From NCBI GenBank assembly GCA_022571985.1, contig JACZWU010000002.1, positions 360,136-424,135 of the forward strand: 64,000 bases of DNA, read 5' to 3'. This stretch comes from Candidatus Zixiibacteriota bacterium (GTDB lineage: Bacteria; Zixibacteria; MSB-5A5; GN15; FEB-12). Under the pieces are notes generated by a model that saw only the letters and a list, made by a program, of their open reading frames with translations, was not told where the DNA came from and ran no database searches. Both the position numbers and the translations under genes were made by a program. Of this stretch, positions 1-64,000 are shown piece by piece (position 1 is the stretch's first letter; each line of letters starts with the position of its first letter).

Positions 1-1267
1 GCAAACTGTTGGCATCATCGGGGCAGTTATCACAGGCATCACCGATATTGTCTGAGTCTGAGTCTGCCTGGGAAGCGTTGGCAGCTACCGGACAGTTATC
101 GCAGACTGATTCTACGCCGTCGCTATCAGGGTCATCGGCGATATAACTTGAATTCTGCCTTAACTTAAAAATATAGAGTGTACCGTTTAAGTCCGAAGAA
201 AAAACCAAACTGTCTTTAGCAAACGGGTAGGTTCCCCAGATGTTGTCTGATGGAGCATCAAAAAAGGCAACTTCCTGGGGACAGCTGGGAATGCTGATAT
301 CTATAATTCTTGTACCCGAACTGTAGTGAGACAAATAAATATAGTCGCCAATAATATGAGCATTATGGGCTATTTGATTGGGACCAAGATATTCACCTAC
401 GAGTTTGACATCCTGCAAGTCCTGCATATCCCAAATTTTGACGGTTTTCCCTACTGTTTCTTCAGTAGTAATGACATGTTTTCTGTCATCGGTCGGCCAG
501 ATATTATGTACATAGCCGCCATTGGGAATTTGTACAAAAGAGATTTTGCGGGGGTTGCTTTTGTCGGAAACATCATAAATAGAAAAAGTATGCGCGCTGC
601 CCTCGGCAACGTAGACAGTATCGTTGTAAGCATACATGTCATGAATCGATGATGGGCTGAATCCGAATGAATTGACGAAAACAGGAACTTCGGGATTTGA
701 CAAGTCATGGATGTAGATATTATCGCTAAAGCCACCTTCACCTTCGAGGTAGAGGTATCCCTGGACAGTATCTATGGCCAGGTTATGTGAAGAAAAGGTG
801 CCTGCATCAGAAGTAGGAAAGATTCCGACAAGATGAGCGCTGTCAGGAAGATACTGCAGGTCAATTACTCTTAGCCCGGCGCCGCATTCTGTGACAACAT
901 AGCAGTAGTGCCCCATAGTTACCATATCCTGCCAAACGCAGCCGGTTCCAGTAACCGTATCTACTATTTGCAGAGTAGTAACATTGACGAATACAAGACC
1001 CGCAGATATTCCCATGATTGCATACTGCTGGCTGTCCGGGGCGAGATATCCCCAGCAATCGCTACCATTTCCAGAGCCAAATCGATATGCCCAGACAGAG
1101 TCCAGAATAAAGGGCAATTCGGCTTGTCCCTGTGCCTGATGTACCAGAACGGGATTATAACTTTTGGGATCAAAATTATTGATATTGTCGTTGGCAAATG
1201 TCTGTAAAGAAGTAACAAAGAAAATAGCCAGTAATACAGTCAGCAAAATAAATTTGGGTAGGTTCAA
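1..1267 (-). CDS. Secreted choice-of-anchor-B / LVIVD-repeat protein with C-terminal thrombospondin-type-3-like calcium repeats; the 3' end runs off the window
   Basis: Absent from the supplied ORF track because there is no stop inside the window. My translation of the minus strand from TTG at 1267 is open to base 1. GGAG lies ~9 nt upstream and an in-frame stop lies at 1342-1340. It gives a signal peptide (M)NLPKFILLTVLLAIFFVTSLQTFA and the motif SDCWGYLAPDSQQYAIMG. LVIVD-like blades follow (GYLYLEG..IYIHDLSNP, TVYVAEG..SIYDVSDKSNP, DYIYLSHY..RIIDISIP). The end reads DPDSDGVESVCDNCP...DSDSDNIGDACDNCPDD. Confidence 0.6.
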   Translation of the reverse strand, partial: MNLPKFILLTVLLAIFFVTSLQTFANDNINNFDPKSYNPVLVHQAQGQAELPFILDSVWAYRFGSGNGSDCWGYLAPDSQQYAIMGISAGLVFVNVTTLQIVDTVTGTGCVWQDMVTMGHYCYVVTECGAGLRVIDLQYLPDSAHLVGIFPTSDAGTFSSHNLAIDTVQGYLYLEGEGGFSDNIYIHDLSNPEVPVFVNSFGFSPSSIHDMYAYNDTVYVAEGSAHTFSIYDVSDKSNPRKISFVQIPNGGYVHNIWPTDDRKHVITTEETVGKTVKIWDMQDLQDVKLVGEYLGPNQIAHNAHIIGDYIYLSHYSSGTRIIDISIPSCPQEVAFFDAPSDNIWGTYPFAKDSLVFSSDLNGTLYIFKLRQNSSYIADDPDSDGVESVCDNCPVAANASQADSDSDNIGDACDNCPDDANSL

Positions 1268-1429
1268 AGCGAATAACTCCGGTTGGTAGTTTGCAGTAAC
1301 TTTCGGCTCCAAGTTAACTGATTTCGATATTAAGTCAAATTATCAATTTAATAAAACAGCCCTTGCGCGTCTAAACGCAAAGACTGCTTCTTAAAAAACG
1401 ATTTTTATTCTAAAAATTTAGATTGTAAC

Positions 1430-3412
1430 TTAGCAGGGACCTGCTGGGGGGCCTCCTCTGAAAATCCGATCAACTATGAATGTCAAATCCAGTATATTTG
1501 TTGAAGTGCCGTCACCGTTAAGGTCGGCTTCGTCCGGGCAACTGGCAGGGTCACCCCCTCTGAATATCCGATCAACTATGAATGTCAGGTCAAGTACATT
1601 GGCATCGTTCCCGTCACCGTTGGCGTCACCTCTATTACCGATGCAGCAGGAACCTAATTGTCCCCTGATTTCACCCGCAGGGAACGGAGTCGAGTGAATA
1701 TTGACATATAGTTCTCCCTGAAGCAGGTCTATAACATCGGCCGTTGACAGGTACCAGATATCTTCAATAGGACTGGTAGGGCCCGAAAAAGGAAATATGG
1801 GAGGACCGCTGACACATTGGAAGCCGCGGTGAATATGCGCATCAATGGGCATGGCCACGTCATGAGTTACCACAATTGTCATTTCTTTACCGCCCGGCTT
1901 AAGGGTAGTAGTAGCCTCACCGGAGGCTCCGGTATTGGTACCGGCACAGTCGTTGGCCAGAGTGTCACTCAGGTCAAAACTATATTGTACTAGTTTCTTT
2001 TCGATTTGTCCCCGGATTTCACCAGTCGGAAATTCATCAGAATGAATATTGACGTAGAATAAAGAATCAAGCAGGTTGGAAACATCCGTAAACGTAAGGC
2101 TGTTCCAGGTATCTATGATCGGGCTGGTAAAGCCGGATAATGGAAAAACGATAGGACCTGCTACAGCAGGCAGTCCAATATGAATGTGCGCATCATTTGG
2201 ATTTGCTACGTCGTGTTCCACATATATATCCAGGTTTCTTTGATCAGCACTCAAAGTTAAGACACCGAAACCCGTAGCAGGGCTGCCGCCTCCACCATAT
2301 GATGAACTTCTGGAGAGCTGAGCAATCAAAGAGATTTCCTGTCTTTCAATCTGTCCTCTGATTTCTCCAGTTGGATCCAAGTCAGAGTGTATGTTAATAT
2401 AAAGGTCGCCCAGAAACAGGTCTTTGATATCGTTAGTGTCCAATGCCCATAACTCACTTATCGGGCTGTTGGCGTTGGTAAACGGGAAGATAAAAGGTCC
2501 GGCTATCCCGATTGCTCCCTTATGGATGTGACCGTCATTAGTGGTTTCCACATCATGGGTAACTTCTACAGAGAGCTCTAATCCATCGCTGCTCAGTGTT
2601 ACTACTGCGCAGCCGTTGGCAAAACTTCCGGTACCGGTGCCGGCAGCAGCTTGTGCTTCATCTAAGGTGTGCACGAAGCGAATTGGCTCGGGTATAATTT
2701 GCCCGCGGAGTTCACCTGCGGGGAAAGCTGAAGAATGGATGTTGACATAGAGACTTCCTGCGAAAAGAGCATTTACATCTGCTAATGACAGCGCCCAGCC
2801 TTCGCTGATAGGGCTGGTTGGTGACGAGAACGGGAAAACGATTCCTCCTGTTACGCAGGATACGGCTTTATGTATATGGGCGCCGGTTACAGATGCCACA
2901 TCGTGAGTCACAAAAAACGACAGATTGGAAGAATCCGGGCTCAATATAGCCAGCCCAAAACCACTGGCACCGGTGCCGGTACCAGCGCAGTCAGCCGCAA
3001 ACTCGTCATCAAGGATGAACGGAAACAGGGTCGGATCAGGTGCAGGTGGTGGAGGAGCCATAAATATGGTGTCCTTCATACTAAATGGGTGGACATTACA
3101 AACATAAGGGAAAGGACCCGGACCATCGTGGGCAGTGAAAACGACGTCAAATGGCGCCCCGGAAAGTATTCCTGAATCCCAAAACTTGGGTGCGCCGACA
3201 ACAGAAGACGTCGTATGAATTCCGGACACCAGGGTCCACCTGACAGTATCACCGGGATTGACAACAGTTTTAGCCGGCCCAATTGGGTTGAAAAAGAAAC
3301 TTCCCACGTCAATATCGTGGACTGTAGCATTCAGCGGTCCGACTGCCAGCAGCACTATTAAAACTGCTAAGGAAAAAGTGAGGGCGTTTTGAATTTGAGC
3401 TGTTTTTTTCAT
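1430..3412 (-). CDS. Secreted cupredoxin (type-1 copper site) + 4 tandem CHRD domains + C-terminal dockerin-like tag
   Basis: The ORF track gives 1430..3445. The start is more likely the second Met (MKKTAQIQ..., ATG at 3412), which gives a normal signal peptide. The cupredoxin ligand pattern is H(GIHTTS)...YVCNVHPFSM. There are four ~110-aa repeats with xHIH(K/I/R)G...GP(I/F)VFP...LYVNIHSxxFPxGE(I/L)RGQ(I/L), the CHRD signature. The terminal sequence is CCIGNRGDANGDG... Confidence 0.75.
   Translation of the reverse strand: MKKTAQIQNALTFSLAVLIVLLAVGPLNATVHDIDVGSFFFNPIGPAKTVVNPGDTVRWTLVSGIHTTSSVVGAPKFWDSGILSGAPFDVVFTAHDGPGPFPYVCNVHPFSMKDTIFMAPPPPAPDPTLFPFILDDEFAADCAGTGTGASGFGLAILSPDSSNLSFFVTHDVASVTGAHIHKAVSCVTGGIVFPFSSPTSPISEGWALSLADVNALFAGSLYVNIHSSAFPAGELRGQIIPEPIRFVHTLDEAQAAAGTGTGSFANGCAVVTLSSDGLELSVEVTHDVETTNDGHIHKGAIGIAGPFIFPFTNANSPISELWALDTNDIKDLFLGDLYINIHSDLDPTGEIRGQIERQEISLIAQLSRSSSYGGGGSPATGFGVLTLSADQRNLDIYVEHDVANPNDAHIHIGLPAVAGPIVFPLSGFTSPIIDTWNSLTFTDVSNLLDSLFYVNIHSDEFPTGEIRGQIEKKLVQYSFDLSDTLANDCAGTNTGASGEATTTLKPGGKEMTIVVTHDVAMPIDAHIHRGFQCVSGPPIFPFSGPTSPIEDIWYLSTADVIDLLQGELYVNIHSTPFPAGEIRGQLGSCCIGNRGDANGDGNDANVLDLTFIVDRIFRGGDPASCPDEADLNGDGTSTNILDLTFIVDRIFRGGPPAGPC
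1433..1648 (-). repeat. Dockerin-like C-terminal tag, copy 1
   Basis: CCIGNRGDANGDGNDANVLDLTFIVDRIFRGGDPASCPDEADLNGDGTSTNILDLTFIVDRIFRGGPPAGPC* (two DxNxDG loops plus helices, four conserved Cys). Confidence 0.7.
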
Positions 3413-3578
3413 TTCCAACCCTTTCTTTGATATGTAAATTAGCAAAAATTACCAATCGAGCAGTGAGGCAGTACTCATTGAATAAATTCTATCCCAAGAT
3501 AATTGATTTCTTAATCTATGCAACACCGAAATTTGTAATATCCCGTTATTTGCTCTCTATCAGGCCCAAAAAGCCTTT

Positions 3579-4517
3579 TTAAGGGCATGAATCGGGTACG
3601 GCTCCTCCTCTGTAAATTAAGTCTATAATGAAAGTTAGGTCGAGTATTGTAGATATCTTCCCGTCGTTATTTATATCCGCTTCTTCCGGGCAGGGAGAAG
3701 CCGGCCCGCCTCGAAACATATTATCAACCAGATAATCCAAATCGATGACTTTTGCGTTGTCACCGTCACCGTTAAAATCTCCGCGCAGCCCTATGCAACA
3801 GGGAGGCGGGAGATAGGTGACAGCAAGATTCGGCCAGCTGGTTTCACTTGTATCCTGTTTAGAAGAGAACCTTTTGGCTGTAATACTGTCAGACTCATTT
3901 CCAATCAAAATCCAGCCGAAATTATTGCCTGGGTTATCCAGCCAGTCCTGAATATCAGCGATCATTTGAGACGTTGAACCAAAATTATAAAAGGCAATCC
4001 CGCCGACTGTAGTCGAGGCACTGGCTGAAGGATTAAAATCTCCACCGGCAGCAGTCCAAAGGATTGAATTATAAAATCGGTGCAGCCAGGTAGCATCGTT
4101 AGTCGTGGCAGGGGCTCCCATTCCTTCATTGAAAAGTGCATCTGATGTCCCCTCACCCCAATCGGCGGTAAGTTTATGCAATGAGACAGTCTGGTCTCCT
4201 GAAATAGTTTTGTTCATTGAAAGGGTCAAAGTAACTGACTGGATAGTCGCTCCGGCGGGTATGTTGCTGGCAATATTAAATGCAATTAATCCTCGTCTAA
4301 TCTTAAAGCCGCCTCCCGCACCGGTTCTTCCAGCGAAAAAATACTGCCCCAATCCATTGCTTAAAGAATCAGGTACTGATTCATACAGCGTGTTGTCTTT
4401 GGCAGCACCAATTTGCACTTGGACTGATTCAGAAGCGTACCCCGTAAAGGAAAATGCAAGAAAAGTCAGCAGGGATAGAAAAGTCAATTTTAGTTTGTAA
4501 AATAGAGCATTTGTCAT
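3579..4517 (-). CDS. Secreted protein: one DNRLRE-like (disaggregatase-related) domain + dockerin-like tag
   Basis: Signal peptide LTFLAFSFTGYA. AKDNTLYES...IRRGLIAFNIASNIPAGATIQSVTLTLSMN...LHKLTADWGEG resembles the DNRLRE-domain pattern (DNxLxE ... R.LL.FD.S.IP.GA.I.SA.L.L). The C-terminus is CCIGLRGDFNGDG... Confidence 0.6.
   Translation of the reverse strand: MTNALFYKLKLTFLSLLTFLAFSFTGYASESVQVQIGAAKDNTLYESVPDSLSNGLGQYFFAGRTGAGGGFKIRRGLIAFNIASNIPAGATIQSVTLTLSMNKTISGDQTVSLHKLTADWGEGTSDALFNEGMGAPATTNDATWLHRFYNSILWTAAGGDFNPSASASTTVGGIAFYNFGSTSQMIADIQDWLDNPGNNFGWILIGNESDSITAKRFSSKQDTSETSWPNLAVTYLPPPCCIGLRGDFNGDGDNAKVIDLDYLVDNMFRGGPASPCPEEADINNDGKISTILDLTFIIDLIYRGGAVPDSCP
3582..3800 (-). repeat. 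Dockerin-like C-terminal tag, copy 2
   Basis: CCIGLRGDFNGDGDNAKVIDLDYLVDNMFRGGPASPCPEEADINNDGKISTILDLTFIIDLIYRGGAVPDSCP*. Confidence 0.7.
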
Positions 4518-4775
4518 CAGTAAAATCTTCTGTTTATCTCAAGAGAAATCTGGAAATACCTGATTTATTAGGTATCTTAATTTGCTGAACAATTTGGCTT
4601 ATCAATTGTTCCCCATACGGCTATCTTATAGCTAATTCTATGCCAAAATCTTCAATTATTGTCACCCGATTGTCATTCAAAAATTTTGTCTAAGATAAAT
4701 GACAACTCGACCTGTCCCAGAACCTGCACGTCCTGCGAAATCTAGTGACATCTCTAATCTTCAAAGAATACTATA

Positions 4776-6323
4776 TCAGCAAGGATCAGAGGCCGGTCCG
4801 CCTCTGAAGATGAAATCTACTAAGAAAGTCAAATCAAGAATATTTGCATCGTGTCCATCGTTGTTCACATCGGCTTCTTTCTCACAAACCGGACGTGGAC
4901 CACCTCTGAAGATGCGATCGACCATAAATGTCAAGTCCAAAATGTTTGCGTCCTTTCCGTCATTGTTGAAATCTCCACGATTACCAATACAGCACTCTCC
5001 AAGAAGAAGGGTTATTGTAAGAAGAGGCCCACGTGTGATTAGGTTTTCGCTGGAACCAAAACGTTTGGCGCTCCCGGCAGCGCTCTCATCGCCGATAACT
5101 ATCCAGCCGAAGTCTGATGCCGGGTTGTCATACCAGTCTTTAACATCAGCAACCATTTGAGGTGTAGAGGGGAATGTATAAGTTCCCAAAGTACTGCCTA
5201 TCAAGGTTGAGGAGCTTATAGTAGGAGAAAAGTCACCTCCTGGATTCGACCAGAATATTGAATTAAAAAAAGTGTGGAGCCAGGTTGCATCATTTGCTGC
5301 CGAAACTGCGCCGCCACCTTCTTCAAAGAGGGCATCCGAAGATCCTTCTCCCCAATCCGAAGTCAGTTTATGTAGATCAAAGTTAAAAGTGCCAAGCCTT
5401 GATTTATTTAATGTGAGATTGAGTTCTGCACTTAGAATAGTAGCATTGGGCGGGATAACTGAGGCGACATCAAATGCCACAACACAGCGCCTGAGATCAT
5501 TTGTGATTTGTAAAGTACGGCTTGCAAAGAGGTGTTCTCCGGAACCATTACTCAAGGCCCCAGTGGAATCTTGATACAAGGTATTATCCCTAACCGCCCC
5601 AAAATCTCCGCCACCAAGAACAGCATAAGAAACTCTGAGAATGGGCTTGTTAGCATTTGTAGGGTTTTCACGTGTGTCAAATCTCTTAGAGGTTCCGCCG
5701 ACTGTTTCGTCACCCAGCATGATCCAGCCATAATTTGGGTTTGTACCGTCAAGCCAGTTTTGTACGTCGGCTACTATTACCGAATTAGATTGAAATGTGT
5801 AGAATGCGATGCCGTCAACTACTCTGGCCGAACTTACCGAAGCATCAAAATCTCCTCCGGCTGAAGACCAAAGAGTGCTTGAAAAATAAGAATGAATCCA
5901 GGTCGCGTCGAATGCTTCTGATGGAGCTCCACCACCCTCGGAACCCGGGGCATCAGAATTGCCTTCACCCCAGTCAGTTACAACTCTGTGCAATTCAATA
6001 TTTGACGCGCCAGGGTTTGCATTTGAGAGAAAGACTATTAACTCGGCACTTATAATTACTACACCTGAAGGAACATTTGAATCAATATCAAAACGCAGCA
6101 ATCCTCTACGAATGCTGGTTCCCGGGGTCTGCGAAGTCCTGCCGACAAAAAAATGGTCCCCTGCTCCATTGCTGAGATCTCCCGTAGCGCTTTCGTAAAG
6201 AGTATTGTCCCTATCACATGGAATATCTACTGTACCTTGAGCTGAGATAGATCCGCAGGCAGCAATAACAAGAACAGCTGAAATTAATGTAACAATACTA
6301 TTGAATTGAATAGTGTAGTTCAT
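4776..6323 (-). CDS. Secreted protein: two tandem DNRLRE-like domains + dockerin-like tag (paralog of 3579..4517)
   Basis: Signal peptide, then two copies of the module: DRDNTLYES...RRGLLRFDIDSNVPSGVVIISAEL...LHRVVTDWGEG and VRDNTLYQD...RRCVVAFDVASVIPPNATILSAEL...LHKLTSDWGEG. The C-terminus is CCIGNRGDFNNDG... Confidence 0.6.
   Translation of the reverse strand: MNYTIQFNSIVTLISAVLVIAACGSISAQGTVDIPCDRDNTLYESATGDLSNGAGDHFFVGRTSQTPGTSIRRGLLRFDIDSNVPSGVVIISAELIVFLSNANPGASNIELHRVVTDWGEGNSDAPGSEGGGAPSEAFDATWIHSYFSSTLWSSAGGDFDASVSSARVVDGIAFYTFQSNSVIVADVQNWLDGTNPNYGWIMLGDETVGGTSKRFDTRENPTNANKPILRVSYAVLGGGDFGAVRDNTLYQDSTGALSNGSGEHLFASRTLQITNDLRRCVVAFDVASVIPPNATILSAELNLTLNKSRLGTFNFDLHKLTSDWGEGSSDALFEEGGGAVSAANDATWLHTFFNSIFWSNPGGDFSPTISSSTLIGSTLGTYTFPSTPQMVADVKDWYDNPASDFGWIVIGDESAAGSAKRFGSSENLITRGPLLTITLLLGECCIGNRGDFNNDGKDANILDLTFMVDRIFRGGPRPVCEKEADVNNDGHDANILDLTFLVDFIFRGGPASDPC
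4779..4994 (-). repeat. Dockerin-like C-terminal tag, copy 3
   Basis: CCIGNRGDFNNDGKDANILDLTFMVDRIFRGGPRPVCEKEADVNNDGHDANILDLTFLVDFIFRGGPASDPC*. Confidence 0.7.
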
Positions 6324-6642
6324 CTTAACCCTCTTTGGTTATAGCGGTAAAAGTTGAGATTAATTCTTGTCTTAGTACTATTGAAAGCGAGGTAGTACCT
6401 AATTATCTAACTCAACAAATATACAATTAAGCAAAATTTATGCAATAGTTTTGAAATTATATCATCATAAACGAGAAATTTGTATTGCTCAATTGATGAA
6501 CAAAATAGGCGGCCATAAACAGCAATTTGTTCTTAGGCAAGGCCTTATGAGCCGCAGTTACGCGATTCAATAGTTCATTTATGTTAGAATTTCACCGATA
6601 TATAGATAGAGATAATCTATTATCGAAAAAGGAGCAATTCAC

Positions 6643-8166
6643 ATGTCTATTTTAGCCAGAAAATGCATATTTTCATTCATTCTTATATTGTTGGTTTCAG
6701 GCAGTGCAGAAGCTGGAACTAACGCTTTCAATAACCTTTCGCAGCTTATGGATTCTGCCAGGGTAGTTGGCGGTTCTACTTTTGCACCCAAGGCGATGAA
6801 AAAGTCTGAACAAGAATTCATGAAAGCGCGGAAAGCGGTACAATCTAACCGTAACCAAAAGACCATAAACAAGCATGTTGCCAAAGCGGCTGAGTTTGCA
6901 GAACACGCAATCAAGACAACCGAAGTAGCCAAGCTGACCCTCAAAGAATATCTGCAGCCCAGAGAAAAAGCGATTGCCGCCAGAGCTTCATCGCTGGTTT
7001 CTGAACTGTACTTTAAGGCAGAAACTCAGTTTATAAAAGCTACTGCAAAAGTAGAAAAAGGAGATGTCAAAGGCGGGCTAAAAGAAGCGGCCAAATCTTC
7101 TATGCTCTACGATAAGGCAGAAATAGAGGCTATCAGAAAAGCAATTTTAGGCAGCGCCGATGCCCAGATTGCAAAAGCCAAGCAAGACGGAGCCGACAAA
7201 TTTGCTTTAAGCACTTTTGATAAGGCCAAAACTGCCAGAGCAAAGGCAAACGTTATAATTTCAAATGACCGCTATGACAAAGAAACTGCCATAGCCGAGG
7301 CCAAGCGAAGCGAGTATGAAGCACGTCACGCCTCAAATATCGCTCTTTCAGTCAGGGCCTTAAACCGTAATGACCAGGCCTGGGAAAAACTGATGCTCAT
7401 TTATGAAATACAGATGAACAGAATCGGAGCATCAATCGGGGCAGTACATTTGCCGTTTGATAATGGTCCCATGGCCGCCGCCGACAGCCTGATTCATTAT
7501 ATAAATGCTATGCAGACAGATAACGATTTTCTGACCCGATGGCTTTCGGCAATGGTAACGAAATTCGGTGATGAGCCGGAAGTTGCCAGTTCCGAGCGCT
7601 TGGTTGCCCAGCTGGATTCACACTTTGACAAACTTTTGTCAAAACATGAAAAAGTTTCAAGCGAGCTGAAACGCAAACGGAAGAAACTGAGCAGCCTTGA
7701 GAGCGAACATCAAAATGTAACCGCTGAGCTGAGTGAAAGACAAAAGCACGATGAAAAGTACAGAAAAGCCAGGTCGCTCATTAGTCCATCCGAAGGTGAG
7801 GTTTTATTTAATGCCTCGAATGACATAGTCTTGCGCTTAAGCGGAATTTCTTTTGACATTGGCAAAGCATATCTGAAAGATTCGCATGTGCCGCTTCTGG
7901 AAAAAGTAAATGAAATCATCAAAATGTTTCCGGAGGCAAAGCTTATGGTTGAAGGTCATACAGATGCGACCGGCAACGGCAGCACGAACATGCTGCTTTC
8001 TGAAAAAAGAGCCTACGCCATTATGCAGTACCTGAGGCAATCTTTGATGATTTCTGCAGGAAGAATCCACTCGATGGGGTTTGGCTCAGACAAGCCGGTG
8101 GCCTCTAATAAAACAAAAGACGGGCGCGCCAAAAACCGCCGTATTGATATCATCATAATGCAGTAA
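6643..8166 (+). CDS. OmpA-family peptidoglycan-binding protein with long coiled-coil / DUF4398-like N-terminal region
   Basis: Signal peptide ILILLVSGSAEA. The C-terminal OmpA_C motif is FDIGKAYLK...LMVEGHTDATGNGSTNMLLSEKRAYAIMQYL...GFGSDKPVASNKTKDGRAKNRRIDIII. Confidence 0.85.
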   Translation: MSILARKCIFSFILILLVSGSAEAGTNAFNNLSQLMDSARVVGGSTFAPKAMKKSEQEFMKARKAVQSNRNQKTINKHVAKAAEFAEHAIKTTEVAKLTLKEYLQPREKAIAARASSLVSELYFKAETQFIKATAKVEKGDVKGGLKEAAKSSMLYDKAEIEAIRKAILGSADAQIAKAKQDGADKFALSTFDKAKTARAKANVIISNDRYDKETAIAEAKRSEYEARHASNIALSVRALNRNDQAWEKLMLIYEIQMNRIGASIGAVHLPFDNGPMAAADSLIHYINAMQTDNDFLTRWLSAMVTKFGDEPEVASSERLVAQLDSHFDKLLSKHEKVSSELKRKRKKLSSLESEHQNVTAELSERQKHDEKYRKARSLISPSEGEVLFNASNDIVLRLSGISFDIGKAYLKDSHVPLLEKVNEIIKMFPEAKLMVEGHTDATGNGSTNMLLSEKRAYAIMQYLRQSLMISAGRIHSMGFGSDKPVASNKTKDGRAKNRRIDIIIMQ

Positions 8167-8198
8167 ATTACTGCATTATGTCAGCAATTTCTATTTAG

Positions 8199-8236
8199 CA
8201 GGAGGTGAAGTTTTTTCACCTCCTGAATTTGTTTCC
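8199..8236 (+). terminator. Rho-independent terminator after the OmpA-family gene
   Basis: Perfect 11-bp stem: caggaggtgaa (8199-8209), loop gtttt, ttcacctcctg (8215-8225). It is followed by aatttgtttcc. Confidence 0.6.
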
Positions 8237-8346
8237 ACAATAGAATATCGAAGGTTTAGCCAACTTTAAGCTGGCTCAACCTTCTCTTTTATGAAGAATC
8301 ATCAGGTTGTCGCAGCAAAGTAGAGCTTGACAATACTACTAGTAGT

Positions 8347-8378
8347 CATATGATTGCTGGTCGGACGGCAATCATATT
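8347..8378. promoter_or_regulatory. Inverted repeat (candidate operator) ~100 nt upstream of the peroxiredoxin gene
   Basis: ATATGATTGC (8348-8357), a 10-nt spacer, then GCAATCATAT (8368-8377). This is a perfect 10-bp palindrome arm pair located between a TTGACA-like box (~8328) and the gene start. Confidence 0.35.
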
Positions 8379-8474
8379 GCAATGGATGCTGGCGTGAATA
8401 TTGACACAAAATGCTTAATGTTTAAATATATAATCGCAATAGGAATGATTAATTGAAGGCAAGAGGAGGAAATT

Positions 8475-9113
8475 ATGTCCTTAAATTTGGGTAGTACTGC
8501 TCCTGACTTTGTTCAGGAAAGTACCGAAGGAACGATCAATTTTCACGAATGGCTCGGGGATTCATGGGGGATTTTGTTTTCGCATCCGGCAGATTTTACG
8601 CCGGTCTGCACGACCGAACTGGGTGCCGCCTCAAAACTCAAGAGTGAGTTTGAAAAAAGAAATGTCAAAATCATAGCATTATCGGTTGACTCGTTAGATT
8701 CTCATAAAAAATGGATTGAAGATATTAACCAGACTCAAGATACAACCGTGAACTTTCCGCTTATAGCAGACGCTGACAAAAAAGTCGCCACCTTATACGG
8801 CATGCTCCATCCGGAAGCAAGTGAAACAGTTACTGTGCGTTCGGTATTTGTCATTGATCCTGATAAAAAGGTTCGATTGACACTTACTTATCCAGCGCCA
8901 ACCGGGCGTAATTTTAACGAAATTCTGCGGGTTATAGATTCGCTGCAGCTGACTTCGTATCATCAGGTGGCTACCCCCGCCAACTGGAAACAAGGCGGTG
9001 ACTGCGTGATTCTTCCGTCGATTACTGATCCTGATGAATTGAAGCAGAAATTTCCCAAAGGCTGGAAAGAAGAACGTCCATATCTGCGCATAACACCGCA
9101 GCCAGACATCTAA
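8475..9113 (+). CDS. 1-Cys peroxiredoxin (Prx6 subfamily)
   Basis: GDSWGILFSHPADFTPVCTTELG is the peroxidatic Cys motif typical of 1-Cys Prx. The ~212-aa length fits, and AGGAGGA lies 6 nt upstream of the ATG. Confidence 0.9.
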   Translation: MSLNLGSTAPDFVQESTEGTINFHEWLGDSWGILFSHPADFTPVCTTELGAASKLKSEFEKRNVKIIALSVDSLDSHKKWIEDINQTQDTTVNFPLIADADKKVATLYGMLHPEASETVTVRSVFVIDPDKKVRLTLTYPAPTGRNFNEILRVIDSLQLTSYHQVATPANWKQGGDCVILPSITDPDELKQKFPKGWKEERPYLRITPQPDI

Positions 9114-9134
9114 TAAATTTTTGCGATCTAAAAT

Positions 9135-9175
9135 TGGGAGATGATAGTTTACAGACTTGCTTCTATCATCTCCCA
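9135..9175. terminator. Bidirectional hairpin between the convergent prx and thrC-like genes
   Basis: 13-bp stem: tgggagatgatag (9135-9147) paired with ctatcatctccca (9163-9175). T-rich tracts lie on both outer sides. The right arm overlaps the last codons of the minus-strand gene. Confidence 0.5.
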
Positions 9176-10372
9176 GTCTATTTCTTCGTGGATATTAATT
9201 TTGGGAAGTTCAACTTTTTTAGAATCTTTGTATTTTTGACCCGAAGCAGTATTAAAAATCAAAACTCTGTCGTCAGGTTGAATCCAATTCTGGTTTTTCA
9301 AAAGTTCCAGCGCCCCCACGCAGGCGGCTGTCTCAGGACAAATTGAGAGGCCGGTTTTCTCAGATGAGATTTTTGTCCATTCGTCAATCATCTTTTCGTC
9401 AACAGCTATGGCTGTGCCATGGCTTTCGTTAATTGCCTCCAGAATCATAAAGTCGCCAATGGCGGCAGGCACTCTTATACCCCAGGCTATAGTTTTTGCA
9501 TTTTGAAAGGGCCTGGCGAAGCGCTCTCCGCTCTTGAAAGCGTCTACTATCGGGCAGCAGCCGTCTGACTGCACCGCTACCATTCTTGGCATTACATCAG
9601 TTTCCAGCCAGCCTAATGCTCTAAGTTCTTTAAACGCTTTCCACATGCCAATCAAGCCGGTGCCTCCTCCGGTAGGATACAAAATGACATCCGGCAGTGT
9701 CCATCCAAACTGCTGGGCCAGCTCCAGTCCCATCGTTTTTTTGCCTTCGATCCGGTAAGGTTCTTTTAGAGTCGACAGATTAAAACAATTCAGTTTTTCT
9801 CGTGCGGCTGCTGCTATTTTGCCGCAGTCGTTAATCAGCCCGTTTACCAAAAACGCCGAGGCGCCGTATGATAGCGTCTCATATTGATTTGCAACCGGTG
9901 TATCTTCCGGCATAAACACTAAGCATTTCATGTCAGCCTGCCGGGCATAGGCCGCGGCAGCTCCACCGGCATTCCCGGCTGTAGGCAGGGCGATTCTCTT
10001 GACTCCAAAGTGTGCTGCCATGGTAATGGCCACTGACATTCCCCGGCTCTTAAAACTTCCGGTAGGCAGGGTAGATTCATCTTTAATCCAGACATTACTT
10101 AGTCCGAAATCTTTTCCAAGAGATTCTGTTTTGATTAGCGAGGTAATGCGTTCATTAAGTGTGATTATTTTAGCGTTTTTTGGCACAGGCAAAAGTTCGC
10201 GCCAGCGCCAGATGTCGGCCGGTCTATTTGAGAGATCGTCTTTGGTAAGCGCAGCGGCTACTTTTTCCAGGTCATAGCGGACCCAAAGTGGTCTGTCTTT
10301 GTGGGTGGTTTGGAGTTCATTAGCTGGAAATTTGGTGCCGTCGAGAGCGCTTTCGAGTTCTGTTACAAACAT
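9149..10372 (-). CDS. Threonine-synthase-family PLP-dependent enzyme
   Basis: The PLP-lysine motif PTGSFKSRG (ThrC has TGSFKDRG), then PTAGNAGGAAAAYA and YPTGGGTGLIGMWKAF. The overall layout parallels short-form ThrC. Confidence 0.7.
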   Translation of the reverse strand: MFVTELESALDGTKFPANELQTTHKDRPLWVRYDLEKVAAALTKDDLSNRPADIWRWRELLPVPKNAKIITLNERITSLIKTESLGKDFGLSNVWIKDESTLPTGSFKSRGMSVAITMAAHFGVKRIALPTAGNAGGAAAAYARQADMKCLVFMPEDTPVANQYETLSYGASAFLVNGLINDCGKIAAAAREKLNCFNLSTLKEPYRIEGKKTMGLELAQQFGWTLPDVILYPTGGGTGLIGMWKAFKELRALGWLETDVMPRMVAVQSDGCCPIVDAFKSGERFARPFQNAKTIAWGIRVPAAIGDFMILEAINESHGTAIAVDEKMIDEWTKISSEKTGLSICPETAACVGALELLKNQNWIQPDDRVLIFNTASGQKYKDSKKVELPKINIHEEIDWEMIEASL

Positions 10373-10400
10373 TATGGGACGGCTCTTCAGCCTATGCTAT

Positions 10401-12077
10401 TCAGTCACTGTTGACAAAGAAATCAGCTGCCAGCCGCTCGGTAATATCGATAATTTTTCGATCAAGTTCACCCAGCGCGCCACGCTCGATTAAACCATCG
10501 ACTGCTTTGTGGAGCAGCACATATTGATCTCTGATAGGTATAAGTGCGGGATAGTATTCATTGATAAAAAACAGCCTGAAACTCTTAAATTCGACCGGGT
10601 CATTAAGCATTCTGCCGATAGTTTTTTCAAGCTCAGCATCGCTAAGATTAAAAAGTGACTCTTTGGTTGAGCGCATTAATAGGCGGGTCTTATCAACACT
10701 TTCGGTGCACTTAAAACTTATTTTCCACCAGGTCATAACGCCAAAGGAAGTTACTGCCAGAACGTTAACATCGATTCTGTTCTCTTTTTCGTTGATGGTG
10801 ACGCCCTTCATGAAAGAAAAATAGATATTGTCAGTAATGCAGCCAAAGGCAGCAATGCCTCCGGCAAACGGATCTTCTAATATATCCTGAATTGTAAAAT
10901 ACGGCTTTTGTTCAAAGCGTGCATCTTGAATCATTATGTATTCATCTTCGGTAAAGTGAAAGCGTTCTTTCCAGACGGCTTCAGGAGTAATATCTTTGCG
11001 GGTTAATACAGACTGGCTGGTGAGCATGCCAATAGCCTGTCCCCCCCGCCAGATAAGAGGCAGGGCGCCCACAACCCATTCGGCAGAGCCTCCAATTTCC
11101 CCTATCATGGTGTTTAAGCCGCGCCCGTTGCTAAAATTTAGTCCTTCGGCACCAAGAATTATGGCCGGAAAAAGGTCGCCGTCTTTGTCATAGGGTGTGG
11201 CCACGCCGGCTTTATTGAGGGTGTCCATGGCCAATTGGTGTCTGGGGCGATCAATAAAGAATGAACTGATTTTTTCTATGGAATTATAGCCATAGGCTTT
11301 GGCCATTATTTCTGCTGATTCTACAAGATTTACAAAGCGCGGATTGAATTCTTCGAAATACGCGCTGGCCATCCACCTTTGAACATATATATCCGGCAGG
11401 TGGCGTTTTACGTTTGATTCCGTAACGAACAGGGCTGTAAAACTGGAGTGCAGACCCATGATGGATTTGGTAGTGCCATCGATTACATCATTTCCCATCG
11501 AAAGCAGTGCCACCGGCCGCGGCATCGGCAAACCGTAGCGCTGGCGATGCTCAGCTTTGCCAAAGAGCGTGCCAACGGCAATAGTAGGATTTCCGCCGAC
11601 TTCTTTACCCGGTTTTGCTCTGACTCCCTCGGTAATAGTCGATTCAATCAGAACTTCTTCACCGACCGGTAAAGTTTCTGTGGTGCGCTGCAAGACATCA
11701 CCCATAACCTGTGCTGCTGTTCTGTCATTGGCTCGTTTTAAGGCATTGGCTGCTTCTTTGGTTCTCTGGTCTTTGGGAATTCTGTTCAGTCCGTCTCGCC
11801 CATGAAGTGAAACGGCGATGGCTGATAAGGCTGCTGAGACTATGATAGATTGCCTGAGCTGCCTGTTTCTGAGAGCGCTGAAATTTGATTTGTTATGATA
11901 GCTGTCATCAAGATGGACAATTGAGAGATCGGCGACTTCAAGGTCGTAGGCTCTCAGGCAGACGCTGTGGCGGTGGTTAAATTCCAGGATGCGGTCGTGA
12001 TTAAAATTGTCCTCATCTCTTTGCCCGTTGTAAATTGGGGGGGAGTCTGTAATGTCGAATCTAAGCTTGTTGTTCAT
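10401..12077 (-). CDS. Divergent long-form GlpX-like (class II fructose/sedoheptulose bisphosphatase family) protein
   Basis: By eye it aligns to E. coli GlpX blocks as I recall them. NDVIDGTT aligns to VDPIEGT, FIDRPRHQ to ILAKPRHD, and IGEIGGSAEWVVGA to YGIGGAPEGVVSAA. At 558 aa it has N- and C-terminal extensions relative to GlpX. Confidence 0.45.
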   Translation of the reverse strand: MNNKLRFDITDSPPIYNGQRDEDNFNHDRILEFNHRHSVCLRAYDLEVADLSIVHLDDSYHNKSNFSALRNRQLRQSIIVSAALSAIAVSLHGRDGLNRIPKDQRTKEAANALKRANDRTAAQVMGDVLQRTTETLPVGEEVLIESTITEGVRAKPGKEVGGNPTIAVGTLFGKAEHRQRYGLPMPRPVALLSMGNDVIDGTTKSIMGLHSSFTALFVTESNVKRHLPDIYVQRWMASAYFEEFNPRFVNLVESAEIMAKAYGYNSIEKISSFFIDRPRHQLAMDTLNKAGVATPYDKDGDLFPAIILGAEGLNFSNGRGLNTMIGEIGGSAEWVVGALPLIWRGGQAIGMLTSQSVLTRKDITPEAVWKERFHFTEDEYIMIQDARFEQKPYFTIQDILEDPFAGGIAAFGCITDNIYFSFMKGVTINEKENRIDVNVLAVTSFGVMTWWKISFKCTESVDKTRLLMRSTKESLFNLSDAELEKTIGRMLNDPVEFKSFRLFFINEYYPALIPIRDQYVLLHKAVDGLIERGALGELDRKIIDITERLAADFFVNSD

Positions 12078-12179
12078 TTATAATGTACCTGCCACAATAA
12101 ATGACAATTTATAAGAAAAAATAGTAACTGCAAGTACCGAAAACGGGGATTTGATAAGAATATTCGGCAAAGAGAACTG

Positions 12180-14747
12180 CTACATTATAACCACAAATTT
12201 GCCGATTTGGGTGCTGCCGTCGGGCATTTCCACGCTCCAGTAGTACAAACTTGAGACAATCAGCTGTCTGTTACGGGTGATTAAGTCCCATTGGGCATGG
12301 CTAAAAGTAGGGTCAAAAGGGCTGACATCGTGGGACAGCTCTCTGATGAGGTCACCATCTATAGAAAAAATTCGAATAGTGCACTTTGGCGGCAGATTGG
12401 CAAAATGAATAGCGCGCACTTTGTCTCTGGGAAGAAAGTCCTGAGTGAGACCCTCGAACCCCTGTCCACGATAATCAACATCATTTCGATACGGATTCGG
12501 ATATACGAAAATATCTTTAAATTCTCCGCTTAAGGCTTCGGCCGAACCTGATACAAACGCTTCTATTGTTCCCAGCACTTTCGATGTCTCCAGCGGCTCG
12601 AGGCCGGTTTCGGGAGAGCCAAAATCGAAAGCAGTCACATTCATATAATATGGCACAGTAGCCAGCAGTTTATTTATTTCAAATTCGTATTCATAGAACT
12701 TGAAATAGCCGTCATCTGTATAGTCATCCGGTACCGGGGGAATAGAAGGTAAAAGCTGATTGGGGAACCTTTTCACAATCGGAGTTGTCGACCCAAACTG
12801 GTCTGCGTTTGAACCATGTTTGGCAAAATAGAAGATTGAGTCCGGATAAAAGGGATGAATGTAGGGGCTGCTTGGTCTGTAATTGAGCGGATCAAATAGC
12901 GAATCTCCGCATGGATTCGGGAATCTGCCATAGGCGCATTGCAACTCTTCTAAGGTGTACGGTGTGCTGATTTCCATGACAAAACCGGGCCGTGGTTTCA
13001 GGAGCGGATTATAGATAAATTTTCTGAAGTTTTTGCGGTCATATGAGGCTACCAGACTAAAACTGCTTTCCCTGTCGTCGCGGCCGATGTAAACGTTGTA
13101 GCCCTCAAAATCAATTATTCCGGAAAATATATCTTTGGTCGTTTCCGATCTGCCACCGTTGAACCTGACTTTCAACCCGTTGACAGCCTGGCTCAGCCAT
13201 ACTTTTGGCGCCGGCGGCGGGGAGGCCGCTTTCCAGTCAGGGACGCCATCGCCGGTATAATATGTGGTTTCAGCTACCGAAATTTCCCAGACACTGTCAA
13301 TTAAGACCGTATCCAGTATGCAAACCGCGAAATCACCGAAGTATCCGTCGCCGTCTGTATCTACTCCCGGATTATCGTATACCCAGCCGGCCCAGATGGC
13401 GTTATCACCCAAGTCAGAGAAATCCAGGTATTCATAAAATCTTGCCGGGTCGTTGTTGGCAGCCAGCAATCTTTTCCAGACCCAGGCATTGGTATGTAAT
13501 TGTTCGCCGCCAACATACGCCAGGGGAAAGCTTACTTTGCTTCCCGGCTGCATCGTATACGGGCCTATTGATAAAAGCCATTGAATGTCATTTCCGCTGG
13601 ACATAATTCTTGCTATGGCAGGATCAGGCTGAACCCAGGTAGGGTTAAATGGAGAAATTGAAGCAGTCCAGGCCTGGTCGTAGTCAACTTCGCCGTTACT
13701 CAGCAAATGATACTTGTTGCGGTCACCTATAGGAGTGCCAATGCCGTTACCCATGCGTCTAAAATTTCGTTTATGCTGCGGACCAAAATCGAAACGGGAG
13801 TTGAGATTAAAAATCCACCAGTTAAACCCGAGTTTTTCATCATAGTCGGGTTTGCCCAGGTAGCGCATGCCCACTACGTTGGCGGCAAACCAGTCCGGCC
13901 CCCAGGAATCGCCGTTATTGTCCGCTGTCCAGGCCAGATTGAGAGTGTGAGTAATCTGGCACTCGCCTTCTTTTTTTGTGTAATTTCTCATAAATCCGCC
14001 CAGGTCATCGATGCCTTCGGTCGGTTCTTTGATGGGCAGGTCCGGTGTCGGGTTTTGATTTTGATTAAGGCGATCCTCATGTACGTCGCCGTCCATGTAG
14101 ATGCCGATATAGACATCTTCAAGAACATTGTCACCAATGTTTTTGATATAGTAATCTATCAGCACAAAATCTTCAGTATAGTCAAATGACCAGGCATAAG
14201 ATGACTGGGTTACTTCTATTCCCAGAGGCCTGTGCCTCCGAAAATCTACAGCATCAAATCCAAGATCCGGTACACCCGATGTAAAGGTGTCTGTATATAT
14301 TGCGATAAAGTCCTGCTCAGAAACTGCTTCATCGAAACCAGAAATAGCCGGGTCTACGCTGCTGCGGTTGGTGATTTCTCCGAAAGGAGGCACGTCGGGG
14401 TTAAATTCTCTGTTTGAAATATTTGATTCAGCAGCCGTAGAGACCAAAGTGTCCCGGCCAACTACAGCGCCAACCCAAAGGCCTGCTTTGTAGAGGTGAA
14501 CGGTGTTTGACTTACGTGGAAATTCAGCCATCAGGATTTTCTTATTGGTAAAGCAATCCCGGTACGGCGGACGCCCCAGAGTGCCGAAATTGGTTATGCC
14601 AAATGACAGCTGGCCGACGTTATGAAGTCCTGAGCAGTATACAGGCAGCTCGGCCGATAAAACAATGCCGCTCATTAATATAATCGAAATAAAAATCAGA
14701 CGGATTATCAAGACCATAGAACTGTTTTGTTTCGGGTTAAAATTCAA
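12180..14747 (-). CDS. Large secreted protein with T9SS/FlgD-Ig-like C-terminal sorting domain
   Basis: N-terminal hydrophobic signal. The C-terminal ~75 aa are KCTIRIFSIDGDLIRELSHD...AQWDLITRNRQLIVSSLYYWSVEMPDGSTQIGKFVVIM. This matches the usual T9SS type-A CTD pattern (I.IY...G.LV..L....WDL......V.SG.Y.Y.V......GKF..I). Confidence 0.6.
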   Translation of the reverse strand: MNFNPKQNSSMVLIIRLIFISIILMSGIVLSAELPVYCSGLHNVGQLSFGITNFGTLGRPPYRDCFTNKKILMAEFPRKSNTVHLYKAGLWVGAVVGRDTLVSTAAESNISNREFNPDVPPFGEITNRSSVDPAISGFDEAVSEQDFIAIYTDTFTSGVPDLGFDAVDFRRHRPLGIEVTQSSYAWSFDYTEDFVLIDYYIKNIGDNVLEDVYIGIYMDGDVHEDRLNQNQNPTPDLPIKEPTEGIDDLGGFMRNYTKKEGECQITHTLNLAWTADNNGDSWGPDWFAANVVGMRYLGKPDYDEKLGFNWWIFNLNSRFDFGPQHKRNFRRMGNGIGTPIGDRNKYHLLSNGEVDYDQAWTASISPFNPTWVQPDPAIARIMSSGNDIQWLLSIGPYTMQPGSKVSFPLAYVGGEQLHTNAWVWKRLLAANNDPARFYEYLDFSDLGDNAIWAGWVYDNPGVDTDGDGYFGDFAVCILDTVLIDSVWEISVAETTYYTGDGVPDWKAASPPPAPKVWLSQAVNGLKVRFNGGRSETTKDIFSGIIDFEGYNVYIGRDDRESSFSLVASYDRKNFRKFIYNPLLKPRPGFVMEISTPYTLEELQCAYGRFPNPCGDSLFDPLNYRPSSPYIHPFYPDSIFYFAKHGSNADQFGSTTPIVKRFPNQLLPSIPPVPDDYTDDGYFKFYEYEFEINKLLATVPYYMNVTAFDFGSPETGLEPLETSKVLGTIEAFVSGSAEALSGEFKDIFVYPNPYRNDVDYRGQGFEGLTQDFLPRDKVRAIHFANLPPKCTIRIFSIDGDLIRELSHDVSPFDPTFSHAQWDLITRNRQLIVSSLYYWSVEMPDGSTQIGKFVVIM

Positions 14748-14830
14748 TTAGTGTAATTTCGCTCAAGTACGAATCTTGTTGGCGAAAGTTGCGGTTATTG
14801 CAGATATCATCCCAGGTAGTCCTGCCAGCT

Positions 14831-15421
14831 TCAATTATAATAAGGGTTAGCACCGGCGGCGTGGTCTGTTATATCATGGATTTCTGTTACTTCGGGAATG
14901 GCTGCTCTTATGGCTTTTTCGATACCTTGCTTTAGAGTGACCGAAGCAGAGGAACAGCCCTGACAGCCTCCGCCCAAACGAAGATAAACTGAAGTTCCTT
15001 CTACATCTGCAAGCTCTACTTGTCCGCCGTGCGAAGCAATAGCCGGGTTAACTTCAGTTTCAAAGAGCTTCTCGATCGTCCGGCGGATATGCTCTTCAGA
15101 CGGCAGCTTCTTCTTGGCATCAGGATCTATAAGACGTTTGCCGCTGCTGATAGCCGAACGGATAGCAGCGCCGACTTTTTTGCCAATCACAGGCCACGGC
15201 TCGCTGCCATCTTTGGCGATGGTCAAAGTATTGCCGGCCACCAGAATTTCCCTGACGCCGGAAATGTCATAGAGTAATTCCAATAGCGGCGAACCTTTGG
15301 CAGTTTCTATATTACGGCAGATAAGACTGCCATCGCTAAGAATCGGATAATCGACAACAAACTTACAGACGAACGGGTCCAGAGTAGGCTGTCCGCTAAT
15401 ATTTATCTCTTTTGAAGCCAT
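14831..15421 (-). CDS. Nfu/NifU-like Fe-S cluster carrier (Nfu_N + NifU C-terminal domain)
   Basis: NPAIASHGGQVELADVEGTSVYLRLGGGCQGCSSASVTLKQGIE contains the CxxC NifU C-terminal motif. Confidence 0.85.
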   Translation of the reverse strand: MASKEINISGQPTLDPFVCKFVVDYPILSDGSLICRNIETAKGSPLLELLYDISGVREILVAGNTLTIAKDGSEPWPVIGKKVGAAIRSAISSGKRLIDPDAKKKLPSEEHIRRTIEKLFETEVNPAIASHGGQVELADVEGTSVYLRLGGGCQGCSSASVTLKQGIEKAIRAAIPEVTEIHDITDHAAGANPYYN

Positions 15422-15437
15422 ATGTTTATTCTACTCT

Positions 15438-16580
15438 CTAAATAGAAAAAGACTTTTGGTCAACTTTTCCCTTTTTGCAGTCTTCGCATTCGCACAATTT
15501 TCTCAGCCTATTAAACGCAAAAATTCCGGTATTGTGCCCGTCAGAAAACGCCACCGCTAAGCCATATCTGCCTACCGGGGAGACCGAAGTTGCCTTGATA
15601 TCTAGCGGCACTTTTTTAGAGTCTATTAGTTTGCGGCCACTGTCTTCATCAACACACTGAGCGCAGGCACAATTAAGACGCAGATAGTAGCCGGAATGCT
15701 TACTCTGATGTCCGTCCGGCCAGGTCATAATCAAGTTATTTTCAGAATCAGTCTTTATGCTTAATGGCTCATTGGCAGATATTTCAGATTCCACCTTTTC
15801 CACTCTTTGGTGAAGAACTTCTGCTAATTTTATAAAAGCCTTCGCACTGGCGGAGTCATTTCCCTCAGCTTCAGCTACAATGGGCGTGCCGCTGTCACCG
15901 CTTTTCATAATGGCCGGGTCTAAAGGCAGAGAGCCCAAAAGTGGCACCTCATATTCATCTGCCAGTCTTTTCCCCCCGCCCGTATCAAAAATTGCTGTTT
16001 CTTCATGGCAATGCGAGCAGATAAAGCCCGACATATTCTCAACCACGCCCAGAATAGGTACATTGACCTGCTGAAACATTCTCAAACCCTTGCGGGCCAC
16101 ACCCAAAGCTACTTCTTGCGGGGTGGTCACGATAACTGCTCCGGAGAGCTGTGCCTGCTGGGCTAAAGTCAGCTGGACATCACCGGTGCCGGGGGGGAGG
16201 TCAATCAAGAGAAAATCCAGCTGGCCCCATTCGACCTGTCCCAGAAACTGGTGAATCATTTTCATAGCCATTGGCGCCCGCCAGATAACCGGGGATTTTG
16301 CATCTAACAGCAGCCCCATGGAGATAAAACTGACCCCGAACTTGTTAATTGGCTTCAGGTAACCGCCGCTGGTATCGGGCCTCTCATCTTTGGAGCCAAG
16401 CATACCGGGCTGGCTGGGGCCATAGATATCGGCGTCAAGAAGGCCGACTTTGTTACCAGCTAAATGAAGCGCCACAGCGAGGTTGGTGGCAATAGTAGAT
16501 TTGCCCACGCCACCTTTGCCGCTGGCAATGGCGATAACGTATTTTATCCGTTCAATACCCAAATCCGGCGATTTCATCAA
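15438..16580 (-). CDS. apbC: Mrp/ApbC/NBP35 Fe-S cluster carrier ATPase fused to a C-terminal DUF971-like Cys-rich domain
   Basis: Deviant Walker A IASGKGGVGKSTIATNLA and the CxxC motif FICSHCHE. The C-terminal domain is TWPDGHQSKHSGYYLRLNCACAQCVDE...VAFSDGHNTGIFAFNRL, the DUF971 pattern. Confidence 0.8.
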   Translation of the reverse strand: MMKSPDLGIERIKYVIAIASGKGGVGKSTIATNLAVALHLAGNKVGLLDADIYGPSQPGMLGSKDERPDTSGGYLKPINKFGVSFISMGLLLDAKSPVIWRAPMAMKMIHQFLGQVEWGQLDFLLIDLPPGTGDVQLTLAQQAQLSGAVIVTTPQEVALGVARKGLRMFQQVNVPILGVVENMSGFICSHCHEETAIFDTGGGKRLADEYEVPLLGSLPLDPAIMKSGDSGTPIVAEAEGNDSASAKAFIKLAEVLHQRVEKVESEISANEPLSIKTDSENNLIMTWPDGHQSKHSGYYLRLNCACAQCVDEDSGRKLIDSKKVPLDIKATSVSPVGRYGLAVAFSDGHNTGIFAFNRLRKLCECEDCKKGKVDQKSFSI

Positions 16581-16691
16581 CTCTCCATTAATGTCTGTTC
16601 CATTAAGGCATATTTGCCAAAGACCCTTAAGTTAATGAAAACTGAGAGGAAAACAACTGTCTGGGGGAAAATGTCTATCTGTTTGCTGTCC

Positions 16692-16721
16692 AATAAGAAA
16701 GACCGCACAATATGCGCGGCC
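16692..16721 (-). terminator. Rho-independent terminator after the 1115-aa gene
   Basis: On the minus strand: GGCCGCGCA-TAT-TGTGCGGTC, a 9-bp stem including 2 G-U pairs (16701-16721). It is followed directly by TTTCTTATT. Confidence 0.6.
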
Positions 16722-16752
16722 TTTGATTATATAATACTTGCCTACGATTGTA

Positions 16753-19700
16753 TTATTGACACGGTCCCCCTGGCGGGCCGCCGCGGAAAATGAAGTCAAC
16801 TATGAAAGTCAAATCCAGAATATTAGACGGGTCGCCGTCGCCATTTATATCGGCTTCTTCGGGGCAAATTGATTCATTTCCGCCTCGGAAGATTCTGTCT
16901 ACTACATATGTCAAGTCCAAAATGTTAGCATCGTTGCCGTCGCCATTGAAATCTCCGCGAATCCCGATACAGCATCCGGCGCCGGAAGTTGACATACTGG
17001 TGAATACAATCTCAGGGATGTCCTTCAACGTGTAGGAGAAGGTCTCAAGGTAATCAAGCTCTCCTGCCAACTCTTCCGAAAGGACCGCGAGCTCATCGCC
17101 AACGAATACTGAGTCTCTGCCACTGGCTTTCGAGTTAGACTTGAAATTGCCCAGAATTTCGAAGTTGATCAAGTCGGGCCATTCAAGCCAATAGCACCAC
17201 GTCCTGGTAGTATCTAGGATTGTAAGCAACTCTTTTTTACAACCGCCAGGCGGTTCCAGCACCCGGGCGACCGAGCCGGTATGACCGGTGATGACCGTAA
17301 CCAACTGACCCAGGTTCCATATTTCGATCCGATGAGTCGGTGAGCCGGGGTAATCGGCGGTTATGTCCCACTCGACACCGTTGATCTTCTCAACCTGCAG
17401 AAAACCAAAATTCTGGCCCGGTATAGTGTTAACTTTACCGGTTGCGCTGAACTTAATGTGGCTGCCTGGGGCAAGGGCACCCGTCAAGTCAAGAGGCTGC
17501 CAATTGGATCTGAATGCTGTTGGACACGTAGGACAGTTGCCTTCGGGGTCGTCCTCCCAGTGCACAGATAAGCCGTCGTTACCTGATGAATCCAGGCGGT
17601 GGACTCGCAATTGATCGAAAGTTACATCTAGTTTGGCATTGCCCAATGTTAAGACGTTCTGTCCGTCGTATTCAACTGAATCAAGAAACGCAACTCCCAA
17701 ATCCTCGGCTACTGCGATAGAAAAGAAGGCTCCTAAAATAATTGATCCAACCGGCCCAGCTCCGAGGCCACCTAACGCGCCGAGGGCATCAGCGACGATG
17801 ATCTTAGTAGCATCAGTAACACGCCCCCCGCCAGTCCAGTAGTTATATGAGTTTTGATATACATCGGCAAAGATAGAAACGGGATAGATTTCGACAGGTG
17901 ACCAGGGCTTATTGATAAAGTCGTTAGTAACGTAATTGAGAATGATCCCGGCCTCAGTGCCGTTAATGGTAAGGTTGTTCAGGTAGTATATTTCGCTGAC
18001 GAGTGAGTCAGTGAAAAAGTCGTTGCCGACTGCCATCTGGTCAAACACGTACGGCACGATTTCATTACTGGTAACAGGGTATCCATACAACGTATCCCCA
18101 TCAATTTCGATCAACAGGCCAAAACCAGTTAACCAATCAACAATGGCCACGCCCTGTTGTTCGGCCGAGGAGGAATCGAAGCCCTGGGAATGTACGTAGT
18201 CTGTCAGGACACCCAGGACGTTTCTCACATCAGCAATTGTAAGATAAGTTTCATTGCCGGTAAGAGGGTTATTTGCATAGAAATAATCGAGCGCTTCATT
18301 GTGATATTCACCGATAGTGAGCATACCATACATGACGTGTTCATCCGTGATTGTGAAGGAAGGAAAGTCGGTGGCCCGAATGTGAACAAGCGATGCCATA
18401 GTATTTTCGGATATCGGATCTTCGGCACGAATTCTTACCTCGTCAGCCATGTATATGCTGTCTCCGATGACTTCAATAGGCACCGCCGATGAAAACGTGA
18501 GTACATCCCAGATCATATGAATGGGAAGGAAAAACCAGCCTAGCCACCACGGATCGATATCGCACGGCCAATAAATCAGATTAAGATCCGGGCCAGTGCG
18601 ATCTGGTATAATTGCCACCAGATTCCCATCATTATATAACTCAATAATCTTATTCACCGAGCCAACATTGCTGAAATCAGTTGTTACCTCGAGAATACCG
18701 CCGATCTTTCGGAATGTAGTCACCCCTACTACCTGGTCAGGGACTGAATCGACTATCCCGATTCCAGTAAACTCTAATGTTGCACCTTCGACCAATGAAT
18801 CGACCGGAGGAAGGCTCGAGAAGTCACTACCAGTCCAGGACATTACTGGTCCTCCGAGATCAATAGCTACACCGTCCTCGCCACTGGGCCCGATATTTCC
18901 AACAGTGAGATTTCCTGATGCGGCTTCCAATGTTGCCTGACCCAATGCTTCATGCCCCAGACCGTACATCTGTATGGCTTCATCAGTAACCAGGAAGTCC
19001 AATATGTCGGCTGCATTGATGTCAACATAGGATATGGCTGAAACTTCTACTGCTGGGTTATCTGGAGTGATCCGTATCTCGTCACCGACGCCCACAGCGA
19101 GACCCATACCGAGGAGTATAGTTGTTGGATCAGGTAGAGTGACAATTATCGAAGCATCTGTGGAAAGAAGAACAAGGATGATTATGATTATGATGATTAC
19201 TAGGATTATCACAAAGCCCTTACTCGTGTGGAGAAAAGTAGCAACACGCCCCGTGACTCCTGATTCAGACGCCACCAGACTGTCTGAGTTCCAGATTTCA
19301 ACAGTTGTCGATGTCGCGCCGACCGGCGACCAATCCGTAAATATATGCACACTATCTCCATCTTTTTCGAGACGAAGGGTTCCAACCGCCTGGTTCGGGA
19401 TACCGTTTACGGTGCCTGTTATTGGGAACTCCATAAAGGATGTACTACTCCATGTATCTGGAATTTGAAGTCCCATATGCACTCCTTCAGACTGTCCGAG
19501 ATCCACCGTGAACCCGTCCTCGCCACTGGGCCCGATATTTCCAACCGTTAAAGCCCCGCCGCTGGTGTCAAGGTTAGCGGCACCCAAAGAGATGTGCTGG
19601 AGACCAAATATCGTGACGGTATCCGACTGGCACTCAAAGTCTTCACAGAAAGTACCGTCGCCGAAGTAGGTGCCGCCGGAGTCGAGACAATTAACTTCAG

Positions 19701-20100
19701 ATAAGATCAGACAGTTGCCACCAATGCAACTGGCGCCGCGTACGGTATCCGGGTTGCAGATTGTCGGAACCGGGTATACAGGGAAGCAGCTGATGCCAAA
19801 AGTAAAGTAGCATTGATAAATCTCAATATCGCGCGCATCAATGTAGCCGTCACCGTTCATATTGCCCCACCAGGCGGAATCAGGGGCCGGACCGGCACCT
19901 TCGATAAAATTAGTCAGGTAGACGAGGTCTGCAACAGTGAGGGCCATGCCGTCCCCGTTGATGTCGCCATCCGCGAAGCATGTGTTCAGCTCATCCTCGG
20001 AATAGCCCTGATTGTCAATGAGTGATGGTGCTGCTGTTCCTGTAACTGCCCCAAGCAGCAATAGTGTCAGAGCATAGGTGATAAGTTTTTTGATTAACAT
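16753..20100 (-). CDS. 1115-aa secreted protein with dockerin-like modules at both ends, a Cys-rich segment, three copies of an unassigned ~130-aa module and an internal poly-Ile hydrophobic segment
   Basis: Signal peptide LTLLLLGAVTGTAA. The N-terminal module is DGDINGDGMALTVADLVYLTNFI...NMNGDGYIDARDIEIY. The module repeats are marked by LTVGNIGPSGEDG(F/V)..DLG (twice) and LRVHRLDSSGNDGLSVHWE. The C-terminus is CCIGIRGDFNGDG... Confidence 0.65.
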   Translation of the reverse strand: MLIKKLITYALTLLLLGAVTGTAAPSLIDNQGYSEDELNTCFADGDINGDGMALTVADLVYLTNFIEGAGPAPDSAWWGNMNGDGYIDARDIEIYQCYFTFGISCFPVYPVPTICNPDTVRGASCIGGNCLILSEVNCLDSGGTYFGDGTFCEDFECQSDTVTIFGLQHISLGAANLDTSGGALTVGNIGPSGEDGFTVDLGQSEGVHMGLQIPDTWSSTSFMEFPITGTVNGIPNQAVGTLRLEKDGDSVHIFTDWSPVGATSTTVEIWNSDSLVASESGVTGRVATFLHTSKGFVIILVIIIIIIILVLLSTDASIIVTLPDPTTILLGMGLAVGVGDEIRITPDNPAVEVSAISYVDINAADILDFLVTDEAIQMYGLGHEALGQATLEAASGNLTVGNIGPSGEDGVAIDLGGPVMSWTGSDFSSLPPVDSLVEGATLEFTGIGIVDSVPDQVVGVTTFRKIGGILEVTTDFSNVGSVNKIIELYNDGNLVAIIPDRTGPDLNLIYWPCDIDPWWLGWFFLPIHMIWDVLTFSSAVPIEVIGDSIYMADEVRIRAEDPISENTMASLVHIRATDFPSFTITDEHVMYGMLTIGEYHNEALDYFYANNPLTGNETYLTIADVRNVLGVLTDYVHSQGFDSSSAEQQGVAIVDWLTGFGLLIEIDGDTLYGYPVTSNEIVPYVFDQMAVGNDFFTDSLVSEIYYLNNLTINGTEAGIILNYVTNDFINKPWSPVEIYPVSIFADVYQNSYNYWTGGGRVTDATKIIVADALGALGGLGAGPVGSIILGAFFSIAVAEDLGVAFLDSVEYDGQNVLTLGNAKLDVTFDQLRVHRLDSSGNDGLSVHWEDDPEGNCPTCPTAFRSNWQPLDLTGALAPGSHIKFSATGKVNTIPGQNFGFLQVEKINGVEWDITADYPGSPTHRIEIWNLGQLVTVITGHTGSVARVLEPPGGCKKELLTILDTTRTWCYWLEWPDLINFEILGNFKSNSKASGRDSVFVGDELAVLSEELAGELDYLETFSYTLKDIPEIVFTSMSTSGAGCCIGIRGDFNGDGNDANILDLTYVVDRIFRGGNESICPEEADINGDGDPSNILDLTFIVDFIFRGGPPGGPCQ
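16756..16974 (-). repeat. Dockerin-like C-terminal tag, copy 4
   Basis: CCIGIRGDFNGDGNDANILDLTYVVDRIFRGGNESICPEEADINGDGDPSNILDLTFIVDFIFRGGPPGGPCQ*. Confidence 0.7.
19804..19974 (-). repeat. N-terminal dockerin-like module of the 1115-aa protein (classical type, no CC bracket)
   Basis: ADGDINGDGMALTVADLVYLTNFIEGAGPAPDSAWWGNMNGDGYIDARDIEIYQCYF (aa ~43-99). Confidence 0.55.
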
Positions 20101-20375
20101 GGAAATTTCCTCCCTTGCTTTAAAATGCTAAAAAACCAAGTCATTCGTCTGTGTCCTTGTAGACAAATGCTCGAAGAATTATCAATCTGTATAAAATGCC
20201 CGTCCCGGGTATGCCGTATGCGAGATTTAAGATGCTATATCAGGTAAACGTCTCCTGACCCCTGAACTGTTTATAACTTTAATTCATTCAGAATATCGTG
20301 TCAAGTGAATTCTTTCTTGTCAAGCGAAATTTCATGATTCTTAGAGATTGAAATATTCATAAAATAGTACAATAA

Positions 20376-20495
20376 CTGGGGGCAGACTGGGTGGCCCTCC
20401 CTTCAGGTGGGTTCCTGTGTGATTTGGTCCCGGTCGTCCACCCCGAGGCTACGCTCGGGACTACGCCCCTTGGGGTGGGAGCCACACGAATTCAC
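20376..20495. other. GC-rich structured island inside an 814-bp non-coding spacer (possible ncRNA or regulatory RNA; family unknown)
   Basis: A sharp local GC rise in an AT-rich spacer. There is an 11-bp stem: CCACCCCGAGG (~20438-20448) paired with CCTTGGGGTGG (~20468-20478). A second imperfect stem is CCCTCC-cttca-GGTGGG (~20395-20411). I could not match it to any RNA family from memory. Confidence 0.3.
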
Positions 20496-20647
20496 TCCAA
20501 TCCCACTGCAATATACTTCCGCCCGCCCTTAGTTATTATGACTATCAAACAATTCAATCCCGGACATCGCATTCAAGCTCTTGTCTCATCTTTTTCTGTG
20601 TCTGCTGACTACAAAATCACTACAAGTCCTGATAGCCGAAAAGTAAA

Positions 20648-20840
20648 ATATAACAAAACGAAGCCATTTCTGCAGGCGTCAATAGACTATAGCCCATTCG
20701 CGCGAAGCGGCAAGGGACCATGGCCCATTTTCATTTACCTATAACATGACCCTTCGACTCCGCTCAGGGTGACTCAAAAAATAGGATGTTAAACTTGTGC
20801 TGAACTTGTTTCAGTATATAACAAAACGAATCCATTTATG
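20648..20840. repeat. Degenerate ~168-bp tandem duplication in the spacer
   Basis: ATATAACAAAACGAAGCCATTTCTG (20648-20672) versus ATATAACAAAACGAATCCATTTATG (20816-20840), 23 of 25 identical. Weaker similarity follows each copy (aagcgg..a...atgg..c). Confidence 0.5.
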
Positions 20841-20914
20841 GGCCGTGGCGGTTTTGCCCTAAAGCGGTGAACTATGGTCACATGCAAAGAAAAGATGGCC
20901 CGGTAGCAATAATT

Positions 20915-23900
20915 CTATTTGTCGGAGCTTCCGTTTCGTATTACCAGCGGACCGAGCCAGACAGGCTGATAAGCACCGTCAGAAGATATTACTTTATAGG
21001 TAGTGCCGGCATTGAATGTGAGGGTGTCAATCAGAATCGAGTCCGAGGCATTCCATTCGGTGAGAGAGAGATAGTATGAAGCCAGAAGTTTTTGAGACGC
21101 CGAGGCCTGCAATCCGGGAAACAGGGAGCGGTTACCTGCAAAAAGAAAACGCTGATTAGTATTCGAGGTATGCATGTCATCATTTTCGAAGGCGACGCGG
21201 AGCAAATTAAGACTGTTTTCTACCTGCTCTGAGAAAATAACTGAATCTAAACTGAGATTTGAATTATCCCAATCAAAACCAATAGCCAGACCGTTCACGA
21301 CATTGGCATCATTAAATAAGTAGAGGTCAAGCTGCAACCTGTAGAGTGAATCAACCAGCAGAGGTAGCTGGCTGACTATTAATTTGAGACTGTCAGCAGC
21401 TCCCATATCATTCTCTGAACTAGTACAGCTTTCCGAACCATCACAGTTAGATTCATTGCTGAAAGCGAAATTTTCATACCAGAATTCTACGTCTGCTATA
21501 TCGAGGCCGCCGCAGCGGTCAACATTCATAGCATCAGCCGATAGGGGAGGAGGTCCGGCACGATAGAGGTAATCTACCAGGTTTGTCAGATCGTCAATCC
21601 TTATTGCGCAGTCATCATTGAAGTCGCCGCATAAAAATTCTCTTATAACCAGTTCTACATAAACATAGGCGGGTGAATTAACAGCATCGGCAGATTCAAT
21701 TTTAATCGAGTCAAAGTATATACCTATAGGCAGGCCGCTGATATTAGTTTCAACTTCGACAATGCTGCTGGTATTGCCTTCAATATTATTAATCGAAAGC
21801 CAGCTGATACTTTCACTGCTGAAATATGGAATGAGATAATTATGTGATTCTGATATTTTAAAGTCTTGAGTTGTTGGAGTACACTTATCTGCTGCGCCCA
21901 GAATCTTGAGAGTGTCCGGTGTCAGCACCAGTTCAACCGCATCAATCATAAATTGATTTGAGGTGTCAGAAACAGGACTAAACCTAAAGTTATCAACGAG
22001 AATAAAGGACCAATCATGGCTCTTATAGGCGGTTCTTGGAATGGTGAGAATATGCTCTCCATCATCGGCAATGTTCTCAAGCAAAATTGGCGAGATAGAC
22101 GGGTTGGTAAGGTAAAGCTCCAGAGTGTCGGAAGTACTATTGGAACTCCACTTAATAAGAGCCGAGGAATCAATGAAGAATGTTTCACCGCCGGCCGGTT
22201 CCAGAAAAATAATCCAGCTGAGTATTTCACCTGTAACATCAAAACAAACTTCATAATTTTGATAGTCGGCCGGGTATACCAGAGGCTGCTCTAGTCTGGC
22301 AGTTTCCTGATTTACTTTTATAGTCACGGCATCCCCATAAACGCAGCCTTCGTCTTCTGCGGTAATGTCATCGTCCCGGTAGACTGGCATAAATCCGTAG
22401 GCCCCGGCGTCACTTACTACAAAGCGGCCGCAGAGGTTGCCGTCCGGATCATAGGCTTCGATTACGTCATTAGGCTGCACCAGATGGCCGTGCAGCATTG
22501 CTGATTCACAGTGAAGGTCTATCCAGGAGTCTGAGGTGGAATATGAAGCAAGTGAAAGCAATGTAATTGCCAGGCTGGTGTCGGGAGTAATCAGTTCAGT
22601 CACTACCGGGTAATGATTTTCTTTGAAAGTGCGTAATGTAACTTCTCCGTCAATATCAAAAAACTCGAAGGCCCCGTTTTGATCCGTTAGCGTAGAATCA
22701 AGAACGTTTCCAGTGGGATAGCTGTCGAAGACTTTAACCACTGCTCCGCTAATTCGATTATTGTTATTGTCGGACACGATACCGCTTATTGTCGGCGGGC
22801 GCGATTCTGTTGTGAAAGTCCAAACATTTGTCCATCCAGAACTTCCGCCATCGTTGTGAGCAAATACTGTCCAAAAGTAGGTTGTTGCATATTCAAGAGA
22901 CTCAAAAGAGAATACCGTGTCTGTGATATCTGTGAAATAGTAACCGACAGAATCGGAATTGGCTCTATCAAACGTGATCTCATAATTGTCAGTTCGTTCG
23001 GTACTATGCCAGATGAAAGTAACATTTACCGGTACATCAACAGCGCTGCTGTCTGGTGATATGAGAAGTGGTGAATCAGGTCTCAAATTACGTATGTTTA
23101 CGGAATCAATATTTGAAAGCTCTGAACGATTATTGGCGTTGTCGATAATCTCAATACCGAAGTAATACATGTTTCCTGGAATCAAATTGGTAACTTCAAA
23201 CTGTTCTAAACTTCCTGATATTAACGGTGATGCTTCGCCTGCTGCTTGGGTGGCTCCGTTCCAGTTTAGCAGAGTTGTTAGATTTGTCGAATAACGTAAA
23301 TCTGTCTCAGTTGCAGTGCCGACAGTGCTGTCATCGCCAGAGGCAGTCCAGCTTAGATAGGCAGAGCTAAGAGTGATAGAATCAACCGCCAAATCTGTTA
23401 CAGCCGATGGCGGAATCCTGTCCACTACCGTGTACTTAATATATTCATACGCTGGCTCAATAAGCTCAGTACCCGGCTGCTCGATTCTAATCGAGTCGAA
23501 ATAGATCGACGGTTCGAGCGCCGTTGACGTAATGTTAACGTTAACAAAGTCTCCAATTCGGCCGTTGTCTGGTTGAACGCTCAACCATGGAATTGATTCT
23601 GTGACCACAAATTGAACTATAGTGGTTCCTGTCTCGACATTGAAAACTTGGAATCTATCAGAGACCGGGAGTGCACCATCTTGGTCGGCTGTGAAGTAGA
23701 GAGTATCAGGATCAAATATGAAATCGAGTGGCCGATAGATTACATTGTAACTAATTACTACACTTATGGGTGAATTGACTGCGTTCTCAGATGAGATAAA
23801 GATCGAATCTATATAATTTCCCGGTTCATTAAATCGGTCAATAAAAATTTCAACAAAACCTGGCGTCAAACTATCTACATTCCAAATACGAAGCCAAGGG

Positions 23901-25762
23901 ATTTCTTCTGTAACATTGAAATGAGTATTATATCCGTTAAGCTCAGTTACAAAAAGTGTGTCTAATGGTGTAGGGATTGGTTCCACTCCAAATATCCAAT
24001 AATCAAAGTGTAAGCTATCGGGTGATACAATTAGGAATTTGTCAGCCTCAATTACCTGCAGAATCACATTGATAGATATGGCCCCAATTTCCGCCGAATC
24101 AGAAACAATCCAAATTGAGTCAACATATAGTCCCGGAGGAGTGTTGGGATTTGGATATAAGGTGATTGTATCTTCTGTCATTCCACTCGTATCAGATAGT
24201 AACAACCACTCAATATTTTCAATTACAGAATACGGAATCGAGAATCCTCGAGATTCGAATATGCGTAACTGTTCAGCAGGGTAGTCGCCGCTATTTTGGA
24301 CAAATTCAAAATAAATGCTATCCGGAACTACCTGCAGAAACTTGGGAACGCTGCCAATGGCGTAATTAACCACTACATATTGCGGCGAGTTGTTGGACTC
24401 AGGAGAGATTATTTCGATTGAATCAGTGTAAATTCCTGGTGCAAGTTCTGTCGTTGTTATTATAGTAGTGATTACTTGTTCGGTCGTACCGGTGCTGTCG
24501 CTTAAATCGAGCCAGCTGATATTTTCCCTTACAGAAAAAGGAATGTTAAAAGAGTTAAATTCAGAGATTGTAAATTGTCTCGACGCCGGCAGCTGACCAG
24601 ACTCATCTGCTGAGAAAGTCAGTACTCCGGGTTCTACAACCAGTGTCCTTACACCGCGGTCGAGCTGTAAGGTAACTATAACTTCAATCGGCGAGTTGAC
24701 AGCTTTGGGAGACTGAACAATAAATGAACCGGTGTAGGTTCCGGTTGCTAAGCCAGTGGTGTCGACGTCGATATAAATGCTGTCAGCTGTCAGGCCGCCG
24801 AATCTGGTGTTTAAATCTATCCAGTCATGTTCTGTTGAAATTGTAAAGGGAATAGAGTTGCCGCAGGAATCTGTGACTTCGATTCCCTGAAATGCCAGCG
24901 TCAAGCCCGGAACCCCGAAACCGAATTGCAATGAATTTTCAGATAGACTTAAGAGACCGCGGTTGATAATTATTTTGCTTCGGTCTACCAAAATCTCTTC
25001 GATAGTGGTCGCTTGAGCCGACAGAGAATCAATTATAATATCAATTACAGTTGAGTCTTGGCACAAGTTAGAATTTGTTCCGCGAAAATAAATTTGCGCC
25101 AGAACTGTGTTGCCTGAAGAGTCAACTATGGCAGAACTATGTGAAACATTTACTACCAGCTTTCCGGAAGAATCCGTGCTGTAGCTAAGATTTGTGCCTG
25201 ATGGCAGACCACGTCCCGGGCTGACGCTGTCGAGCTGCAAAGTTGTCCTGTCAAAATCAATGGTAAGTGTGATTTTAGTCAGCCCGCCAAGATTGTAAAG
25301 TTCTATTTCTGATTTGAATGGTGTGCCGAATTCTGTATTGAGAAACTTTGGTGAAGTTCTGATAAGTTTCACGACCGGCAGTAGTTCAATTTCCACCTCT
25401 GTAATTTGACCGGCGACAACATCAATTATGGCAGAGCCGCGATAGATTACTATGCCCTCAGCATCAAGTCCTTCCAGCACAACCAATAGACCTGTTCCTT
25501 CGGGAACATTTTCAATAGTTCCTTCTACAACACCATCAACCATTTCCAGCTCGGCCACGATAGTGTCGCTTGCGGAAATAATAGTCACCTGATAGGTTTC
25601 TACGAGCTCGGCTAATTGCGAATTCTCAAAACTTACAGCAAGCTGAAAACTTATGGCTTGTGTGCCATTGTTTACGATTTTTTCAGCACAGGTGACAAGC
25701 AACGTCAGAGCTGAGAGTGCCAGAAATAATATTAACTTCTTTGAGTGTTTTACTGGTCGCAT
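20915..25762 (-). CDS. 1615-aa multidomain surface protein: two cohesin-like modules, six Ig-like (BACON-like) repeats, two FN3, a CarboxypepD_reg-like module and an internal degenerate dockerin-like segment (scaffoldin-like)
   Basis: Signal peptide with a non-canonical lipobox-like LLVTC. Domain order was read from the translation; see the sub-features and findings. Confidence 0.7.
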   Translation of the reverse strand: MRPVKHSKKLILFLALSALTLLVTCAEKIVNNGTQAISFQLAVSFENSQLAELVETYQVTIISASDTIVAELEMVDGVVEGTIENVPEGTGLLVVLEGLDAEGIVIYRGSAIIDVVAGQITEVEIELLPVVKLIRTSPKFLNTEFGTPFKSEIELYNLGGLTKITLTIDFDRTTLQLDSVSPGRGLPSGTNLSYSTDSSGKLVVNVSHSSAIVDSSGNTVLAQIYFRGTNSNLCQDSTVIDIIIDSLSAQATTIEEILVDRSKIIINRGLLSLSENSLQFGFGVPGLTLAFQGIEVTDSCGNSIPFTISTEHDWIDLNTRFGGLTADSIYIDVDTTGLATGTYTGSFIVQSPKAVNSPIEVIVTLQLDRGVRTLVVEPGVLTFSADESGQLPASRQFTISEFNSFNIPFSVRENISWLDLSDSTGTTEQVITTIITTTELAPGIYTDSIEIISPESNNSPQYVVVNYAIGSVPKFLQVVPDSIYFEFVQNSGDYPAEQLRIFESRGFSIPYSVIENIEWLLLSDTSGMTEDTITLYPNPNTPPGLYVDSIWIVSDSAEIGAISINVILQVIEADKFLIVSPDSLHFDYWIFGVEPIPTPLDTLFVTELNGYNTHFNVTEEIPWLRIWNVDSLTPGFVEIFIDRFNEPGNYIDSIFISSENAVNSPISVVISYNVIYRPLDFIFDPDTLYFTADQDGALPVSDRFQVFNVETGTTIVQFVVTESIPWLSVQPDNGRIGDFVNVNITSTALEPSIYFDSIRIEQPGTELIEPAYEYIKYTVVDRIPPSAVTDLAVDSITLSSAYLSWTASGDDSTVGTATETDLRYSTNLTTLLNWNGATQAAGEASPLISGSLEQFEVTNLIPGNMYYFGIEIIDNANNRSELSNIDSVNIRNLRPDSPLLISPDSSAVDVPVNVTFIWHSTERTDNYEITFDRANSDSVGYYFTDITDTVFSFESLEYATTYFWTVFAHNDGGSSGWTNVWTFTTESRPPTISGIVSDNNNNRISGAVVKVFDSYPTGNVLDSTLTDQNGAFEFFDIDGEVTLRTFKENHYPVVTELITPDTSLAITLLSLASYSTSDSWIDLHCESAMLHGHLVQPNDVIEAYDPDGNLCGRFVVSDAGAYGFMPVYRDDDITAEDEGCVYGDAVTIKVNQETARLEQPLVYPADYQNYEVCFDVTGEILSWIIFLEPAGGETFFIDSSALIKWSSNSTSDTLELYLTNPSISPILLENIADDGEHILTIPRTAYKSHDWSFILVDNFRFSPVSDTSNQFMIDAVELVLTPDTLKILGAADKCTPTTQDFKISESHNYLIPYFSSESISWLSINNIEGNTSSIVEVETNISGLPIGIYFDSIKIESADAVNSPAYVYVELVIREFLCGDFNDDCAIRIDDLTNLVDYLYRAGPPPLSADAMNVDRCGGLDIADVEFWYENFAFSNESNCDGSESCTSSENDMGAADSLKLIVSQLPLLVDSLYRLQLDLYLFNDANVVNGLAIGFDWDNSNLSLDSVIFSEQVENSLNLLRVAFENDDMHTSNTNQRFLFAGNRSLFPGLQASASQKLLASYYLSLTEWNASDSILIDTLTFNAGTTYKVISSDGAYQPVWLGPLVIRNGSSDK
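20939..21394 (-). other. C-terminal cohesin-like module (aa ~1457-1608)
   Basis: LKLIVSQLPLLVDSLYRLQLDLYLFNDANVVNGLAIGFDWDNSNLSLDSVIFSEQV...RFLFAGNRS...LLASYYLSLTEWNASDSILIDTLTFNAG. This fits the cohesin-type layout: a selected-strand pattern, 'xFxWDxxxLxLxSV', then an 'LAxxxFxL' block. Confidence 0.45.
21464..21634 (-). repeat. Internal degenerate dockerin-like segment of the giant protein
   Basis: LCGDFNDDCAIRIDDLTNLVDYLYRAGPPPLSADAMNVDRCGGLDIADVEFWYENF. Cys residues sit inside both calcium-loop positions. Confidence 0.5.
23420..24949 (-). repeat. Five tandem ~100-aa Ig-like (BACON-like) repeats (aa ~272-781); a sixth copy lies near aa ~1280-1375
   Basis: The recurrent pattern is P(D/G)x(L/I)xF...(I/N)P(F/Y)xVxExIxWLxLxxxxGxxxxxIxxxIxxxxLxPGxYxDSIxIxSxxAxNSPxxVxVxxxV. 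Confidence 0.65.
24959..25375 (-). other. N-terminal cohesin-like module (aa ~130-268)
   Basis: VVKLIRTSPKFLNTEFGTPFKSEIELYNLGGLTKITLTIDFDRTTLQLDSVSPGRGLPSGTNLSYSTDSSGKLVVNVSHSSAIVDSSGNTVLAQIYFRGTN...STVIDIIIDSL. Compare the cohesin consensus G..F.V.V.L.N...L.....L.YD...L....V..G.......F......G.I.V.......I...G.LA.I.F. Confidence 0.5.
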
Positions 25763-25771
25763 TGGTAAAAT

Positions 25772-26905
25772 CTAAAAAGTAACGGTTGCGCTGGTAAAGA
25801 TGTTGACGCCGTTAATAGTTATTGAGCCGCTATTGGCCGAGCCTGCAAAATATTTGCTGCCGGCGCTCAAGACTGGGCCGTTTTTTATGGCTTTGGTGAG
25901 ACTTCCGCCCAAACCGACATAGTGCGAACTGCGCAGTTGGTTTGGTCCTTCACCTTCGTTTGCCGAAATAAATTTTATTTCCCAGGCGGGTGATACAGCC
26001 CAGCCGCTTCCGAAGTAACGGCTCAGATCTAACTGGGCAGTAAATTCGTTTCCAAATAGCTGAAACTGATCAGTCACAGATTCGTTGGCATCGTACTGAG
26101 TGTTACGTCCACGCCATAAATAGCCGAGTCTGAAATCTCCCTGGTATCTGCCGGTCTGGTAGCGGCTACCAACTCTGAAAAAGGCCTGCGATGATTGTTT
26201 AAAAGTCTTGCTGCCTTCATAACGATCTGGCGTATAGAAAGTCAGCGTAATATCAGCAAATAAAATTCCTTTTTCTTGTTTGCGGTCAAGTCCGGCAGTA
26301 ATGCTGACAAAGTTGCCGGGGTTGTATTTCCCAAGACCGCGATAAGGTTCATACTTGCCGGTAAACTCAAAGAGAAGTCCTAGTCCACCCCGAAGAGAGC
26401 CGAGCATAGTTGCACCGCCAATCAAAATATTACCACCCAATCCTTGACCGAATCGTCGCATGGGGAAATTCAGATAGTTTCGGGATAGAATTCCCAAGAC
26501 AGTAGTATCAGTATCAAAGGTCAGGCCAGTCTTGCCGGTTGGCAAATTCAGCCCCAAACTTATTATAATCCTGTCATCTGAAAGAGATTGATTTATCTGG
26601 AAACGGATGTCACTGGCACCGGTCAGACCGGTGGCTTGGTAATCTGTTTTAAGGTCGTTGACCGAGCCGGCCGCAAAAAAGAGCACTTCAAGGTTTTCAC
26701 GAACAGGAACAAAACCCTTAATAGGAAAATAGAACTGGGAGAAACCGGTTGAGCCGTTATTTTTGTCATCCAGGCTCCAGTGATAGAAGACAATCCGTGT
26801 GCTGGCTGAGGGTGGTCGGCCGGCAACAACCTGCGCCAGGCCATCGGCATTGGCAGTAATTATCAATACCAGAGCCATCAATATCATTTTAGATTGCTTA
26901 ATCAC
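25772..26905 (-). CDS. Outer-membrane beta-barrel protein
   Basis: Signal peptide MILMALVLIITANA. The protein shows alternating amphipathic strands throughout, a Gly/Tyr/Arg-rich composition and a C-terminal ...TSATVTF. The GTG start overlaps the upstream stop by 8 nt (GTGATTAA). Confidence 0.7.
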   Translation of the reverse strand: MIKQSKMILMALVLIITANADGLAQVVAGRPPSASTRIVFYHWSLDDKNNGSTGFSQFYFPIKGFVPVRENLEVLFFAAGSVNDLKTDYQATGLTGASDIRFQINQSLSDDRIIISLGLNLPTGKTGLTFDTDTTVLGILSRNYLNFPMRRFGQGLGGNILIGGATMLGSLRGGLGLLFEFTGKYEPYRGLGKYNPGNFVSITAGLDRKQEKGILFADITLTFYTPDRYEGSKTFKQSSQAFFRVGSRYQTGRYQGDFRLGYLWRGRNTQYDANESVTDQFQLFGNEFTAQLDLSRYFGSGWAVSPAWEIKFISANEGEGPNQLRSSHYVGLGGSLTKAIKNGPVLSAGSKYFAGSANSGSITINGVNIFTSATVTF

Positions 26906-28187
26906 CGCCGATTGTTCCTTTCACCTTTACTGATCCTGTTGGAATAACCGGCGGCTGTTGAGTCTGCTCTTCGCCGCCGGCGGGAGGAGTAATAGAGCCG
27001 GTGTTTTCAAGTACATTTCCCAGAGTTGACTCAAGTTCTGTAAGTCCGCCGATGGTCTCTGTCTGAATAAAATTTTCAAACTCCTGTTCATTGGATAAGA
27101 TGGCGGTAAACTCCAGCTGGTCCTGAGCATAAAAGAAACGATTATCTATATTTGAGGCCCGGCGAAATTCTTCCATGGCCTGTTCATACTGTCCTGCTTT
27201 TTGGTAAGTCAGACCTTTGCAGTAGGCCAGGAATGCTTCATATGAATCTGTAGGAATTATGTTAAGAGAATCCAGTTCTTCGGGAGTCAACTCAATATTA
27301 AGTTCGGCTAATATTTCCCGGACAAACTGTTTTTGCATCTCAAATATTTTTTTCAGGACAGATTCAGAACTTTCCGGAAAATATTCCGAGCTGTCGACAG
27401 TATTTACAATTATCCCGCTCAGGCGAAGATGATTAAGTTCCGGGCTGGTCAGGGTGGCTGTGACAATATTGCGGCTGCCAAGTATCCTTCCGACTTTAGG
27501 AGCTGAAGATCTGTCGATGAAATTTTCTTCGCCTCTTTTAAGTTCTTCAATGAGCAGATGAAGTTTGGTGCGCTCTACCACCGTTAACGCTTTTATTTTC
27601 GAGAGATCAATGGAGGTAAATTCTGAAAGTCCCAAGGCCACCGGTGCCAGTTCCGGGTCCAGGGACGAGCCGTCAAAATCATAAACGGCAATTGTATTTA
27701 GAGGTATAGAGTCGACATTAATGCTTTTCTCGGCTGCAATGGCAGCGCCAACTTCCAAGCGGATAGCCAGCAGGTCCAGTCGCTGGGTTACCCGCTTTGA
27801 AATTTTCTCTGATGATTCAAGCTGCAGTGCAGAATTATAAGCAGCGCGGGCTTCTTCATATTTGTTTTGTTTTTCAAATGTTATACCGAGGAAATATCTG
27901 GAGCGGGAATCTGCTTTTATTTTTTCCGCGCTCTTTAGGGCATCTATCGCCTGTGCGTAGTCGCCAAGTTCAAATCTGACCACGCCAAGTTCGCGCCAGG
28001 CTTTGAAATCCTGAGGTTTTTTGAGAACGCGGGCTTCGTATTTCTCAAGAGCGCTTGAAAAATTGCCTTCTTCGGAGAGCTTCCTACCTTGAGTATACAG
28101 ATTATTGCCGCAGCCTCCGGCAAGAAGTGAAACGGCCAGAACGACGATGAAAAAGTAACTGTTATATTCTTTTAGTAACGACACCAA
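26898..28187 (-). CDS. Probable lipoprotein with TPR repeats flanking a CsgG/LpoB/FlgO-like domain
   Basis: Signal plus LLAGGC. TPR-like helices occur at both ends. The central block is IAVYDFDGSSLDPELAPVALGLSEFTSIDLSKIKALTVVERTKLHLLIEELKRGEE...APKVGRILGSRNIVTATL. This is the 'IAV.xF.N.S......L...L...L......VVER..L..L..E..L......A..VGK.LGA' pattern. Confidence 0.6.
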   Translation of the reverse strand: MVSLLKEYNSYFFIVVLAVSLLAGGCGNNLYTQGRKLSEEGNFSSALEKYEARVLKKPQDFKAWRELGVVRFELGDYAQAIDALKSAEKIKADSRSRYFLGITFEKQNKYEEARAAYNSALQLESSEKISKRVTQRLDLLAIRLEVGAAIAAEKSINVDSIPLNTIAVYDFDGSSLDPELAPVALGLSEFTSIDLSKIKALTVVERTKLHLLIEELKRGEENFIDRSSAPKVGRILGSRNIVTATLTSPELNHLRLSGIIVNTVDSSEYFPESSESVLKKIFEMQKQFVREILAELNIELTPEELDSLNIIPTDSYEAFLAYCKGLTYQKAGQYEQAMEEFRRASNIDNRFFYAQDQLEFTAILSNEQEFENFIQTETIGGLTELESTLGNVLENTGSITPPAGGEEQTQQPPVIPTGSVKVKGTIGGD

Positions 28188-28207
28188 CCACAGCCATAAA
28201 TTGAGTG

Positions 28208-29260
28208 TTAGCCCACCAGCGGTCTATAGATATCCATTTTCTGTTTAGCCTGAATGAACTTATTGTCCATATCGTAGGCTTTCTTGAAATTTTCGTAGGC
28301 GTTTTTATAATCATACAGGTCCATGTACTCCAGTCCCAGAGAATAGTGATAGAGAGCATCAAAAGAATCTGAGCCGCCGTACTTCAATTCCTTTTTCGAA
28401 TCTTCACTTAACTCGCTGTCAAGTTTTGCTGCCAGTTCTGCGACCAGAGCTTTTTCCATGCTGTTAAAATCCGGCCGACCTTCTCTGTCAACCGATGCAA
28501 TAATCTCCGATGTTTCTACTTTAACAACTTTGGCAACCATCCTGGCGTGCCTGTCATCAATTTGAGAAATGGTGCCAAATACCATCAACTGGGCTCCCAG
28601 CATTTTGCCGACTTTGACAGCAGCTGCCTGGCTGGTGATACCTTCTTTGCTGAGTTTTATCTCTTCTAAGAGGTAGTCCATTTTGTTTCGTTCGATAACC
28701 CGCAAAGAGCTGACTTTTCCAAAATCATGAGCAAAGAATTCTGCCAAAGCATGGCTCAATAGTCCCAGCTTTTCCTGATATTCCCCTACCGAATAGTTAT
28801 CAAACGGCAAAAAGGCGATTGTCTTGGTACCTGTATCTTCGGCGGCACAGTTAAGTATTTCTTTTGATTTCATCAGTGAGTACCAGCGATTGCACAGCTG
28901 TTTTGGCCAAAAATTCTGTGGCAGCGGATTTAAGCAAGGTCCCACGCTGGCTATTCGATTCAGATAAGCGAAAGCTTTGTTATGGTGCTCGGTGCCCTTG
29001 GCATAGTTGCAAACGCCCAGGAACTCAAACACGGCAATGCTGTCGCGGGGCATTAAATCTGTGCGCTCCAGAAGATTTTCAGCCAACTTAATAGCTTTAT
29101 CAAAATCAGTTAAAGCATACATATCATAGGCTTTGCCCAATACATCTGAAACAGCTGTATCGTCTTGAGAATTAGCAGTTGCCAGCAGCATCGCGCATAC
29201 TAACAAGGCAGCTACCAAAAGTTTCTTAGAGAGAAAACTCAGCGGTCTTATAGCTCTCAT
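28208..29260 (-). CDS. Periplasmic TPR + CsgG/LpoB/FlgO-like domain protein (paralogous architecture to 26898..28187)
   Basis: Signal peptide LLVCAMLLATA. The central block is IAFLPFDNYSVGEYQEKLGLLSHALAEFFAHDFGKVSSLRVIERNKMDYLLEEIKLSKEGI...AAAVKVGKMLGAQLMVFGTIS. TPR-like ends are present. Confidence 0.6.
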   Translation of the reverse strand: MRAIRPLSFLSKKLLVAALLVCAMLLATANSQDDTAVSDVLGKAYDMYALTDFDKAIKLAENLLERTDLMPRDSIAVFEFLGVCNYAKGTEHHNKAFAYLNRIASVGPCLNPLPQNFWPKQLCNRWYSLMKSKEILNCAAEDTGTKTIAFLPFDNYSVGEYQEKLGLLSHALAEFFAHDFGKVSSLRVIERNKMDYLLEEIKLSKEGITSQAAAVKVGKMLGAQLMVFGTISQIDDRHARMVAKVVKVETSEIIASVDREGRPDFNSMEKALVAELAAKLDSELSEDSKKELKYGGSDSFDALYHYSLGLEYMDLYDYKNAYENFKKAYDMDNKFIQAKQKMDIYRPLVG

Positions 29261-29361
29261 TATCCCTACTCCGATTTGAGGTATTCTATGTTCCTGAAAA
29301 AGTAAAAATACAGGTCTTTTGAATATACACTATAGGGCTGTTTTGTCAAGGCGGCAGGGGC

Positions 29362-31017
29362 TTAGTCGACCGAGCGGGCGATGAACCTAAGTGTATCTCC
29401 TGCAATAACTACCAGGGTTGTCTCACGGTCTATTGGAGGAGATTCAAGAAACAGTCGGATTATATATCTTCCCGGTTTTAAGCTGAAGGTAAAAGGCGTC
29501 TCTTCAGACTGAAGCTCTCCATTTATGTATATGCTGGCTCCAACCGGCAGAGTGCCGACTCTGAGGCCACCAAAGAGAGGCTTTTCGATAAAAGTGTAGC
29601 TGAGATTAAGTGTTTGACCCGCTGAAAGTTTAAAGCTGTCAAAAATTACAGAATCTATAGATTCATCGTTGTTTTCAATTCTCAAAGAGTGGGAGCCAAC
29701 ATTCGAATTCAATACATATTCAGAGATATCTGAGGCAACCAGTTTATTATCCAGATAAAGATTGCCCGAAGGTTTGATCGCTAAACGAATTTTACCTTCT
29801 AAAACTGTGGTTGCACTTTGGTCATCATCAGGATTAACTGCGGACACTGGTTCAGCAAACTCTTCTTTGTCATTTTTGGCAGTCAGAGCTACATCATTTA
29901 AAATATCTTTGACAGTAGAATCAGCTTTCTGAAATTCAGATAATGTTTCACCTAAATCATTATCCAGTTTGTTTTGAGTCATATAATAAATGCCGGCGAA
30001 TGCAAAAATTATAACGATAAACGCCCAAGAAATCGATGACCATCGATGGCTTGCTACAAATTGTACAATCTTGCTTTTCTTTTCGTCAGTTTTGCTGTGT
30101 TCGTCTTTCGGTATCAGATTCTGACTGTCTACTGTTATATCATCAAAAGCCGGCGTTAGCTTATCAATGTTAATGGTATCTTCGAGATTGACAGGTCCAA
30201 CGATATTCTTAATGCGCAGTTTCTCAATATCCCTTAACATTTCACCGGCGTTGGTATATCTGTCTTCGGGATCTCGGCTGATTGCTTTTAAGATGATTCT
30301 GTCAAATTCTTTAGGTGTCTCAGGCGCCAGACTGCTTGGCGCCGGAGGCTCGGTATGTCTTTTATTTTCTGCTATTTCGCTCCAGTTTCTGCCCCGAAAA
30401 GGAAGTTTGCCGGTGACCATCAGATACAGTGTCGTTCCGATGGCGTATACATCGGCTTTGGGCCAATCAATTTTGGCCATGGGGTTAAACTGCTCCAGCG
30501 GTGCAAAGAGGGGCGTGCCTGAAAAAATCCCGGCGGCTGTCTGTTCGGGGTCGGCTTCATCTTTGGCAATGCCAAAATCGATAACCTTTAGATCTCCCTG
30601 CTTATCTACCATGATATTGCCGGGTTTAATATCGCGGTGATATATCTTTCTTTCGTGGGCGTAGGAGATGATTCTCAAAAGGTCAACCGCCAGTTTTAAG
30701 ACTACGCTTACGGGTAGCTTCTTTTCTGATTCAATAATGTCTTTGAGAGTGGCGCCCTCGATATATTGCATGACGATGATGGTTTTGTCATCGTCGGTGA
30801 AAAAGTGGAAGATGGTGCAGATATTCTGATGTTCGTTTAGTTTGGCCAGATTATTGGCTTCTTTTCTGAAGCTTTTTCCAAGACTCGGGTCTTTGAGCTT
30901 TTTTAATATGACCCGGTGGTCGGGGACGTCCTTATGATGGGCCAAAAAGACCTCAGCCATGCCGCCTTCGCCGACTTTTCGGATAACTTTGTATTCACCC
31001 AGAAATTCTTTGCTCAT
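29362..31017 (-). CDS. Membrane Ser/Thr protein kinase with extracytoplasmic PEGA domain
   Basis: Hanks kinase motifs GEGGMAEV, HRDIKPGNIMV, DFGIA and GTPLFAPLE. There is one TM segment (WAFIVIIFAFAGIYY). The C-terminal PEGA pattern is GGLRVGTLPVGASIYINGELQSEETPFTFSLKPGRYIIRL. Confidence 0.85.
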   Translation of the reverse strand: MSKEFLGEYKVIRKVGEGGMAEVFLAHHKDVPDHRVILKKLKDPSLGKSFRKEANNLAKLNEHQNICTIFHFFTDDDKTIIVMQYIEGATLKDIIESEKKLPVSVVLKLAVDLLRIISYAHERKIYHRDIKPGNIMVDKQGDLKVIDFGIAKDEADPEQTAAGIFSGTPLFAPLEQFNPMAKIDWPKADVYAIGTTLYLMVTGKLPFRGRNWSEIAENKRHTEPPAPSSLAPETPKEFDRIILKAISRDPEDRYTNAGEMLRDIEKLRIKNIVGPVNLEDTINIDKLTPAFDDITVDSQNLIPKDEHSKTDEKKSKIVQFVASHRWSSISWAFIVIIFAFAGIYYMTQNKLDNDLGETLSEFQKADSTVKDILNDVALTAKNDKEEFAEPVSAVNPDDDQSATTVLEGKIRLAIKPSGNLYLDNKLVASDISEYVLNSNVGSHSLRIENNDESIDSVIFDSFKLSAGQTLNLSYTFIEKPLFGGLRVGTLPVGASIYINGELQSEETPFTFSLKPGRYIIRLFLESPPIDRETTLVVIAGDTLRFIARSVD

Positions 31018-31159
31018 TGAATTCTAAGTATAAGCAACAGCTTCGATTGTGGCAATTGTACTATATTTGCAATAATCAGCTTTTTAGTTAAACTAAGGCA
31101 GCAGTAGATTTGCTATTATATTACAATAGCAAGGGTAGATTTGGACCAATTGGTCAAAA

Positions 31160-31553
31160 ATGGCATATCCGGACAATATGATAATAAGACTAAAAAAATT
31201 AGGTACTTCGGGCGGAGAAAGTACGGCTTTTAAAAAGGGGCAATTCAAAATCGGCCGAAGCACAGCCAATGATCTGTTTCTTAAAGATGCCTCGGTATCC
31301 CGGATGCATGCCGAGCTGGAAGTTGTTGATTCTGAGAATCTTGAACAATCATTAAACGGTTCTTTGGATTTACTGAGAGAAACTATCGATACTGACCGCC
31401 TGGCGCCGAGGTATCACCCGTGAAAAATTGCCACGCATCTTTGACCCCGGTTTTACTACCAGAGGCGCAGGTGTCGGCACCGGATTGGGACTGGCCATCG
31501 TACACAGCATAATGGAAGCGCACTCCGGCAGAAGCGAAGTGGGTAAAGGCTAA
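31160..31553 (+). pseudogene. Decayed chimera: FHA-domain N-terminal fragment joined out of frame to the last ~40 aa of a histidine-kinase ATPase domain
   Basis: Frame 2 (31160-31423) encodes GQFKIGRSTANDLFLKDASVSRMHAELEV, the first half of an FHA domain, then loses similarity. The +1 frame (from ~31377) encodes [47 protein letters not shown] (G2 box) and ends at the TAA at 31551-31553. No HisKA, N or G1 boxes lie in between. Confidence 0.6.
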
Positions 31554-31623
31554 GTTTTTAAAATTATTATTCCCGTAAAGCTTTTCAAAAGAGCAAATAG
31601 TACAAATTAAAGTTTTAATAATA

Positions 31624-32943
31624 TTATAATTTGACCCAGTCCGTAATCCGCTGCATTGCTTCTTTGATCCGGTAACACCAGGTATCTACAAAATCATCAG
31701 GCAGAGGTTTTTCAAGAGGTGTTGTCTGACTGGCTGTTAAAGCCTGGGCACCGTCAAAATCGACATAGGCAACACGCGCTGTAAGTTCGTTTTCCAGTCT
31801 CCCAAAGGCACTCCCCGGAAGAAGTGCTACGCCGGTTTCGTCAAGCATTCTCTGGCAGAGAGTTTTGCTGTCGCTGATGCCGCGTTCCGCAAGGCGCTCT
31901 TCGTATTTTGAAAAATCCAAAAAGAGATAAAAAGCCCCGGCAGGTTTGGGGACGAATATCTCTGACTGGCAAAGTATTTCCACGGATTCATCAGCTATGG
32001 CCGCAAGAATTCTTCTGGAATGCCACAAGTATTTTTCAATTTCTACGCCTCCCTCAAAAGCACGGATAGCTGCGCATTGAATTGGAGCGCAGACCGAAGT
32101 ATAGGTTTCACTCGCAACAGCGGCCATTTTTTCCAGGAGCCAGTCAAAGTCTGATGGAAAGGTAAATGTCCCCAGCCGCCAGCCGCCAGCTCCGCACCAT
32201 TTGGAAAGGCCTGAACTTATTATCGTTCCTTCGGGGTAGTAGCGTGCTATTGACTGATGCTTGCCCTGATGATGGAGCTGTCCGTAAATTTCGTCTGATA
32301 AAAGTATAACGCGATATTTTCGGGCAACTTCAGCTAACTCCTGCAGGTGTTCGGGAGAATAAGAACAGCCTTCAGGATTTCCGGGGTAATTTAATATCAG
32401 TATTCTGGGCCGGTACATATCATTTTGCTGGTCACAGTGTTTTTCGAATTTCTCTGCTGTCATTCGCCAGTTGTCTTTAGCCGATGTGTGTATGAGGCTG
32501 ACACTTCTGCCAAGGATTTTAGCTTGCGGAATGTATGAAACCCAGCAGGGGGTAGGCACGATAAGTTCGCCATAGTATACCATCTGCAAAAGAAACATCA
32601 GTTCTTTTGAGCCGGGTCCGATTAAGACATTGTCTGTGCTGGCGTCAATTCCGTCATGGACTCTATGGTAGTTTGCCACCTTTTCGCGCAAAACGGGGTG
32701 ACCTTTAGCCGGCAGATAATCCTTTTCATGAGCGTGCATTTTTAGTGCATCAACTACTGGAGTAGGAATCGGAAACGGAGACTGTCCCAGACCGAGTCGG
32801 TAAATAGTGCGTCCTTCGATTTGTAGAGCGCGGCTGGTATCGTTGATTTCAATCGTAGCTGATTCATGCAGACTTCGAACATTTAGGTTTAAGCTAACCT
32901 GCTTAGATATCATTTTTACACTGTCCCTATTAGAGCGGCCCAA
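31624..32943 (-). CDS. Class I/II PLP-dependent aminotransferase
   Basis: NYPGNPEG, a conserved Asn/Tyr context, and the PLP-Lys motif SSGLSKWCGAGGWRLG (SxxK......R.G). Confidence 0.8.
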   Translation of the reverse strand: MGRSNRDSVKMISKQVSLNLNVRSLHESATIEINDTSRALQIEGRTIYRLGLGQSPFPIPTPVVDALKMHAHEKDYLPAKGHPVLREKVANYHRVHDGIDASTDNVLIGPGSKELMFLLQMVYYGELIVPTPCWVSYIPQAKILGRSVSLIHTSAKDNWRMTAEKFEKHCDQQNDMYRPRILILNYPGNPEGCSYSPEHLQELAEVARKYRVILLSDEIYGQLHHQGKHQSIARYYPEGTIISSGLSKWCGAGGWRLGTFTFPSDFDWLLEKMAAVASETYTSVCAPIQCAAIRAFEGGVEIEKYLWHSRRILAAIADESVEILCQSEIFVPKPAGAFYLFLDFSKYEERLAERGISDSKTLCQRMLDETGVALLPGSAFGRLENELTARVAYVDFDGAQALTASQTTPLEKPLPDDFVDTWCYRIKEAMQRITDWVKL

Positions 32944-33190
32944 TAAGGTGCCGAATCTATTATTTCTTAACGGCTCTTAAGGTAAAAATTTAATCTAATA
33001 CTGATATGCAAACAGCTAAAAATCAGCTCTTTTAGCAGCCTGGAGGAGCCAGAAATTTTTGCTGGCTCAAATGGGTTACTCTCTAAAGCCCCTGTTTTAC
33101 GCTGTTTAGGAGATTTTGCCGTTATCGACTAACGCTAAAATAAGTTCCCTAACTGTCGATAAATATACTTGCAGCAGGAGACTATAGTTT

Positions 33191-33580
33191 ATGACTGAAA
33201 AGAGAAAACAGATACGCAAATCACCTCAGTTCTTTATTGGGGTCTATGATACTAATCAGACCAAAAGCGTTGGTCGTGTTGCCAATATTAATAGCGATGG
33301 TCTGATGGTTATTGGCAAATTCGAGCTAACCAGATATGCCAATTACAAAATAAGCATAGACTTACCCTATGCCATCAAAGAGCAATCACAAGTTTTCTTT
33401 GAGGCGCAGTGCCGGTGGTGCGAAATAGGCGAACGATCAAAGTTATACTCTAGTGGTCTGGAAATTACAAACATCTCTTCGGAAAATTCAGAGATTCTGG
33501 AAAAATTCCTTGAAGACTCACAAATAGTCGACGAATCCGGAGTATCAAAAATTTCGGTCATTATTGAAACCGGCACCTAG
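33191..33580 (+). CDS. PilZ-domain-like protein
   Basis: An RxxxR motif (RKQIR) near the N-terminus, followed by VGRVANINSDGLMV. That is a D/NxSxxG-like motif with the Ser position substituted. Confidence 0.5.
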   Translation: MTEKRKQIRKSPQFFIGVYDTNQTKSVGRVANINSDGLMVIGKFELTRYANYKISIDLPYAIKEQSQVFFEAQCRWCEIGERSKLYSSGLEITNISSENSEILEKFLEDSQIVDESGVSKISVIIETGT

Positions 33581-33633
33581 CTGCAAGAATTCCAGATAGG
33601 TTTAACTCATTAATTTATGAGTCCGGTTATTAG

Positions 33634-35067
33634 TTATTCCACAGTTACCAAAGACCCGCCAGAGCCAAGCCAGTCCATCATAAAACCACGCACATTGGTC
33701 GCTTGGTAGCCATTCTTCTGAAGAAAAGCTACCGCAAAGGCAGACCTTTGGCCGCTGCGGCAATGCACAAATATGTGACGGTCTTTAGGGAGTTCGTTTA
33801 ATCTTGTAAGAAGGCGGGTATAGGCAATGTGGGAGGCGCCGCCTATCATGCCCTCTTCCTTTAATTCAGAAGCGTTTCTGACATCCAGCACCAGCTGATT
33901 ATCAGATGTTAACGTCTGATGAAGTTCTGACATTTGGATTTCAGTAGATTTCTCTAAAGTTCCTCCACTTGCAGCAAATTCTTCTAATTGTTCGGGTGTC
34001 GTAAAGCATTCTATCTTATCAATGCCAATTTTAATAAGAGCAGTTACGGCATAGTTGAGCAAGCCTTCGGCAACAATCAGACAGACAGAAGAGTCACCCT
34101 CTAAGTACGAACCGGTGACGGTTTCAAAACGGTCGCTGAGCGGAGCAAATAAGGCGCCTTTTAGATGTCCCCGCATATAGTCCTGCCATTCGCGCGTATC
34201 CACTATTACGGAATTTTCGGACTTGGCCTGTTCGATTACTTCACCTGGAGAGATTTGTCTGGGCTGCGGCAGTTTGTTTAAGATAGTCGGACCATTTTTG
34301 TTTTCGATTTTCATTCGACCAAAGTAGTATGGAGGTTCCGGCTGACAATCGAGTATCGTTTCAACAAATTGTTCTTTATCCGATGCTGCAAGTATTGCAG
34401 CGTTGTACTTTAGTTCCTGCTGGACTGATGTCATTGGAGCCGCTCCCATAGATTTTCCGCAGGCGCTGCCGGCACCATGGCCCGGCCAAATCATCAGGTC
34501 TGGAGAAATCTTCTTGAACTTTTGAATAGAATCATAAAGAAGTTCAGCAGCTTCGCGCATGGTACCTTCCTGACCGGCAGCTGTCTCGAGTAAATCCGGA
34601 CGGCCAACATCGCCCACTAATACAAAATCACCCGAAACAATTCCCTGCTCTTTCAATTCGCCGTTTTCAAACTCCGAAACGATAAAAATTGTATGTTCAG
34701 GGGTATGACCGGGCGTATGCCTTACCTCAAAAGAAATCTGTCCGACTGAAAACTTGTCACCATCTTTTAACAATTGATAATTATAATTGCTGCTGGCTAA
34801 CCATTCAAATTTCCAGTCAGCGTCCCCTTCATCGGAAGCATATATTCTTATTCCTGTTTCAGCAAACTGCCTTAAGCCGGATATATAGTCAGCGTGAATA
34901 TGAGTATCGGCTGCTGCTACTATTTTGATTTTGTTTTGTTCGGCCAGGACAAGATATTTTTCAATATCTCTTTGGGGGTCGAATATAATGGCTTCACCGG
35001 TTTCTTTGTCTCCAATAAGGTAGGCGTATTGCGCCAGTCCCGGATCTTTTATCTGCTTAAAAAACAT
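33634..35067 (-). CDS. MBL-fold persulfide-dioxygenase-like hydrolase fused to two rhodanese domains
   Basis: The metallo-beta-lactamase motif DTHIHADYISG and RHTPGHTPEH. The C-terminal rhodanese active-site loop is HCRSGQRS. Confidence 0.8.
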   Translation of the reverse strand: MFFKQIKDPGLAQYAYLIGDKETGEAIIFDPQRDIEKYLVLAEQNKIKIVAAADTHIHADYISGLRQFAETGIRIYASDEGDADWKFEWLASSNYNYQLLKDGDKFSVGQISFEVRHTPGHTPEHTIFIVSEFENGELKEQGIVSGDFVLVGDVGRPDLLETAAGQEGTMREAAELLYDSIQKFKKISPDLMIWPGHGAGSACGKSMGAAPMTSVQQELKYNAAILAASDKEQFVETILDCQPEPPYYFGRMKIENKNGPTILNKLPQPRQISPGEVIEQAKSENSVIVDTREWQDYMRGHLKGALFAPLSDRFETVTGSYLEGDSSVCLIVAEGLLNYAVTALIKIGIDKIECFTTPEQLEEFAASGGTLEKSTEIQMSELHQTLTSDNQLVLDVRNASELKEEGMIGGASHIAYTRLLTRLNELPKDRHIFVHCRSGQRSAFAVAFLQKNGYQATNVRGFMMDWLGSGGSLVTVE

Positions 35068-35208
35068 TCTTTCCCCTTTAGTAATTTCAACTGGTATATT
35101 ACACTTATCAACAGTAAATGTTGGCTGAAGAGAGTGCCTATGTCAAGAGTCAAGAGCTTTTGCATTGCAAAATAATCAGGTAATATTCATAACTGAGAAG
35201 GCGCTAAT

Positions 35209-35397
35209 TTGATGGACAAGAAGCTTTACAGATCATCAGAACACTATATTCTGGGCGGAGTCTGCGGCGGTATAGCCGAGTACTTTGATACCAGCCCAAC
35301 ACTAATCAGGATAGTTACGATTATCCTGTCAATATTACCGGGAGTTGGTCTGATTAGCTATATCATTGCCTGGATATTAATCCCCAGACGGCCTTGA
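35209..35397 (+). CDS. PspC-domain membrane protein
   Basis: LYRSSEHYILGGVCGGIAEYFDTSPTLIRIV plus one TM segment. Confidence 0.8.
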   Translation: MMDKKLYRSSEHYILGGVCGGIAEYFDTSPTLIRIVTIILSILPGVGLISYIIAWILIPRRP

Positions 35398-35786
35398 GCC
35401 AAAGGTCTTGGCTTCGCTCTCGTAATCAAGCTTGGCATTTTTTGAGATATTTTGTTTCAGATTGAAACGAAAGAATAGAATTTCACCCATAATTTAATCA
35501 TTTCATCCAAGTGATAAACGAATTGAACATAGCCGGAGTTCAGAAACTACGGCATTGTAACACTCGCTGGTTCAGCAACTTAAACCCATTTCACGTCAAT
35601 CTGAAAAACTTACCTCCTATAATTTAGTGGGATGGAAGTGCCGCTATCATCCAAATAATCATTGACAGTAATCGCTTTATTTTCCATCTTTAATGAAGTA
35701 TCAACTATAAGATGAGCCTGATATCCAAGAGCCTTTATCAAAAGGGCTAACAGGCTAACGAACTTCACTGTGCGGGAGGACCTGCC

Positions 35787-37799
35787 ATGACTAGAGCAAA
35801 ATTAGTACACGTAGTTTTGGCATTATTTCTCGCTACGATTTTTTTATCAGTAAATGTTCAAGCAGAACCAAATGAAGGTGTGCTCTTTAACATTGTCGCG
35901 GACGAGTATGTAGACATGATGTATCTCGTTGCAGGAGACCTCGACCTTGATAACAAAGTTGATTTGGTTTTCTCCGGCTGGATAGATGGTGGATTTATCG
36001 CTTTTGGTGAAGGTAATGGTATGTTTGAAGAACCAATTAGCATATCCGTATCAGGGTCTTCTAATCTGACTTTAGGTTATGTTAACACAGATGCACTATT
36101 AGACATTATTGCCGTATCCAACACGACTATCTATATACTGCTTAACAATGGCGACAGGACGTTCACTACTACTTCCTGGTCCAATGCAGCGCCCTCTATA
36201 AATTTTATCACTACCGGATATTTCAATAATGATGTGTTCCTGGATTTCGTGGCCAGTCCCAACAAGGTATATTTTGGTGATGGCACCGGGGCATTCCCTT
36301 CCAATAATACGCTGCCGTTTAGCGATTTGTACGGTGCTGATGTGAGTGACTTTAATTTAGATGGCTTTGATGACTTGGTAGTATTAGAGGGCTCAGGTAC
36401 CAGCACAAGTCGAATACTTCTAAATGATGGAAATGGCAATTTTAGTGAATCAAGTAGCCTTAGTTTAGGTGCCCTTTCTATCTCTGTTTCGACAAGCAAT
36501 GCTCTGGCTGACTTTAACAACGATGGCAATCCGGATTTTGCTTTAATAACGCCCGTCGCTACAGCTTGCCCGGCAAGCAATTATACTAGTTATGGCACGG
36601 TTGGTCTTGGGGATGGTAACGGTGGCATATTGGCTACGGAGAGTTTTGAAGTTTGCGGCACAGCATACAATATGACCACCGCCGATGTAAACCGTGACCA
36701 TAAATTGGACATAGTAGTAGCCGATGGACGATTTAAGGTGCTCGTCGTTTTGCTTGGCAATGGTGACGGTACTTTCCAGCCTCCTGACGAAACTTCATTT
36801 GGAACCGAAGAAGTAACTTTTGTACTGGCTCAGGGAGATTATAATCGAGACGGTAATCCGGACTTTTCATCAGGAGGAGGGTTAGTCCACTTTGATAGTA
36901 TTTATTCGGCGCTAAACAAGCAGCCCGGAAGGCCGATCCTTCCTGAACCAATGGTAACTACGGGATTTTCTTCGGTGGCTTTTGAAGTGATAAATCCTGA
37001 AGGGTTTAAAATATCCAGACTTAAAAATACTGTGGCGGGGGGCAGGTATGAACGATTTGACAAAGATAATGACGGCCAGCTCGATGCACAAGCTTATGAT
37101 TACAATCTGGAATACGGCGAATATACGCTAGTTTTTAGAAGACGAGCTGACATAACATCACCTGCAATTTTTGATGCCAATATCAGCATAGGTGATTCCA
37201 GGCATTTGACTATTTTCAAGGATTACGAAACACCCGGTACGGCCAAAGGAAGTGCAGCAAATGATAGTATTGTGTTTACGATTTCAATAGATGAGTTTCC
37301 TCAAACTGTACCGGAGTCAGGCGAAACCGCATTTGATGTCACTCCGAGTTTTAGCTGGAGTGGGTTGTCTCGAAATAAATTCAGTTCGGCTATAAGTTAT
37401 GATTTTCAGCTGGATTCAAAAGTGGATTTTTCAGCTCCCCTAATTAGCGAAACAGGTTTAGCAAATCACACTTATTCAACCTCAATTTTACTGGACCGTG
37501 ACAAAGTATATTATTGGAGGGTCCGTAGTTTTGATGGCGCCATCTATTCAGACTGGTCAAATTCGATGGCGGTATATATTGGCCCATTTTTCTGTGGTGA
37601 TTGTAATAACGATAACAGCGGTCCTAATATCTTAGACCTGACATTCATGGTGGATTATATTTTCCGTGGAGGTCCGAACTCAGAGATTTTAGAGAATGCT
37701 GATTTGAACGGAGACAATTTCCCGAGCGATATTCTCGATTTAACGCTTCTGGTAGACTTTATCTTCAGGGGAGGCGCTAAACCTACCTGTGGTATTTGA
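35787..37799 (+). CDS. Secreted FG-GAP/VCBS beta-propeller protein + FN3-like module + dockerin-like tag
   Basis: Repeated Dx(N/D)xDxxxD(F/L/I)(V/A) loops: DLDLDNKVDLVF, DFNLDGFDDLVV, DFNNDGNPDFAL, DVNRDHKLDIVV and DYNRDGNPDFSS. The FN3-like block is YYWRVRSFDGAIYSDWSN. The C-terminal tag follows. Confidence 0.75.
   Translation: MTRAKLVHVVLALFLATIFLSVNVQAEPNEGVLFNIVADEYVDMMYLVAGDLDLDNKVDLVFSGWIDGGFIAFGEGNGMFEEPISISVSGSSNLTLGYVNTDALLDIIAVSNTTIYILLNNGDRTFTTTSWSNAAPSINFITTGYFNNDVFLDFVASPNKVYFGDGTGAFPSNNTLPFSDLYGADVSDFNLDGFDDLVVLEGSGTSTSRILLNDGNGNFSESSSLSLGALSISVSTSNALADFNNDGNPDFALITPVATACPASNYTSYGTVGLGDGNGGILATESFEVCGTAYNMTTADVNRDHKLDIVVADGRFKVLVVLLGNGDGTFQPPDETSFGTEEVTFVLAQGDYNRDGNPDFSSGGGLVHFDSIYSALNKQPGRPILPEPMVTTGFSSVAFEVINPEGFKISRLKNTVAGGRYERFDKDNDGQLDAQAYDYNLEYGEYTLVFRRRADITSPAIFDANISIGDSRHLTIFKDYETPGTAKGSAANDSIVFTISIDEFPQTVPESGETAFDVTPSFSWSGLSRNKFSSAISYDFQLDSKVDFSAPLISETGLANHTYSTSILLDRDKVYYWRVRSFDGAIYSDWSNSMAVYIGPFFCGDCNNDNSGPNILDLTFMVDYIFRGGPNSEILENADLNGDNFPSDILDLTLLVDFIFRGGAKPTCGI
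37590..37796 (+). repeat. Dockerin-like C-terminal tag, copy 5 (variant lacking the CC and mid Cys)
   Basis: FCGDCNNDNSGPNILDLTFMVDYIFRGGPNSEILENADLNGDNFPSDILDLTLLVDFIFRGGAKPTCGI*. Confidence 0.65.
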
Positions 37800-37831
37800 T
37801 ATCGGTATTTAACAGAACAGATTTTGCGTAA

Positions 37832-37867
37832 GCCCGGTTTAGATTAATCTAAATCGGGCATCTTTTT
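37832..37867 (+). terminator. Rho-independent terminator after the FG-GAP gene
   Basis: 12-bp stem: gcccggtttaga (37832-37843), loop ttaa, tctaaatcgggc (37848-37859), with one G-U pair. It is followed by aTCTTTTTg. It overlaps the TTG start proposed by the ORF track for the sigma ORF, which argues for the downstream ATG. Confidence 0.75.
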
Positions 37868-37925
37868 GCCTAATATTCGTATAATAATTCTATGCAACCA
37901 AAAGTGCAATAACCGTGTCCTAACT

Positions 37926-38495
37926 ATGAAGCATATGACGAAAGAACTGTTCTGGGAATTATTAGAGCCGGAGCATAAGCAGGCAGAGGGTTTCTGCCGC
38001 AAACTCTGTGGCTCAAGAGACAACGGTGACGACCTGTATCAGGAGGCGCTGTTAGCAGCCTATCAGGGTATAGAATCCCTGCGCAATAAAATGGCCTTCA
38101 AATCATGGCTATACAGGATAATCATAACCCGTCATCGCAATATGGTCAGGCAGCCCTGGTGGAAAAGGCGTACGACTTTGACTGCCAAACATGTTGATAT
38201 CAAGAGATTTGACCCTGGAGAGCAGTTTAATGCTCGTCGCTGGCTGAAAAGGGCCTTTGAAGCTCTGGGAGCTGAAGACAGGTCGCTGATTGTACTTTTT
38301 GAAATCGAAGGCTGGTCGGTAGCAGAACTAGCCGGACTTCTTAATAAACCGGAAGGCACAATCAAAGCCAGATTATCGAGGTCGCGAAAGAAAATGAGAA
38401 AGGCTATTATTTCCTGTCTCCCGAATCGTGTCAAAAAAAGTCAAACCAGTGAGGCTGGATATGCGTTGTCAAAAAGCACAGCAATTAATGAATGA
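37926..38495 (+). CDS. ECF (group IV) sigma-70 factor
   Basis: Region 2 is DDLYQEALLAAY...FKSWLYRIIITRHRNMVR. Region 4 is GWSVAELAGLLNKPEGTIKARLSRSRKKMRKAI. I moved the start to ATG 37926 (MKHMTKEL) because of the upstream terminator. Confidence 0.85.
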   Translation: MKHMTKELFWELLEPEHKQAEGFCRKLCGSRDNGDDLYQEALLAAYQGIESLRNKMAFKSWLYRIIITRHRNMVRQPWWKRRTTLTAKHVDIKRFDPGEQFNARRWLKRAFEALGAEDRSLIVLFEIEGWSVAELAGLLNKPEGTIKARLSRSRKKMRKAIISCLPNRVKKSQTSEAGYALSKSTAINE

Positions 38496-39510
38496 CAAAA
38501 CATATAGAAACGAAGCGATAGATATTCAACTGGCGGACCATATCCGCGGCTGCAAATCATGCTCTGCCCATGCCGCCGCCAGTCAGATTCTCAACCGGGC
38601 CTTCAGAATTGAACGGGTTAAATCAGCAGAGTCAGAAACTCCGCTGACTTTTCTGAAAGTTCGTATTGAAGCTCTTGCCTCACAGCAATCTGTTAAGGAG
38701 CACAATGTTATGTCACAACTGAAAGATAGAATTTTTAACCATCCTTTAATGAGCTTTAGTTTTGCAGGGGCGTTTGTCATGTTACTTCTGGCAGCTACAG
38801 TACCTGTTTCATGCAGTAGGACGGTTGGCTATAGCATCGGTGTCGGTGGAGACGATAGCCTAATCGCTGAGGCTATTACAACAGATGCCGACGGGACTGC
38901 CAGTATAACTTTCCAGAAAAATTCCGAGGGACATATTGTCCAATTTGATTCGAAAAGAATAGTTGGAGCTTTAAACACCTTGGGCATTTCAAATGTCAAA
39001 ATTGAATTAAGTGCTTCGGAGCTTGGTCAAACGATGACTATTTCCGGACTAGAAAGCCGCGAGCAGGCCCGCGATGCCCTGCTGGCAATTGTCGAAGTAG
39101 CCGGAGCGGGTGACAAAGCTGAGCTTACTCATCGTCAGGCGTCGGTCAGTAGTACCTTACTGGAACACGCCTTGAGCGGAATACATAAGATACTTGTCAA
39201 TAATGAGGGATTGTCAGATAAAGAAGTTCATCGTCATATAATTGCACAGCTTGAAGAAGCAGGTATTACCGGGGCAGATGTGCATTATCTAAATGATATA
39301 GATGGCCAAATAGGGATTTTTATTGGACAGAGTGGCGAAAATGACGGCTCTGTGACGAAGCAGGTAATTGAGTGGAAAACCGAAGGTAGCGGCGAGGCCA
39401 TGTTCAATCTTGATGGTTGCGACTCAGTGATGCTTATTGAATTAAAATCTGATGGTAACACTCAGACGATCGATGTCAAGAAAACTATTACATCAGATTC
39501 TGAAAGATAA
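38461..39510 (+). CDS. Anti-sigma factor (zf-HC2-like N-terminus, one TM, extracytoplasmic domain)
   Basis: HIRGCKSCSAHAAA (an HxxxCxxC motif), TM segment MSFSFAGAFVMLLLAATV, and a position directly after (and overlapping) the ECF sigma gene. The start is ambiguous: ATG 38461 with GAGG upstream, or GTG 38428. Confidence 0.7.
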   Translation: MRCQKAQQLMNDKTYRNEAIDIQLADHIRGCKSCSAHAAASQILNRAFRIERVKSAESETPLTFLKVRIEALASQQSVKEHNVMSQLKDRIFNHPLMSFSFAGAFVMLLLAATVPVSCSRTVGYSIGVGGDDSLIAEAITTDADGTASITFQKNSEGHIVQFDSKRIVGALNTLGISNVKIELSASELGQTMTISGLESREQARDALLAIVEVAGAGDKAELTHRQASVSSTLLEHALSGIHKILVNNEGLSDKEVHRHIIAQLEEAGITGADVHYLNDIDGQIGIFIGQSGENDGSVTKQVIEWKTEGSGEAMFNLDGCDSVMLIELKSDGNTQTIDVKKTITSDSER

Positions 39511-39526
39511 ACTCTGCCAATAGACA

Positions 39527-39551
39527 AGGCAGGAGTGATATGCTCCTGCCT
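39527..39551. terminator. Hairpin terminator between the convergent anti-sigma and 793-aa genes
   Basis: 9-bp stem: aggcaggag, loop tgatatg, ctcctgcct. It is followed by attt. Confidence 0.55.
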
Positions 39552-39573
39552 ATTTCGGGTAAAACTTCAATAT

Positions 39574-41955
39574 TTAGTTGTTACTTGTGTAGCTCCTTTT
39601 TTCTCGAATGACCTGATGGTCTTCATACCCAGCCCGAACTCCGTTTATCATGTAGTCGAATTTCACATCGGCGTCTTTTATATTCGAAGCCTTTACGATT
39701 AACTTTGTTGGCGTGACTGATTCAACATAGAGCATAGACTTAACCGGACCACGTGGAGTAATCTGCGCCGTTAACCCTTTTAAGTTAGTGACTAAATGAA
39801 AATCTTCGGGGAGTTCAATTTCCGCTACTCCGTTTATTAACCGGGCTGAGCCACGTGTGTAGGTGCCGGCCTCATTGCCCTCAAGAGCGACATAAACTAT
39901 TTCTTTCGTCTCATCCTCCGGATGGTCTTGTACGAATGCTTTGAGACCAGTAACGGTTAAGTCAGAATTAACTTGTACTGGACTGCCGAAAAATGCGGGG
40001 CCAAGGCAATCAAGATCAGTTCCGACGGCTAAAGTTAGCGTGGGAGTGGTCGTCGCTGTACACAGAATATCAAGAGTAGCGTCATTGTTGAGGTCCATAA
40101 AAACAGAATTCCTGCAAGTCATAGTGCCGCTGCAAGTCAAAGTGCTGGAAATATCGCAGCTAGCCAGGTTGGTTGCGCCAGTACAAGTCATAGTGCCGGA
40201 TACGTTAACCGAGCTGGCGTAGGTAGCAGCGCCGGAGACATCGCAAGTATTCAGACTGGTTGGACCATTACAGATTAATTCAGTACCAGATTCGACAACA
40301 AGCGCTTTTGATGGTGTATGTTGGTATCTTATGTCCCTGGCTGCGTCGTCATCCAGGTCGCAGTACATCAAATCACTTGCATCATCTAGATTGTATGTCC
40401 AGGCATCATTGGTAGAGGGGCGGGTGAGGCTTATTGCATCAGGATTCGCGGCGAAAGCCCTTGCCGTGGGACCTGTCAACTGTATCCCAAATCTATTATA
40501 TACAGCATTAGTTCCCGAGGAACCTAATACAAGAACTAGACCGTCTGTCCTGTGAATTGTGATTGAGTCTGTGCCGACATCGTCGGTCAAATGAATAACT
40601 TCAGGGGTTACAGAAATTCTTCCGCCGGCTCCTCCGCCGGCTGGCTCTACCATCAGCTTACCATCAATGGCAAGAATTCTTCCTGAGCTGCCGGCTAATT
40701 CGAGACTGTCGGCTGTGATTCGCACGGTTCCACCACCGGCACCTCCGCTCAAATTAACAAAGCCACCGGAACTACCACCATTTCCTAACACAGCGATGGT
40801 ACTTGCTCCGCTATCTGTCATAATATGAAATTCGTCTGGAAGCATCTCGGTTAAAGAGCCTGTGGGCTGGAAATACGTCTGTAATCTTCCGCTTCGAATA
40901 ACTGAAGCATATAACTGACCCGAAATATCGTCCGCTAGCCTGATAGAAACTTCATCTGAAGCCGGAGTAAGTATAGGTGGGAGAGTGAGAGGGTCAGGTG
41001 AATCAGGGGTTCTCAGATCAATACCCGACGGGGATATGTTGACGTATTCAAACAAATCAGATTCACTCAATATGAGAATATCTTCACCGTCTATTTTTAT
41101 TTCTGTACCGGCATACTTATTAAACATAAAAATATCGCCAGATTTGAGGGACACCCCTTTTTGCGGAGATGCTATGGGTTCGACAGCGCGAATTTCTGTG
41201 CCCGGTAAATAGATACCAGTGGTATCAATTCTAACGGCAGTATCAAGACTCGTGGAAAGGAAATTTGCTTCAGTGCCCACAAAATCAACCGATACAGATT
41301 CAAATTTAAGTGTGTCGGGAGTAAAAGTAATCGTTTTGGTACTATCGAAATTAACTATTCTCAGGCCGTCTGATCTTAGCTCCGCCGATTCTGAAGTTGC
41401 ATTGCGATCCGCAAAAAGTGCGACTCTAAGATTGCTCATTCGCAATTGATCTTCTACTGACGGTGTGGCAACATCGTCCTCAATCAAGATTTCGGGTGGG
41501 ATGCTGGCCCGCCCCCGAAGTATGATTTCAGAAGGAGTAGATAAGAAATCGCCATCTACGCCCTGGGCATTAAATGCATATGGTACTGTTAGCAGTTGTG
41601 TTCTTGGCGAAATTTCCGGGTCTGTACCAAGAGTTATTCCCAGCCAAAGTTCATCGTTGTTAAAGAGGTCTGCAGGGAAAGGAGTTATTGAGCCCAGCTT
41701 GAGTTCAATGAGTTCTAGTTCAATCGGCACACTATTATGAATTTCTACCCATTCAGAAGAAGTAGTAACCGAATCTACGTATATCTTAAATGTAACATCA
41801 AGAGTATCGTTGATCGGGCTGCCGGTGCTGTCGGTTATCTTACCCTGGTAGTTCATCTGCAGCGGTACCGCGCTGTATGTTGTTGGTACAGAAACGACTG
41901 CCAATACTGTTAGCAGTCCCAAAGCAGTAATTATTGAACGCATGGACTTCTCCAA
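39574..41955 (-). CDS. 793-aa secreted fibre/adhesin-like protein (tail-fibre-like N-terminal head, Gly-rich and Thr/Cys-rich beta-helix-like middle)
   Basis: Signal peptide. The N-terminal block is PLQMNYQGKITDSTGSPINDTLDVTFKIY...WVEIHNSVPIELELIELKLGS...LWLGITLGTDPEISPRTQLLTVPYAFNA. I recall this motif from tail-fibre-like hypothetical proteins. The middle has GGSSGGFVNLSGGAGGGTVRI and AGGGAGGRISV. No dockerin-like tag is present. Confidence 0.4.
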   Translation of the reverse strand: MEKSMRSIITALGLLTVLAVVSVPTTYSAVPLQMNYQGKITDSTGSPINDTLDVTFKIYVDSVTTSSEWVEIHNSVPIELELIELKLGSITPFPADLFNNDELWLGITLGTDPEISPRTQLLTVPYAFNAQGVDGDFLSTPSEIILRGRASIPPEILIEDDVATPSVEDQLRMSNLRVALFADRNATSESAELRSDGLRIVNFDSTKTITFTPDTLKFESVSVDFVGTEANFLSTSLDTAVRIDTTGIYLPGTEIRAVEPIASPQKGVSLKSGDIFMFNKYAGTEIKIDGEDILILSESDLFEYVNISPSGIDLRTPDSPDPLTLPPILTPASDEVSIRLADDISGQLYASVIRSGRLQTYFQPTGSLTEMLPDEFHIMTDSGASTIAVLGNGGSSGGFVNLSGGAGGGTVRITADSLELAGSSGRILAIDGKLMVEPAGGGAGGRISVTPEVIHLTDDVGTDSITIHRTDGLVLVLGSSGTNAVYNRFGIQLTGPTARAFAANPDAISLTRPSTNDAWTYNLDDASDLMYCDLDDDAARDIRYQHTPSKALVVESGTELICNGPTSLNTCDVSGAATYASSVNVSGTMTCTGATNLASCDISSTLTCSGTMTCRNSVFMDLNNDATLDILCTATTTPTLTLAVGTDLDCLGPAFFGSPVQVNSDLTVTGLKAFVQDHPEDETKEIVYVALEGNEAGTYTRGSARLINGVAEIELPEDFHLVTNLKGLTAQITPRGPVKSMLYVESVTPTKLIVKASNIKDADVKFDYMINGVRAGYEDHQVIREKRSYTSNN

Positions 41956-42089
41956 TTCGATTATGTTTTGTAATTCGATATCACAAGATTTGACAGAAAA
42001 ATATAGCTAAAAGGGGCCCATTATGCTAATGATTTGACCAGTAATATTTGAGGAAGTACCGGTTAAAGAAGGAATCTCAATTCGGATAT

Positions 42090-45000
42090 TTACGGACAAG
42101 AGCCAGGCGCCGGTCCGCCGCGGAAACCATAATCAACCTGAAACGTCAAATCCAATATATTGACAGCGCAATCGGCGTTCAAGTCTGCTTCCTCAAAACA
42201 AGAGGGAAATTCCCCACCACGGAATATATAGTCAACCAGGAAGGTTAGGTCAAGAATATTGGCATCAGACCCATCATTGTTCACGTCGCCTCGTACACCT
42301 TGGCAGCAGGGCTCGCCATTTCCAATATAGGCAACCATAGTATTGGAAAACTCCGACCATCCAAATCCTTCGTTCGAACGCACCCTCCAGTAGTAAATCG
42401 AATTAGTGTCAAGCAGCCCTCTTAACTCGCCATTGCAAAGTGCAGGTCTTGGGAAAGTGGAATCATTAAAAATAGGCGAAATGAAATCCAGAATTGTATC
42501 TAATTGAATATGGTATCTTGTTACAAATTCACTCTTATTTGAACTCAGTACTTTCCAGTCAAACCGAGGCAGATAACTTTCAGTCTTTATACCATATTTT
42601 GGCAGTAATTTCGATGTACTGTCTACTATCAAAGGATTTATTACAAAAACAAGGCTATCAGTGTAACAAGATATTGCTGAAGAATTTTCGAAGTTTTTAG
42701 AAGTACTAAAAGAAAAATCTTCAAATAATGTTGCCTCTTGGCTGCCGTTTATACGCACAGAAGCGGACAATTTACTGGTAACTCTGTTGCTGGCAGCAGC
42801 AAACTCGGGTCTTAAGTAAAAAGTCAAAACATAATTACCATCTATCAGATTATAGTCTACAATTTGCTCATCAAGCGTGTTGTCTCCGTTCGCATCAAAT
42901 CTCCAAATATCTGCTCCCGCGACTGTCTGTATGTTTTCAGAAGTCGCGAATCCCAGTGGGTTAGTCACTTGCATAGTGACGTTGGTAAAACCGGTCACTA
43001 CCAGCTCCTGGGGCAAAACTGCCACATCGGCAAGGTTGCTCGTTGTCACCAGAAGATTACCGCTATCAGCGCTTCCAGATAAAAAATCGGGCTGGCCGTC
43101 TCTGTCAAAATCAGCTGTAGCCAGAGAAAATGCTGAACCCGCAGAGGCAGTACTGAAAAACTCAGGTGCCTGAAAGGTGCGATCGCCGTTGCCGCGATAA
43201 ATTTCTACACGCTGCATAGTGCCGTTACTGGCCAGTATGTCAAGATTTTTATCCCTGTCAATGTCGATCACAAGAATATCAGAAACTATTCCGTCAATCA
43301 TTATTGTATCAACCTGGCTAAATGAGCCTAAACCGTCACCATAACCAAAAGTCATGACACTCATTCCCGAAGAATTTACATCAGGGGTAATAACCACAAA
43401 GTCAAGGTTGCAGTCTCGGTCAAGATCCGCTACTGCATTATCAATCGGAGATGTAACTACTGCTGTGTCAGTAAAGACTGAAGAAGAAGCTGTGTAATTT
43501 CCGGTTCCGGCTCCATCATTGAGCAGTAGAATAGCTGAATCATCTTCCACAGCCAATAAATCTACATAACCGTCGTTGTTGAAATCGCCTTTAATAATGC
43601 TGGTGATGACCGCTGGAATTGTGGCCGTAGATATCGTTCCTCCGGCACCGTCACCGAAAATAATAGTATTAGGTGCGACAACGAAATCCAGATATATGTC
43701 ATCGTTAAAATAACCAGACGCTATTGAAGGAATGTCATGTGCAGTAGAGCTCAGTCTGATTGCAGACGGAATCGGAATCTCTATAACAGGCCACATCGAG
43801 CAATCATTAGTACCGTTGTTAAGAAATACATATATTGTATCTGTTGTTGCCGCTAAAATGTCCGGTAGTGAATCCTGATTTACGAAACCAATTTCCAAAT
43901 CCGCGTCAAAAATATTAAAGCATTTAATCGAATTATCAAAACTAGTCTCATCAACCGAATGAGTGATAAACAGACCCGGATCGCCTGGCCCTCCTATATA
44001 TACAATATCCGCAAAATTGTCGCGATTAATGTCCGGAGTCTCCATTGCAAATACTTCGGCAGAGTCCTCTGTTGTTTCGGTAAAGCCCAGGTCTGTTACT
44101 GAGTCGCAGACGTCGCCGATGCCGTCAAGGTCAAGATCTTCCTGGCCGGGATTGAAAATATCCGGGCAGTTGTCATCGGGGCAGGTATTACCAAAGCCGG
44201 GATTGCCAAATCCATCACCATCGGTATCAATACAGTCGTCACAAACATCACCAATACCGTCATTATCTATGTCGTCTTGTGCTGTGTTTGCGATATTTAT
44301 ACAGTTGTCACAGGAGTCCTGAACTCCGTCGCTATCTCCATCCAATTGATTGGGATTGTAATTATCAGGGCAGCCGTCGCAGCCATCCGGTATACTGTCT
44401 CCGTCGGAATCGAGATTATCATCGAACCCGTGGCAAATATCACAGCTATCAGGAACGCCGTCATTATCATTGTCTAAGGTATCATCAAAGCCGGGGCAGA
44501 TATCACACGAGTCTCCAACCCCGTCACCGTCGAGGTCTTCCTGCAGGGGGTTTGCAATAAGTGGACAGTTATCAACTACGTCTAAGAAGCCATCACCATC
44601 GCTGTCATCATATGTTGAATCTATGACAAAACAATGCGGGCCGTCCCAATTACATACAAGTTGAATTCCTCCGGGTCCCGCCCACAACCATTCACCGGCC
44701 TCTCTGAAAAAACTGGAATCAATGCAGATTTGGTCGCCATGATATTGGTTGTCTATTGGACCAATCGTTAAAATAAAGCCGATTTCGTCAAACCCATCCA
44801 GCAACCCGGTCTTGGAAATAGCGAATCCTCCCAGACCGATAGTATCCGCACCAGTTCCGTCAACGCTTCCTAAATTGTCAACTATCTGTGGATTATCAAT
44901 CAAGTCGGTAACCGCCGTAGTTATAGTGGCAGTTGTAGTATCCCAATTGACACCTGAAGTAGAGTATATCCTGAATCCATTTGTAAGCGACCGCACAGTA

Positions 45001-45176
45001 TCACCTGTATTATTTGTAAGTCTCAGATAAAAGTTGATTGGTACCTGAGTGCCGATAACTCCTGATGTCGGTTCATTATCAACATGGTCAAGAAAGACCC
45101 CACTTTGAGCTGCTGTGCTTGAAGGAAGAATCTGAATAAGAGAAATAAACAAAACAACAAATAAAAATCTCTTCAT
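42090..45176 (-). CDS. 1028-aa secreted protein: thrombospondin-type-3 calcium repeats + FG-GAP/VCBS propeller + FN3-like module + dockerin-like tag (paralogous C-terminal half to 35787..37799)
   Basis: The TSP3 array is DSDGDGFLDVVDNCPLIANPLQEDLDGDGVGDSCDICPG...DNDNDGVPDSCDICHG...DSDGDSIPDGCDGCPDNYNPNQLDGDSDGVQDSCDNC... FG-GAP loops include DINRDNFADIVY, DFNNDGYVDLLA, DLDRDCNLDFVV, DIDRDKNLDILA and DFDRDGQPDFLS. YYWRVRSNEGFGWSEFSN follows, then the tag. Confidence 0.8.
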   Translation of the reverse strand: MKRFLFVVLFISLIQILPSSTAAQSGVFLDHVDNEPTSGVIGTQVPINFYLRLTNNTGDTVRSLTNGFRIYSTSGVNWDTTTATITTAVTDLIDNPQIVDNLGSVDGTGADTIGLGGFAISKTGLLDGFDEIGFILTIGPIDNQYHGDQICIDSSFFREAGEWLWAGPGGIQLVCNWDGPHCFVIDSTYDDSDGDGFLDVVDNCPLIANPLQEDLDGDGVGDSCDICPGFDDTLDNDNDGVPDSCDICHGFDDNLDSDGDSIPDGCDGCPDNYNPNQLDGDSDGVQDSCDNCINIANTAQDDIDNDGIGDVCDDCIDTDGDGFGNPGFGNTCPDDNCPDIFNPGQEDLDLDGIGDVCDSVTDLGFTETTEDSAEVFAMETPDINRDNFADIVYIGGPGDPGLFITHSVDETSFDNSIKCFNIFDADLEIGFVNQDSLPDILAATTDTIYVFLNNGTNDCSMWPVIEIPIPSAIRLSSTAHDIPSIASGYFNDDIYLDFVVAPNTIIFGDGAGGTISTATIPAVITSIIKGDFNNDGYVDLLAVEDDSAILLLNDGAGTGNYTASSSVFTDTAVVTSPIDNAVADLDRDCNLDFVVITPDVNSSGMSVMTFGYGDGLGSFSQVDTIMIDGIVSDILVIDIDRDKNLDILASNGTMQRVEIYRGNGDRTFQAPEFFSTASAGSAFSLATADFDRDGQPDFLSGSADSGNLLVTTSNLADVAVLPQELVVTGFTNVTMQVTNPLGFATSENIQTVAGADIWRFDANGDNTLDEQIVDYNLIDGNYVLTFYLRPEFAAASNRVTSKLSASVRINGSQEATLFEDFSFSTSKNFENSSAISCYTDSLVFVINPLIVDSTSKLLPKYGIKTESYLPRFDWKVLSSNKSEFVTRYHIQLDTILDFISPIFNDSTFPRPALCNGELRGLLDTNSIYYWRVRSNEGFGWSEFSNTMVAYIGNGEPCCQGVRGDVNNDGSDANILDLTFLVDYIFRGGEFPSCFEEADLNADCAVNILDLTFQVDYGFRGGPAPGSCP
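42093..42308 (-). repeat. Dockerin-like C-terminal tag, copy 6
   Basis: CCQGVRGDVNNDGSDANILDLTFLVDYIFRGGEFPSCFEEADLNADCAVNILDLTFQVDYGFRGGPAPGSCP*. Confidence 0.7.
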
Positions 45177-45333
45177 AGTTTGCCCCTGAAAATTAGAATA
45201 ATAGCGTAAACAGTAAAAGTTTGTACATCTTATTAGCTCTTAATTGGCGGTTGGACTCAGTTCTCAATTTACAAACTGAGATAGTTTTGTCAAGGCATAA
45301 GTTGTTGACTTTGATTAGTGTATTGGAAAATTT

Positions 45334-47730
45334 TTAGTCCAGTATTGTCCTGAAATGAGGGTCAAGTCTGGCCTCTTTTTCTGTGGGGCCATCATGTCTC
45401 AGGAATGATTCATGCAAAAACTCTCTGCTTTTTTCGACTTCGCCTATTACCGCATAAGCTTTTGAAAAGGAGTAGAGGACTTCACCGTGTTCTATATCGC
45501 CAGTTTGAAATCGGTTGGCCAGTTCCAAGGCCTTTTCTTTCTGCCCCATAGAGGCCAGCGCAAGAGCTTTGAAGGACGACAGATGTTCGCTTTGTTCTTT
45601 CGTATCTTCCTGCTGTTCAGTAATTTTCAGCACATTCTCGAATTGTACTTGAGCTTCAGCTTCGTTGCCTTCGAGCTGCTCACTAAGACCGAGATAATAG
45701 TGCGCGGCAAATGTCAACTGCCCTTGCTCTATAGATTGCTTGAACATTTCTTTGGCGATATCATAGTCTCCCTGAAGGATATAAACATAGCCGGCATCAA
45801 TGAAACAGTTGGGGTCACCTTGATATTTTATCCCTAACAGGAAATTATCCAAGGCCAAGTCTGACACGCCAAGTTTCATATATACATCACCGAGATTATA
45901 ATAGGCGCGGCCATAATCGGGCCCCAGTTCGACTGCTCTTTGAAGTGTCGCCATGGCAAGTGTGTATTTTCTTGAGTCCATATGAACCATGCTGAGTAGC
46001 AGCAGAGTTTCCAAATCTGTCGGAGCAAGTTCGAGCGCTTGGCGTGACCAGTTTAAGGCGTCATCAAGACTTCCCTCTGAAAGTTTAAGCCAGCCCAGAG
46101 TCCGGTAGCCTATGGCGTATTTTGGGTCGTGTTTGACAGCAGTCATTAAGGCTTTTTCTGCTTCTTTATTTTTTCCGGTAAACATGTAATACCTGCCCAG
46201 CGAACGATGAGCCTCAGGAAGAGTTGGATTAATCTCCATAGCTTTTTCAGCTTCTAATTTAGCGGCCAGAATTGTCCGGGGGCTTCTGTCGTAGAAGGCC
46301 ATATATTGAAATGCATAAACATCGGCTAAGCCGGTATGGGCCAGCGCCATTTTTGCATCCAAATTCACAGCTTTTTTAAACATATCTGCAGCAAACAGCA
46401 AATCTTCTTGCCTATTTGTTTTATAGTAGTTGCGCCCTTTAAGGTAAAAGTCATAGGCCGATATATCCGGCGTCTCAGAGGCAGCCAGTTCTCTGGCTGG
46501 AGAACCGGTCACTTCAGATAAAACCTGGGCGACATCGGCAGCTGCTCTTGAGAGAATATCAAAAAGTTCATCACCGGATCCTTCATGTTTCTTGTTGGCT
46601 ATTAATTCTTCGCCTCCACTTGAGTGAATAGCCAGGGTCAGTTGAATCCTCTCTTTCCATTTCATCAGTGAACCGGTAATTACAAAGTCGGTGCGGCAGC
46701 GGTTAAATACTTCTTTTATGTCCCGCGGTATCTCGGTGTCAGGCTGAGGGGAGACTACCAAATCTGTGCGTTGTTTTAGTTCATTGATTACATCATCTGT
46801 GAAACCTTCACAAAAGTATCCCCAGGACTCGTCACCCGAACGGTTTTTCAAATCCAATACGGTTACAGATTTTTGTTTCTTGTTAACAGCCAGACTCGAT
46901 TTGGAGTCACCCGAGGCTGCAAATTTTTCCAGATAATCCACTGTTGCTTCTATATTCTCAAAGCGGTCGTCAGGATTTTTCTGGAGTAATTTGATTATAA
47001 AGTCGCTTAACCATTCGGGAACTTCGGGATTAATTGCCGATGGATTTTCCGGATCTTCATATAAAGTCGAATAAATTGAGGAAGCTGTATAATCTCCGCC
47101 GAATGGTCTTTCGCCGGTAAAAAGCTCAAACAAGACAACGCCGTAGCTGAACAGGTCAGATGATGAAGTAGCAGGTTCACCTGAGAGCTGCTCCGGTGAG
47201 GCATAGGCTACAGTCCCTTCTACATTACCGCTTGAGTCTATAGTTTCACCCGGGGTAACTTCGACCGCCAGGCCAAAATCAAGAATCTTGGCATCTCCGG
47301 CGGGTGTAACTTTTATATTTTCCGGCTTTAAATCTCTGTGGATAACATTGTACTGGTGGGCAGACATTATCCCTTTGGCTATTTTCAGTGACAGGTCCAG
47401 CTTTTTGTCGATTTTACTGTCATCTGAGTCTATGACCGAACGCAGATCATCCCCTTCAACATATTCAAGCGAGATATAGGGGCGGTCGTCGATTTCTGCA
47501 TACTCAAAGACTTTGACAACATAGGGTGAGCTGAGCTGAGCCGATTTTTTGGCTTCAGCAGCCAGCTTAGAGCGGTATTCTTCGGATTTGGAAAGATTTT
47601 CGTTAACTATTTTGAGGGCTACCGTCCTGCCGAGCTCGGAATCAAGGGCTTTATAAACAGTGCCCATGCCGCCGCGGCCAAGAACTTCAATTATTTTGTA
47701 TTTGCCAAATATTTCGCCTGGAGTTAGCAT
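45334..47730 (-). CDS. Cytoplasmic Ser/Thr protein kinase + TolB-N-like domain + TPR repeats
   Basis: GRGGMGTVYKA, HRDLKPENIKV, DFGLA and YASPEQ. These are followed by VTVLDLKNRSGDESWGYFCEGFTDDVINEL and a long TPR array. No TM segment is seen. Confidence 0.85.
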   Translation of the reverse strand: MLTPGEIFGKYKIIEVLGRGGMGTVYKALDSELGRTVALKIVNENLSKSEEYRSKLAAEAKKSAQLSSPYVVKVFEYAEIDDRPYISLEYVEGDDLRSVIDSDDSKIDKKLDLSLKIAKGIMSAHQYNVIHRDLKPENIKVTPAGDAKILDFGLAVEVTPGETIDSSGNVEGTVAYASPEQLSGEPATSSSDLFSYGVVLFELFTGERPFGGDYTASSIYSTLYEDPENPSAINPEVPEWLSDFIIKLLQKNPDDRFENIEATVDYLEKFAASGDSKSSLAVNKKQKSVTVLDLKNRSGDESWGYFCEGFTDDVINELKQRTDLVVSPQPDTEIPRDIKEVFNRCRTDFVITGSLMKWKERIQLTLAIHSSGGEELIANKKHEGSGDELFDILSRAAADVAQVLSEVTGSPARELAASETPDISAYDFYLKGRNYYKTNRQEDLLFAADMFKKAVNLDAKMALAHTGLADVYAFQYMAFYDRSPRTILAAKLEAEKAMEINPTLPEAHRSLGRYYMFTGKNKEAEKALMTAVKHDPKYAIGYRTLGWLKLSEGSLDDALNWSRQALELAPTDLETLLLLSMVHMDSRKYTLAMATLQRAVELGPDYGRAYYNLGDVYMKLGVSDLALDNFLLGIKYQGDPNCFIDAGYVYILQGDYDIAKEMFKQSIEQGQLTFAAHYYLGLSEQLEGNEAEAQVQFENVLKITEQQEDTKEQSEHLSSFKALALASMGQKEKALELANRFQTGDIEHGEVLYSFSKAYAVIGEVEKSREFLHESFLRHDGPTEKEARLDPHFRTILD

Positions 47731-47846
47731 TTTCTCATTCAGTTAGTATATTATATTTTGATTAGAGTCTACTTCTTTTCAGAATAAAGTATATACTTAT
47801 TTTGAAGAATTGGTTACAATTTTTCTTTTCTTGGAGATAAAGGCGA

Positions 47847-49136
47847 ATGGCAGACAGGGCTGAAAGAGAATTAGAACGGCTGCGGAGTGCAGTCTCAGAA
47901 TTATCGAGTCTCAACGAAATAGCATCTGCGATAAATTCTTCGATGTCCGTTGATAAGATTACTTCGATTATCGTAGACAAGTGTCTGAAACATACTAATG
48001 CCTCCCAGGGTGCTATTTTTATGCTGGAAGAGGATCAGCCCGAAGGAGAAGGCAGCCAATTTACGACATTTGTGAGGAAGATGCAGGACTCTCGTGAAGA
48101 TATTCCATTTCACTTAAATATGAGTCTGGCTGGCTGGATGCTAAAAAATAAGCGTATTTTGATAATTAATGAGGACGACGGCGAGCATCCGTTATCCGGT
48201 CTTGATTTCGCGAAACTGGGAATCCGGTCGATCGTTGCTTCGCCTCTGTTATCTAAAAATGGTCTCATTGGCGTTCTGGCAATTTTTAATAAACGCGGCG
48301 AAGAAGGATTCACTTCAAATGACCAGCGATTTTTGGGAATAGTAGGCACTCAATGTGCGCAGGCTTTAGAGGGCGCACGCCTTTACGTTCAAGAGAGAAA
48401 ACTAATAGCAATAAATGAAGAACTGGGCATTGCTAAATCTATCCAGGAAGGGTTTTTGCCGAAGCCCGAATTGATCAAACATATCAAACATTGCTATGGC
48501 ATGAATATTCCGGCCAAGGAAATTGGCGGTGATTTTTTTGACATCGTTGACAGAGGCAACGACGAAGTGTTTCTTTCAATCGGCGACGTAGTAGGTAAAG
48601 GCGTACCGGCTGCCCTTTTGATGGCCAACACTCAGGCGGTACTGCGCTCTCATCTTCATAATAAAACGAAGCTGGACTTAGCCGATTTGGCGGTCAATCT
48701 TAATCATCTGGTTTGTCAGTTCACCAACCCGGGGCAGTTTATAACCGGCCTGTTCGGTGTTCTGGATAATAAAAATAAGAAATTCAGTTTTGTTAACGCC
48801 GGTCATCACATGCCCCTAATTGCTAACAACGGAAAGATTATAAAGCAGACAATGGAGCCGGATTTGGTCTTCGGAGTGATGCAGGGCATAGGCTTTAAAT
48901 TGAATGAGATAGACGTACCGGAGAATTCAACAATGTTGCTGTATACTGACGGAATAAGCGAAGCTCAAAATGAGACGGACGAGCAGTTTGGCGACGACCG
49001 CATTGATAAGCTGCTGCTTGAATCGGCAGATAATCCGGCAGACAAAATTTGTGAAAAGTTCTTAGATGAGCTCAATATTTTCAAAGGGAAAGCGGACCAG
49101 GCTGACGATATTACAATAGTAGTTGCCAAGACTTAA
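47847..49136 (+). CDS. GAF domain + PP2C/SpoIIE-family Ser/Thr phosphatase
   Basis: The GAF-like N-terminal half, then PAKEIGGDFFDIV, GDVVGKGVPAALLMA, LLLYTDGISEAQN and ADDITIVV. Confidence 0.85.
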   Translation: MADRAERELERLRSAVSELSSLNEIASAINSSMSVDKITSIIVDKCLKHTNASQGAIFMLEEDQPEGEGSQFTTFVRKMQDSREDIPFHLNMSLAGWMLKNKRILIINEDDGEHPLSGLDFAKLGIRSIVASPLLSKNGLIGVLAIFNKRGEEGFTSNDQRFLGIVGTQCAQALEGARLYVQERKLIAINEELGIAKSIQEGFLPKPELIKHIKHCYGMNIPAKEIGGDFFDIVDRGNDEVFLSIGDVVGKGVPAALLMANTQAVLRSHLHNKTKLDLADLAVNLNHLVCQFTNPGQFITGLFGVLDNKNKKFSFVNAGHHMPLIANNGKIIKQTMEPDLVFGVMQGIGFKLNEIDVPENSTMLLYTDGISEAQNETDEQFGDDRIDKLLLESADNPADKICEKFLDELNIFKGKADQADDITIVVAKT

Positions 49137-49325
49137 GGCAATTTATCTCTAAATTCCATTTCGCCCAGTATTTCAGCAGTTTTTATTAAGATAATTCAGT
49201 CTAAACGAACGCCCAATTTGTGAGTGCTTGTCTCATAATGTTGAGTTTTCAGACAATAACTTTTTCAGGGAATTTGTCGATAATCATATGAGAAACGTTT
49301 AACAGCCGTGGAATTACAGAATAAA

Positions 49326-50780
49326 ATGAATGAATTTACATATGACCTTATCGTAATAGGCTCCGGACCCGCCGGACAAAGAGCCGCCATTCAGGCTGCA
49401 AAATTAGGTAAAAAAATAGTCTTAATTGAAATGAAAAACGTGGTCGGCGGCGTCTGCACAAATACCGGCACTATTCCCAGTAAGACTTTAAGGGAAGCAG
49501 TGATGCATCTTTCCGGTTATCGCGAAAGAAGCATTTACGGTTCTTCGTATGCTGTCAAGCAAGCAGTTACTATGGAAGACCTGCTCTTTAGAACAAATCA
49601 GGTGACAAGGCATGAAATAGACATAATCAAACATCAGCTTTCTCGCAACGGTGTTGAGCTAATTTATGCTAAAGCTGCTCTTATTGATTCACACATGGTT
49701 GCGGCCAGTTCGGATACTGGAGAAGGTCAAAGAATCTTATCAACAGACAAAATTGTCATTGCTACCGGAACCAGAGCAACCAAGGTCCCAAGCATTCCGT
49801 TTAACGGACAAAACGTATTTACCAGCGACGATATACTTACCATAAAAAGCGTGCCCAAATCGCTGGTGGTGGTCGGTGCCGGTGTGATTGGCTGTGAGTA
49901 CGCCTGTATGTTTGCCACTCTGGGTGTCAGGGTGACGTTAATAGACAAGAGAGAGCGCTTGCTGCCATTTGTTGATAATGAAATCTCAGATACGCTGGCT
50001 TATCAGCTCAGGCAGCAGCGAGTGATTTTAAGGCTGGGCGAAGAAGTCAGCAATCTTAAAGTGGAAAAGACAGAAACTGGTTCTATAGCTTGTTTAAGTT
50101 TAAAAAGCGGCAAAAAAGTTGCAGCCGAGGCAGTTCTCTATAGTATTGGTCGCAGCGGCAATACTGAAGATCTCAATCTCGAAGCAGTCGGTTTGTCTGC
50201 AGACGACAGAGGCAGAATAAAAGTCAATAACAGCTATCAAACTGAAGTTCCAAATATCTACGCGGTTGGAGATGTAATAGGCTTTCCCAGTCTCGCTTCG
50301 ACTTCGATGGAGCAGGGAAGAATAGCTGCCTGCAACGCTTTCGACCACCCGTATATTTCCATGCCGGAATTTTTCCCCTACGGAATTTATACTATTCCTG
50401 AAATTTCTATGGTGGGGCAGACCGAAGAAGAACTTACCCAAGCAGGCGTGCCTTACGAGATGGGACGTGCGGCCTACCGAGAAATCGCGCGAGGCCAGAT
50501 TATTGGCGACCAGACCGGCATCCTCAAAATTTTATTTCACGCCGAAACACGTAAGCTCTTAGGTGTTCATATTTTGGGAGAAGGCGCCAGCGAGTTAGTT
50601 CATATTGGCCAGGCCGTGATGTCTCACAACGGGTCGATAGACTATTTCATAAATTCTGTATTTAACTTTCCGACTTTAGCCGAATGTTACAAGACTGCAG
50701 CCTTTGACGGTATCAACAGACTGGGTCATTCTCCGAGTGTTGCTGAAGTTGACGAGCAGCCGGTAGCAGAAACTACTTAG
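49326..50780 (+). CDS. sthA: Soluble pyridine nucleotide transhydrogenase (SthA/UdhA-type flavoprotein)
   Basis: YDLIVIGSGPAGQRAA and GGVCTNTGTIPSKTLRE. The second redox Cys is replaced by Thr, as in SthA. VVVGAGVIGCEYA and the C-terminal dimerisation domain are present. I moved the start to ATG 49326 (MNEFTYD). Confidence 0.7.
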   Translation: MNEFTYDLIVIGSGPAGQRAAIQAAKLGKKIVLIEMKNVVGGVCTNTGTIPSKTLREAVMHLSGYRERSIYGSSYAVKQAVTMEDLLFRTNQVTRHEIDIIKHQLSRNGVELIYAKAALIDSHMVAASSDTGEGQRILSTDKIVIATGTRATKVPSIPFNGQNVFTSDDILTIKSVPKSLVVVGAGVIGCEYACMFATLGVRVTLIDKRERLLPFVDNEISDTLAYQLRQQRVILRLGEEVSNLKVEKTETGSIACLSLKSGKKVAAEAVLYSIGRSGNTEDLNLEAVGLSADDRGRIKVNNSYQTEVPNIYAVGDVIGFPSLASTSMEQGRIAACNAFDHPYISMPEFFPYGIYTIPEISMVGQTEEELTQAGVPYEMGRAAYREIARGQIIGDQTGILKILFHAETRKLLGVHILGEGASELVHIGQAVMSHNGSIDYFINSVFNFPTLAECYKTAAFDGINRLGHSPSVAEVDEQPVAETT

Positions 50781-50844
50781 CCTCAAAGCAGATTAAACTA
50801 ATAGGATTAATCCCAATATTTGAAACTGATCGTTTGGTCAAGTT

Positions 50845-53139
50845 CTAAGTAGATTTGTGAAGTCCGAGTATATTCAGCAGTGACATTAGTTTGGAGTCTT
50901 CTCGCAAATTCTTGTAGTACGGCATGCAGGTCATATAAATTAATTCGTAGTCATGTTTTCTAAGTGCGGTTTCGAAATAAGGGAGTGCAATTTCACTCTT
51001 TCCAAGGTCAAAATTTAGAAGTCCGAGATAAGAAGGAGGTATCTCCTTCTCATTTGCCAATTTCTCGACTATTCTCAAAGCTGACTCTGTTTTGTCCTGT
51101 TGGTCTAGCAAAGCATACAGATGTCCCCACATAGTTACAGCCCAGGGACTGTCTTCTGTTAATTGACGGGCTTTCTTAAGTAGGTCTTGTGCTTTCTCCA
51201 ATTTTCCCTGATCGAAATAGACGAATGCAAGAAATATGAAGGTTGCCTCATTTTCACTGCCCTGTTCAACAGCCTTTTCGAGTAGAGCTGCGCTTTTTTC
51301 GAGTTGGCCTTTCTTATGACAAAATATACTATACATGGTCATAGCTATTTCTGAAAGCGGGTCAAGCTCTAAAGCACGCTTGAAACAGATTTCAGATTCA
51401 ATGTCCTCGTTTAAGAACATCAACAATTCGCCATACCATTGATGGGCTATTGGATAGCTGGGGGATAGCTTTTTAGCTTTCTCAAACCAATCCCGGGCAG
51501 TTTCCCAATCCCAGTCTGCGTTAGTTGCAATGCCGCCCAGGGTGGCATAGGCCTCACCTAGATCTGGGTCTATTTCCAGAGCCTTTAGGGCTTCTCTTAT
51601 TGCTCTGGCGATAGAGGGAAGAGCTGGCTCAAATTCATAGGCATATTGGATAAAATATGTATCAGCAAGACCGGCGACTGCCAAAGCATAACCGGGATCA
51701 ATTTTAATCGCCGCCTGAAAATTTTCCAGAGCCTGTCTTAAAGAACTCTTTGTGCGCTGGTTCAAAAAGTATCGGCCTTTCAGATACAGTTCATACGCTT
51801 CTAGATTGTCGCTGCGACGCCGTGACCTGACTTCAGTCTGATTGGCATTCAACTGAATTTTCAAACTCTCCACAATCTGGTGAGTTATTTCATCCTGAAT
51901 GGCAAAGACATCCTTAAACTCTCGGTCGTATCTTTCAGACCAGAGATGATAGCCATCTGATACTTTTATTAACTGGGCAGTTACTCTAATCTGTCCGCCG
52001 GCTCTTTGCACGCTGCCCTCCAGCAGATAGCTGACTCCAAGTTTACGTCCGATAGAGCGAATATCTTCATTTTTCCCCTTAAAAGCAAAAGCGGAGGTTC
52101 TTGCCACTACTTTCAGGACGGCAATCTGAGAGAGGTCATTGATTATATCTTCAGCAATGCCGTCACAGAAGAATTCCTGCTCCGGGCTGGCGCTTAGATT
52201 TGCAAACGGAAGTACTGCTATTGATGTCTGCTTTGCTGCTTTTCCTCTGGCAGCTAATTCTCCTGACAAGCTGTTTAGACAATCTGCTAATTCGGCTTTG
52301 GTTGCTGAAGCATCTTTCGGTCGTCTATCGCGGTCTTTTTCCAAAAGTGCAGAAATGATTCTGCCAAAACAGTCTGGCATGTCAGGAACATGATTTAGAA
52401 CAGGCTCCGGTGAATAATTCATTATAGCATTAATTGTCGCTGCCTGGTTTTCCTTTTTAAACGGAGACAGACCGCTGACCATTTCATATAGTACTACTCC
52501 TAAAGAAAACAGATCCGATCTATTATCTAAGTCCTTAGCTTCTACTTGCTCGGGAGACATATAGGCGATTGTGCCTTGGGTTGTGCCGGTTTTAGTCAAA
52601 TCCGATTCATCTAAAATAGAAGCTATGCCAAAGTCCAGAATGCGTGGTCTCTGGTTGTTATCCATGACAATATTGGCAGGCTTGAGATCCCGGTGGACTA
52701 TCTTATGCCTGTGGATTTCAGCCAGCGCCTCACATAGCTGGCAGGCGATTTCCAGAGTTTGCTTTGATGAAATAGGCCGCTCTTCAATTAAGTCAGCAAT
52801 AGTTTTTCCTTCCAAATATTCCATCGCAAAAAAGGGACGATCCATAAACAGTCCTACCTCGAAGATTGTAACTATATTCGGATGGTTAAGTCTGGCAGCG
52901 GCGCGGGCTTCACGTTCAAAGCGATTTTTAAGCTCTTCATTTGAGGAATGTATGGAAGAGAGGAATTTCAGGGCGACTTTTCGTTCAAGAGCTTTGTCGT
53001 TTGCCAGATATACTTCACCCATGCCACCTTGGCCGAGCCGCTTGATTATTTCGTAATGTGAAACCAGCGTCCCTTCTGTCAAAATGACATGGTCTTTGGT
53101 TTTTTCTTCTTCGCTGCCGCGCTTGCTCATAAGCTCCAA
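50845..53139 (-). CDS. Cytoplasmic Ser/Thr protein kinase + TolB-N-like domain + TPR repeats
   Basis: GQGGMGEVYLA, HRDLKPANIVM, DFGIA and YMSPEQ. These are followed by IAVLPFANLSASPEQEFFCDGIAEDIINDLSQI...YLLEGSVQRAGGQIRVTAQLI and a TPR array. Confidence 0.85.
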   Translation of the reverse strand: MELMSKRGSEEEKTKDHVILTEGTLVSHYEIIKRLGQGGMGEVYLANDKALERKVALKFLSSIHSSNEELKNRFEREARAAARLNHPNIVTIFEVGLFMDRPFFAMEYLEGKTIADLIEERPISSKQTLEIACQLCEALAEIHRHKIVHRDLKPANIVMDNNQRPRILDFGIASILDESDLTKTGTTQGTIAYMSPEQVEAKDLDNRSDLFSLGVVLYEMVSGLSPFKKENQAATINAIMNYSPEPVLNHVPDMPDCFGRIISALLEKDRDRRPKDASATKAELADCLNSLSGELAARGKAAKQTSIAVLPFANLSASPEQEFFCDGIAEDIINDLSQIAVLKVVARTSAFAFKGKNEDIRSIGRKLGVSYLLEGSVQRAGGQIRVTAQLIKVSDGYHLWSERYDREFKDVFAIQDEITHQIVESLKIQLNANQTEVRSRRRSDNLEAYELYLKGRYFLNQRTKSSLRQALENFQAAIKIDPGYALAVAGLADTYFIQYAYEFEPALPSIARAIREALKALEIDPDLGEAYATLGGIATNADWDWETARDWFEKAKKLSPSYPIAHQWYGELLMFLNEDIESEICFKRALELDPLSEIAMTMYSIFCHKKGQLEKSAALLEKAVEQGSENEATFIFLAFVYFDQGKLEKAQDLLKKARQLTEDSPWAVTMWGHLYALLDQQDKTESALRIVEKLANEKEIPPSYLGLLNFDLGKSEIALPYFETALRKHDYELIYMTCMPYYKNLREDSKLMSLLNILGLHKST

Positions 53140-53299
53140 TTGTCGGAATGAAACGATTTATCAATAATTTTTTCTAAAGAGAATATAAGAAATCTCATTA
53201 GTGAACTGAAAGCTAATAATTTGAAAAGGTGGAGAGACCGAATAATAATTGAATAGAGTCTGGTGACTTTGTTGTGCCGGTATATTTCACCGGCGCCTG

Positions 53300-54355
53300 C
53301 TAGCCGGCCACAGGTACGCCCACATCAACGGCTAAGGCCTTAATGATTCCTCTGGGGATATTGGAAAGTGTTGTAACTTTGACGGAGGCTCCCAAATCCT
53401 CTGCCGCTTTGGGCATGCCGTAAACAATACAGGATGATTGATGCTCTGATATAGTATGTGCGCCACCTTTGCGCATGGCCAGCAGACCTTTGGCTCCGTC
53501 GGTTCCCATCCCGGTCAATAGTACGCCCACCGAGTTTCTACCTACTTCCTGGGCAACAGAGTTAAAAAGGATATCTACGGCTGGTTTTTGATGGTGAACG
53601 GGAGGTCCGTCTTTGAGACGTATCTTAAACTGCGACCCGCTTCGCTTCAGGAGCATATGAATTCCTCCGGGAGCAATCAGGGCTGTGCCGGTACGGACTA
53701 TATCGCCGTTTTTGGCTTCGCGTACTTCCATCTGGCAAACCTCGTTTAGCCGCTCAGCAAAAGAAGCAGTAAAGGATTTTGGCATATGCTGACAGATGAC
53801 TGTACCCGAAGTATTTTTGGGCAGGCCGGTAAGAACTTTTTCGATGGCAGTAGTGCCTCCTGTCGAAGCGCCGATGGCAAGAATACGGTGAGATGTTTCA
53901 ATCTGTTTGAGGTGATCAGACAGATCTTCGATGGACGAGCTTTCTTCAACTATTGTAGTTTTTAAATGGGCAGAAGCAGCCGCCCTGATAGCTCTGGCCA
54001 TATGCTTTTCGTTATCCGGAGTTGACATAGTTGAACCGGGTTTAGGAATAACTTCGATGGCTCCCAGTCTTAGAGCCCGCAAAGCAGCTTTGCTGTCTTT
54101 TGGAGTTAAAGAGCTGATAATGATTACAGGCAATGGGTGGTGTTTCATAAGCTTGCTTAAGAAACTTAGACCATCCATGCGCGGCATCTCAATATCAAGT
54201 GTCAAAACGTCCGGCTTAAGTGTCAGGATCTTGTCTCTGGCAACGTATGGGTCCATCGCCGTCCCGACAACTTTTATGTCTGAAAACTGTGATAGTTTTT
54301 CCGTCAAAACTTTTCTGACCAACGCCGAGTCGTCAACAATTAATACACGTATCAC
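53300..54355 (-). CDS. cheB: Chemotaxis response regulator protein-glutamate methylesterase CheB
   Basis: The REC domain (RVLIVDDSALVRK...DVLTLDIEMPRMDG) plus the CheB_methylest domain (ILAIGASTGGT, GVLLTGMGTDGA, SCIVYGMPKAA). Confidence 0.92.
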   Translation of the reverse strand: MIRVLIVDDSALVRKVLTEKLSQFSDIKVVGTAMDPYVARDKILTLKPDVLTLDIEMPRMDGLSFLSKLMKHHPLPVIIISSLTPKDSKAALRALRLGAIEVIPKPGSTMSTPDNEKHMARAIRAAASAHLKTTIVEESSSIEDLSDHLKQIETSHRILAIGASTGGTTAIEKVLTGLPKNTSGTVICQHMPKSFTASFAERLNEVCQMEVREAKNGDIVRTGTALIAPGGIHMLLKRSGSQFKIRLKDGPPVHHQKPAVDILFNSVAQEVGRNSVGVLLTGMGTDGAKGLLAMRKGGAHTISEHQSSCIVYGMPKAAEDLGASVKVTTLSNIPRGIIKALAVDVGVPVAG

Positions 54356-54357
54356 TG

Positions 54358-54843
54358 CTATACACCCTCAAGGATTTTGTCTGCAGTTTGGTCAACAAAT
54401 AAATTAATTTCGGCTCTGCCATCTTCAAGGCCAAGTTTTGCATCTGCCAAAAGATCCAGACCTGCCCCTTCTTGAGACTTTGAAACGGTATCCAAAGATT
54501 GGGGACTGGTCAGATGAAAAATCTCTTTTGAGCCGGCAATTCTGGGCAGGACATTGCCACAAATTACGTTGGCTATCTCACCGAGCGCATCCAGCGATAA
54601 AATATCAGACGATATTTCTTCACTGCCTGAAATATTCGAGGCCAGCTTCTCAGTCACAGCTCCATATACAGATACTTCTAATCTGCCCGTAAAGGGTCCA
54701 TCAAAAGTTATCATAACAGAAGCTTCACTCTTGGCTTCTCTTTGCTCTTTAGTGATCTCTTCATTGAGCAGCATCATGCCCAGATCTTCAAAAGTCTGAA
54801 CCGCTGCCTCCATCAAACTCTTCCGGCATTTTTCCTTCATCAT
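54358..54843 (-). CDS. cheX: CheX/CheC-like chemotaxis phosphatase
   Basis: The ~150-aa size and LDALGEIANVICGNVL (compare T. maritima CheX SAIGELGNMTAGKL as I recall it). It lies between cheY and cheB. The annotated start overlaps cheY by 56 nt, so the true start may be an internal Met. Confidence 0.55.
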   Translation of the reverse strand: MMKEKCRKSLMEAAVQTFEDLGMMLLNEEITKEQREAKSEASVMITFDGPFTGRLEVSVYGAVTEKLASNISGSEEISSDILSLDALGEIANVICGNVLPRIAGSKEIFHLTSPQSLDTVSKSQEGAGLDLLADAKLGLEDGRAEINLFVDQTADKILEGV

Positions 54844-55228
54844 GCGTTACTCCAGTTAATTCTTTTATGGTTTCTCTAAGTGTTGCTGGGTTGAAAGGTT
54901 TATGAACGAAACCTGCTCCCTTTTTCTGAAGCATTTCGATACGGGACTCGCTGCTTTCCGTAGAAACTACAATAATCGGCAGGTCTTTGGTCTGTTCATT
55001 CCCGCGAATCTCCTCTATCATCTCTTCGCCGTTCATGACAGGCATATTAATGTCTATCAAAGCCAGATCAATCCATTCCTGCTCCAGCACCTCCAACCCT
55101 TCCTGACCGTTTCCTGCTTCGCTGATTCTGCCTATCGGCAGACCACTAAGCTGCAGGGAACGGATAATCATTTTGCGCATTACCGCGCTATCATCAACTA
55201 CTAATACGTTAAGTGCCAAACTGTCCAC
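54788..55228 (-). CDS. cheY: CheY-like single-domain response regulator
   Basis: VLVVDDSAVMRKMI...DLALIDINMPVMNG...PIIVVSTE...GFVHKPFNPATL. Confidence 0.88.
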   Translation of the reverse strand: MDSLALNVLVVDDSAVMRKMIIRSLQLSGLPIGRISEAGNGQEGLEVLEQEWIDLALIDINMPVMNGEEMIEEIRGNEQTKDLPIIVVSTESSESRIEMLQKKGAGFVHKPFNPATLRETIKELTGVTHDEGKMPEEFDGGSGSDF

Positions 55229-55264
55229 CTCCTTCGCAAGCCAATTTGCCCTGTGATACTATCT

Positions 55265-55753
55265 TTATAAATTTGTTGTTTTACCTTTGCTTGATATTTT
55301 TACTCCACCGTCGCTCATTACAAGTGTCATAGTTCTGGGGTCTGTGCCGCCAACGTCGTGTTTATTTATCAAGACGCCGTTTTTCCAGAGAATTTTTCTT
55401 AAGGCTGTAAAATTCCTTCTGCCTATTTGAAACATATCTTTGTCAGGTTCCGTTTTAGTACTGGCTCCTCCGGCTACTTTTACTATCAAACGTTGTTTTT
55501 TTGCTCCCAGTTTATAGCAGGCTTTAAACAATAACGGCGTGCCGGCATCGACAAAAAATGTCGGTTTTTTGCCATTCTTTGCGTCTTTATCATCCTGGCT
55601 GGGCAAAAGAGCATGCAACATGCCGCCCACATTTGCTACCGGGTCATATAAAGTTATGCCAAGGCAGCTGCCCAGAGCGTGAGTGATTATCACGTCCTCC
55701 GGGCTTTTTGTAACGGCCATTTCACCAATGCCAATTGTCAATTGCATTTTCAA
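55265..55753 (-). CDS. cheD: Chemoreceptor glutamine deamidase CheD
   Basis: ALGSCLGITLYDPVANVGGMLHALLP contains the catalytic Cys context. The 162-aa size and operon position fit. Confidence 0.88.
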   Translation of the reverse strand: MKMQLTIGIGEMAVTKSPEDVIITHALGSCLGITLYDPVANVGGMLHALLPSQDDKDAKNGKKPTFFVDAGTPLLFKACYKLGAKKQRLIVKVAGGASTKTEPDKDMFQIGRRNFTALRKILWKNGVLINKHDVGGTDPRTMTLVMSDGGVKISSKGKTTNL

Positions 55754-55774
55754 TTGCTCCGAGTTGTTCGCTTG

Positions 55775-56650
55775 TTATTGTGGTTTGCAATAAATAGCCG
55801 GCTGCACATAGTTAAGTTCTCCCGAATTCCTACTAAGACTTTCTGAAAGACCAATAAACAAAAAACCCCCTGGTTTCAATAGCTTTCCGTAGCGGTGGAC
55901 CAAATTATCTCTAAGGTCATGCCTGAAATAAATCATTACGTTTTTACAGAGAATAAAGTCGAATGGTCCTTTCATGGGCCATTCTGAAATCAAATTTAAC
56001 CTGGCAACGCGAACGTGTTGTTTTAAATCATCTTTTACTCTGTACTTTGTACGCGATTCAGGGGTGACCACTTTGGTGAAATACTTATGCATATATGTGG
56101 CCGGAAGGCTCTCCATCGTTTCTTCTGCGTACACGCCCAGACGGGCTCTATGAACCATCTCTACTGAAATATCGGTGGCCAGCATCTGGAAATCTTCTTT
56201 GGCCATATAGCGGTATTTTTCTTTAAGCAGCATGGTAAGTGAATATGGCTCCTCGCCTGATGAACAACCTGCGCTCCAGACTTTAAGCGGTTTTTGTTTA
56301 AGGTCGCGCTGTGCTAAAATATTTTTATTGATGAAGTCAAAGTGTTCCTCTTCACGGAAAAAGCTGGTCTTGTTGGTGGTCAGCAAATCGATCATTATCC
56401 GCAGCTCATTTTGGGTGCGGTCATCATTGACGTACTTTACATACTGGCGATAGCTTTTCATGCCGAGCTTTTTTATGCGGCGAATAAGTCTGGCCTGTAT
56501 TAATGGCTTTTTATTCTGAGTCAGATTTATTCCGGCTTTTTCGAGAATTAACTCGGAAATTGAGTTGAACTCGAGTTCCGATAGTTCGAAGGTTTTGCCA
56601 GCCAATTCCAGTAGTGACTTCATTTCAGCGACTTGTGACACTATTTTCAC
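55775..56650 (-). CDS. cheR: Chemotaxis protein methyltransferase CheR
   Basis: The CheR N-terminal helical domain (FNSISELILEKAGINLTQNKKPLIQARL) and the SAM-binding motif VWSAGCSSGEEPYSL. Confidence 0.92.
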   Translation of the reverse strand: MKIVSQVAEMKSLLELAGKTFELSELEFNSISELILEKAGINLTQNKKPLIQARLIRRIKKLGMKSYRQYVKYVNDDRTQNELRIMIDLLTTNKTSFFREEEHFDFINKNILAQRDLKQKPLKVWSAGCSSGEEPYSLTMLLKEKYRYMAKEDFQMLATDISVEMVHRARLGVYAEETMESLPATYMHKYFTKVVTPESRTKYRVKDDLKQHVRVARLNLISEWPMKGPFDFILCKNVMIYFRHDLRDNLVHRYGKLLKPGGFLFIGLSESLSRNSGELNYVQPAIYCKPQ

Positions 56651-56729
56651 CCATAATTAGTAAGCCTTATGTTGTTTCCTGTTTGCCAAAAATATTTCTT
56701 AATTTCTAATCAAATTTTTTCATTTAAAT

Positions 56730-56762
56730 TTCCGGGCAGCTTCATAAAAAAGCTGCCCGGAA
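56730..56762 (-). terminator. Strong hairpin between the MCP and cheR (intra-operon terminator or attenuator candidate)
   Basis: 13-bp perfect stem: ttccgggcagctt (56730-56742), 7-nt loop, aagctgcccggaa (56750-56762). On the minus strand it is followed by ATTTAAAT, only a partial U-tract. Confidence 0.45.
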
Positions 56763-56782
56763 CCAATTACCAACTATCGGAA

Positions 56783-59644
56783 TTAGAACTCTTTCAAAGC
56801 AGGTTCATTCTCCTCTTCGTTAAGTGGGAACCCTTTTTCAAGTCTATTTCCGTCAGCCTGCAGTTCAGCACCTGCATGACCGGCATTGGGTTCAGCGGCT
56901 GCGATAGTCGCTTTATTAGCCTTGACGGCTTTCTTGGCGACCAGTTGGTGAATCCTCCCTTTGAGGCCTGGGGTGACACCCGTGACTGGCCCATCATGGA
57001 ATCTTGACTGACGCCGAGCACCGTCATTGAAGACGCTTTGTTGCTCCTGCGATTTTACACCGTCGACTAATCTGACCATATCAAAGACGACTTCCTGCAT
57101 CTTCTGGGCTTGAGCTGCCAGCTCTTCACTGGCTGCAGAGGACTCTTCAGCGTTAGCAGCATTCTGCTGTGTTATTTCAGATACCATGGCCGTAGCAGTA
57201 TTGACCTGGTCGATACCCTGAGCCTGTTCTTTACTGGCAGCAGTAACTTCAGCGACTAAGACAGATACTTTCTGAATGCCGTCACTGACTTCTTTGAAGA
57301 GGGTGGACAGTTCTTCGGATGACTTGACGCCGTCTTCGGCGTTCTTTTGTGAACCTTCAATCAAATTGCTGGTGTCTTTGGCCGCCTCAGAGGATCTCAT
57401 AGCCAGATTCCTGACTTCTTCGGCAACTACTGCAAATCCTTTGCCTGCTTCACCGGCACGGGCAGCTTCAACTGCAGCGTTTAACGCTAACAGGTTAGTC
57501 TGGAAAGCAATCTCATCAATAACCTTAATTATTTTGGCTGTTTCATCTGACGACTGCTTAATCTCTAACATTGCTCCCGACATCTGATCCATTGCAGTCT
57601 TGACCTTGGCTGCCTTGGAATTGGCTTCTGAGGCCAGTGTATTAGCTTGCTCGGCGTTTTCGGCATTCTGACGGGTGGTGCCGGCCATTTCTTCCATCGA
57701 AGATGATGTCTCTTCGAGCGAAGATGACTGCTCCGAAGCTCCTTTGGCCAGGGACTGACTGGCGCTGGCTACCTGATCGGAGGCTGAAGAAATTTCTTCA
57801 GTACCTGAGGTCAATTCATTTATCGCCCGTTTCAAAGGACGAGACAGCGAGCGGGCAATTAAGACCGCAAGAATCAGGCCAAATGACACGGCGATTACAG
57901 AGAGAACTGTCAGTACGAAAATTGCCCTGTGCTCATCTGCTTCAGCTTTATGAGCGGCAGCATTGGTGGAATTCAACAGTTCCTCAAAAAGCGTTTCAAT
58001 CTCAAGATTTAGCTTATCTTCAGCTTCTTCAATGTGCTCTTCGAGAATCCGGGCACGTGAAAATTGACCAGCATTGATCATTGAGAATACTTGTTCCGCA
58101 AGCCATTCAAATTCCGTATGATGAGCTTGAATTTTCACAAGTTGAGCATAAACAGACGTCAGTTCTTCGGCTGTTTCCTCATCATGAGCCGGTAATTCTT
58201 TAATCAATTCTTCAACGCCATTGATTTCTTCTGTTACCTTGTGGCTTAGTCTTTCAAACTCTTCGACAGACTCTTCATATTTCTCTTGAGCATGAGTACC
58301 TGTTTCTTCACCAAATCTAAAGGCTCTTTCAAGGAAAATCGACTGCTCCAATTGATGTACTTCAATGGCGCTAATTGCTTTGGTCAGAGGCACCTTTTCT
58401 TCAGCTATAGTTTCAATCTCTGCACCAAGTTGGTTAAAGGTGATGACAGAGTAAGCTGCGACGATAGTCAAAAGTATAATAATAACACCAAACCCTGTAA
58501 TAAGCTTGGCACCTAAAGTTCTCTTAAAGCTGGTCTCACCAAATGCATCCTTGACCCTGGCTTGGAAAAGCACCAAAGTAATTATTAATACCAGGGTTAT
58601 TAATACAAAGAGATAGGTCCAAAAATTTCCGGCGCCGGTACTATCAACTTTTTTCTCAAAATGACTTAAGGAGCCTTCGGCGCTTTTGGCTTTCCGCAAA
58701 AGAGAGGCTATAACTGCTTCGTCTTCAGCAGAAGCTGCACCGTGGCCACCACTGGAAACACCGTGAGTACTGCTCTGTGAAGAAGCAGTGGCGCCGTGCG
58801 ATGCTTCGCTAACGGGCGATGTTCCGCTACCGTGTGATCCTCCCACACTTGCTCTGGAACCGCTATGACTGACGCCCGCCATGGCGTTCATTTCTCTCAT
58901 CGAGTTCGACTCGACATTGGCCAGAATCTGTGTGACTTTGTGCTCTGGCAGCCAGCGCACTGAACCTGTGGCGACATCATAAATCGCCCCAACGACTTTT
59001 AGCTTGCCACTGTTTACGAGGTTACGCGTAGCCGGGCTGCGCATGAACAGATCCTCGGTACCCTGCCAGACGTTTTGCACGATGGCATAGGGAATGATGT
59101 CATCACCATGGACACCGGGATGATCACTCATTGCTTGCCGGACTGCCGGTTCAATATTATCCACCAGCGGTGGAATATTCAATTCAAGAGGGTGACCCGT
59201 ACCAAGTACGGCATGAGTCACGGCAGTAACTGCGCCGCACTGAGTATGCCCGAGTATTACGAGCACAGGCGTATTGACATGGGCAATACCATACTCGATG
59301 GAGCCGACCTCGTCAACATCACAAACGTTACCCGCAACCCGGATAACGAATATGTCCATAATGCCGGCATCGAATAAGCGCTCCACAGGCACGCGGGAGT
59401 CAGAACAGGTGATGACCGTAGCGTAGGCGTGATTACCTTGATTCTCTCTGCCGGCCTGCGCCAAGCGGAGAGCATTTGTATGCGGGTGCTTACTGACGCC
59501 CGCAAGAAATCTTTCATTGCCCTTCTTGAGCAAGTTTAGACACTTGCTCGGACTGGGCTGTTTAGCGAAAAGTGTCATACTTGACACCAGTGCCATCAGC
59601 ACAGTCAGGACAACGAATTTGGTTAATGTTTTCATTTGCTTCAT
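56783..59644 (-). CDS. Methyl-accepting chemotaxis protein with N-terminal periplasmic beta-carbonic-anhydrase domain and a second periplasmic four-helix-bundle domain
   Basis: Signal peptide. The beta-CA motifs are [30 protein letters not shown] and [13 protein letters not shown]...[14 protein letters not shown] His/Ser/Gly-rich linker follows, then a TM hairpin, a ~190-aa helical domain and a third TM. The MCP hairpin tip is [38 protein letters not shown]. Confidence 0.85.
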
Positions 59645-59680
59645 TCCTTTTGTTTATAGGTAGAATTAATTTGGTTCATG

Positions 59681-60691
59681 TTAAAATCCGGCAACTACTT
59701 GCAGGATGTTCGTGTTGTCATTGCTGTCTTTATAAAATGAAGATGCGAACCTGATTTCTACACTTTCTTCAATAATCCAGCCTACTCCGGCGGTGAAACG
59801 GTTGTTAATCTCTTCACCTTCCCTTTTGACTGATCCATAGCGCCCAACCAGGAACATCTTATCAAAACTATATAATGATTGAAAATAATATCCGTTTTGC
59901 TTTTCTTCATCATAAGAGCGATTATAAAGATGGTTAATATATTCGCCCTTAAGACTGAGTCTGTCATTCAATTCGTATTGGAAATCAGCGCCAAAGAGAG
60001 ACATTTCGTTGCCTCCGGATGCATTGATGCCTATTGCCCAGGAGCCGCCGACTTCAAGATTTTCGACAGGAGTCACTCCCAGACGACCTCCAATAGCGTT
60101 AGCAGGAGTCGTGTTCATTTCTTCACCAACTGCCACTCCCAATGATAAAGCCAGGGCAGTGTCGGTTGTTGAATAAGATGAAGCGAAGCCATTTACCCAG
60201 AAGACCACCAGGTTGCCTGATTTAGATTCGGCATTGAATCTGAATCCAAAGTCAACCCAACTGCCGTGGGTCTGAAATACTACAAGCGGGATGTCAGTAA
60301 GCCTGCGTATTGGAGACGGATTAACCTGGTAGTCAGCTCCGAAGGGAACGTCGAACATACCTCCGTAAACCGTTGCTGAAGTTACAAAATCTTCATTATT
60401 ATTGTGAAGATTTAGCCCGACTTCCGCAGCTGCCAGCTGAAAATTGCCGTTATTACTGTTATAGGCAGTTACCACCTGGCCGGATGACTTCTCAGAGAAC
60501 TGTCTGAAAAAAGAAATCTCAGCCTGATTCAAGGCGAAATTGGTGGCATCAGCTTTGCCGTTACTGTAAATACCAATTACATCAAAGAAACCACTGATTA
60601 CCAGATCATCTGCTGCGGTCACTTCTGCAGGCACAAAAGATGTTACTGCGAGTAACATTAGTGTAAACAGTATCGTAAAAGGTTTTCTCAT
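59681..60691 (-). CDS. Porin-like outer-membrane beta-barrel protein
   Basis: Signal peptide MRKPFTILFTLMLLAVTSFVPAEVTA. Amphipathic beta-strand periodicity and a C-terminal ...LQVVAGF. I set the start at ATG 60691, inside the conserved 25-nt motif. Confidence 0.65.
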   Translation of the reverse strand: MRKPFTILFTLMLLAVTSFVPAEVTAADDLVISGFFDVIGIYSNGKADATNFALNQAEISFFRQFSEKSSGQVVTAYNSNNGNFQLAAAEVGLNLHNNNEDFVTSATVYGGMFDVPFGADYQVNPSPIRRLTDIPLVVFQTHGSWVDFGFRFNAESKSGNLVVFWVNGFASSYSTTDTALALSLGVAVGEEMNTTPANAIGGRLGVTPVENLEVGGSWAIGINASGGNEMSLFGADFQYELNDRLSLKGEYINHLYNRSYDEEKQNGYYFQSLYSFDKMFLVGRYGSVKREGEEINNRFTAGVGWIIEESVEIRFASSFYKDSNDNTNILQVVAGF

Positions 60692-60712
60692 TGCATGACT
60701 TCCCAAGGTTGT
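60688..60712 (-). promoter_or_regulatory. Conserved 25-nt element spanning the start codon (copy 1 of 2)
   Basis: On the minus strand: ACAACCTTGGGAAGTCATGCAATGA. It is identical at 24 of 25 positions to 62223..62247. Confidence 0.5.
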
Positions 60713-60732
60713 TTGTCAATTTCCAAAAATAT

Positions 60733-62226
60733 CTAGAATTTGAATAGCGTGTTCAAAAACAGCATACTGTTAGTGTCTTTGGCATCATCCTCGTAGCTGG
60801 TGATTCGGTAATTGAGAGCCACCTTAAAACTGTACACAGGCTTGCTTTCAATTCCGAAAACAGTAAGTGTTTCACTATTATTATCCTTGCCCTTATCAGG
60901 GTCATACAGATCCAGACGACCGATAATAGCGAGATTTTTTAGAATCACATTCTTCGACAACCTATACAGATAGTATGCTCCAAAAATTGACAGTCCTTGT
61001 TTCTTTACTGCAGATTTTGAGGCACCTTTTCCGAGAGTTAAGAAGTTCAGGTCAAAGCCAAAATCGACAGTATGATTCCAGACGAATGCTCCGCCCACGG
61101 AAATCAGCTGTCGTTTCCAATCGGAACCCGTCACGGTTGTAACCGTTGTATCCCACGGCGTCATCGATGTGTCAGTTGTCACTATGTCATCAAGCGACTC
61201 ATTCTGGGTACCGGAATAGAACTGCATCAGAAAAGAAGTATTCTTGAAGTCATGCGAGCCTTTGAAGGGCGTCAGCAGGGTAACAAAACTAAAGTCCTTT
61301 CGGCTGTTGTGTTCTTGAACATGTGTGTAGCTCGTGCCGTTCAGCATTGCCAGCTTGACAAAACCGAACTCTGCCTTTGGTCCGAAACCAACGGTTGTTG
61401 AGACACCCAGATCTGATGACGTTAGAAAGTGATGTAGATCACCGATGGTTGCTGCCGCATAACGCCTGCCCCACAGCTTGTTCATATAATCGATATACTC
61501 TGTCGGCTGAAGACCGAAACGGAGCCCCACTATGCCTTTGGTAAAGGCCGGCTTCCAGTCGAAATAGGCGTACTTGAGTATGATGTTGTACTTATCGTCG
61601 ATTGTCTTGAGGTCTGTGGTAACTCGAATGCTTGCGTAATCGGAAATTTTTGACCGTACGGTCAAATAGGCACGGGACAGCGCGAATTCGCTATGGCTGC
61701 CTTCGTTGTTCGAAATATTCGTGAAAACGTGACTGTACAATTTACCATTGACCGTCGTCTTTGAATGTTTGTCGCTGCTGTGGTGTGTTTTGGCAGGCTT
61801 ATGGTGGCCAGCTGCAGGAGAACCAGCATGATCGAGCGACGCGTATTGCGTACCGTTCTTATCAAAATATTTCTCAAGTTCCACTACCTGCAGGTGGAGT
61901 ACCGACAGTTCATGGATGACGTCAGCCAGCTGTTTGTCAGTTACGCCGCCTGTCACATGCCCTTTGGCAGATTTTTGATTTTTGGCAATAGCCGACTTCA
62001 ATTCGGCTAACTGCCGACTACGTATTGTTGCTTCCTGCTTGATCAGATTCTTGAGGTTGTTCTCAATTTTATCAACCGCCTCAAGTAGTGCATCAAAATC
62101 CTGAGCAATCGCAGATTGCCCCAAGGACATGACCACCAACAAAGTTGTCACGAGCATCATGATTAAATTACTTTTCATGACTTTACCTCTCCCTTTTTCT
62201 TGTGAAATTGATTTTCTTGTCATCAT
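60733..62226 (-). CDS. Porin-like outer-membrane protein with N-terminal coiled coil and His-rich tract
   Basis: The coiled coil is LEAVDKIENNLKNLIKQEATIRSRQLAELK. The His-rich tract is AAGHHKPAKTHHSSDKHSK. The barrel part is FALSRAYLTVRSKISDYASIRVTTDL...KYAYFDWKP, with a C-terminal LNTLFKF. Start choices are 62226 (the ATG inside the conserved motif), 62178 (GGAGAGG upstream) or 62268 (ORF track). Confidence 0.6.
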   Translation of the reverse strand: MMTRKSISQEKGRGKVMKSNLIMMLVTTLLVVMSLGQSAIAQDFDALLEAVDKIENNLKNLIKQEATIRSRQLAELKSAIAKNQKSAKGHVTGGVTDKQLADVIHELSVLHLQVVELEKYFDKNGTQYASLDHAGSPAAGHHKPAKTHHSSDKHSKTTVNGKLYSHVFTNISNNEGSHSEFALSRAYLTVRSKISDYASIRVTTDLKTIDDKYNIILKYAYFDWKPAFTKGIVGLRFGLQPTEYIDYMNKLWGRRYAAATIGDLHHFLTSSDLGVSTTVGFGPKAEFGFVKLAMLNGTSYTHVQEHNSRKDFSFVTLLTPFKGSHDFKNTSFLMQFYSGTQNESLDDIVTTDTSMTPWDTTVTTVTGSDWKRQLISVGGAFVWNHTVDFGFDLNFLTLGKGASKSAVKKQGLSIFGAYYLYRLSKNVILKNLAIIGRLDLYDPDKGKDNNSETLTVFGIESKPVYSFKVALNYRITSYEDDAKDTNSMLFLNTLFKF

Positions 62227-62247
62227 TGCTTGACTTCCCAAGGTTGT
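62223..62247 (-). promoter_or_regulatory. Conserved 25-nt element spanning a candidate start codon (copy 2 of 2)
   Basis: On the minus strand: ACAACCTTGGGAAGTCAAGCAATGA. Confidence 0.5.
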
Positions 62248-62289
62248 ATATTTACGATTTAGATACATTTCTATTCAATTTCGATTCAT

Positions 62290-62904
62290 TTAAGCCGGAA
62301 CCGGTTCGGCTGTTTGTTCAAGATCGCCCTCGGCTTTTTGTTTAGAATCGGCCTCGGCTGTTTGTTTAAGATCGCCCAGGCCAGAAACGTCCACCTCACC
62401 CAGGACCTTGTCTATATCCAGCAGTATCTTTACTTCATCCTTGACTTTACCCATTCCCATGATAAAATCAGTATTGATACCGCCACCAAAGCTCGGTGCG
62501 GCTTCGATATCGGTCGTCTTAATCTCCAGCACTTCGGAGACAGAATCGACGAGAATGCCCATCTGGATAGGTGCACCCTGCATGACCACTTCGACCACAA
62601 TGATGCATGTCCTTTCTGTGTCTTCAATAGTCTCCATTCCAAATTTAGTTCTCAGTTCCAGAACCGGGATCACCTTTCCCCTGAGGTTGATCACACCCCG
62701 GATGTAGTGTGGTGTCTGGGGGACCTGGGTTATGTCCATCAATCCGATGATTTCCCGGACGCTCAAGATTTGCAGCCCGTACTCTTCTTGACCGAGAAAG
62801 AACGAAAGGAACTTACTTCCTTTGCCGTCTTCGCTCTGGCCTGTTGCACTGCCCTGGCTTTTCGCAAAATCCAGAGCTTTTGATACTTTTTCCTGCGTTG
62901 TCAT
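62290..62904 (-). CDS. cheW: Chemotaxis coupling protein CheW
   Basis: FLSFFLGQEEYGLQILSVREIIGLMDITQVPQTPHYIRGVINLRGKVIPVLELRTKFG. Confidence 0.9.
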   Translation of the reverse strand: MTTQEKVSKALDFAKSQGSATGQSEDGKGSKFLSFFLGQEEYGLQILSVREIIGLMDITQVPQTPHYIRGVINLRGKVIPVLELRTKFGMETIEDTERTCIIVVEVVMQGAPIQMGILVDSVSEVLEIKTTDIEAAPSFGGGINTDFIMGMGKVKDEVKILLDIDKVLGEVDVSGLGDLKQTAEADSKQKAEGDLEQTAEPVPA

Positions 62905-62918
62905 TAAGACCTCCTAAG

Positions 62919-64000
62919 TTATTGTTTAACAGTTTCTGTTTTCTGTCCATTACTGCTCTTATTAGCAATAATACTCTGTTCAATTTTTGTTGTCCTAAAC
63001 GACTGGCGAGCCATTGTCGCCAGTTCTATAGTATCCAGAATCAGGCCGACATGTCCGTCACCCAGAATAGCCCCGCCCGATACGCCGGGAACTTTGCCCA
63101 AGCCGTCGCTGATGGGCTTGGCTACTACCTGCTGCTGGTTAAGCAGTTCGTCTACCATAAGGGCGCATGGGTTTTTTCCATCACCAACAATTACCAGCAG
63201 GCTGTCAGTCATGACTTCTATCGCCCCTTTTATGCCAAAGATTTCATAAAGGCGGTAAACCGGAATAACCTGACCATGCAGCAATACCATTTCACCTCTT
63301 CCGGCAACTGTCGAAATCTGTTCAGCATTCGGTCTGAAACTTCTATTAATATTGATTGTCGGAATAATGAAATGTTCTTTGCCGACTTTGACCAGCATGC
63401 CATCGGTGATTGCCATTGTCAGAGGCAATTGCATGATAAACTCTGTTCCTTTGCCGAACTCAGAAGCAATATTAATTCTTCCACCCAAGGCGTCTATGCC
63501 TCTCTTGACAACATCCATGCCGACGCCCCTGCCGGAAAGATCAGTTACGTTTTCAACGGTAGAGAAACCAGGTTTTAGAATAAGCTCGAATATTTCACTG
63601 TCTGTCATGCCCTTATCAGACTCTATCAGACTTTTCTCGATTGCTTTTTCGACAATACGCTGGCGATTAAGTCCGGCGCCGTCGTCTTCAATTTTTATAA
63701 GAACATTACTACCGGAGCGCAGAGCTGCCAGTCGAATTGTTCCCTGAGCAGGTTTGTTTGCTTTGCTTCTCACTTCTGCTGATTCGATACCGTGGTCAAC
63801 AGCGTTTCTGACCATATGAACCAGAGGGTCAGAGATAATATCAACCATATTACGATCGATCTCTTCGTCTTCACCCTGTGTAATTAACTGTACGCTTTTG
63901 CCACACTTCTGGGCAGCATCGCGAACTAATCTGGCCATTTTCTGGAAAGTCGCTTTTAGAGGAACCATTCTCATCGACATACTAAGGTCCTGAAGCTCCC
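62919..64000 (-). CDS. cheA: Chemotaxis histidine kinase CheA (C-terminal part; the 5' end lies beyond the window)
   Basis: The frame stays open upstream of the track's Met to the window edge (..ELQDLSMSMRMVPL). Motifs include RMVPLKATFQKMARLVRDAA, DPLVHMVRNAVDHGIE, DDGAGLN and GRGVGMDVV. A C-terminal CheW-like domain is present. Confidence 0.9.
   Translation of the reverse strand, partial: ELQDLSMSMRMVPLKATFQKMARLVRDAAQKCGKSVQLITQGEDEEIDRNMVDIISDPLVHMVRNAVDHGIESAEVRSKANKPAQGTIRLAALRSGSNVLIKIEDDGAGLNRQRIVEKAIEKSLIESDKGMTDSEIFELILKPGFSTVENVTDLSGRGVGMDVVKRGIDALGGRINIASEFGKGTEFIMQLPLTMAITDGMLVKVGKEHFIIPTININRSFRPNAEQISTVAGRGEMVLLHGQVIPVYRLYEIFGIKGAIEVMTDSLLVIVGDGKNPCALMVDELLNQQQVVAKPISDGLGKVPGVSGGAILGDGHVGLILDTIELATMARQSFRTTKIEQSIIANKSSNGQKTETVKQ

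Follow-up and report, generated by a model that had tools for sequence, protein, structure and literature searches.

A carbonic anhydrase-chemoreceptor fusion in a che operon of Zixibacteria as a candidate enzyme-coupled receptor for the CO2/bicarbonate/proton system

The window analysed here, the whole stretch of 64,000 nucleotides, contains a same-strand operon in the order cheA, cheW, two open reading frames (ORFs), a gene for a carbonic anhydrase (CA) fused to a methyl-accepting chemotaxis protein (MCP), cheR, cheD, cheY, cheX, and cheB (Table 1). Our analysis confirmed the cheA, W, R, D, Y, X, and B genes named in the preliminary description and found no other MCP signalling domain within the 64-kb window, in agreement with its statement that the CA-MCP gene is the only receptor gene in the operon. 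The operon content given there was incomplete, as two genes for secreted proteins (ORF511 and ORF341) had been overlooked between cheW and the receptor gene. Searches of Pfam, NCBIfam, and PDB sequences returned nothing significant for either of them. ORF341 was rejected as a relative of the porin family (hhalign probability, 2%), and a specific link between the porin and the CA was rejected because long-form ORF511 homologues also lie upstream of CA-less MCPs.

Table 1. Positions of the che operon genes and of the parts of the CA-MCP in the window (residues refer to the CA-MCP unless a gene is named)
Feature	Position	Strand	Description
cheA, C-terminal part	62919..64000	(-)	runs off the window end
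cheW	62290..62904	(-)	
ORF511	60733..62178	(-)	481 aa from Met31; outer-membrane porin-type barrel, N-terminal periplasmic coiled coil, His-rich disordered segment
ORF341	59681..60691	(-)	336 aa from Met6; secreted, family not recognised, ends in Phe
CA-MCP gene	56783..59644	(-)	953-aa ORF; 950 aa from Met4
Signal peptide or membrane anchor	59561..59644	(-)	residues 1-28, hydrophobic core 9-27; hydropathy
Beta-class CA domain	58940..59557	(-)	residues 30-235; Zn ligands C80, H133, C136; catalytic dyad D82/R84
Post-CA tail, conserved	58874..58939	(-)	residues 236-257, ...VESN..R.MNAMAG
Disordered His/Ser/Gly-rich tether	58634..58873	(-)	residues 258-337
TM1	58562..58633	(-)	residues 338-361, outside to inside; hydropathy
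Basic cytoplasmic loop	58502..58561	(-)	residues 362-381, short, K/R-rich; positive-inside rule
TM2	58436..58501	(-)	residues 382-403, inside to outside; hydropathy
Periplasmic 4HB sensor domain	57923..58435	(-)	residues 404-574
TM3	57851..57922	(-)	residues 575-598, outside to inside; hydropathy
MCP signalling hairpin, cytoplasmic	57035..57850	(-)	residues 599-870
C-terminal tail, poorly conserved	56786..57034	(-)	residues 871-953, ends ...ALKEF
cheR	55775..56650	(-)	
cheD	55265..55753	(-)	
cheY-like response regulator	54788..55228	(-)	
cheX	54358..54843	(-)	
cheB	53300..54355	(-)	

The likely start codon of the CA-MCP gene is Met4 (nucleotide position 59635), at which the annotated gene also begins. 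Because stand-alone CAs end naturally at the fusion point, an artefact had to be considered, in which separate CA and MCP genes were united by an assembly join, by a frameshift, or through loss of a stop codon. However, the Logan assembly of run SRR12883922, made independently by a second assembler, was 100% identical over 10,595 bp and spanned the whole gene. Of the 120 database clusters with the best scores, 108 had the same fusion; these come from several phyla and include one cultured isolate, Desulfopila aestuarii DSM 18488. Moreover, the first transmembrane helix (TM1), the extra helix that a consistent topology requires, is conserved. Both an assembly join and absence from related genomes, which the preliminary description had raised against the fusion, are contradicted by these data. 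The minus strand thus encodes a genuine CA-MCP fusion, and the artefact reading, with next to no probability left, is effectively refuted.

The domain order is signal peptide, beta-CA, disordered His/Ser/Gly linker, TM1, basic loop, TM2, four-helix bundle (4HB), TM3, and MCP signalling domain. Hydropathy analysis identified segments at residues 9-27 (signal peptide or anchor), 341-359 (TM1), 385-403 (TM2), and 578-596 (TM3), reproducing the TM hairpin and third TM helix described previously; this layout places both sensor-side domains outside the cytoplasm and the signalling domain inside, as had been proposed. The CA would be periplasmic whether the N-terminal segment is cleaved or retained as an anchor. 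TM1 and the basic loop are kept throughout the CA-MCP family.

The Pfam Pro_CA model (PF00484) matched residues 75-229 over profile positions 1-156 of 156 (E=5.9e-34; 118 bits against a cut-off of 25.7). Together with the zinc ligands and the catalytic dyad, this match bears out the beta-CA signature reported from the sequence, and the quoted motifs were all present, namely GHTQCGAV (residues 132-139), a 30-residue motif (77-106), and an 11-residue motif (219-229) in the CA, and a 38-residue motif (711-748) in the signalling hairpin. The score of the CA against the NCBIfam subfamily PRK15219 was 113.6 bits, under the cut-off of 221. The five residues C80, D82, R84, H133, and C136, which make up the CxDxR and HxxC motifs with their Cys-His-Cys zinc ligands and Asp-Arg dyad, were invariant in 120 of 120 family proteins, and the CA was the most conserved region (0.77), followed by the signalling domain (0.59), the 4HB (0.46), and the linker (0.26). 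The active site is apparently intact and the enzyme apparently active. Because the zinc ligands are all invariant, a role of the CA as a zinc sensor, which had also been suggested, is unlikely.

The closest solved structure to the CA domain was the Mycobacterium tuberculosis beta-CA Rv3588c (2a5v/1ym3; E=2e-26), and carbonyl sulfide hydrolase 3vqj was matched weakly (E=1.6e-4). Given this weak match, and given that many CA-MCP hosts are sulfur-cycling anaerobes, e.g., Desulfobacterota, the tethered enzyme might act on another substrate of the beta-CA superfamily, converting carbonyl sulfide or CS2 to H2S/CO2, so that the receptor would report that compound or sulfide. We regard this as very improbable, as the best structure matches are genuine CAs, the active site carries canonical beta-CA motifs, and the convergent use of alpha-class CAs described below points to CO2 hydration, the reaction common to both classes.

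The CA of the window is 65-79% identical to secreted CAs of about 260 aa. The conserved tail that follows it matches the C-terminus of these stand-alone proteins, and the linker starts exactly where they end. In a tree, fused and free CAs were interleaved, and no position of the family alignment separated the two groups. Two tandem copies of the CA were found in 18 clusters and three copies in 2 clusters, with both zinc motifs kept in every copy. Across the family, the linker is a low-complexity region of 41-116 aa with 26% alignment gaps and about 50% G/S/T/A/P; in the window protein, a short amphipathic helix (15 residues) lies in the tether immediately before TM1. Given this low complexity, variable length, and poor conservation, a conformational change propagated through the linker appears implausible.

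The AF2 model of the second periplasmic domain consisted of four helices (pLDDT 91.4; pTM 0.81), and its top Foldseek matches were 4HB sensors of chemoreceptors and kinases, including Vc1313, MCP2201, Tar, and PcaY, with TM-scores of about 0.5-0.7 against chemoreceptor sensor domains. The 4HB-like fold predicted for this domain was therefore supported, but its length is about 170 aa (residues 404-574) rather than about 190 aa. The profile search that had been suggested gave matches above threshold for Pro_CA and MCPsignal but none for the Pfam 4HB_MCP_1 or TarH models in the window protein; these models weakly matched the related proteins P0349, P0255, P0246, and P0123. Searches of Pfam, NCBIfam, and PDB sequences with the domain yielded nothing significant, and its profile matched no solved structure at the sequence level. 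The modelled segment (residues 400-580) has a net charge of -27 and contains 9 His; the residues conserved family-wide are G407, P419, Q431, L432, Q434, E439, R440, R443, F463, H509, and E571. The 4HB family comprises 1,722 cluster representatives, mostly ordinary MCPs, and the same 4HB occurs in more than 100 clusters of ordinary CA-less MCPs. An acidic, His-rich bundle was rejected as a signature of CA fusion because plain members of the family are equally acidic, and no residue position separated CA-fused from plain 4HBs. Within the CA-MCP family, the second periplasmic domain falls into two size classes.

The MCPsignal model (PF00015) matched residues 669-825 (E=2.4e-45; 154.9 bits against a cut-off of 34.6) and the 18-residue tip motif is present, in keeping with the canonical signalling hairpin described before. 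Many but not all MCPs have a HAMP domain that follows their last TM helix, ahead of the signalling domain. HAMP (PF00672) gave no match in the window protein even at E <= 0.1, and was found in several CA-MCP homologues. No xWxxF pentapeptide was found at the C-terminal end of the CA-MCP.

The CA-MCP family has more than 100 members. Six of eight genomic contexts place the gene next to che genes, and the other two genes are orphans away from them. In a syntenic relative (L001; about 90% nucleotide identity), the CA-MCP is also the sole receptor in a dedicated che operon, and its CA is kept (93% aa identity) while the TM/sensor cassette is different. Desulfopila aestuarii carries a stand-alone CA gene directly upstream of a CA-CA-MCP gene within its che operon. 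Stand-alone secreted CAs of the same clade also occur in non-chemotaxis contexts, and CA-less, tail-only three-TM variants exist. A survey of species-representative genomes, started from the full-length alignment, used the universal MCP tip motif as its search pattern and returned almost exclusively generic MCPs, so it is unusable as a census; it yielded a CA-less MCP with the same 4HB (L010), next to which no unlinked CA was found, and a free CA (L009).

In seven clusters at 50% identity (P0255, P0271, P0290, P0301, P0312, P0349, and P0350), an alpha-class CA (PF00194; E=1e-37 to 1e-46) replaces the beta class on the same 4HB family. The layout is the same (signal peptide, CA, His-rich linker, TM, loop, TM, 4HB, TM, and MCP), and the full set of catalytic residues is retained in five of these clusters; the first zinc ligand is changed from His to Gln in P0255 and from His to Asp in P0271. 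A metagenome scan for the N-terminal region of one of these fusions recovered free alpha-CAs only. The 4HBs of the alpha-CA fusions were closest to those of plain MCPs, not to those of beta-CA fusions, and alpha and beta CAs were therefore recruited independently.

These data bear on what the receptor may sense. Because two unrelated CA folds that share only their reaction occupy the same position on the same 4HB-MCP family, the CO2/HCO3-/H+ system is well supported as the stimulus class by comparative sequence analysis, and the earlier suggestion of CO2, bicarbonate, or pH as the stimulus still appears the most likely one. The accompanying suggestion that the CA fold is itself the input domain was not borne out in that form. 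The linker is disordered and variable, the CA occurs in one to three intact copies with all catalytic residues retained, and a canonical 4HB of a common type stands beside it; this combination suggests a tethered accessory enzyme rather than an allosteric sensor. The CA is thus probably a working enzyme that feeds the canonical 4HB.

The alternative is that the CA is a ligand-binding input module, whose zinc site would bind CO2, HCO3-, or another anion, or which would undergo a pH-dependent open/closed or oligomeric switch, and that it would act through TM1 or by docking on the 4HB like a tethered periplasmic binding protein. A binding role would require the invariant zinc site equally, and Rv3588c, the closest solved homologue, reportedly changes both its conformation and its oligomeric state in response to pH. 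The geometries are compatible, given that beta-CAs are obligate dimers and MCPs are dimeric too; TM1 and the loop are retained family-wide, and the zinc ligand substitutions in two alpha-CA fusions recall pseudo-enzyme sensors. However, a disordered tether of variable length and low conservation cannot transmit force, and a docking surface on the same bundle would have been needed twice, by two unrelated folds. One-to-one coupling would leave tandem arrays of two or three intact CAs without a rationale, neither the fused CAs nor the CA-fused bundles have specific residues, and the CA stays constant while the sensor cassette is exchanged. We therefore consider an input role of the CA unlikely.

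Our preferred interpretation, which we hold to be somewhat better than evenly probable from the sequence comparisons, is that the CA-MCP senses the CO2/bicarbonate/proton system as an enzyme-coupled chemoreceptor. By its sequence, the complete secreted beta-CA is exported to the periplasm and held by the His-rich tether and TM1 beside a two-TM 4HB MCP. There it would play no mechanical part in signalling and would catalyse CO2 + H2O <-> HCO3- + H+ around the sensor. Uncatalysed CO2 hydration takes tens of seconds, and chemotactic comparisons are made over roughly one second; the CA would thus turn an inert, permeant gas into an ion signal fast enough for a swimming cell. The acidic, His-containing 4HB may detect one of the products, HCO3- or H+, and the signal would pass through TM3 and the signalling hairpin to CheA, with adaptation by CheR, CheB, and CheD.

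Several observations tell against this enzyme-coupled model. The 4HB family is mostly CA-less and its CA-fused and plain bundles share no distinguishing residue, which makes bicarbonate binding or pH sensing by this bundle conjectural, and the tail-only three-TM variants without a CA are a further counterpoint. The sensor domain comes in two size classes and is swapped between close relatives, which would be surprising for a receptor that depends on a single specific product-binding pocket, and the substituted zinc ligands imply that full catalysis may not always be required. In addition, a free periplasmic CA would equilibrate the compartment equally well, leaving the benefit of covalent tethering unexplained.

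The CA might also stand outside stimulus recognition altogether, with the 4HB sensing an unrelated ligand and the CA conditioning the local environment (e.g., by buffering periplasmic pH at the array), or with the receptor merely anchoring the CA at the membrane or pole for carbon metabolism. The wide occurrence of the 4HB family without a CA, the stand-alone CAs in non-chemotaxis contexts, and the two orphan CA-MCP genes would fit this, and buffering of the periplasm by CO2/bicarbonate is recognised as a strategy (PMC9600550). Nevertheless, without a functional link it is hard to see why one 4HB-MCP family should have acquired alpha and beta CAs independently, the CA-MCP is the sole receptor of a dedicated che operon in both the window and the syntenic relative, Desulfopila has an extra CA gene inside its che operon, and a complete MCP is more than simple anchoring at the membrane would require. 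We consider such a separate role for the CA quite unlikely, more so than its use as an input module.

The enzyme-coupled receptor proposed here can be set against known systems. Escherichia coli Tar/Tsr, Vc1313, MCP2201, and PcaY_PP share with it a periplasmic 4HB between two TM helices, the MCP hairpin tip, and cheA/W/R/B genes, whereas the CA-MCP adds an N-terminal secreted CA, a disordered tether, and a third TM helix, and its member in the window differs in the missing 4HB_MCP_1/TarH and HAMP matches and in its unusually acidic bundle. In the MBP-Tar, RBP/GBP-Trg, and DppA-Tap systems, the bundle does not recognise the stimulus by itself, and the receptor responds only with the help of another periplasmic protein. 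The CA-MCP also has a second periplasmic component, but this partner is covalently tethered, is an enzyme that keeps its active site intact and not a binding protein, and is proposed to make the ligand rather than to dock. Stand-alone secreted beta-CAs of Desulfobacterota and other anaerobes, with Rv3588c as the solved homologue, have the same catalytic residues and C-terminal tail, whereas the CA-MCP runs on into the tether, TM1, and a full chemoreceptor, sometimes with two or three tandem CAs.

Receptor protein tyrosine phosphatases gamma and zeta are likewise transmembrane receptors with an extracellular CA-fold domain; theirs is an alpha-CA-like, protein-binding pseudo-enzyme without zinc ligands, in contrast to the strictly conserved catalytic site of the CA-MCP. 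CA-assisted CO2 sensing is known from extracellular Car4 on sour-taste cells and from CAII with guanylyl cyclase-D in olfactory neurons. The flagellar beta-CA CAH6 has been proposed to serve bicarbonate chemotaxis in Chlamydomonas (PMC7215798). The logic is common to these eukaryotic cases and the CA-MCP, in that a CA beside the receptor turns CO2 into detectable bicarbonate or protons; there, however, the enzyme and receptor are separate proteins with unrelated signalling, whereas the CA-MCP is one bacterial polypeptide feeding the CheA pathway. The transmembrane MCP TlpA of Helicobacter pylori has been implicated in bicarbonate and acid responses (PMC8406319) and was the sole bicarbonate-responsive bacterial receptor in the literature that we searched. 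It has a dCache_1 domain and no enzyme module, and bears no sequence or architectural relation to the CA-MCP.

That literature contained no published description of a CA-MCP and no molecular mechanism for bacterial navigation along gradients of CO2, and the earlier remark that no characterised chemoreceptor uses a CA fold stood in that no counterpart was found. To our knowledge, chemoreceptors act by direct binding or via binding proteins. In sediments, biofilms, syntrophic consortia, and hosts, CO2 is one of the major gradients, and the CA-MCP is probably an uncharacterised bacterial route to sensing it while swimming. More tentatively, bacteria may have repeatedly built one-polypeptide CO2 chemoreceptors by placing a working alpha or beta CA, in one to three copies, on a particular acidic 4HB MCP; the enzyme would convert the gas, itself undetectable, to H+/HCO3- on the swimming timescale. 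The conserved His-rich tether, with a pKa near that of the CO2/HCO3- couple, might then be a proton relay or a titratable partner of the acidic bundle, so that CO2 would be read as local pH, and the coiled-coil porin of Zixibacteria might complete an envelope-spanning module. The hypothesis is testable now, given more than 100 members, a cultured isolate, and an architecture modular enough for E. coli Tar chimeras, and a genetically encoded CO2 biosensor is a possible use. If it is true, the CA-MCP would be the first enzyme-coupled chemoreceptor and would provide the first molecular mechanism of bacterial CO2 taxis, a parallel to the way in which animals and algae evolved to sense CO2 with the help of a CA. 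It would also introduce a new principle into bacterial chemoreception, a receptor equipped with the enzyme that makes its ligand, and would give a function to a large unannotated family of 4HB sensors.

Pfam identified in the 953-aa CA-MCP ORF a full-length N-terminal beta-class carbonic anhydrase (CA) domain (Pro_CA, residues 75-229, E=5.9e-34) and a methyl-accepting chemotaxis protein (MCP) signalling domain (residues 669-825, E=2.4e-45). NCBIfam agreed with Pfam, and the nearest solved structure was the M. tuberculosis beta-CA Rv3588c (2a5v/1ym3; E=2e-26, aligned residues 31-227), so that the fusion of both domains in one ORF, as claimed in the preliminary description, was confirmed; the protein passed the profile thresholds and motif tests for both families, and all motifs quoted earlier were found in it. 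The loop at residues 362-381 is rich in Lys and Arg and basic residues also follow TM3. Hydropathy and the positive-inside rule therefore support the topology proposed previously, which places the CA and the domain at residues 404-574 in the periplasm and the signalling hairpin in the cytoplasm. There is one upstream Shine-Dalgarno-like motif; it directly adjoins the first ATG and precedes the second by 9 nt. An independent gene call starts at Met4; the actual product is therefore probably 950 aa. The long C-terminal tail (conservation 0.17, 56% gaps) ends in ...NEPALKEF and so lacks the Trp found in the CheR- and CheB-tethering pentapeptide xWxxF.

Positions of the receptor, its parts and associated genes in the window and in compared loci
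Feature	Position	Strand	Residues	Remarks
CA-MCP	56783..59644	(-)
Signal peptide or anchor, N-terminal			9-27	hydropathy
TM helices of CA-MCP			341-359, 385-403, 578-596	hydropathy
C-terminal tail of CA-MCP	56786-57034	(-)	871-953
Dissimilar sensor segment	window 57788-58758; L001 10878-12133		296-618
ORF341	59681-60691	(-)		336 aa from Met6; between porin and receptor
ORF511	60733-62178	(-)		481 aa from Met31; relatives in L001, L088, L089, L090
Gene order in the window		all (-)		cheA, cheW, ORF511, ORF341, CA-MCP, cheR, cheD, cheY, cheX, cheB
Signalling cluster	45334-53139			directly downstream of cheB
Large secreted/surface proteins	16753-45176			670-1,615 aa
CA gene and receptor, L002	9085-13675			FRFE01000002.1
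Coiled-coil OprB-family porin, L003	5547-7367			606 aa
Unannotated secreted coiled-coil protein, L006	7582-8961			459 aa

Over 10,595 bp, a stretch that includes the whole CA-MCP gene, the Logan assembly of SRR12883922 (L088) and the window were 100% identical, which argues against the assembly join considered in the preliminary description. A full-length search likewise provided the fusion in other lineages, with CA and MCP combined, as counted by motif, in 108 of the 120 best-scoring clusters. The chance that the fusion is an artefact is negligible given this identity and recurrence. Source labels among these 120 clusters include the cultured isolate Desulfopila aestuarii DSM 18488, Desulfobacula, Phycisphaerales and other Planctomycetota, Zixibacteria, Eisenbacteria and Chitinivibrionales, and a partial protein with 94% identity to CA-MCP carries a Zixibacteria MAG label, as does the family of the neighbouring porin-type ORF511; the source of the window is therefore probably a Zixibacterium. 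CA-MCPs shared one layout: a signal peptide and the CA, then the linker, a short loop between two TM helices, the helical periplasmic domain, a further TM and the MCP domain. Both domains already appear by name in some database annotations, e.g. 'methyl-accepting chemotaxis protein/carbonic anhydrase'. No description of a CA-chemoreceptor fusion was found in the full-text literature searched, from which most subscription journals were out of reach, in line with the earlier statement that no characterised chemoreceptor was known to use a CA fold as its input; TlpA of H. pylori, a dCache receptor, was the sole bacterial receptor described there as responding to bicarbonate.

The beta-CA signature noted previously was complete: the three zinc ligands (C80, H133 and C136) and both residues of the D82/R84 dyad were invariant in 120/120 best-scoring family proteins. 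Except for one R84H substitution, the same residues were kept in 120 stand-alone secreted CAs (65-79% identical to the CA domain), and no position set fused and free enzymes apart; the two were interleaved in a rough neighbour-joining tree. In a 40-sequence alignment, mean top-residue frequency was highest in the CA (0.77), followed by the signalling domain (0.59) and the second periplasmic domain (0.46). The linker, which starts exactly where stand-alone CAs end (at ...RAMNAMAxGGH), showed a conservation of 0.26 with 26% gaps; it varies in length from 41 to 116 aa, G/S/T/A/P make up about half of its residues, and His is enriched 2-3 times. Tandem CA domains, each with both zinc motifs, occurred in 18 clusters (two copies) and 2 clusters (three copies), P0121 and P0127 among them. 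Judged from these sequences, the CA domain has the look of a functional enzyme held by a tether. The tether is floppy, intact catalytic domains come in one to three copies, and no residues are specific to the fusion, all of which argues against mechanical coupling and for catalysis; we consider it rather unlikely that the CA is itself the direct sensor or a docking element. Secreted proteins consisting solely of two or three CA repeats also exist (e.g. P0186, Maridesulfovibrio frigidus).

Seven clusters with the same four-helix-bundle (4HB) family had no beta-CA, and their bundle began near or beyond residue 400. All seven carried an alpha-class CA at residues about 40-255 (PF00194, E=1e-37 to 1e-46) in an otherwise equal layout, including the His-rich low-complexity linker, TM1, basic loop and TM2. 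All catalytic residues were kept in five (P0301: QFHFH...EVHFVH...SLTTPPCSEG), and the first zinc ligand was replaced by Gln in P0255 and by Asp in P0271. The bundles of the alpha fusions were nearest to those of plain MCPs (41-60% identity), not of beta fusions, indicating that the two CA classes were recruited independently. Since the folds of alpha and beta CAs are unrelated and all that the two have in common is CO2 + H2O <-> HCO3- + H+, the reaction itself appears to be under selection. This convergence, our strongest evidence, implies a stimulus from the CO2/bicarbonate/proton system; that part of the original proposal was supported, and the part in which the CA fold serves as the input domain was not. 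A non-sensory role of the CA is distinctly improbable beside this convergence, and an alternative substrate for the enzyme would be very surprising.

The second periplasmic domain had no match in Pfam and none by sequence among solved structures. AF2 modelled residues 400-580 as four long helices (pLDDT 91.4, pTM 0.81, 29 aligned homologues), and the best Foldseek matches were the chemoreceptor or kinase 4HB sensor domains of Vc1313, Adeh_2942, MCP2201, Tar and PcaY_PP (query-normalised TM-scores about 0.5-0.7). The earlier 4HB-like assignment is thus supported in fold but not by the Pfam 4HB models, outside which this predicted canonical 4HB lies. An exhaustive profile search returned 1,722 cluster representatives of the family, and in most of the top 150 the bundle occupied residues about 30-220 of ordinary two-TM MCPs without CA. 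Bundles throughout the family are strongly acidic (mean net charge -18 to -21) and contain 5-9 His, both with and without an attached CA; the modelled segment has a net charge of -27. Conserved positions were G407, P419, Q431, L432, Q434, E439, R440, R443, F463, H509 and E571, and none of the positions compared united the CA-fused bundles. From helix geometry, Q431, Q434, F463 and H509 would lie at a similar height in the bundle, and E439, R440 and R443 at the membrane-distal end of helix 1, the part of the bundle at which Tar binds aspartate.

By the size of the second periplasmic domain, the CA-MCP family divides into members with 150-200 aa and members with 250-300 aa. In the syntenic relative L001, nucleotide identity to the window operon was 89-93% on both sides of the sensor segment, and DNA similarity was absent from the end of the linker through TM1, loop, TM2, bundle and TM3. 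Its receptor (P0123) kept the CA at 93% identity, but its helical domain is about 290 aa long and matches 4HB_MCP_1 weakly. This difference looks like a cassette replacement inside the receptor gene in which the CA was kept. Other three-TM relatives with the same 4HB (P0242-P0246, P0263, P0277, P0300 and others) lack the CA and retain the signal peptide, a His-enriched periplasmic tail of 60-120 aa and TM1; they could be the ancestral scaffold or products of CA loss.

CA-MCP was correctly described as the lone receptor gene of its che operon; no second MCP signalling domain was found within the 64 kb window. Among eight contexts, the gene lay inside a full che operon in four (the window, L001, L002 and L007), adjoined cheW and other MCPs in two (L003 and L006) and was an orphan in two (L004 and L005). 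In D. aestuarii DSM 18488 (L002), the receptor carries two tandem CA domains and is directly preceded by a separate gene for a secreted CA of 260 aa; both genes belong to the che operon, which holds three further MCP genes; this cultured strain is an experimental system ready to use. Two response-regulator genes precede cheA in L088. In the signalling cluster beyond cheB, also kept in L001, two Ser/Thr protein kinases with TPR repeats flank a GAF-SpoIIE (PP2C-type) phosphatase and a pyridine nucleotide-disulfide oxidoreductase. The very large proteins contain FG-GAP, thrombospondin type 3, fibronectin type III, BACON, CarboxypepD_reg and dockerin domains, and one of 793 aa has no Pfam match.

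ORF511 had no Pfam or PDB sequence match. AF2 models it with a signal peptide, a pair of long helices in the periplasm (24-70 and 81-111), a His-rich stretch without order, and an approximately 18-stranded beta-barrel (pLDDT about 90). Its fold best matched the anion-specific porin OprP, followed by OmpT, OprO, OmpF, the coiled-coil porin DcaP, Omp32 and OmpM1. Eight of the 34 invariant residues in this family, which is essentially restricted to Zixibacteria MAGs, are Arg or Lys. The long coiled-coil form was directly upstream of an MCP gene in all contexts examined, with or without CA, and the short form was not, which suggests an undescribed porin-chemoreceptor gene pair. ORF341 has a signal peptide, a C-terminal Phe and 91% identity to its L001 counterpart; no relation to Pfam, PDB or the porin family was found (hhalign probability 2%), and it may be a second outer-membrane barrel. 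Secreted coiled-coil proteins also adjoin cheW and MCPs in L003, where the coiled coil is long and N-terminal, and in L006, where the N-terminus is weakly like that of ORF511.

On balance, we favor a model in which the CA is the tethered catalytic partner of the 4HB sensor. Around the sensor, the enzyme would keep the periplasmic pools of CO2, bicarbonate and protons equilibrated, and the bundle would detect bicarbonate or protons and signal via TM3. The conserved Arg at the tip of helix 1 favors an oxyanion as the sensed product; the bundle's extreme acidity and its His residues, together with the His-rich tether, favor protons. Against this model stand the lack of a residue signature common to CA-fused bundles, the exchangeability of the bundle type between relatives, the possible catalytic impairment of P0255 and P0271, and the existence of tail-only variants; moreover, a free periplasmic CA should serve equally, which leaves the benefit of tethering unexplained. 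In function, CA-MCP is comparable to the CO2 sensing that CAs assist in animals. Another counterpart is the Chlamydomonas flagellar beta-CA CAH6, which has been proposed for bicarbonate chemotaxis (PMC7215798). Functionally closest is indirect chemoreception via periplasmic binding proteins, whereas the partner in CA-MCP is a covalently attached enzyme. Uncatalysed CO2 hydration takes tens of seconds, and the temporal comparison of chemotaxis about a second; with catalysis, a conventional bundle that senses ions could thus follow ambient CO2 in real time.
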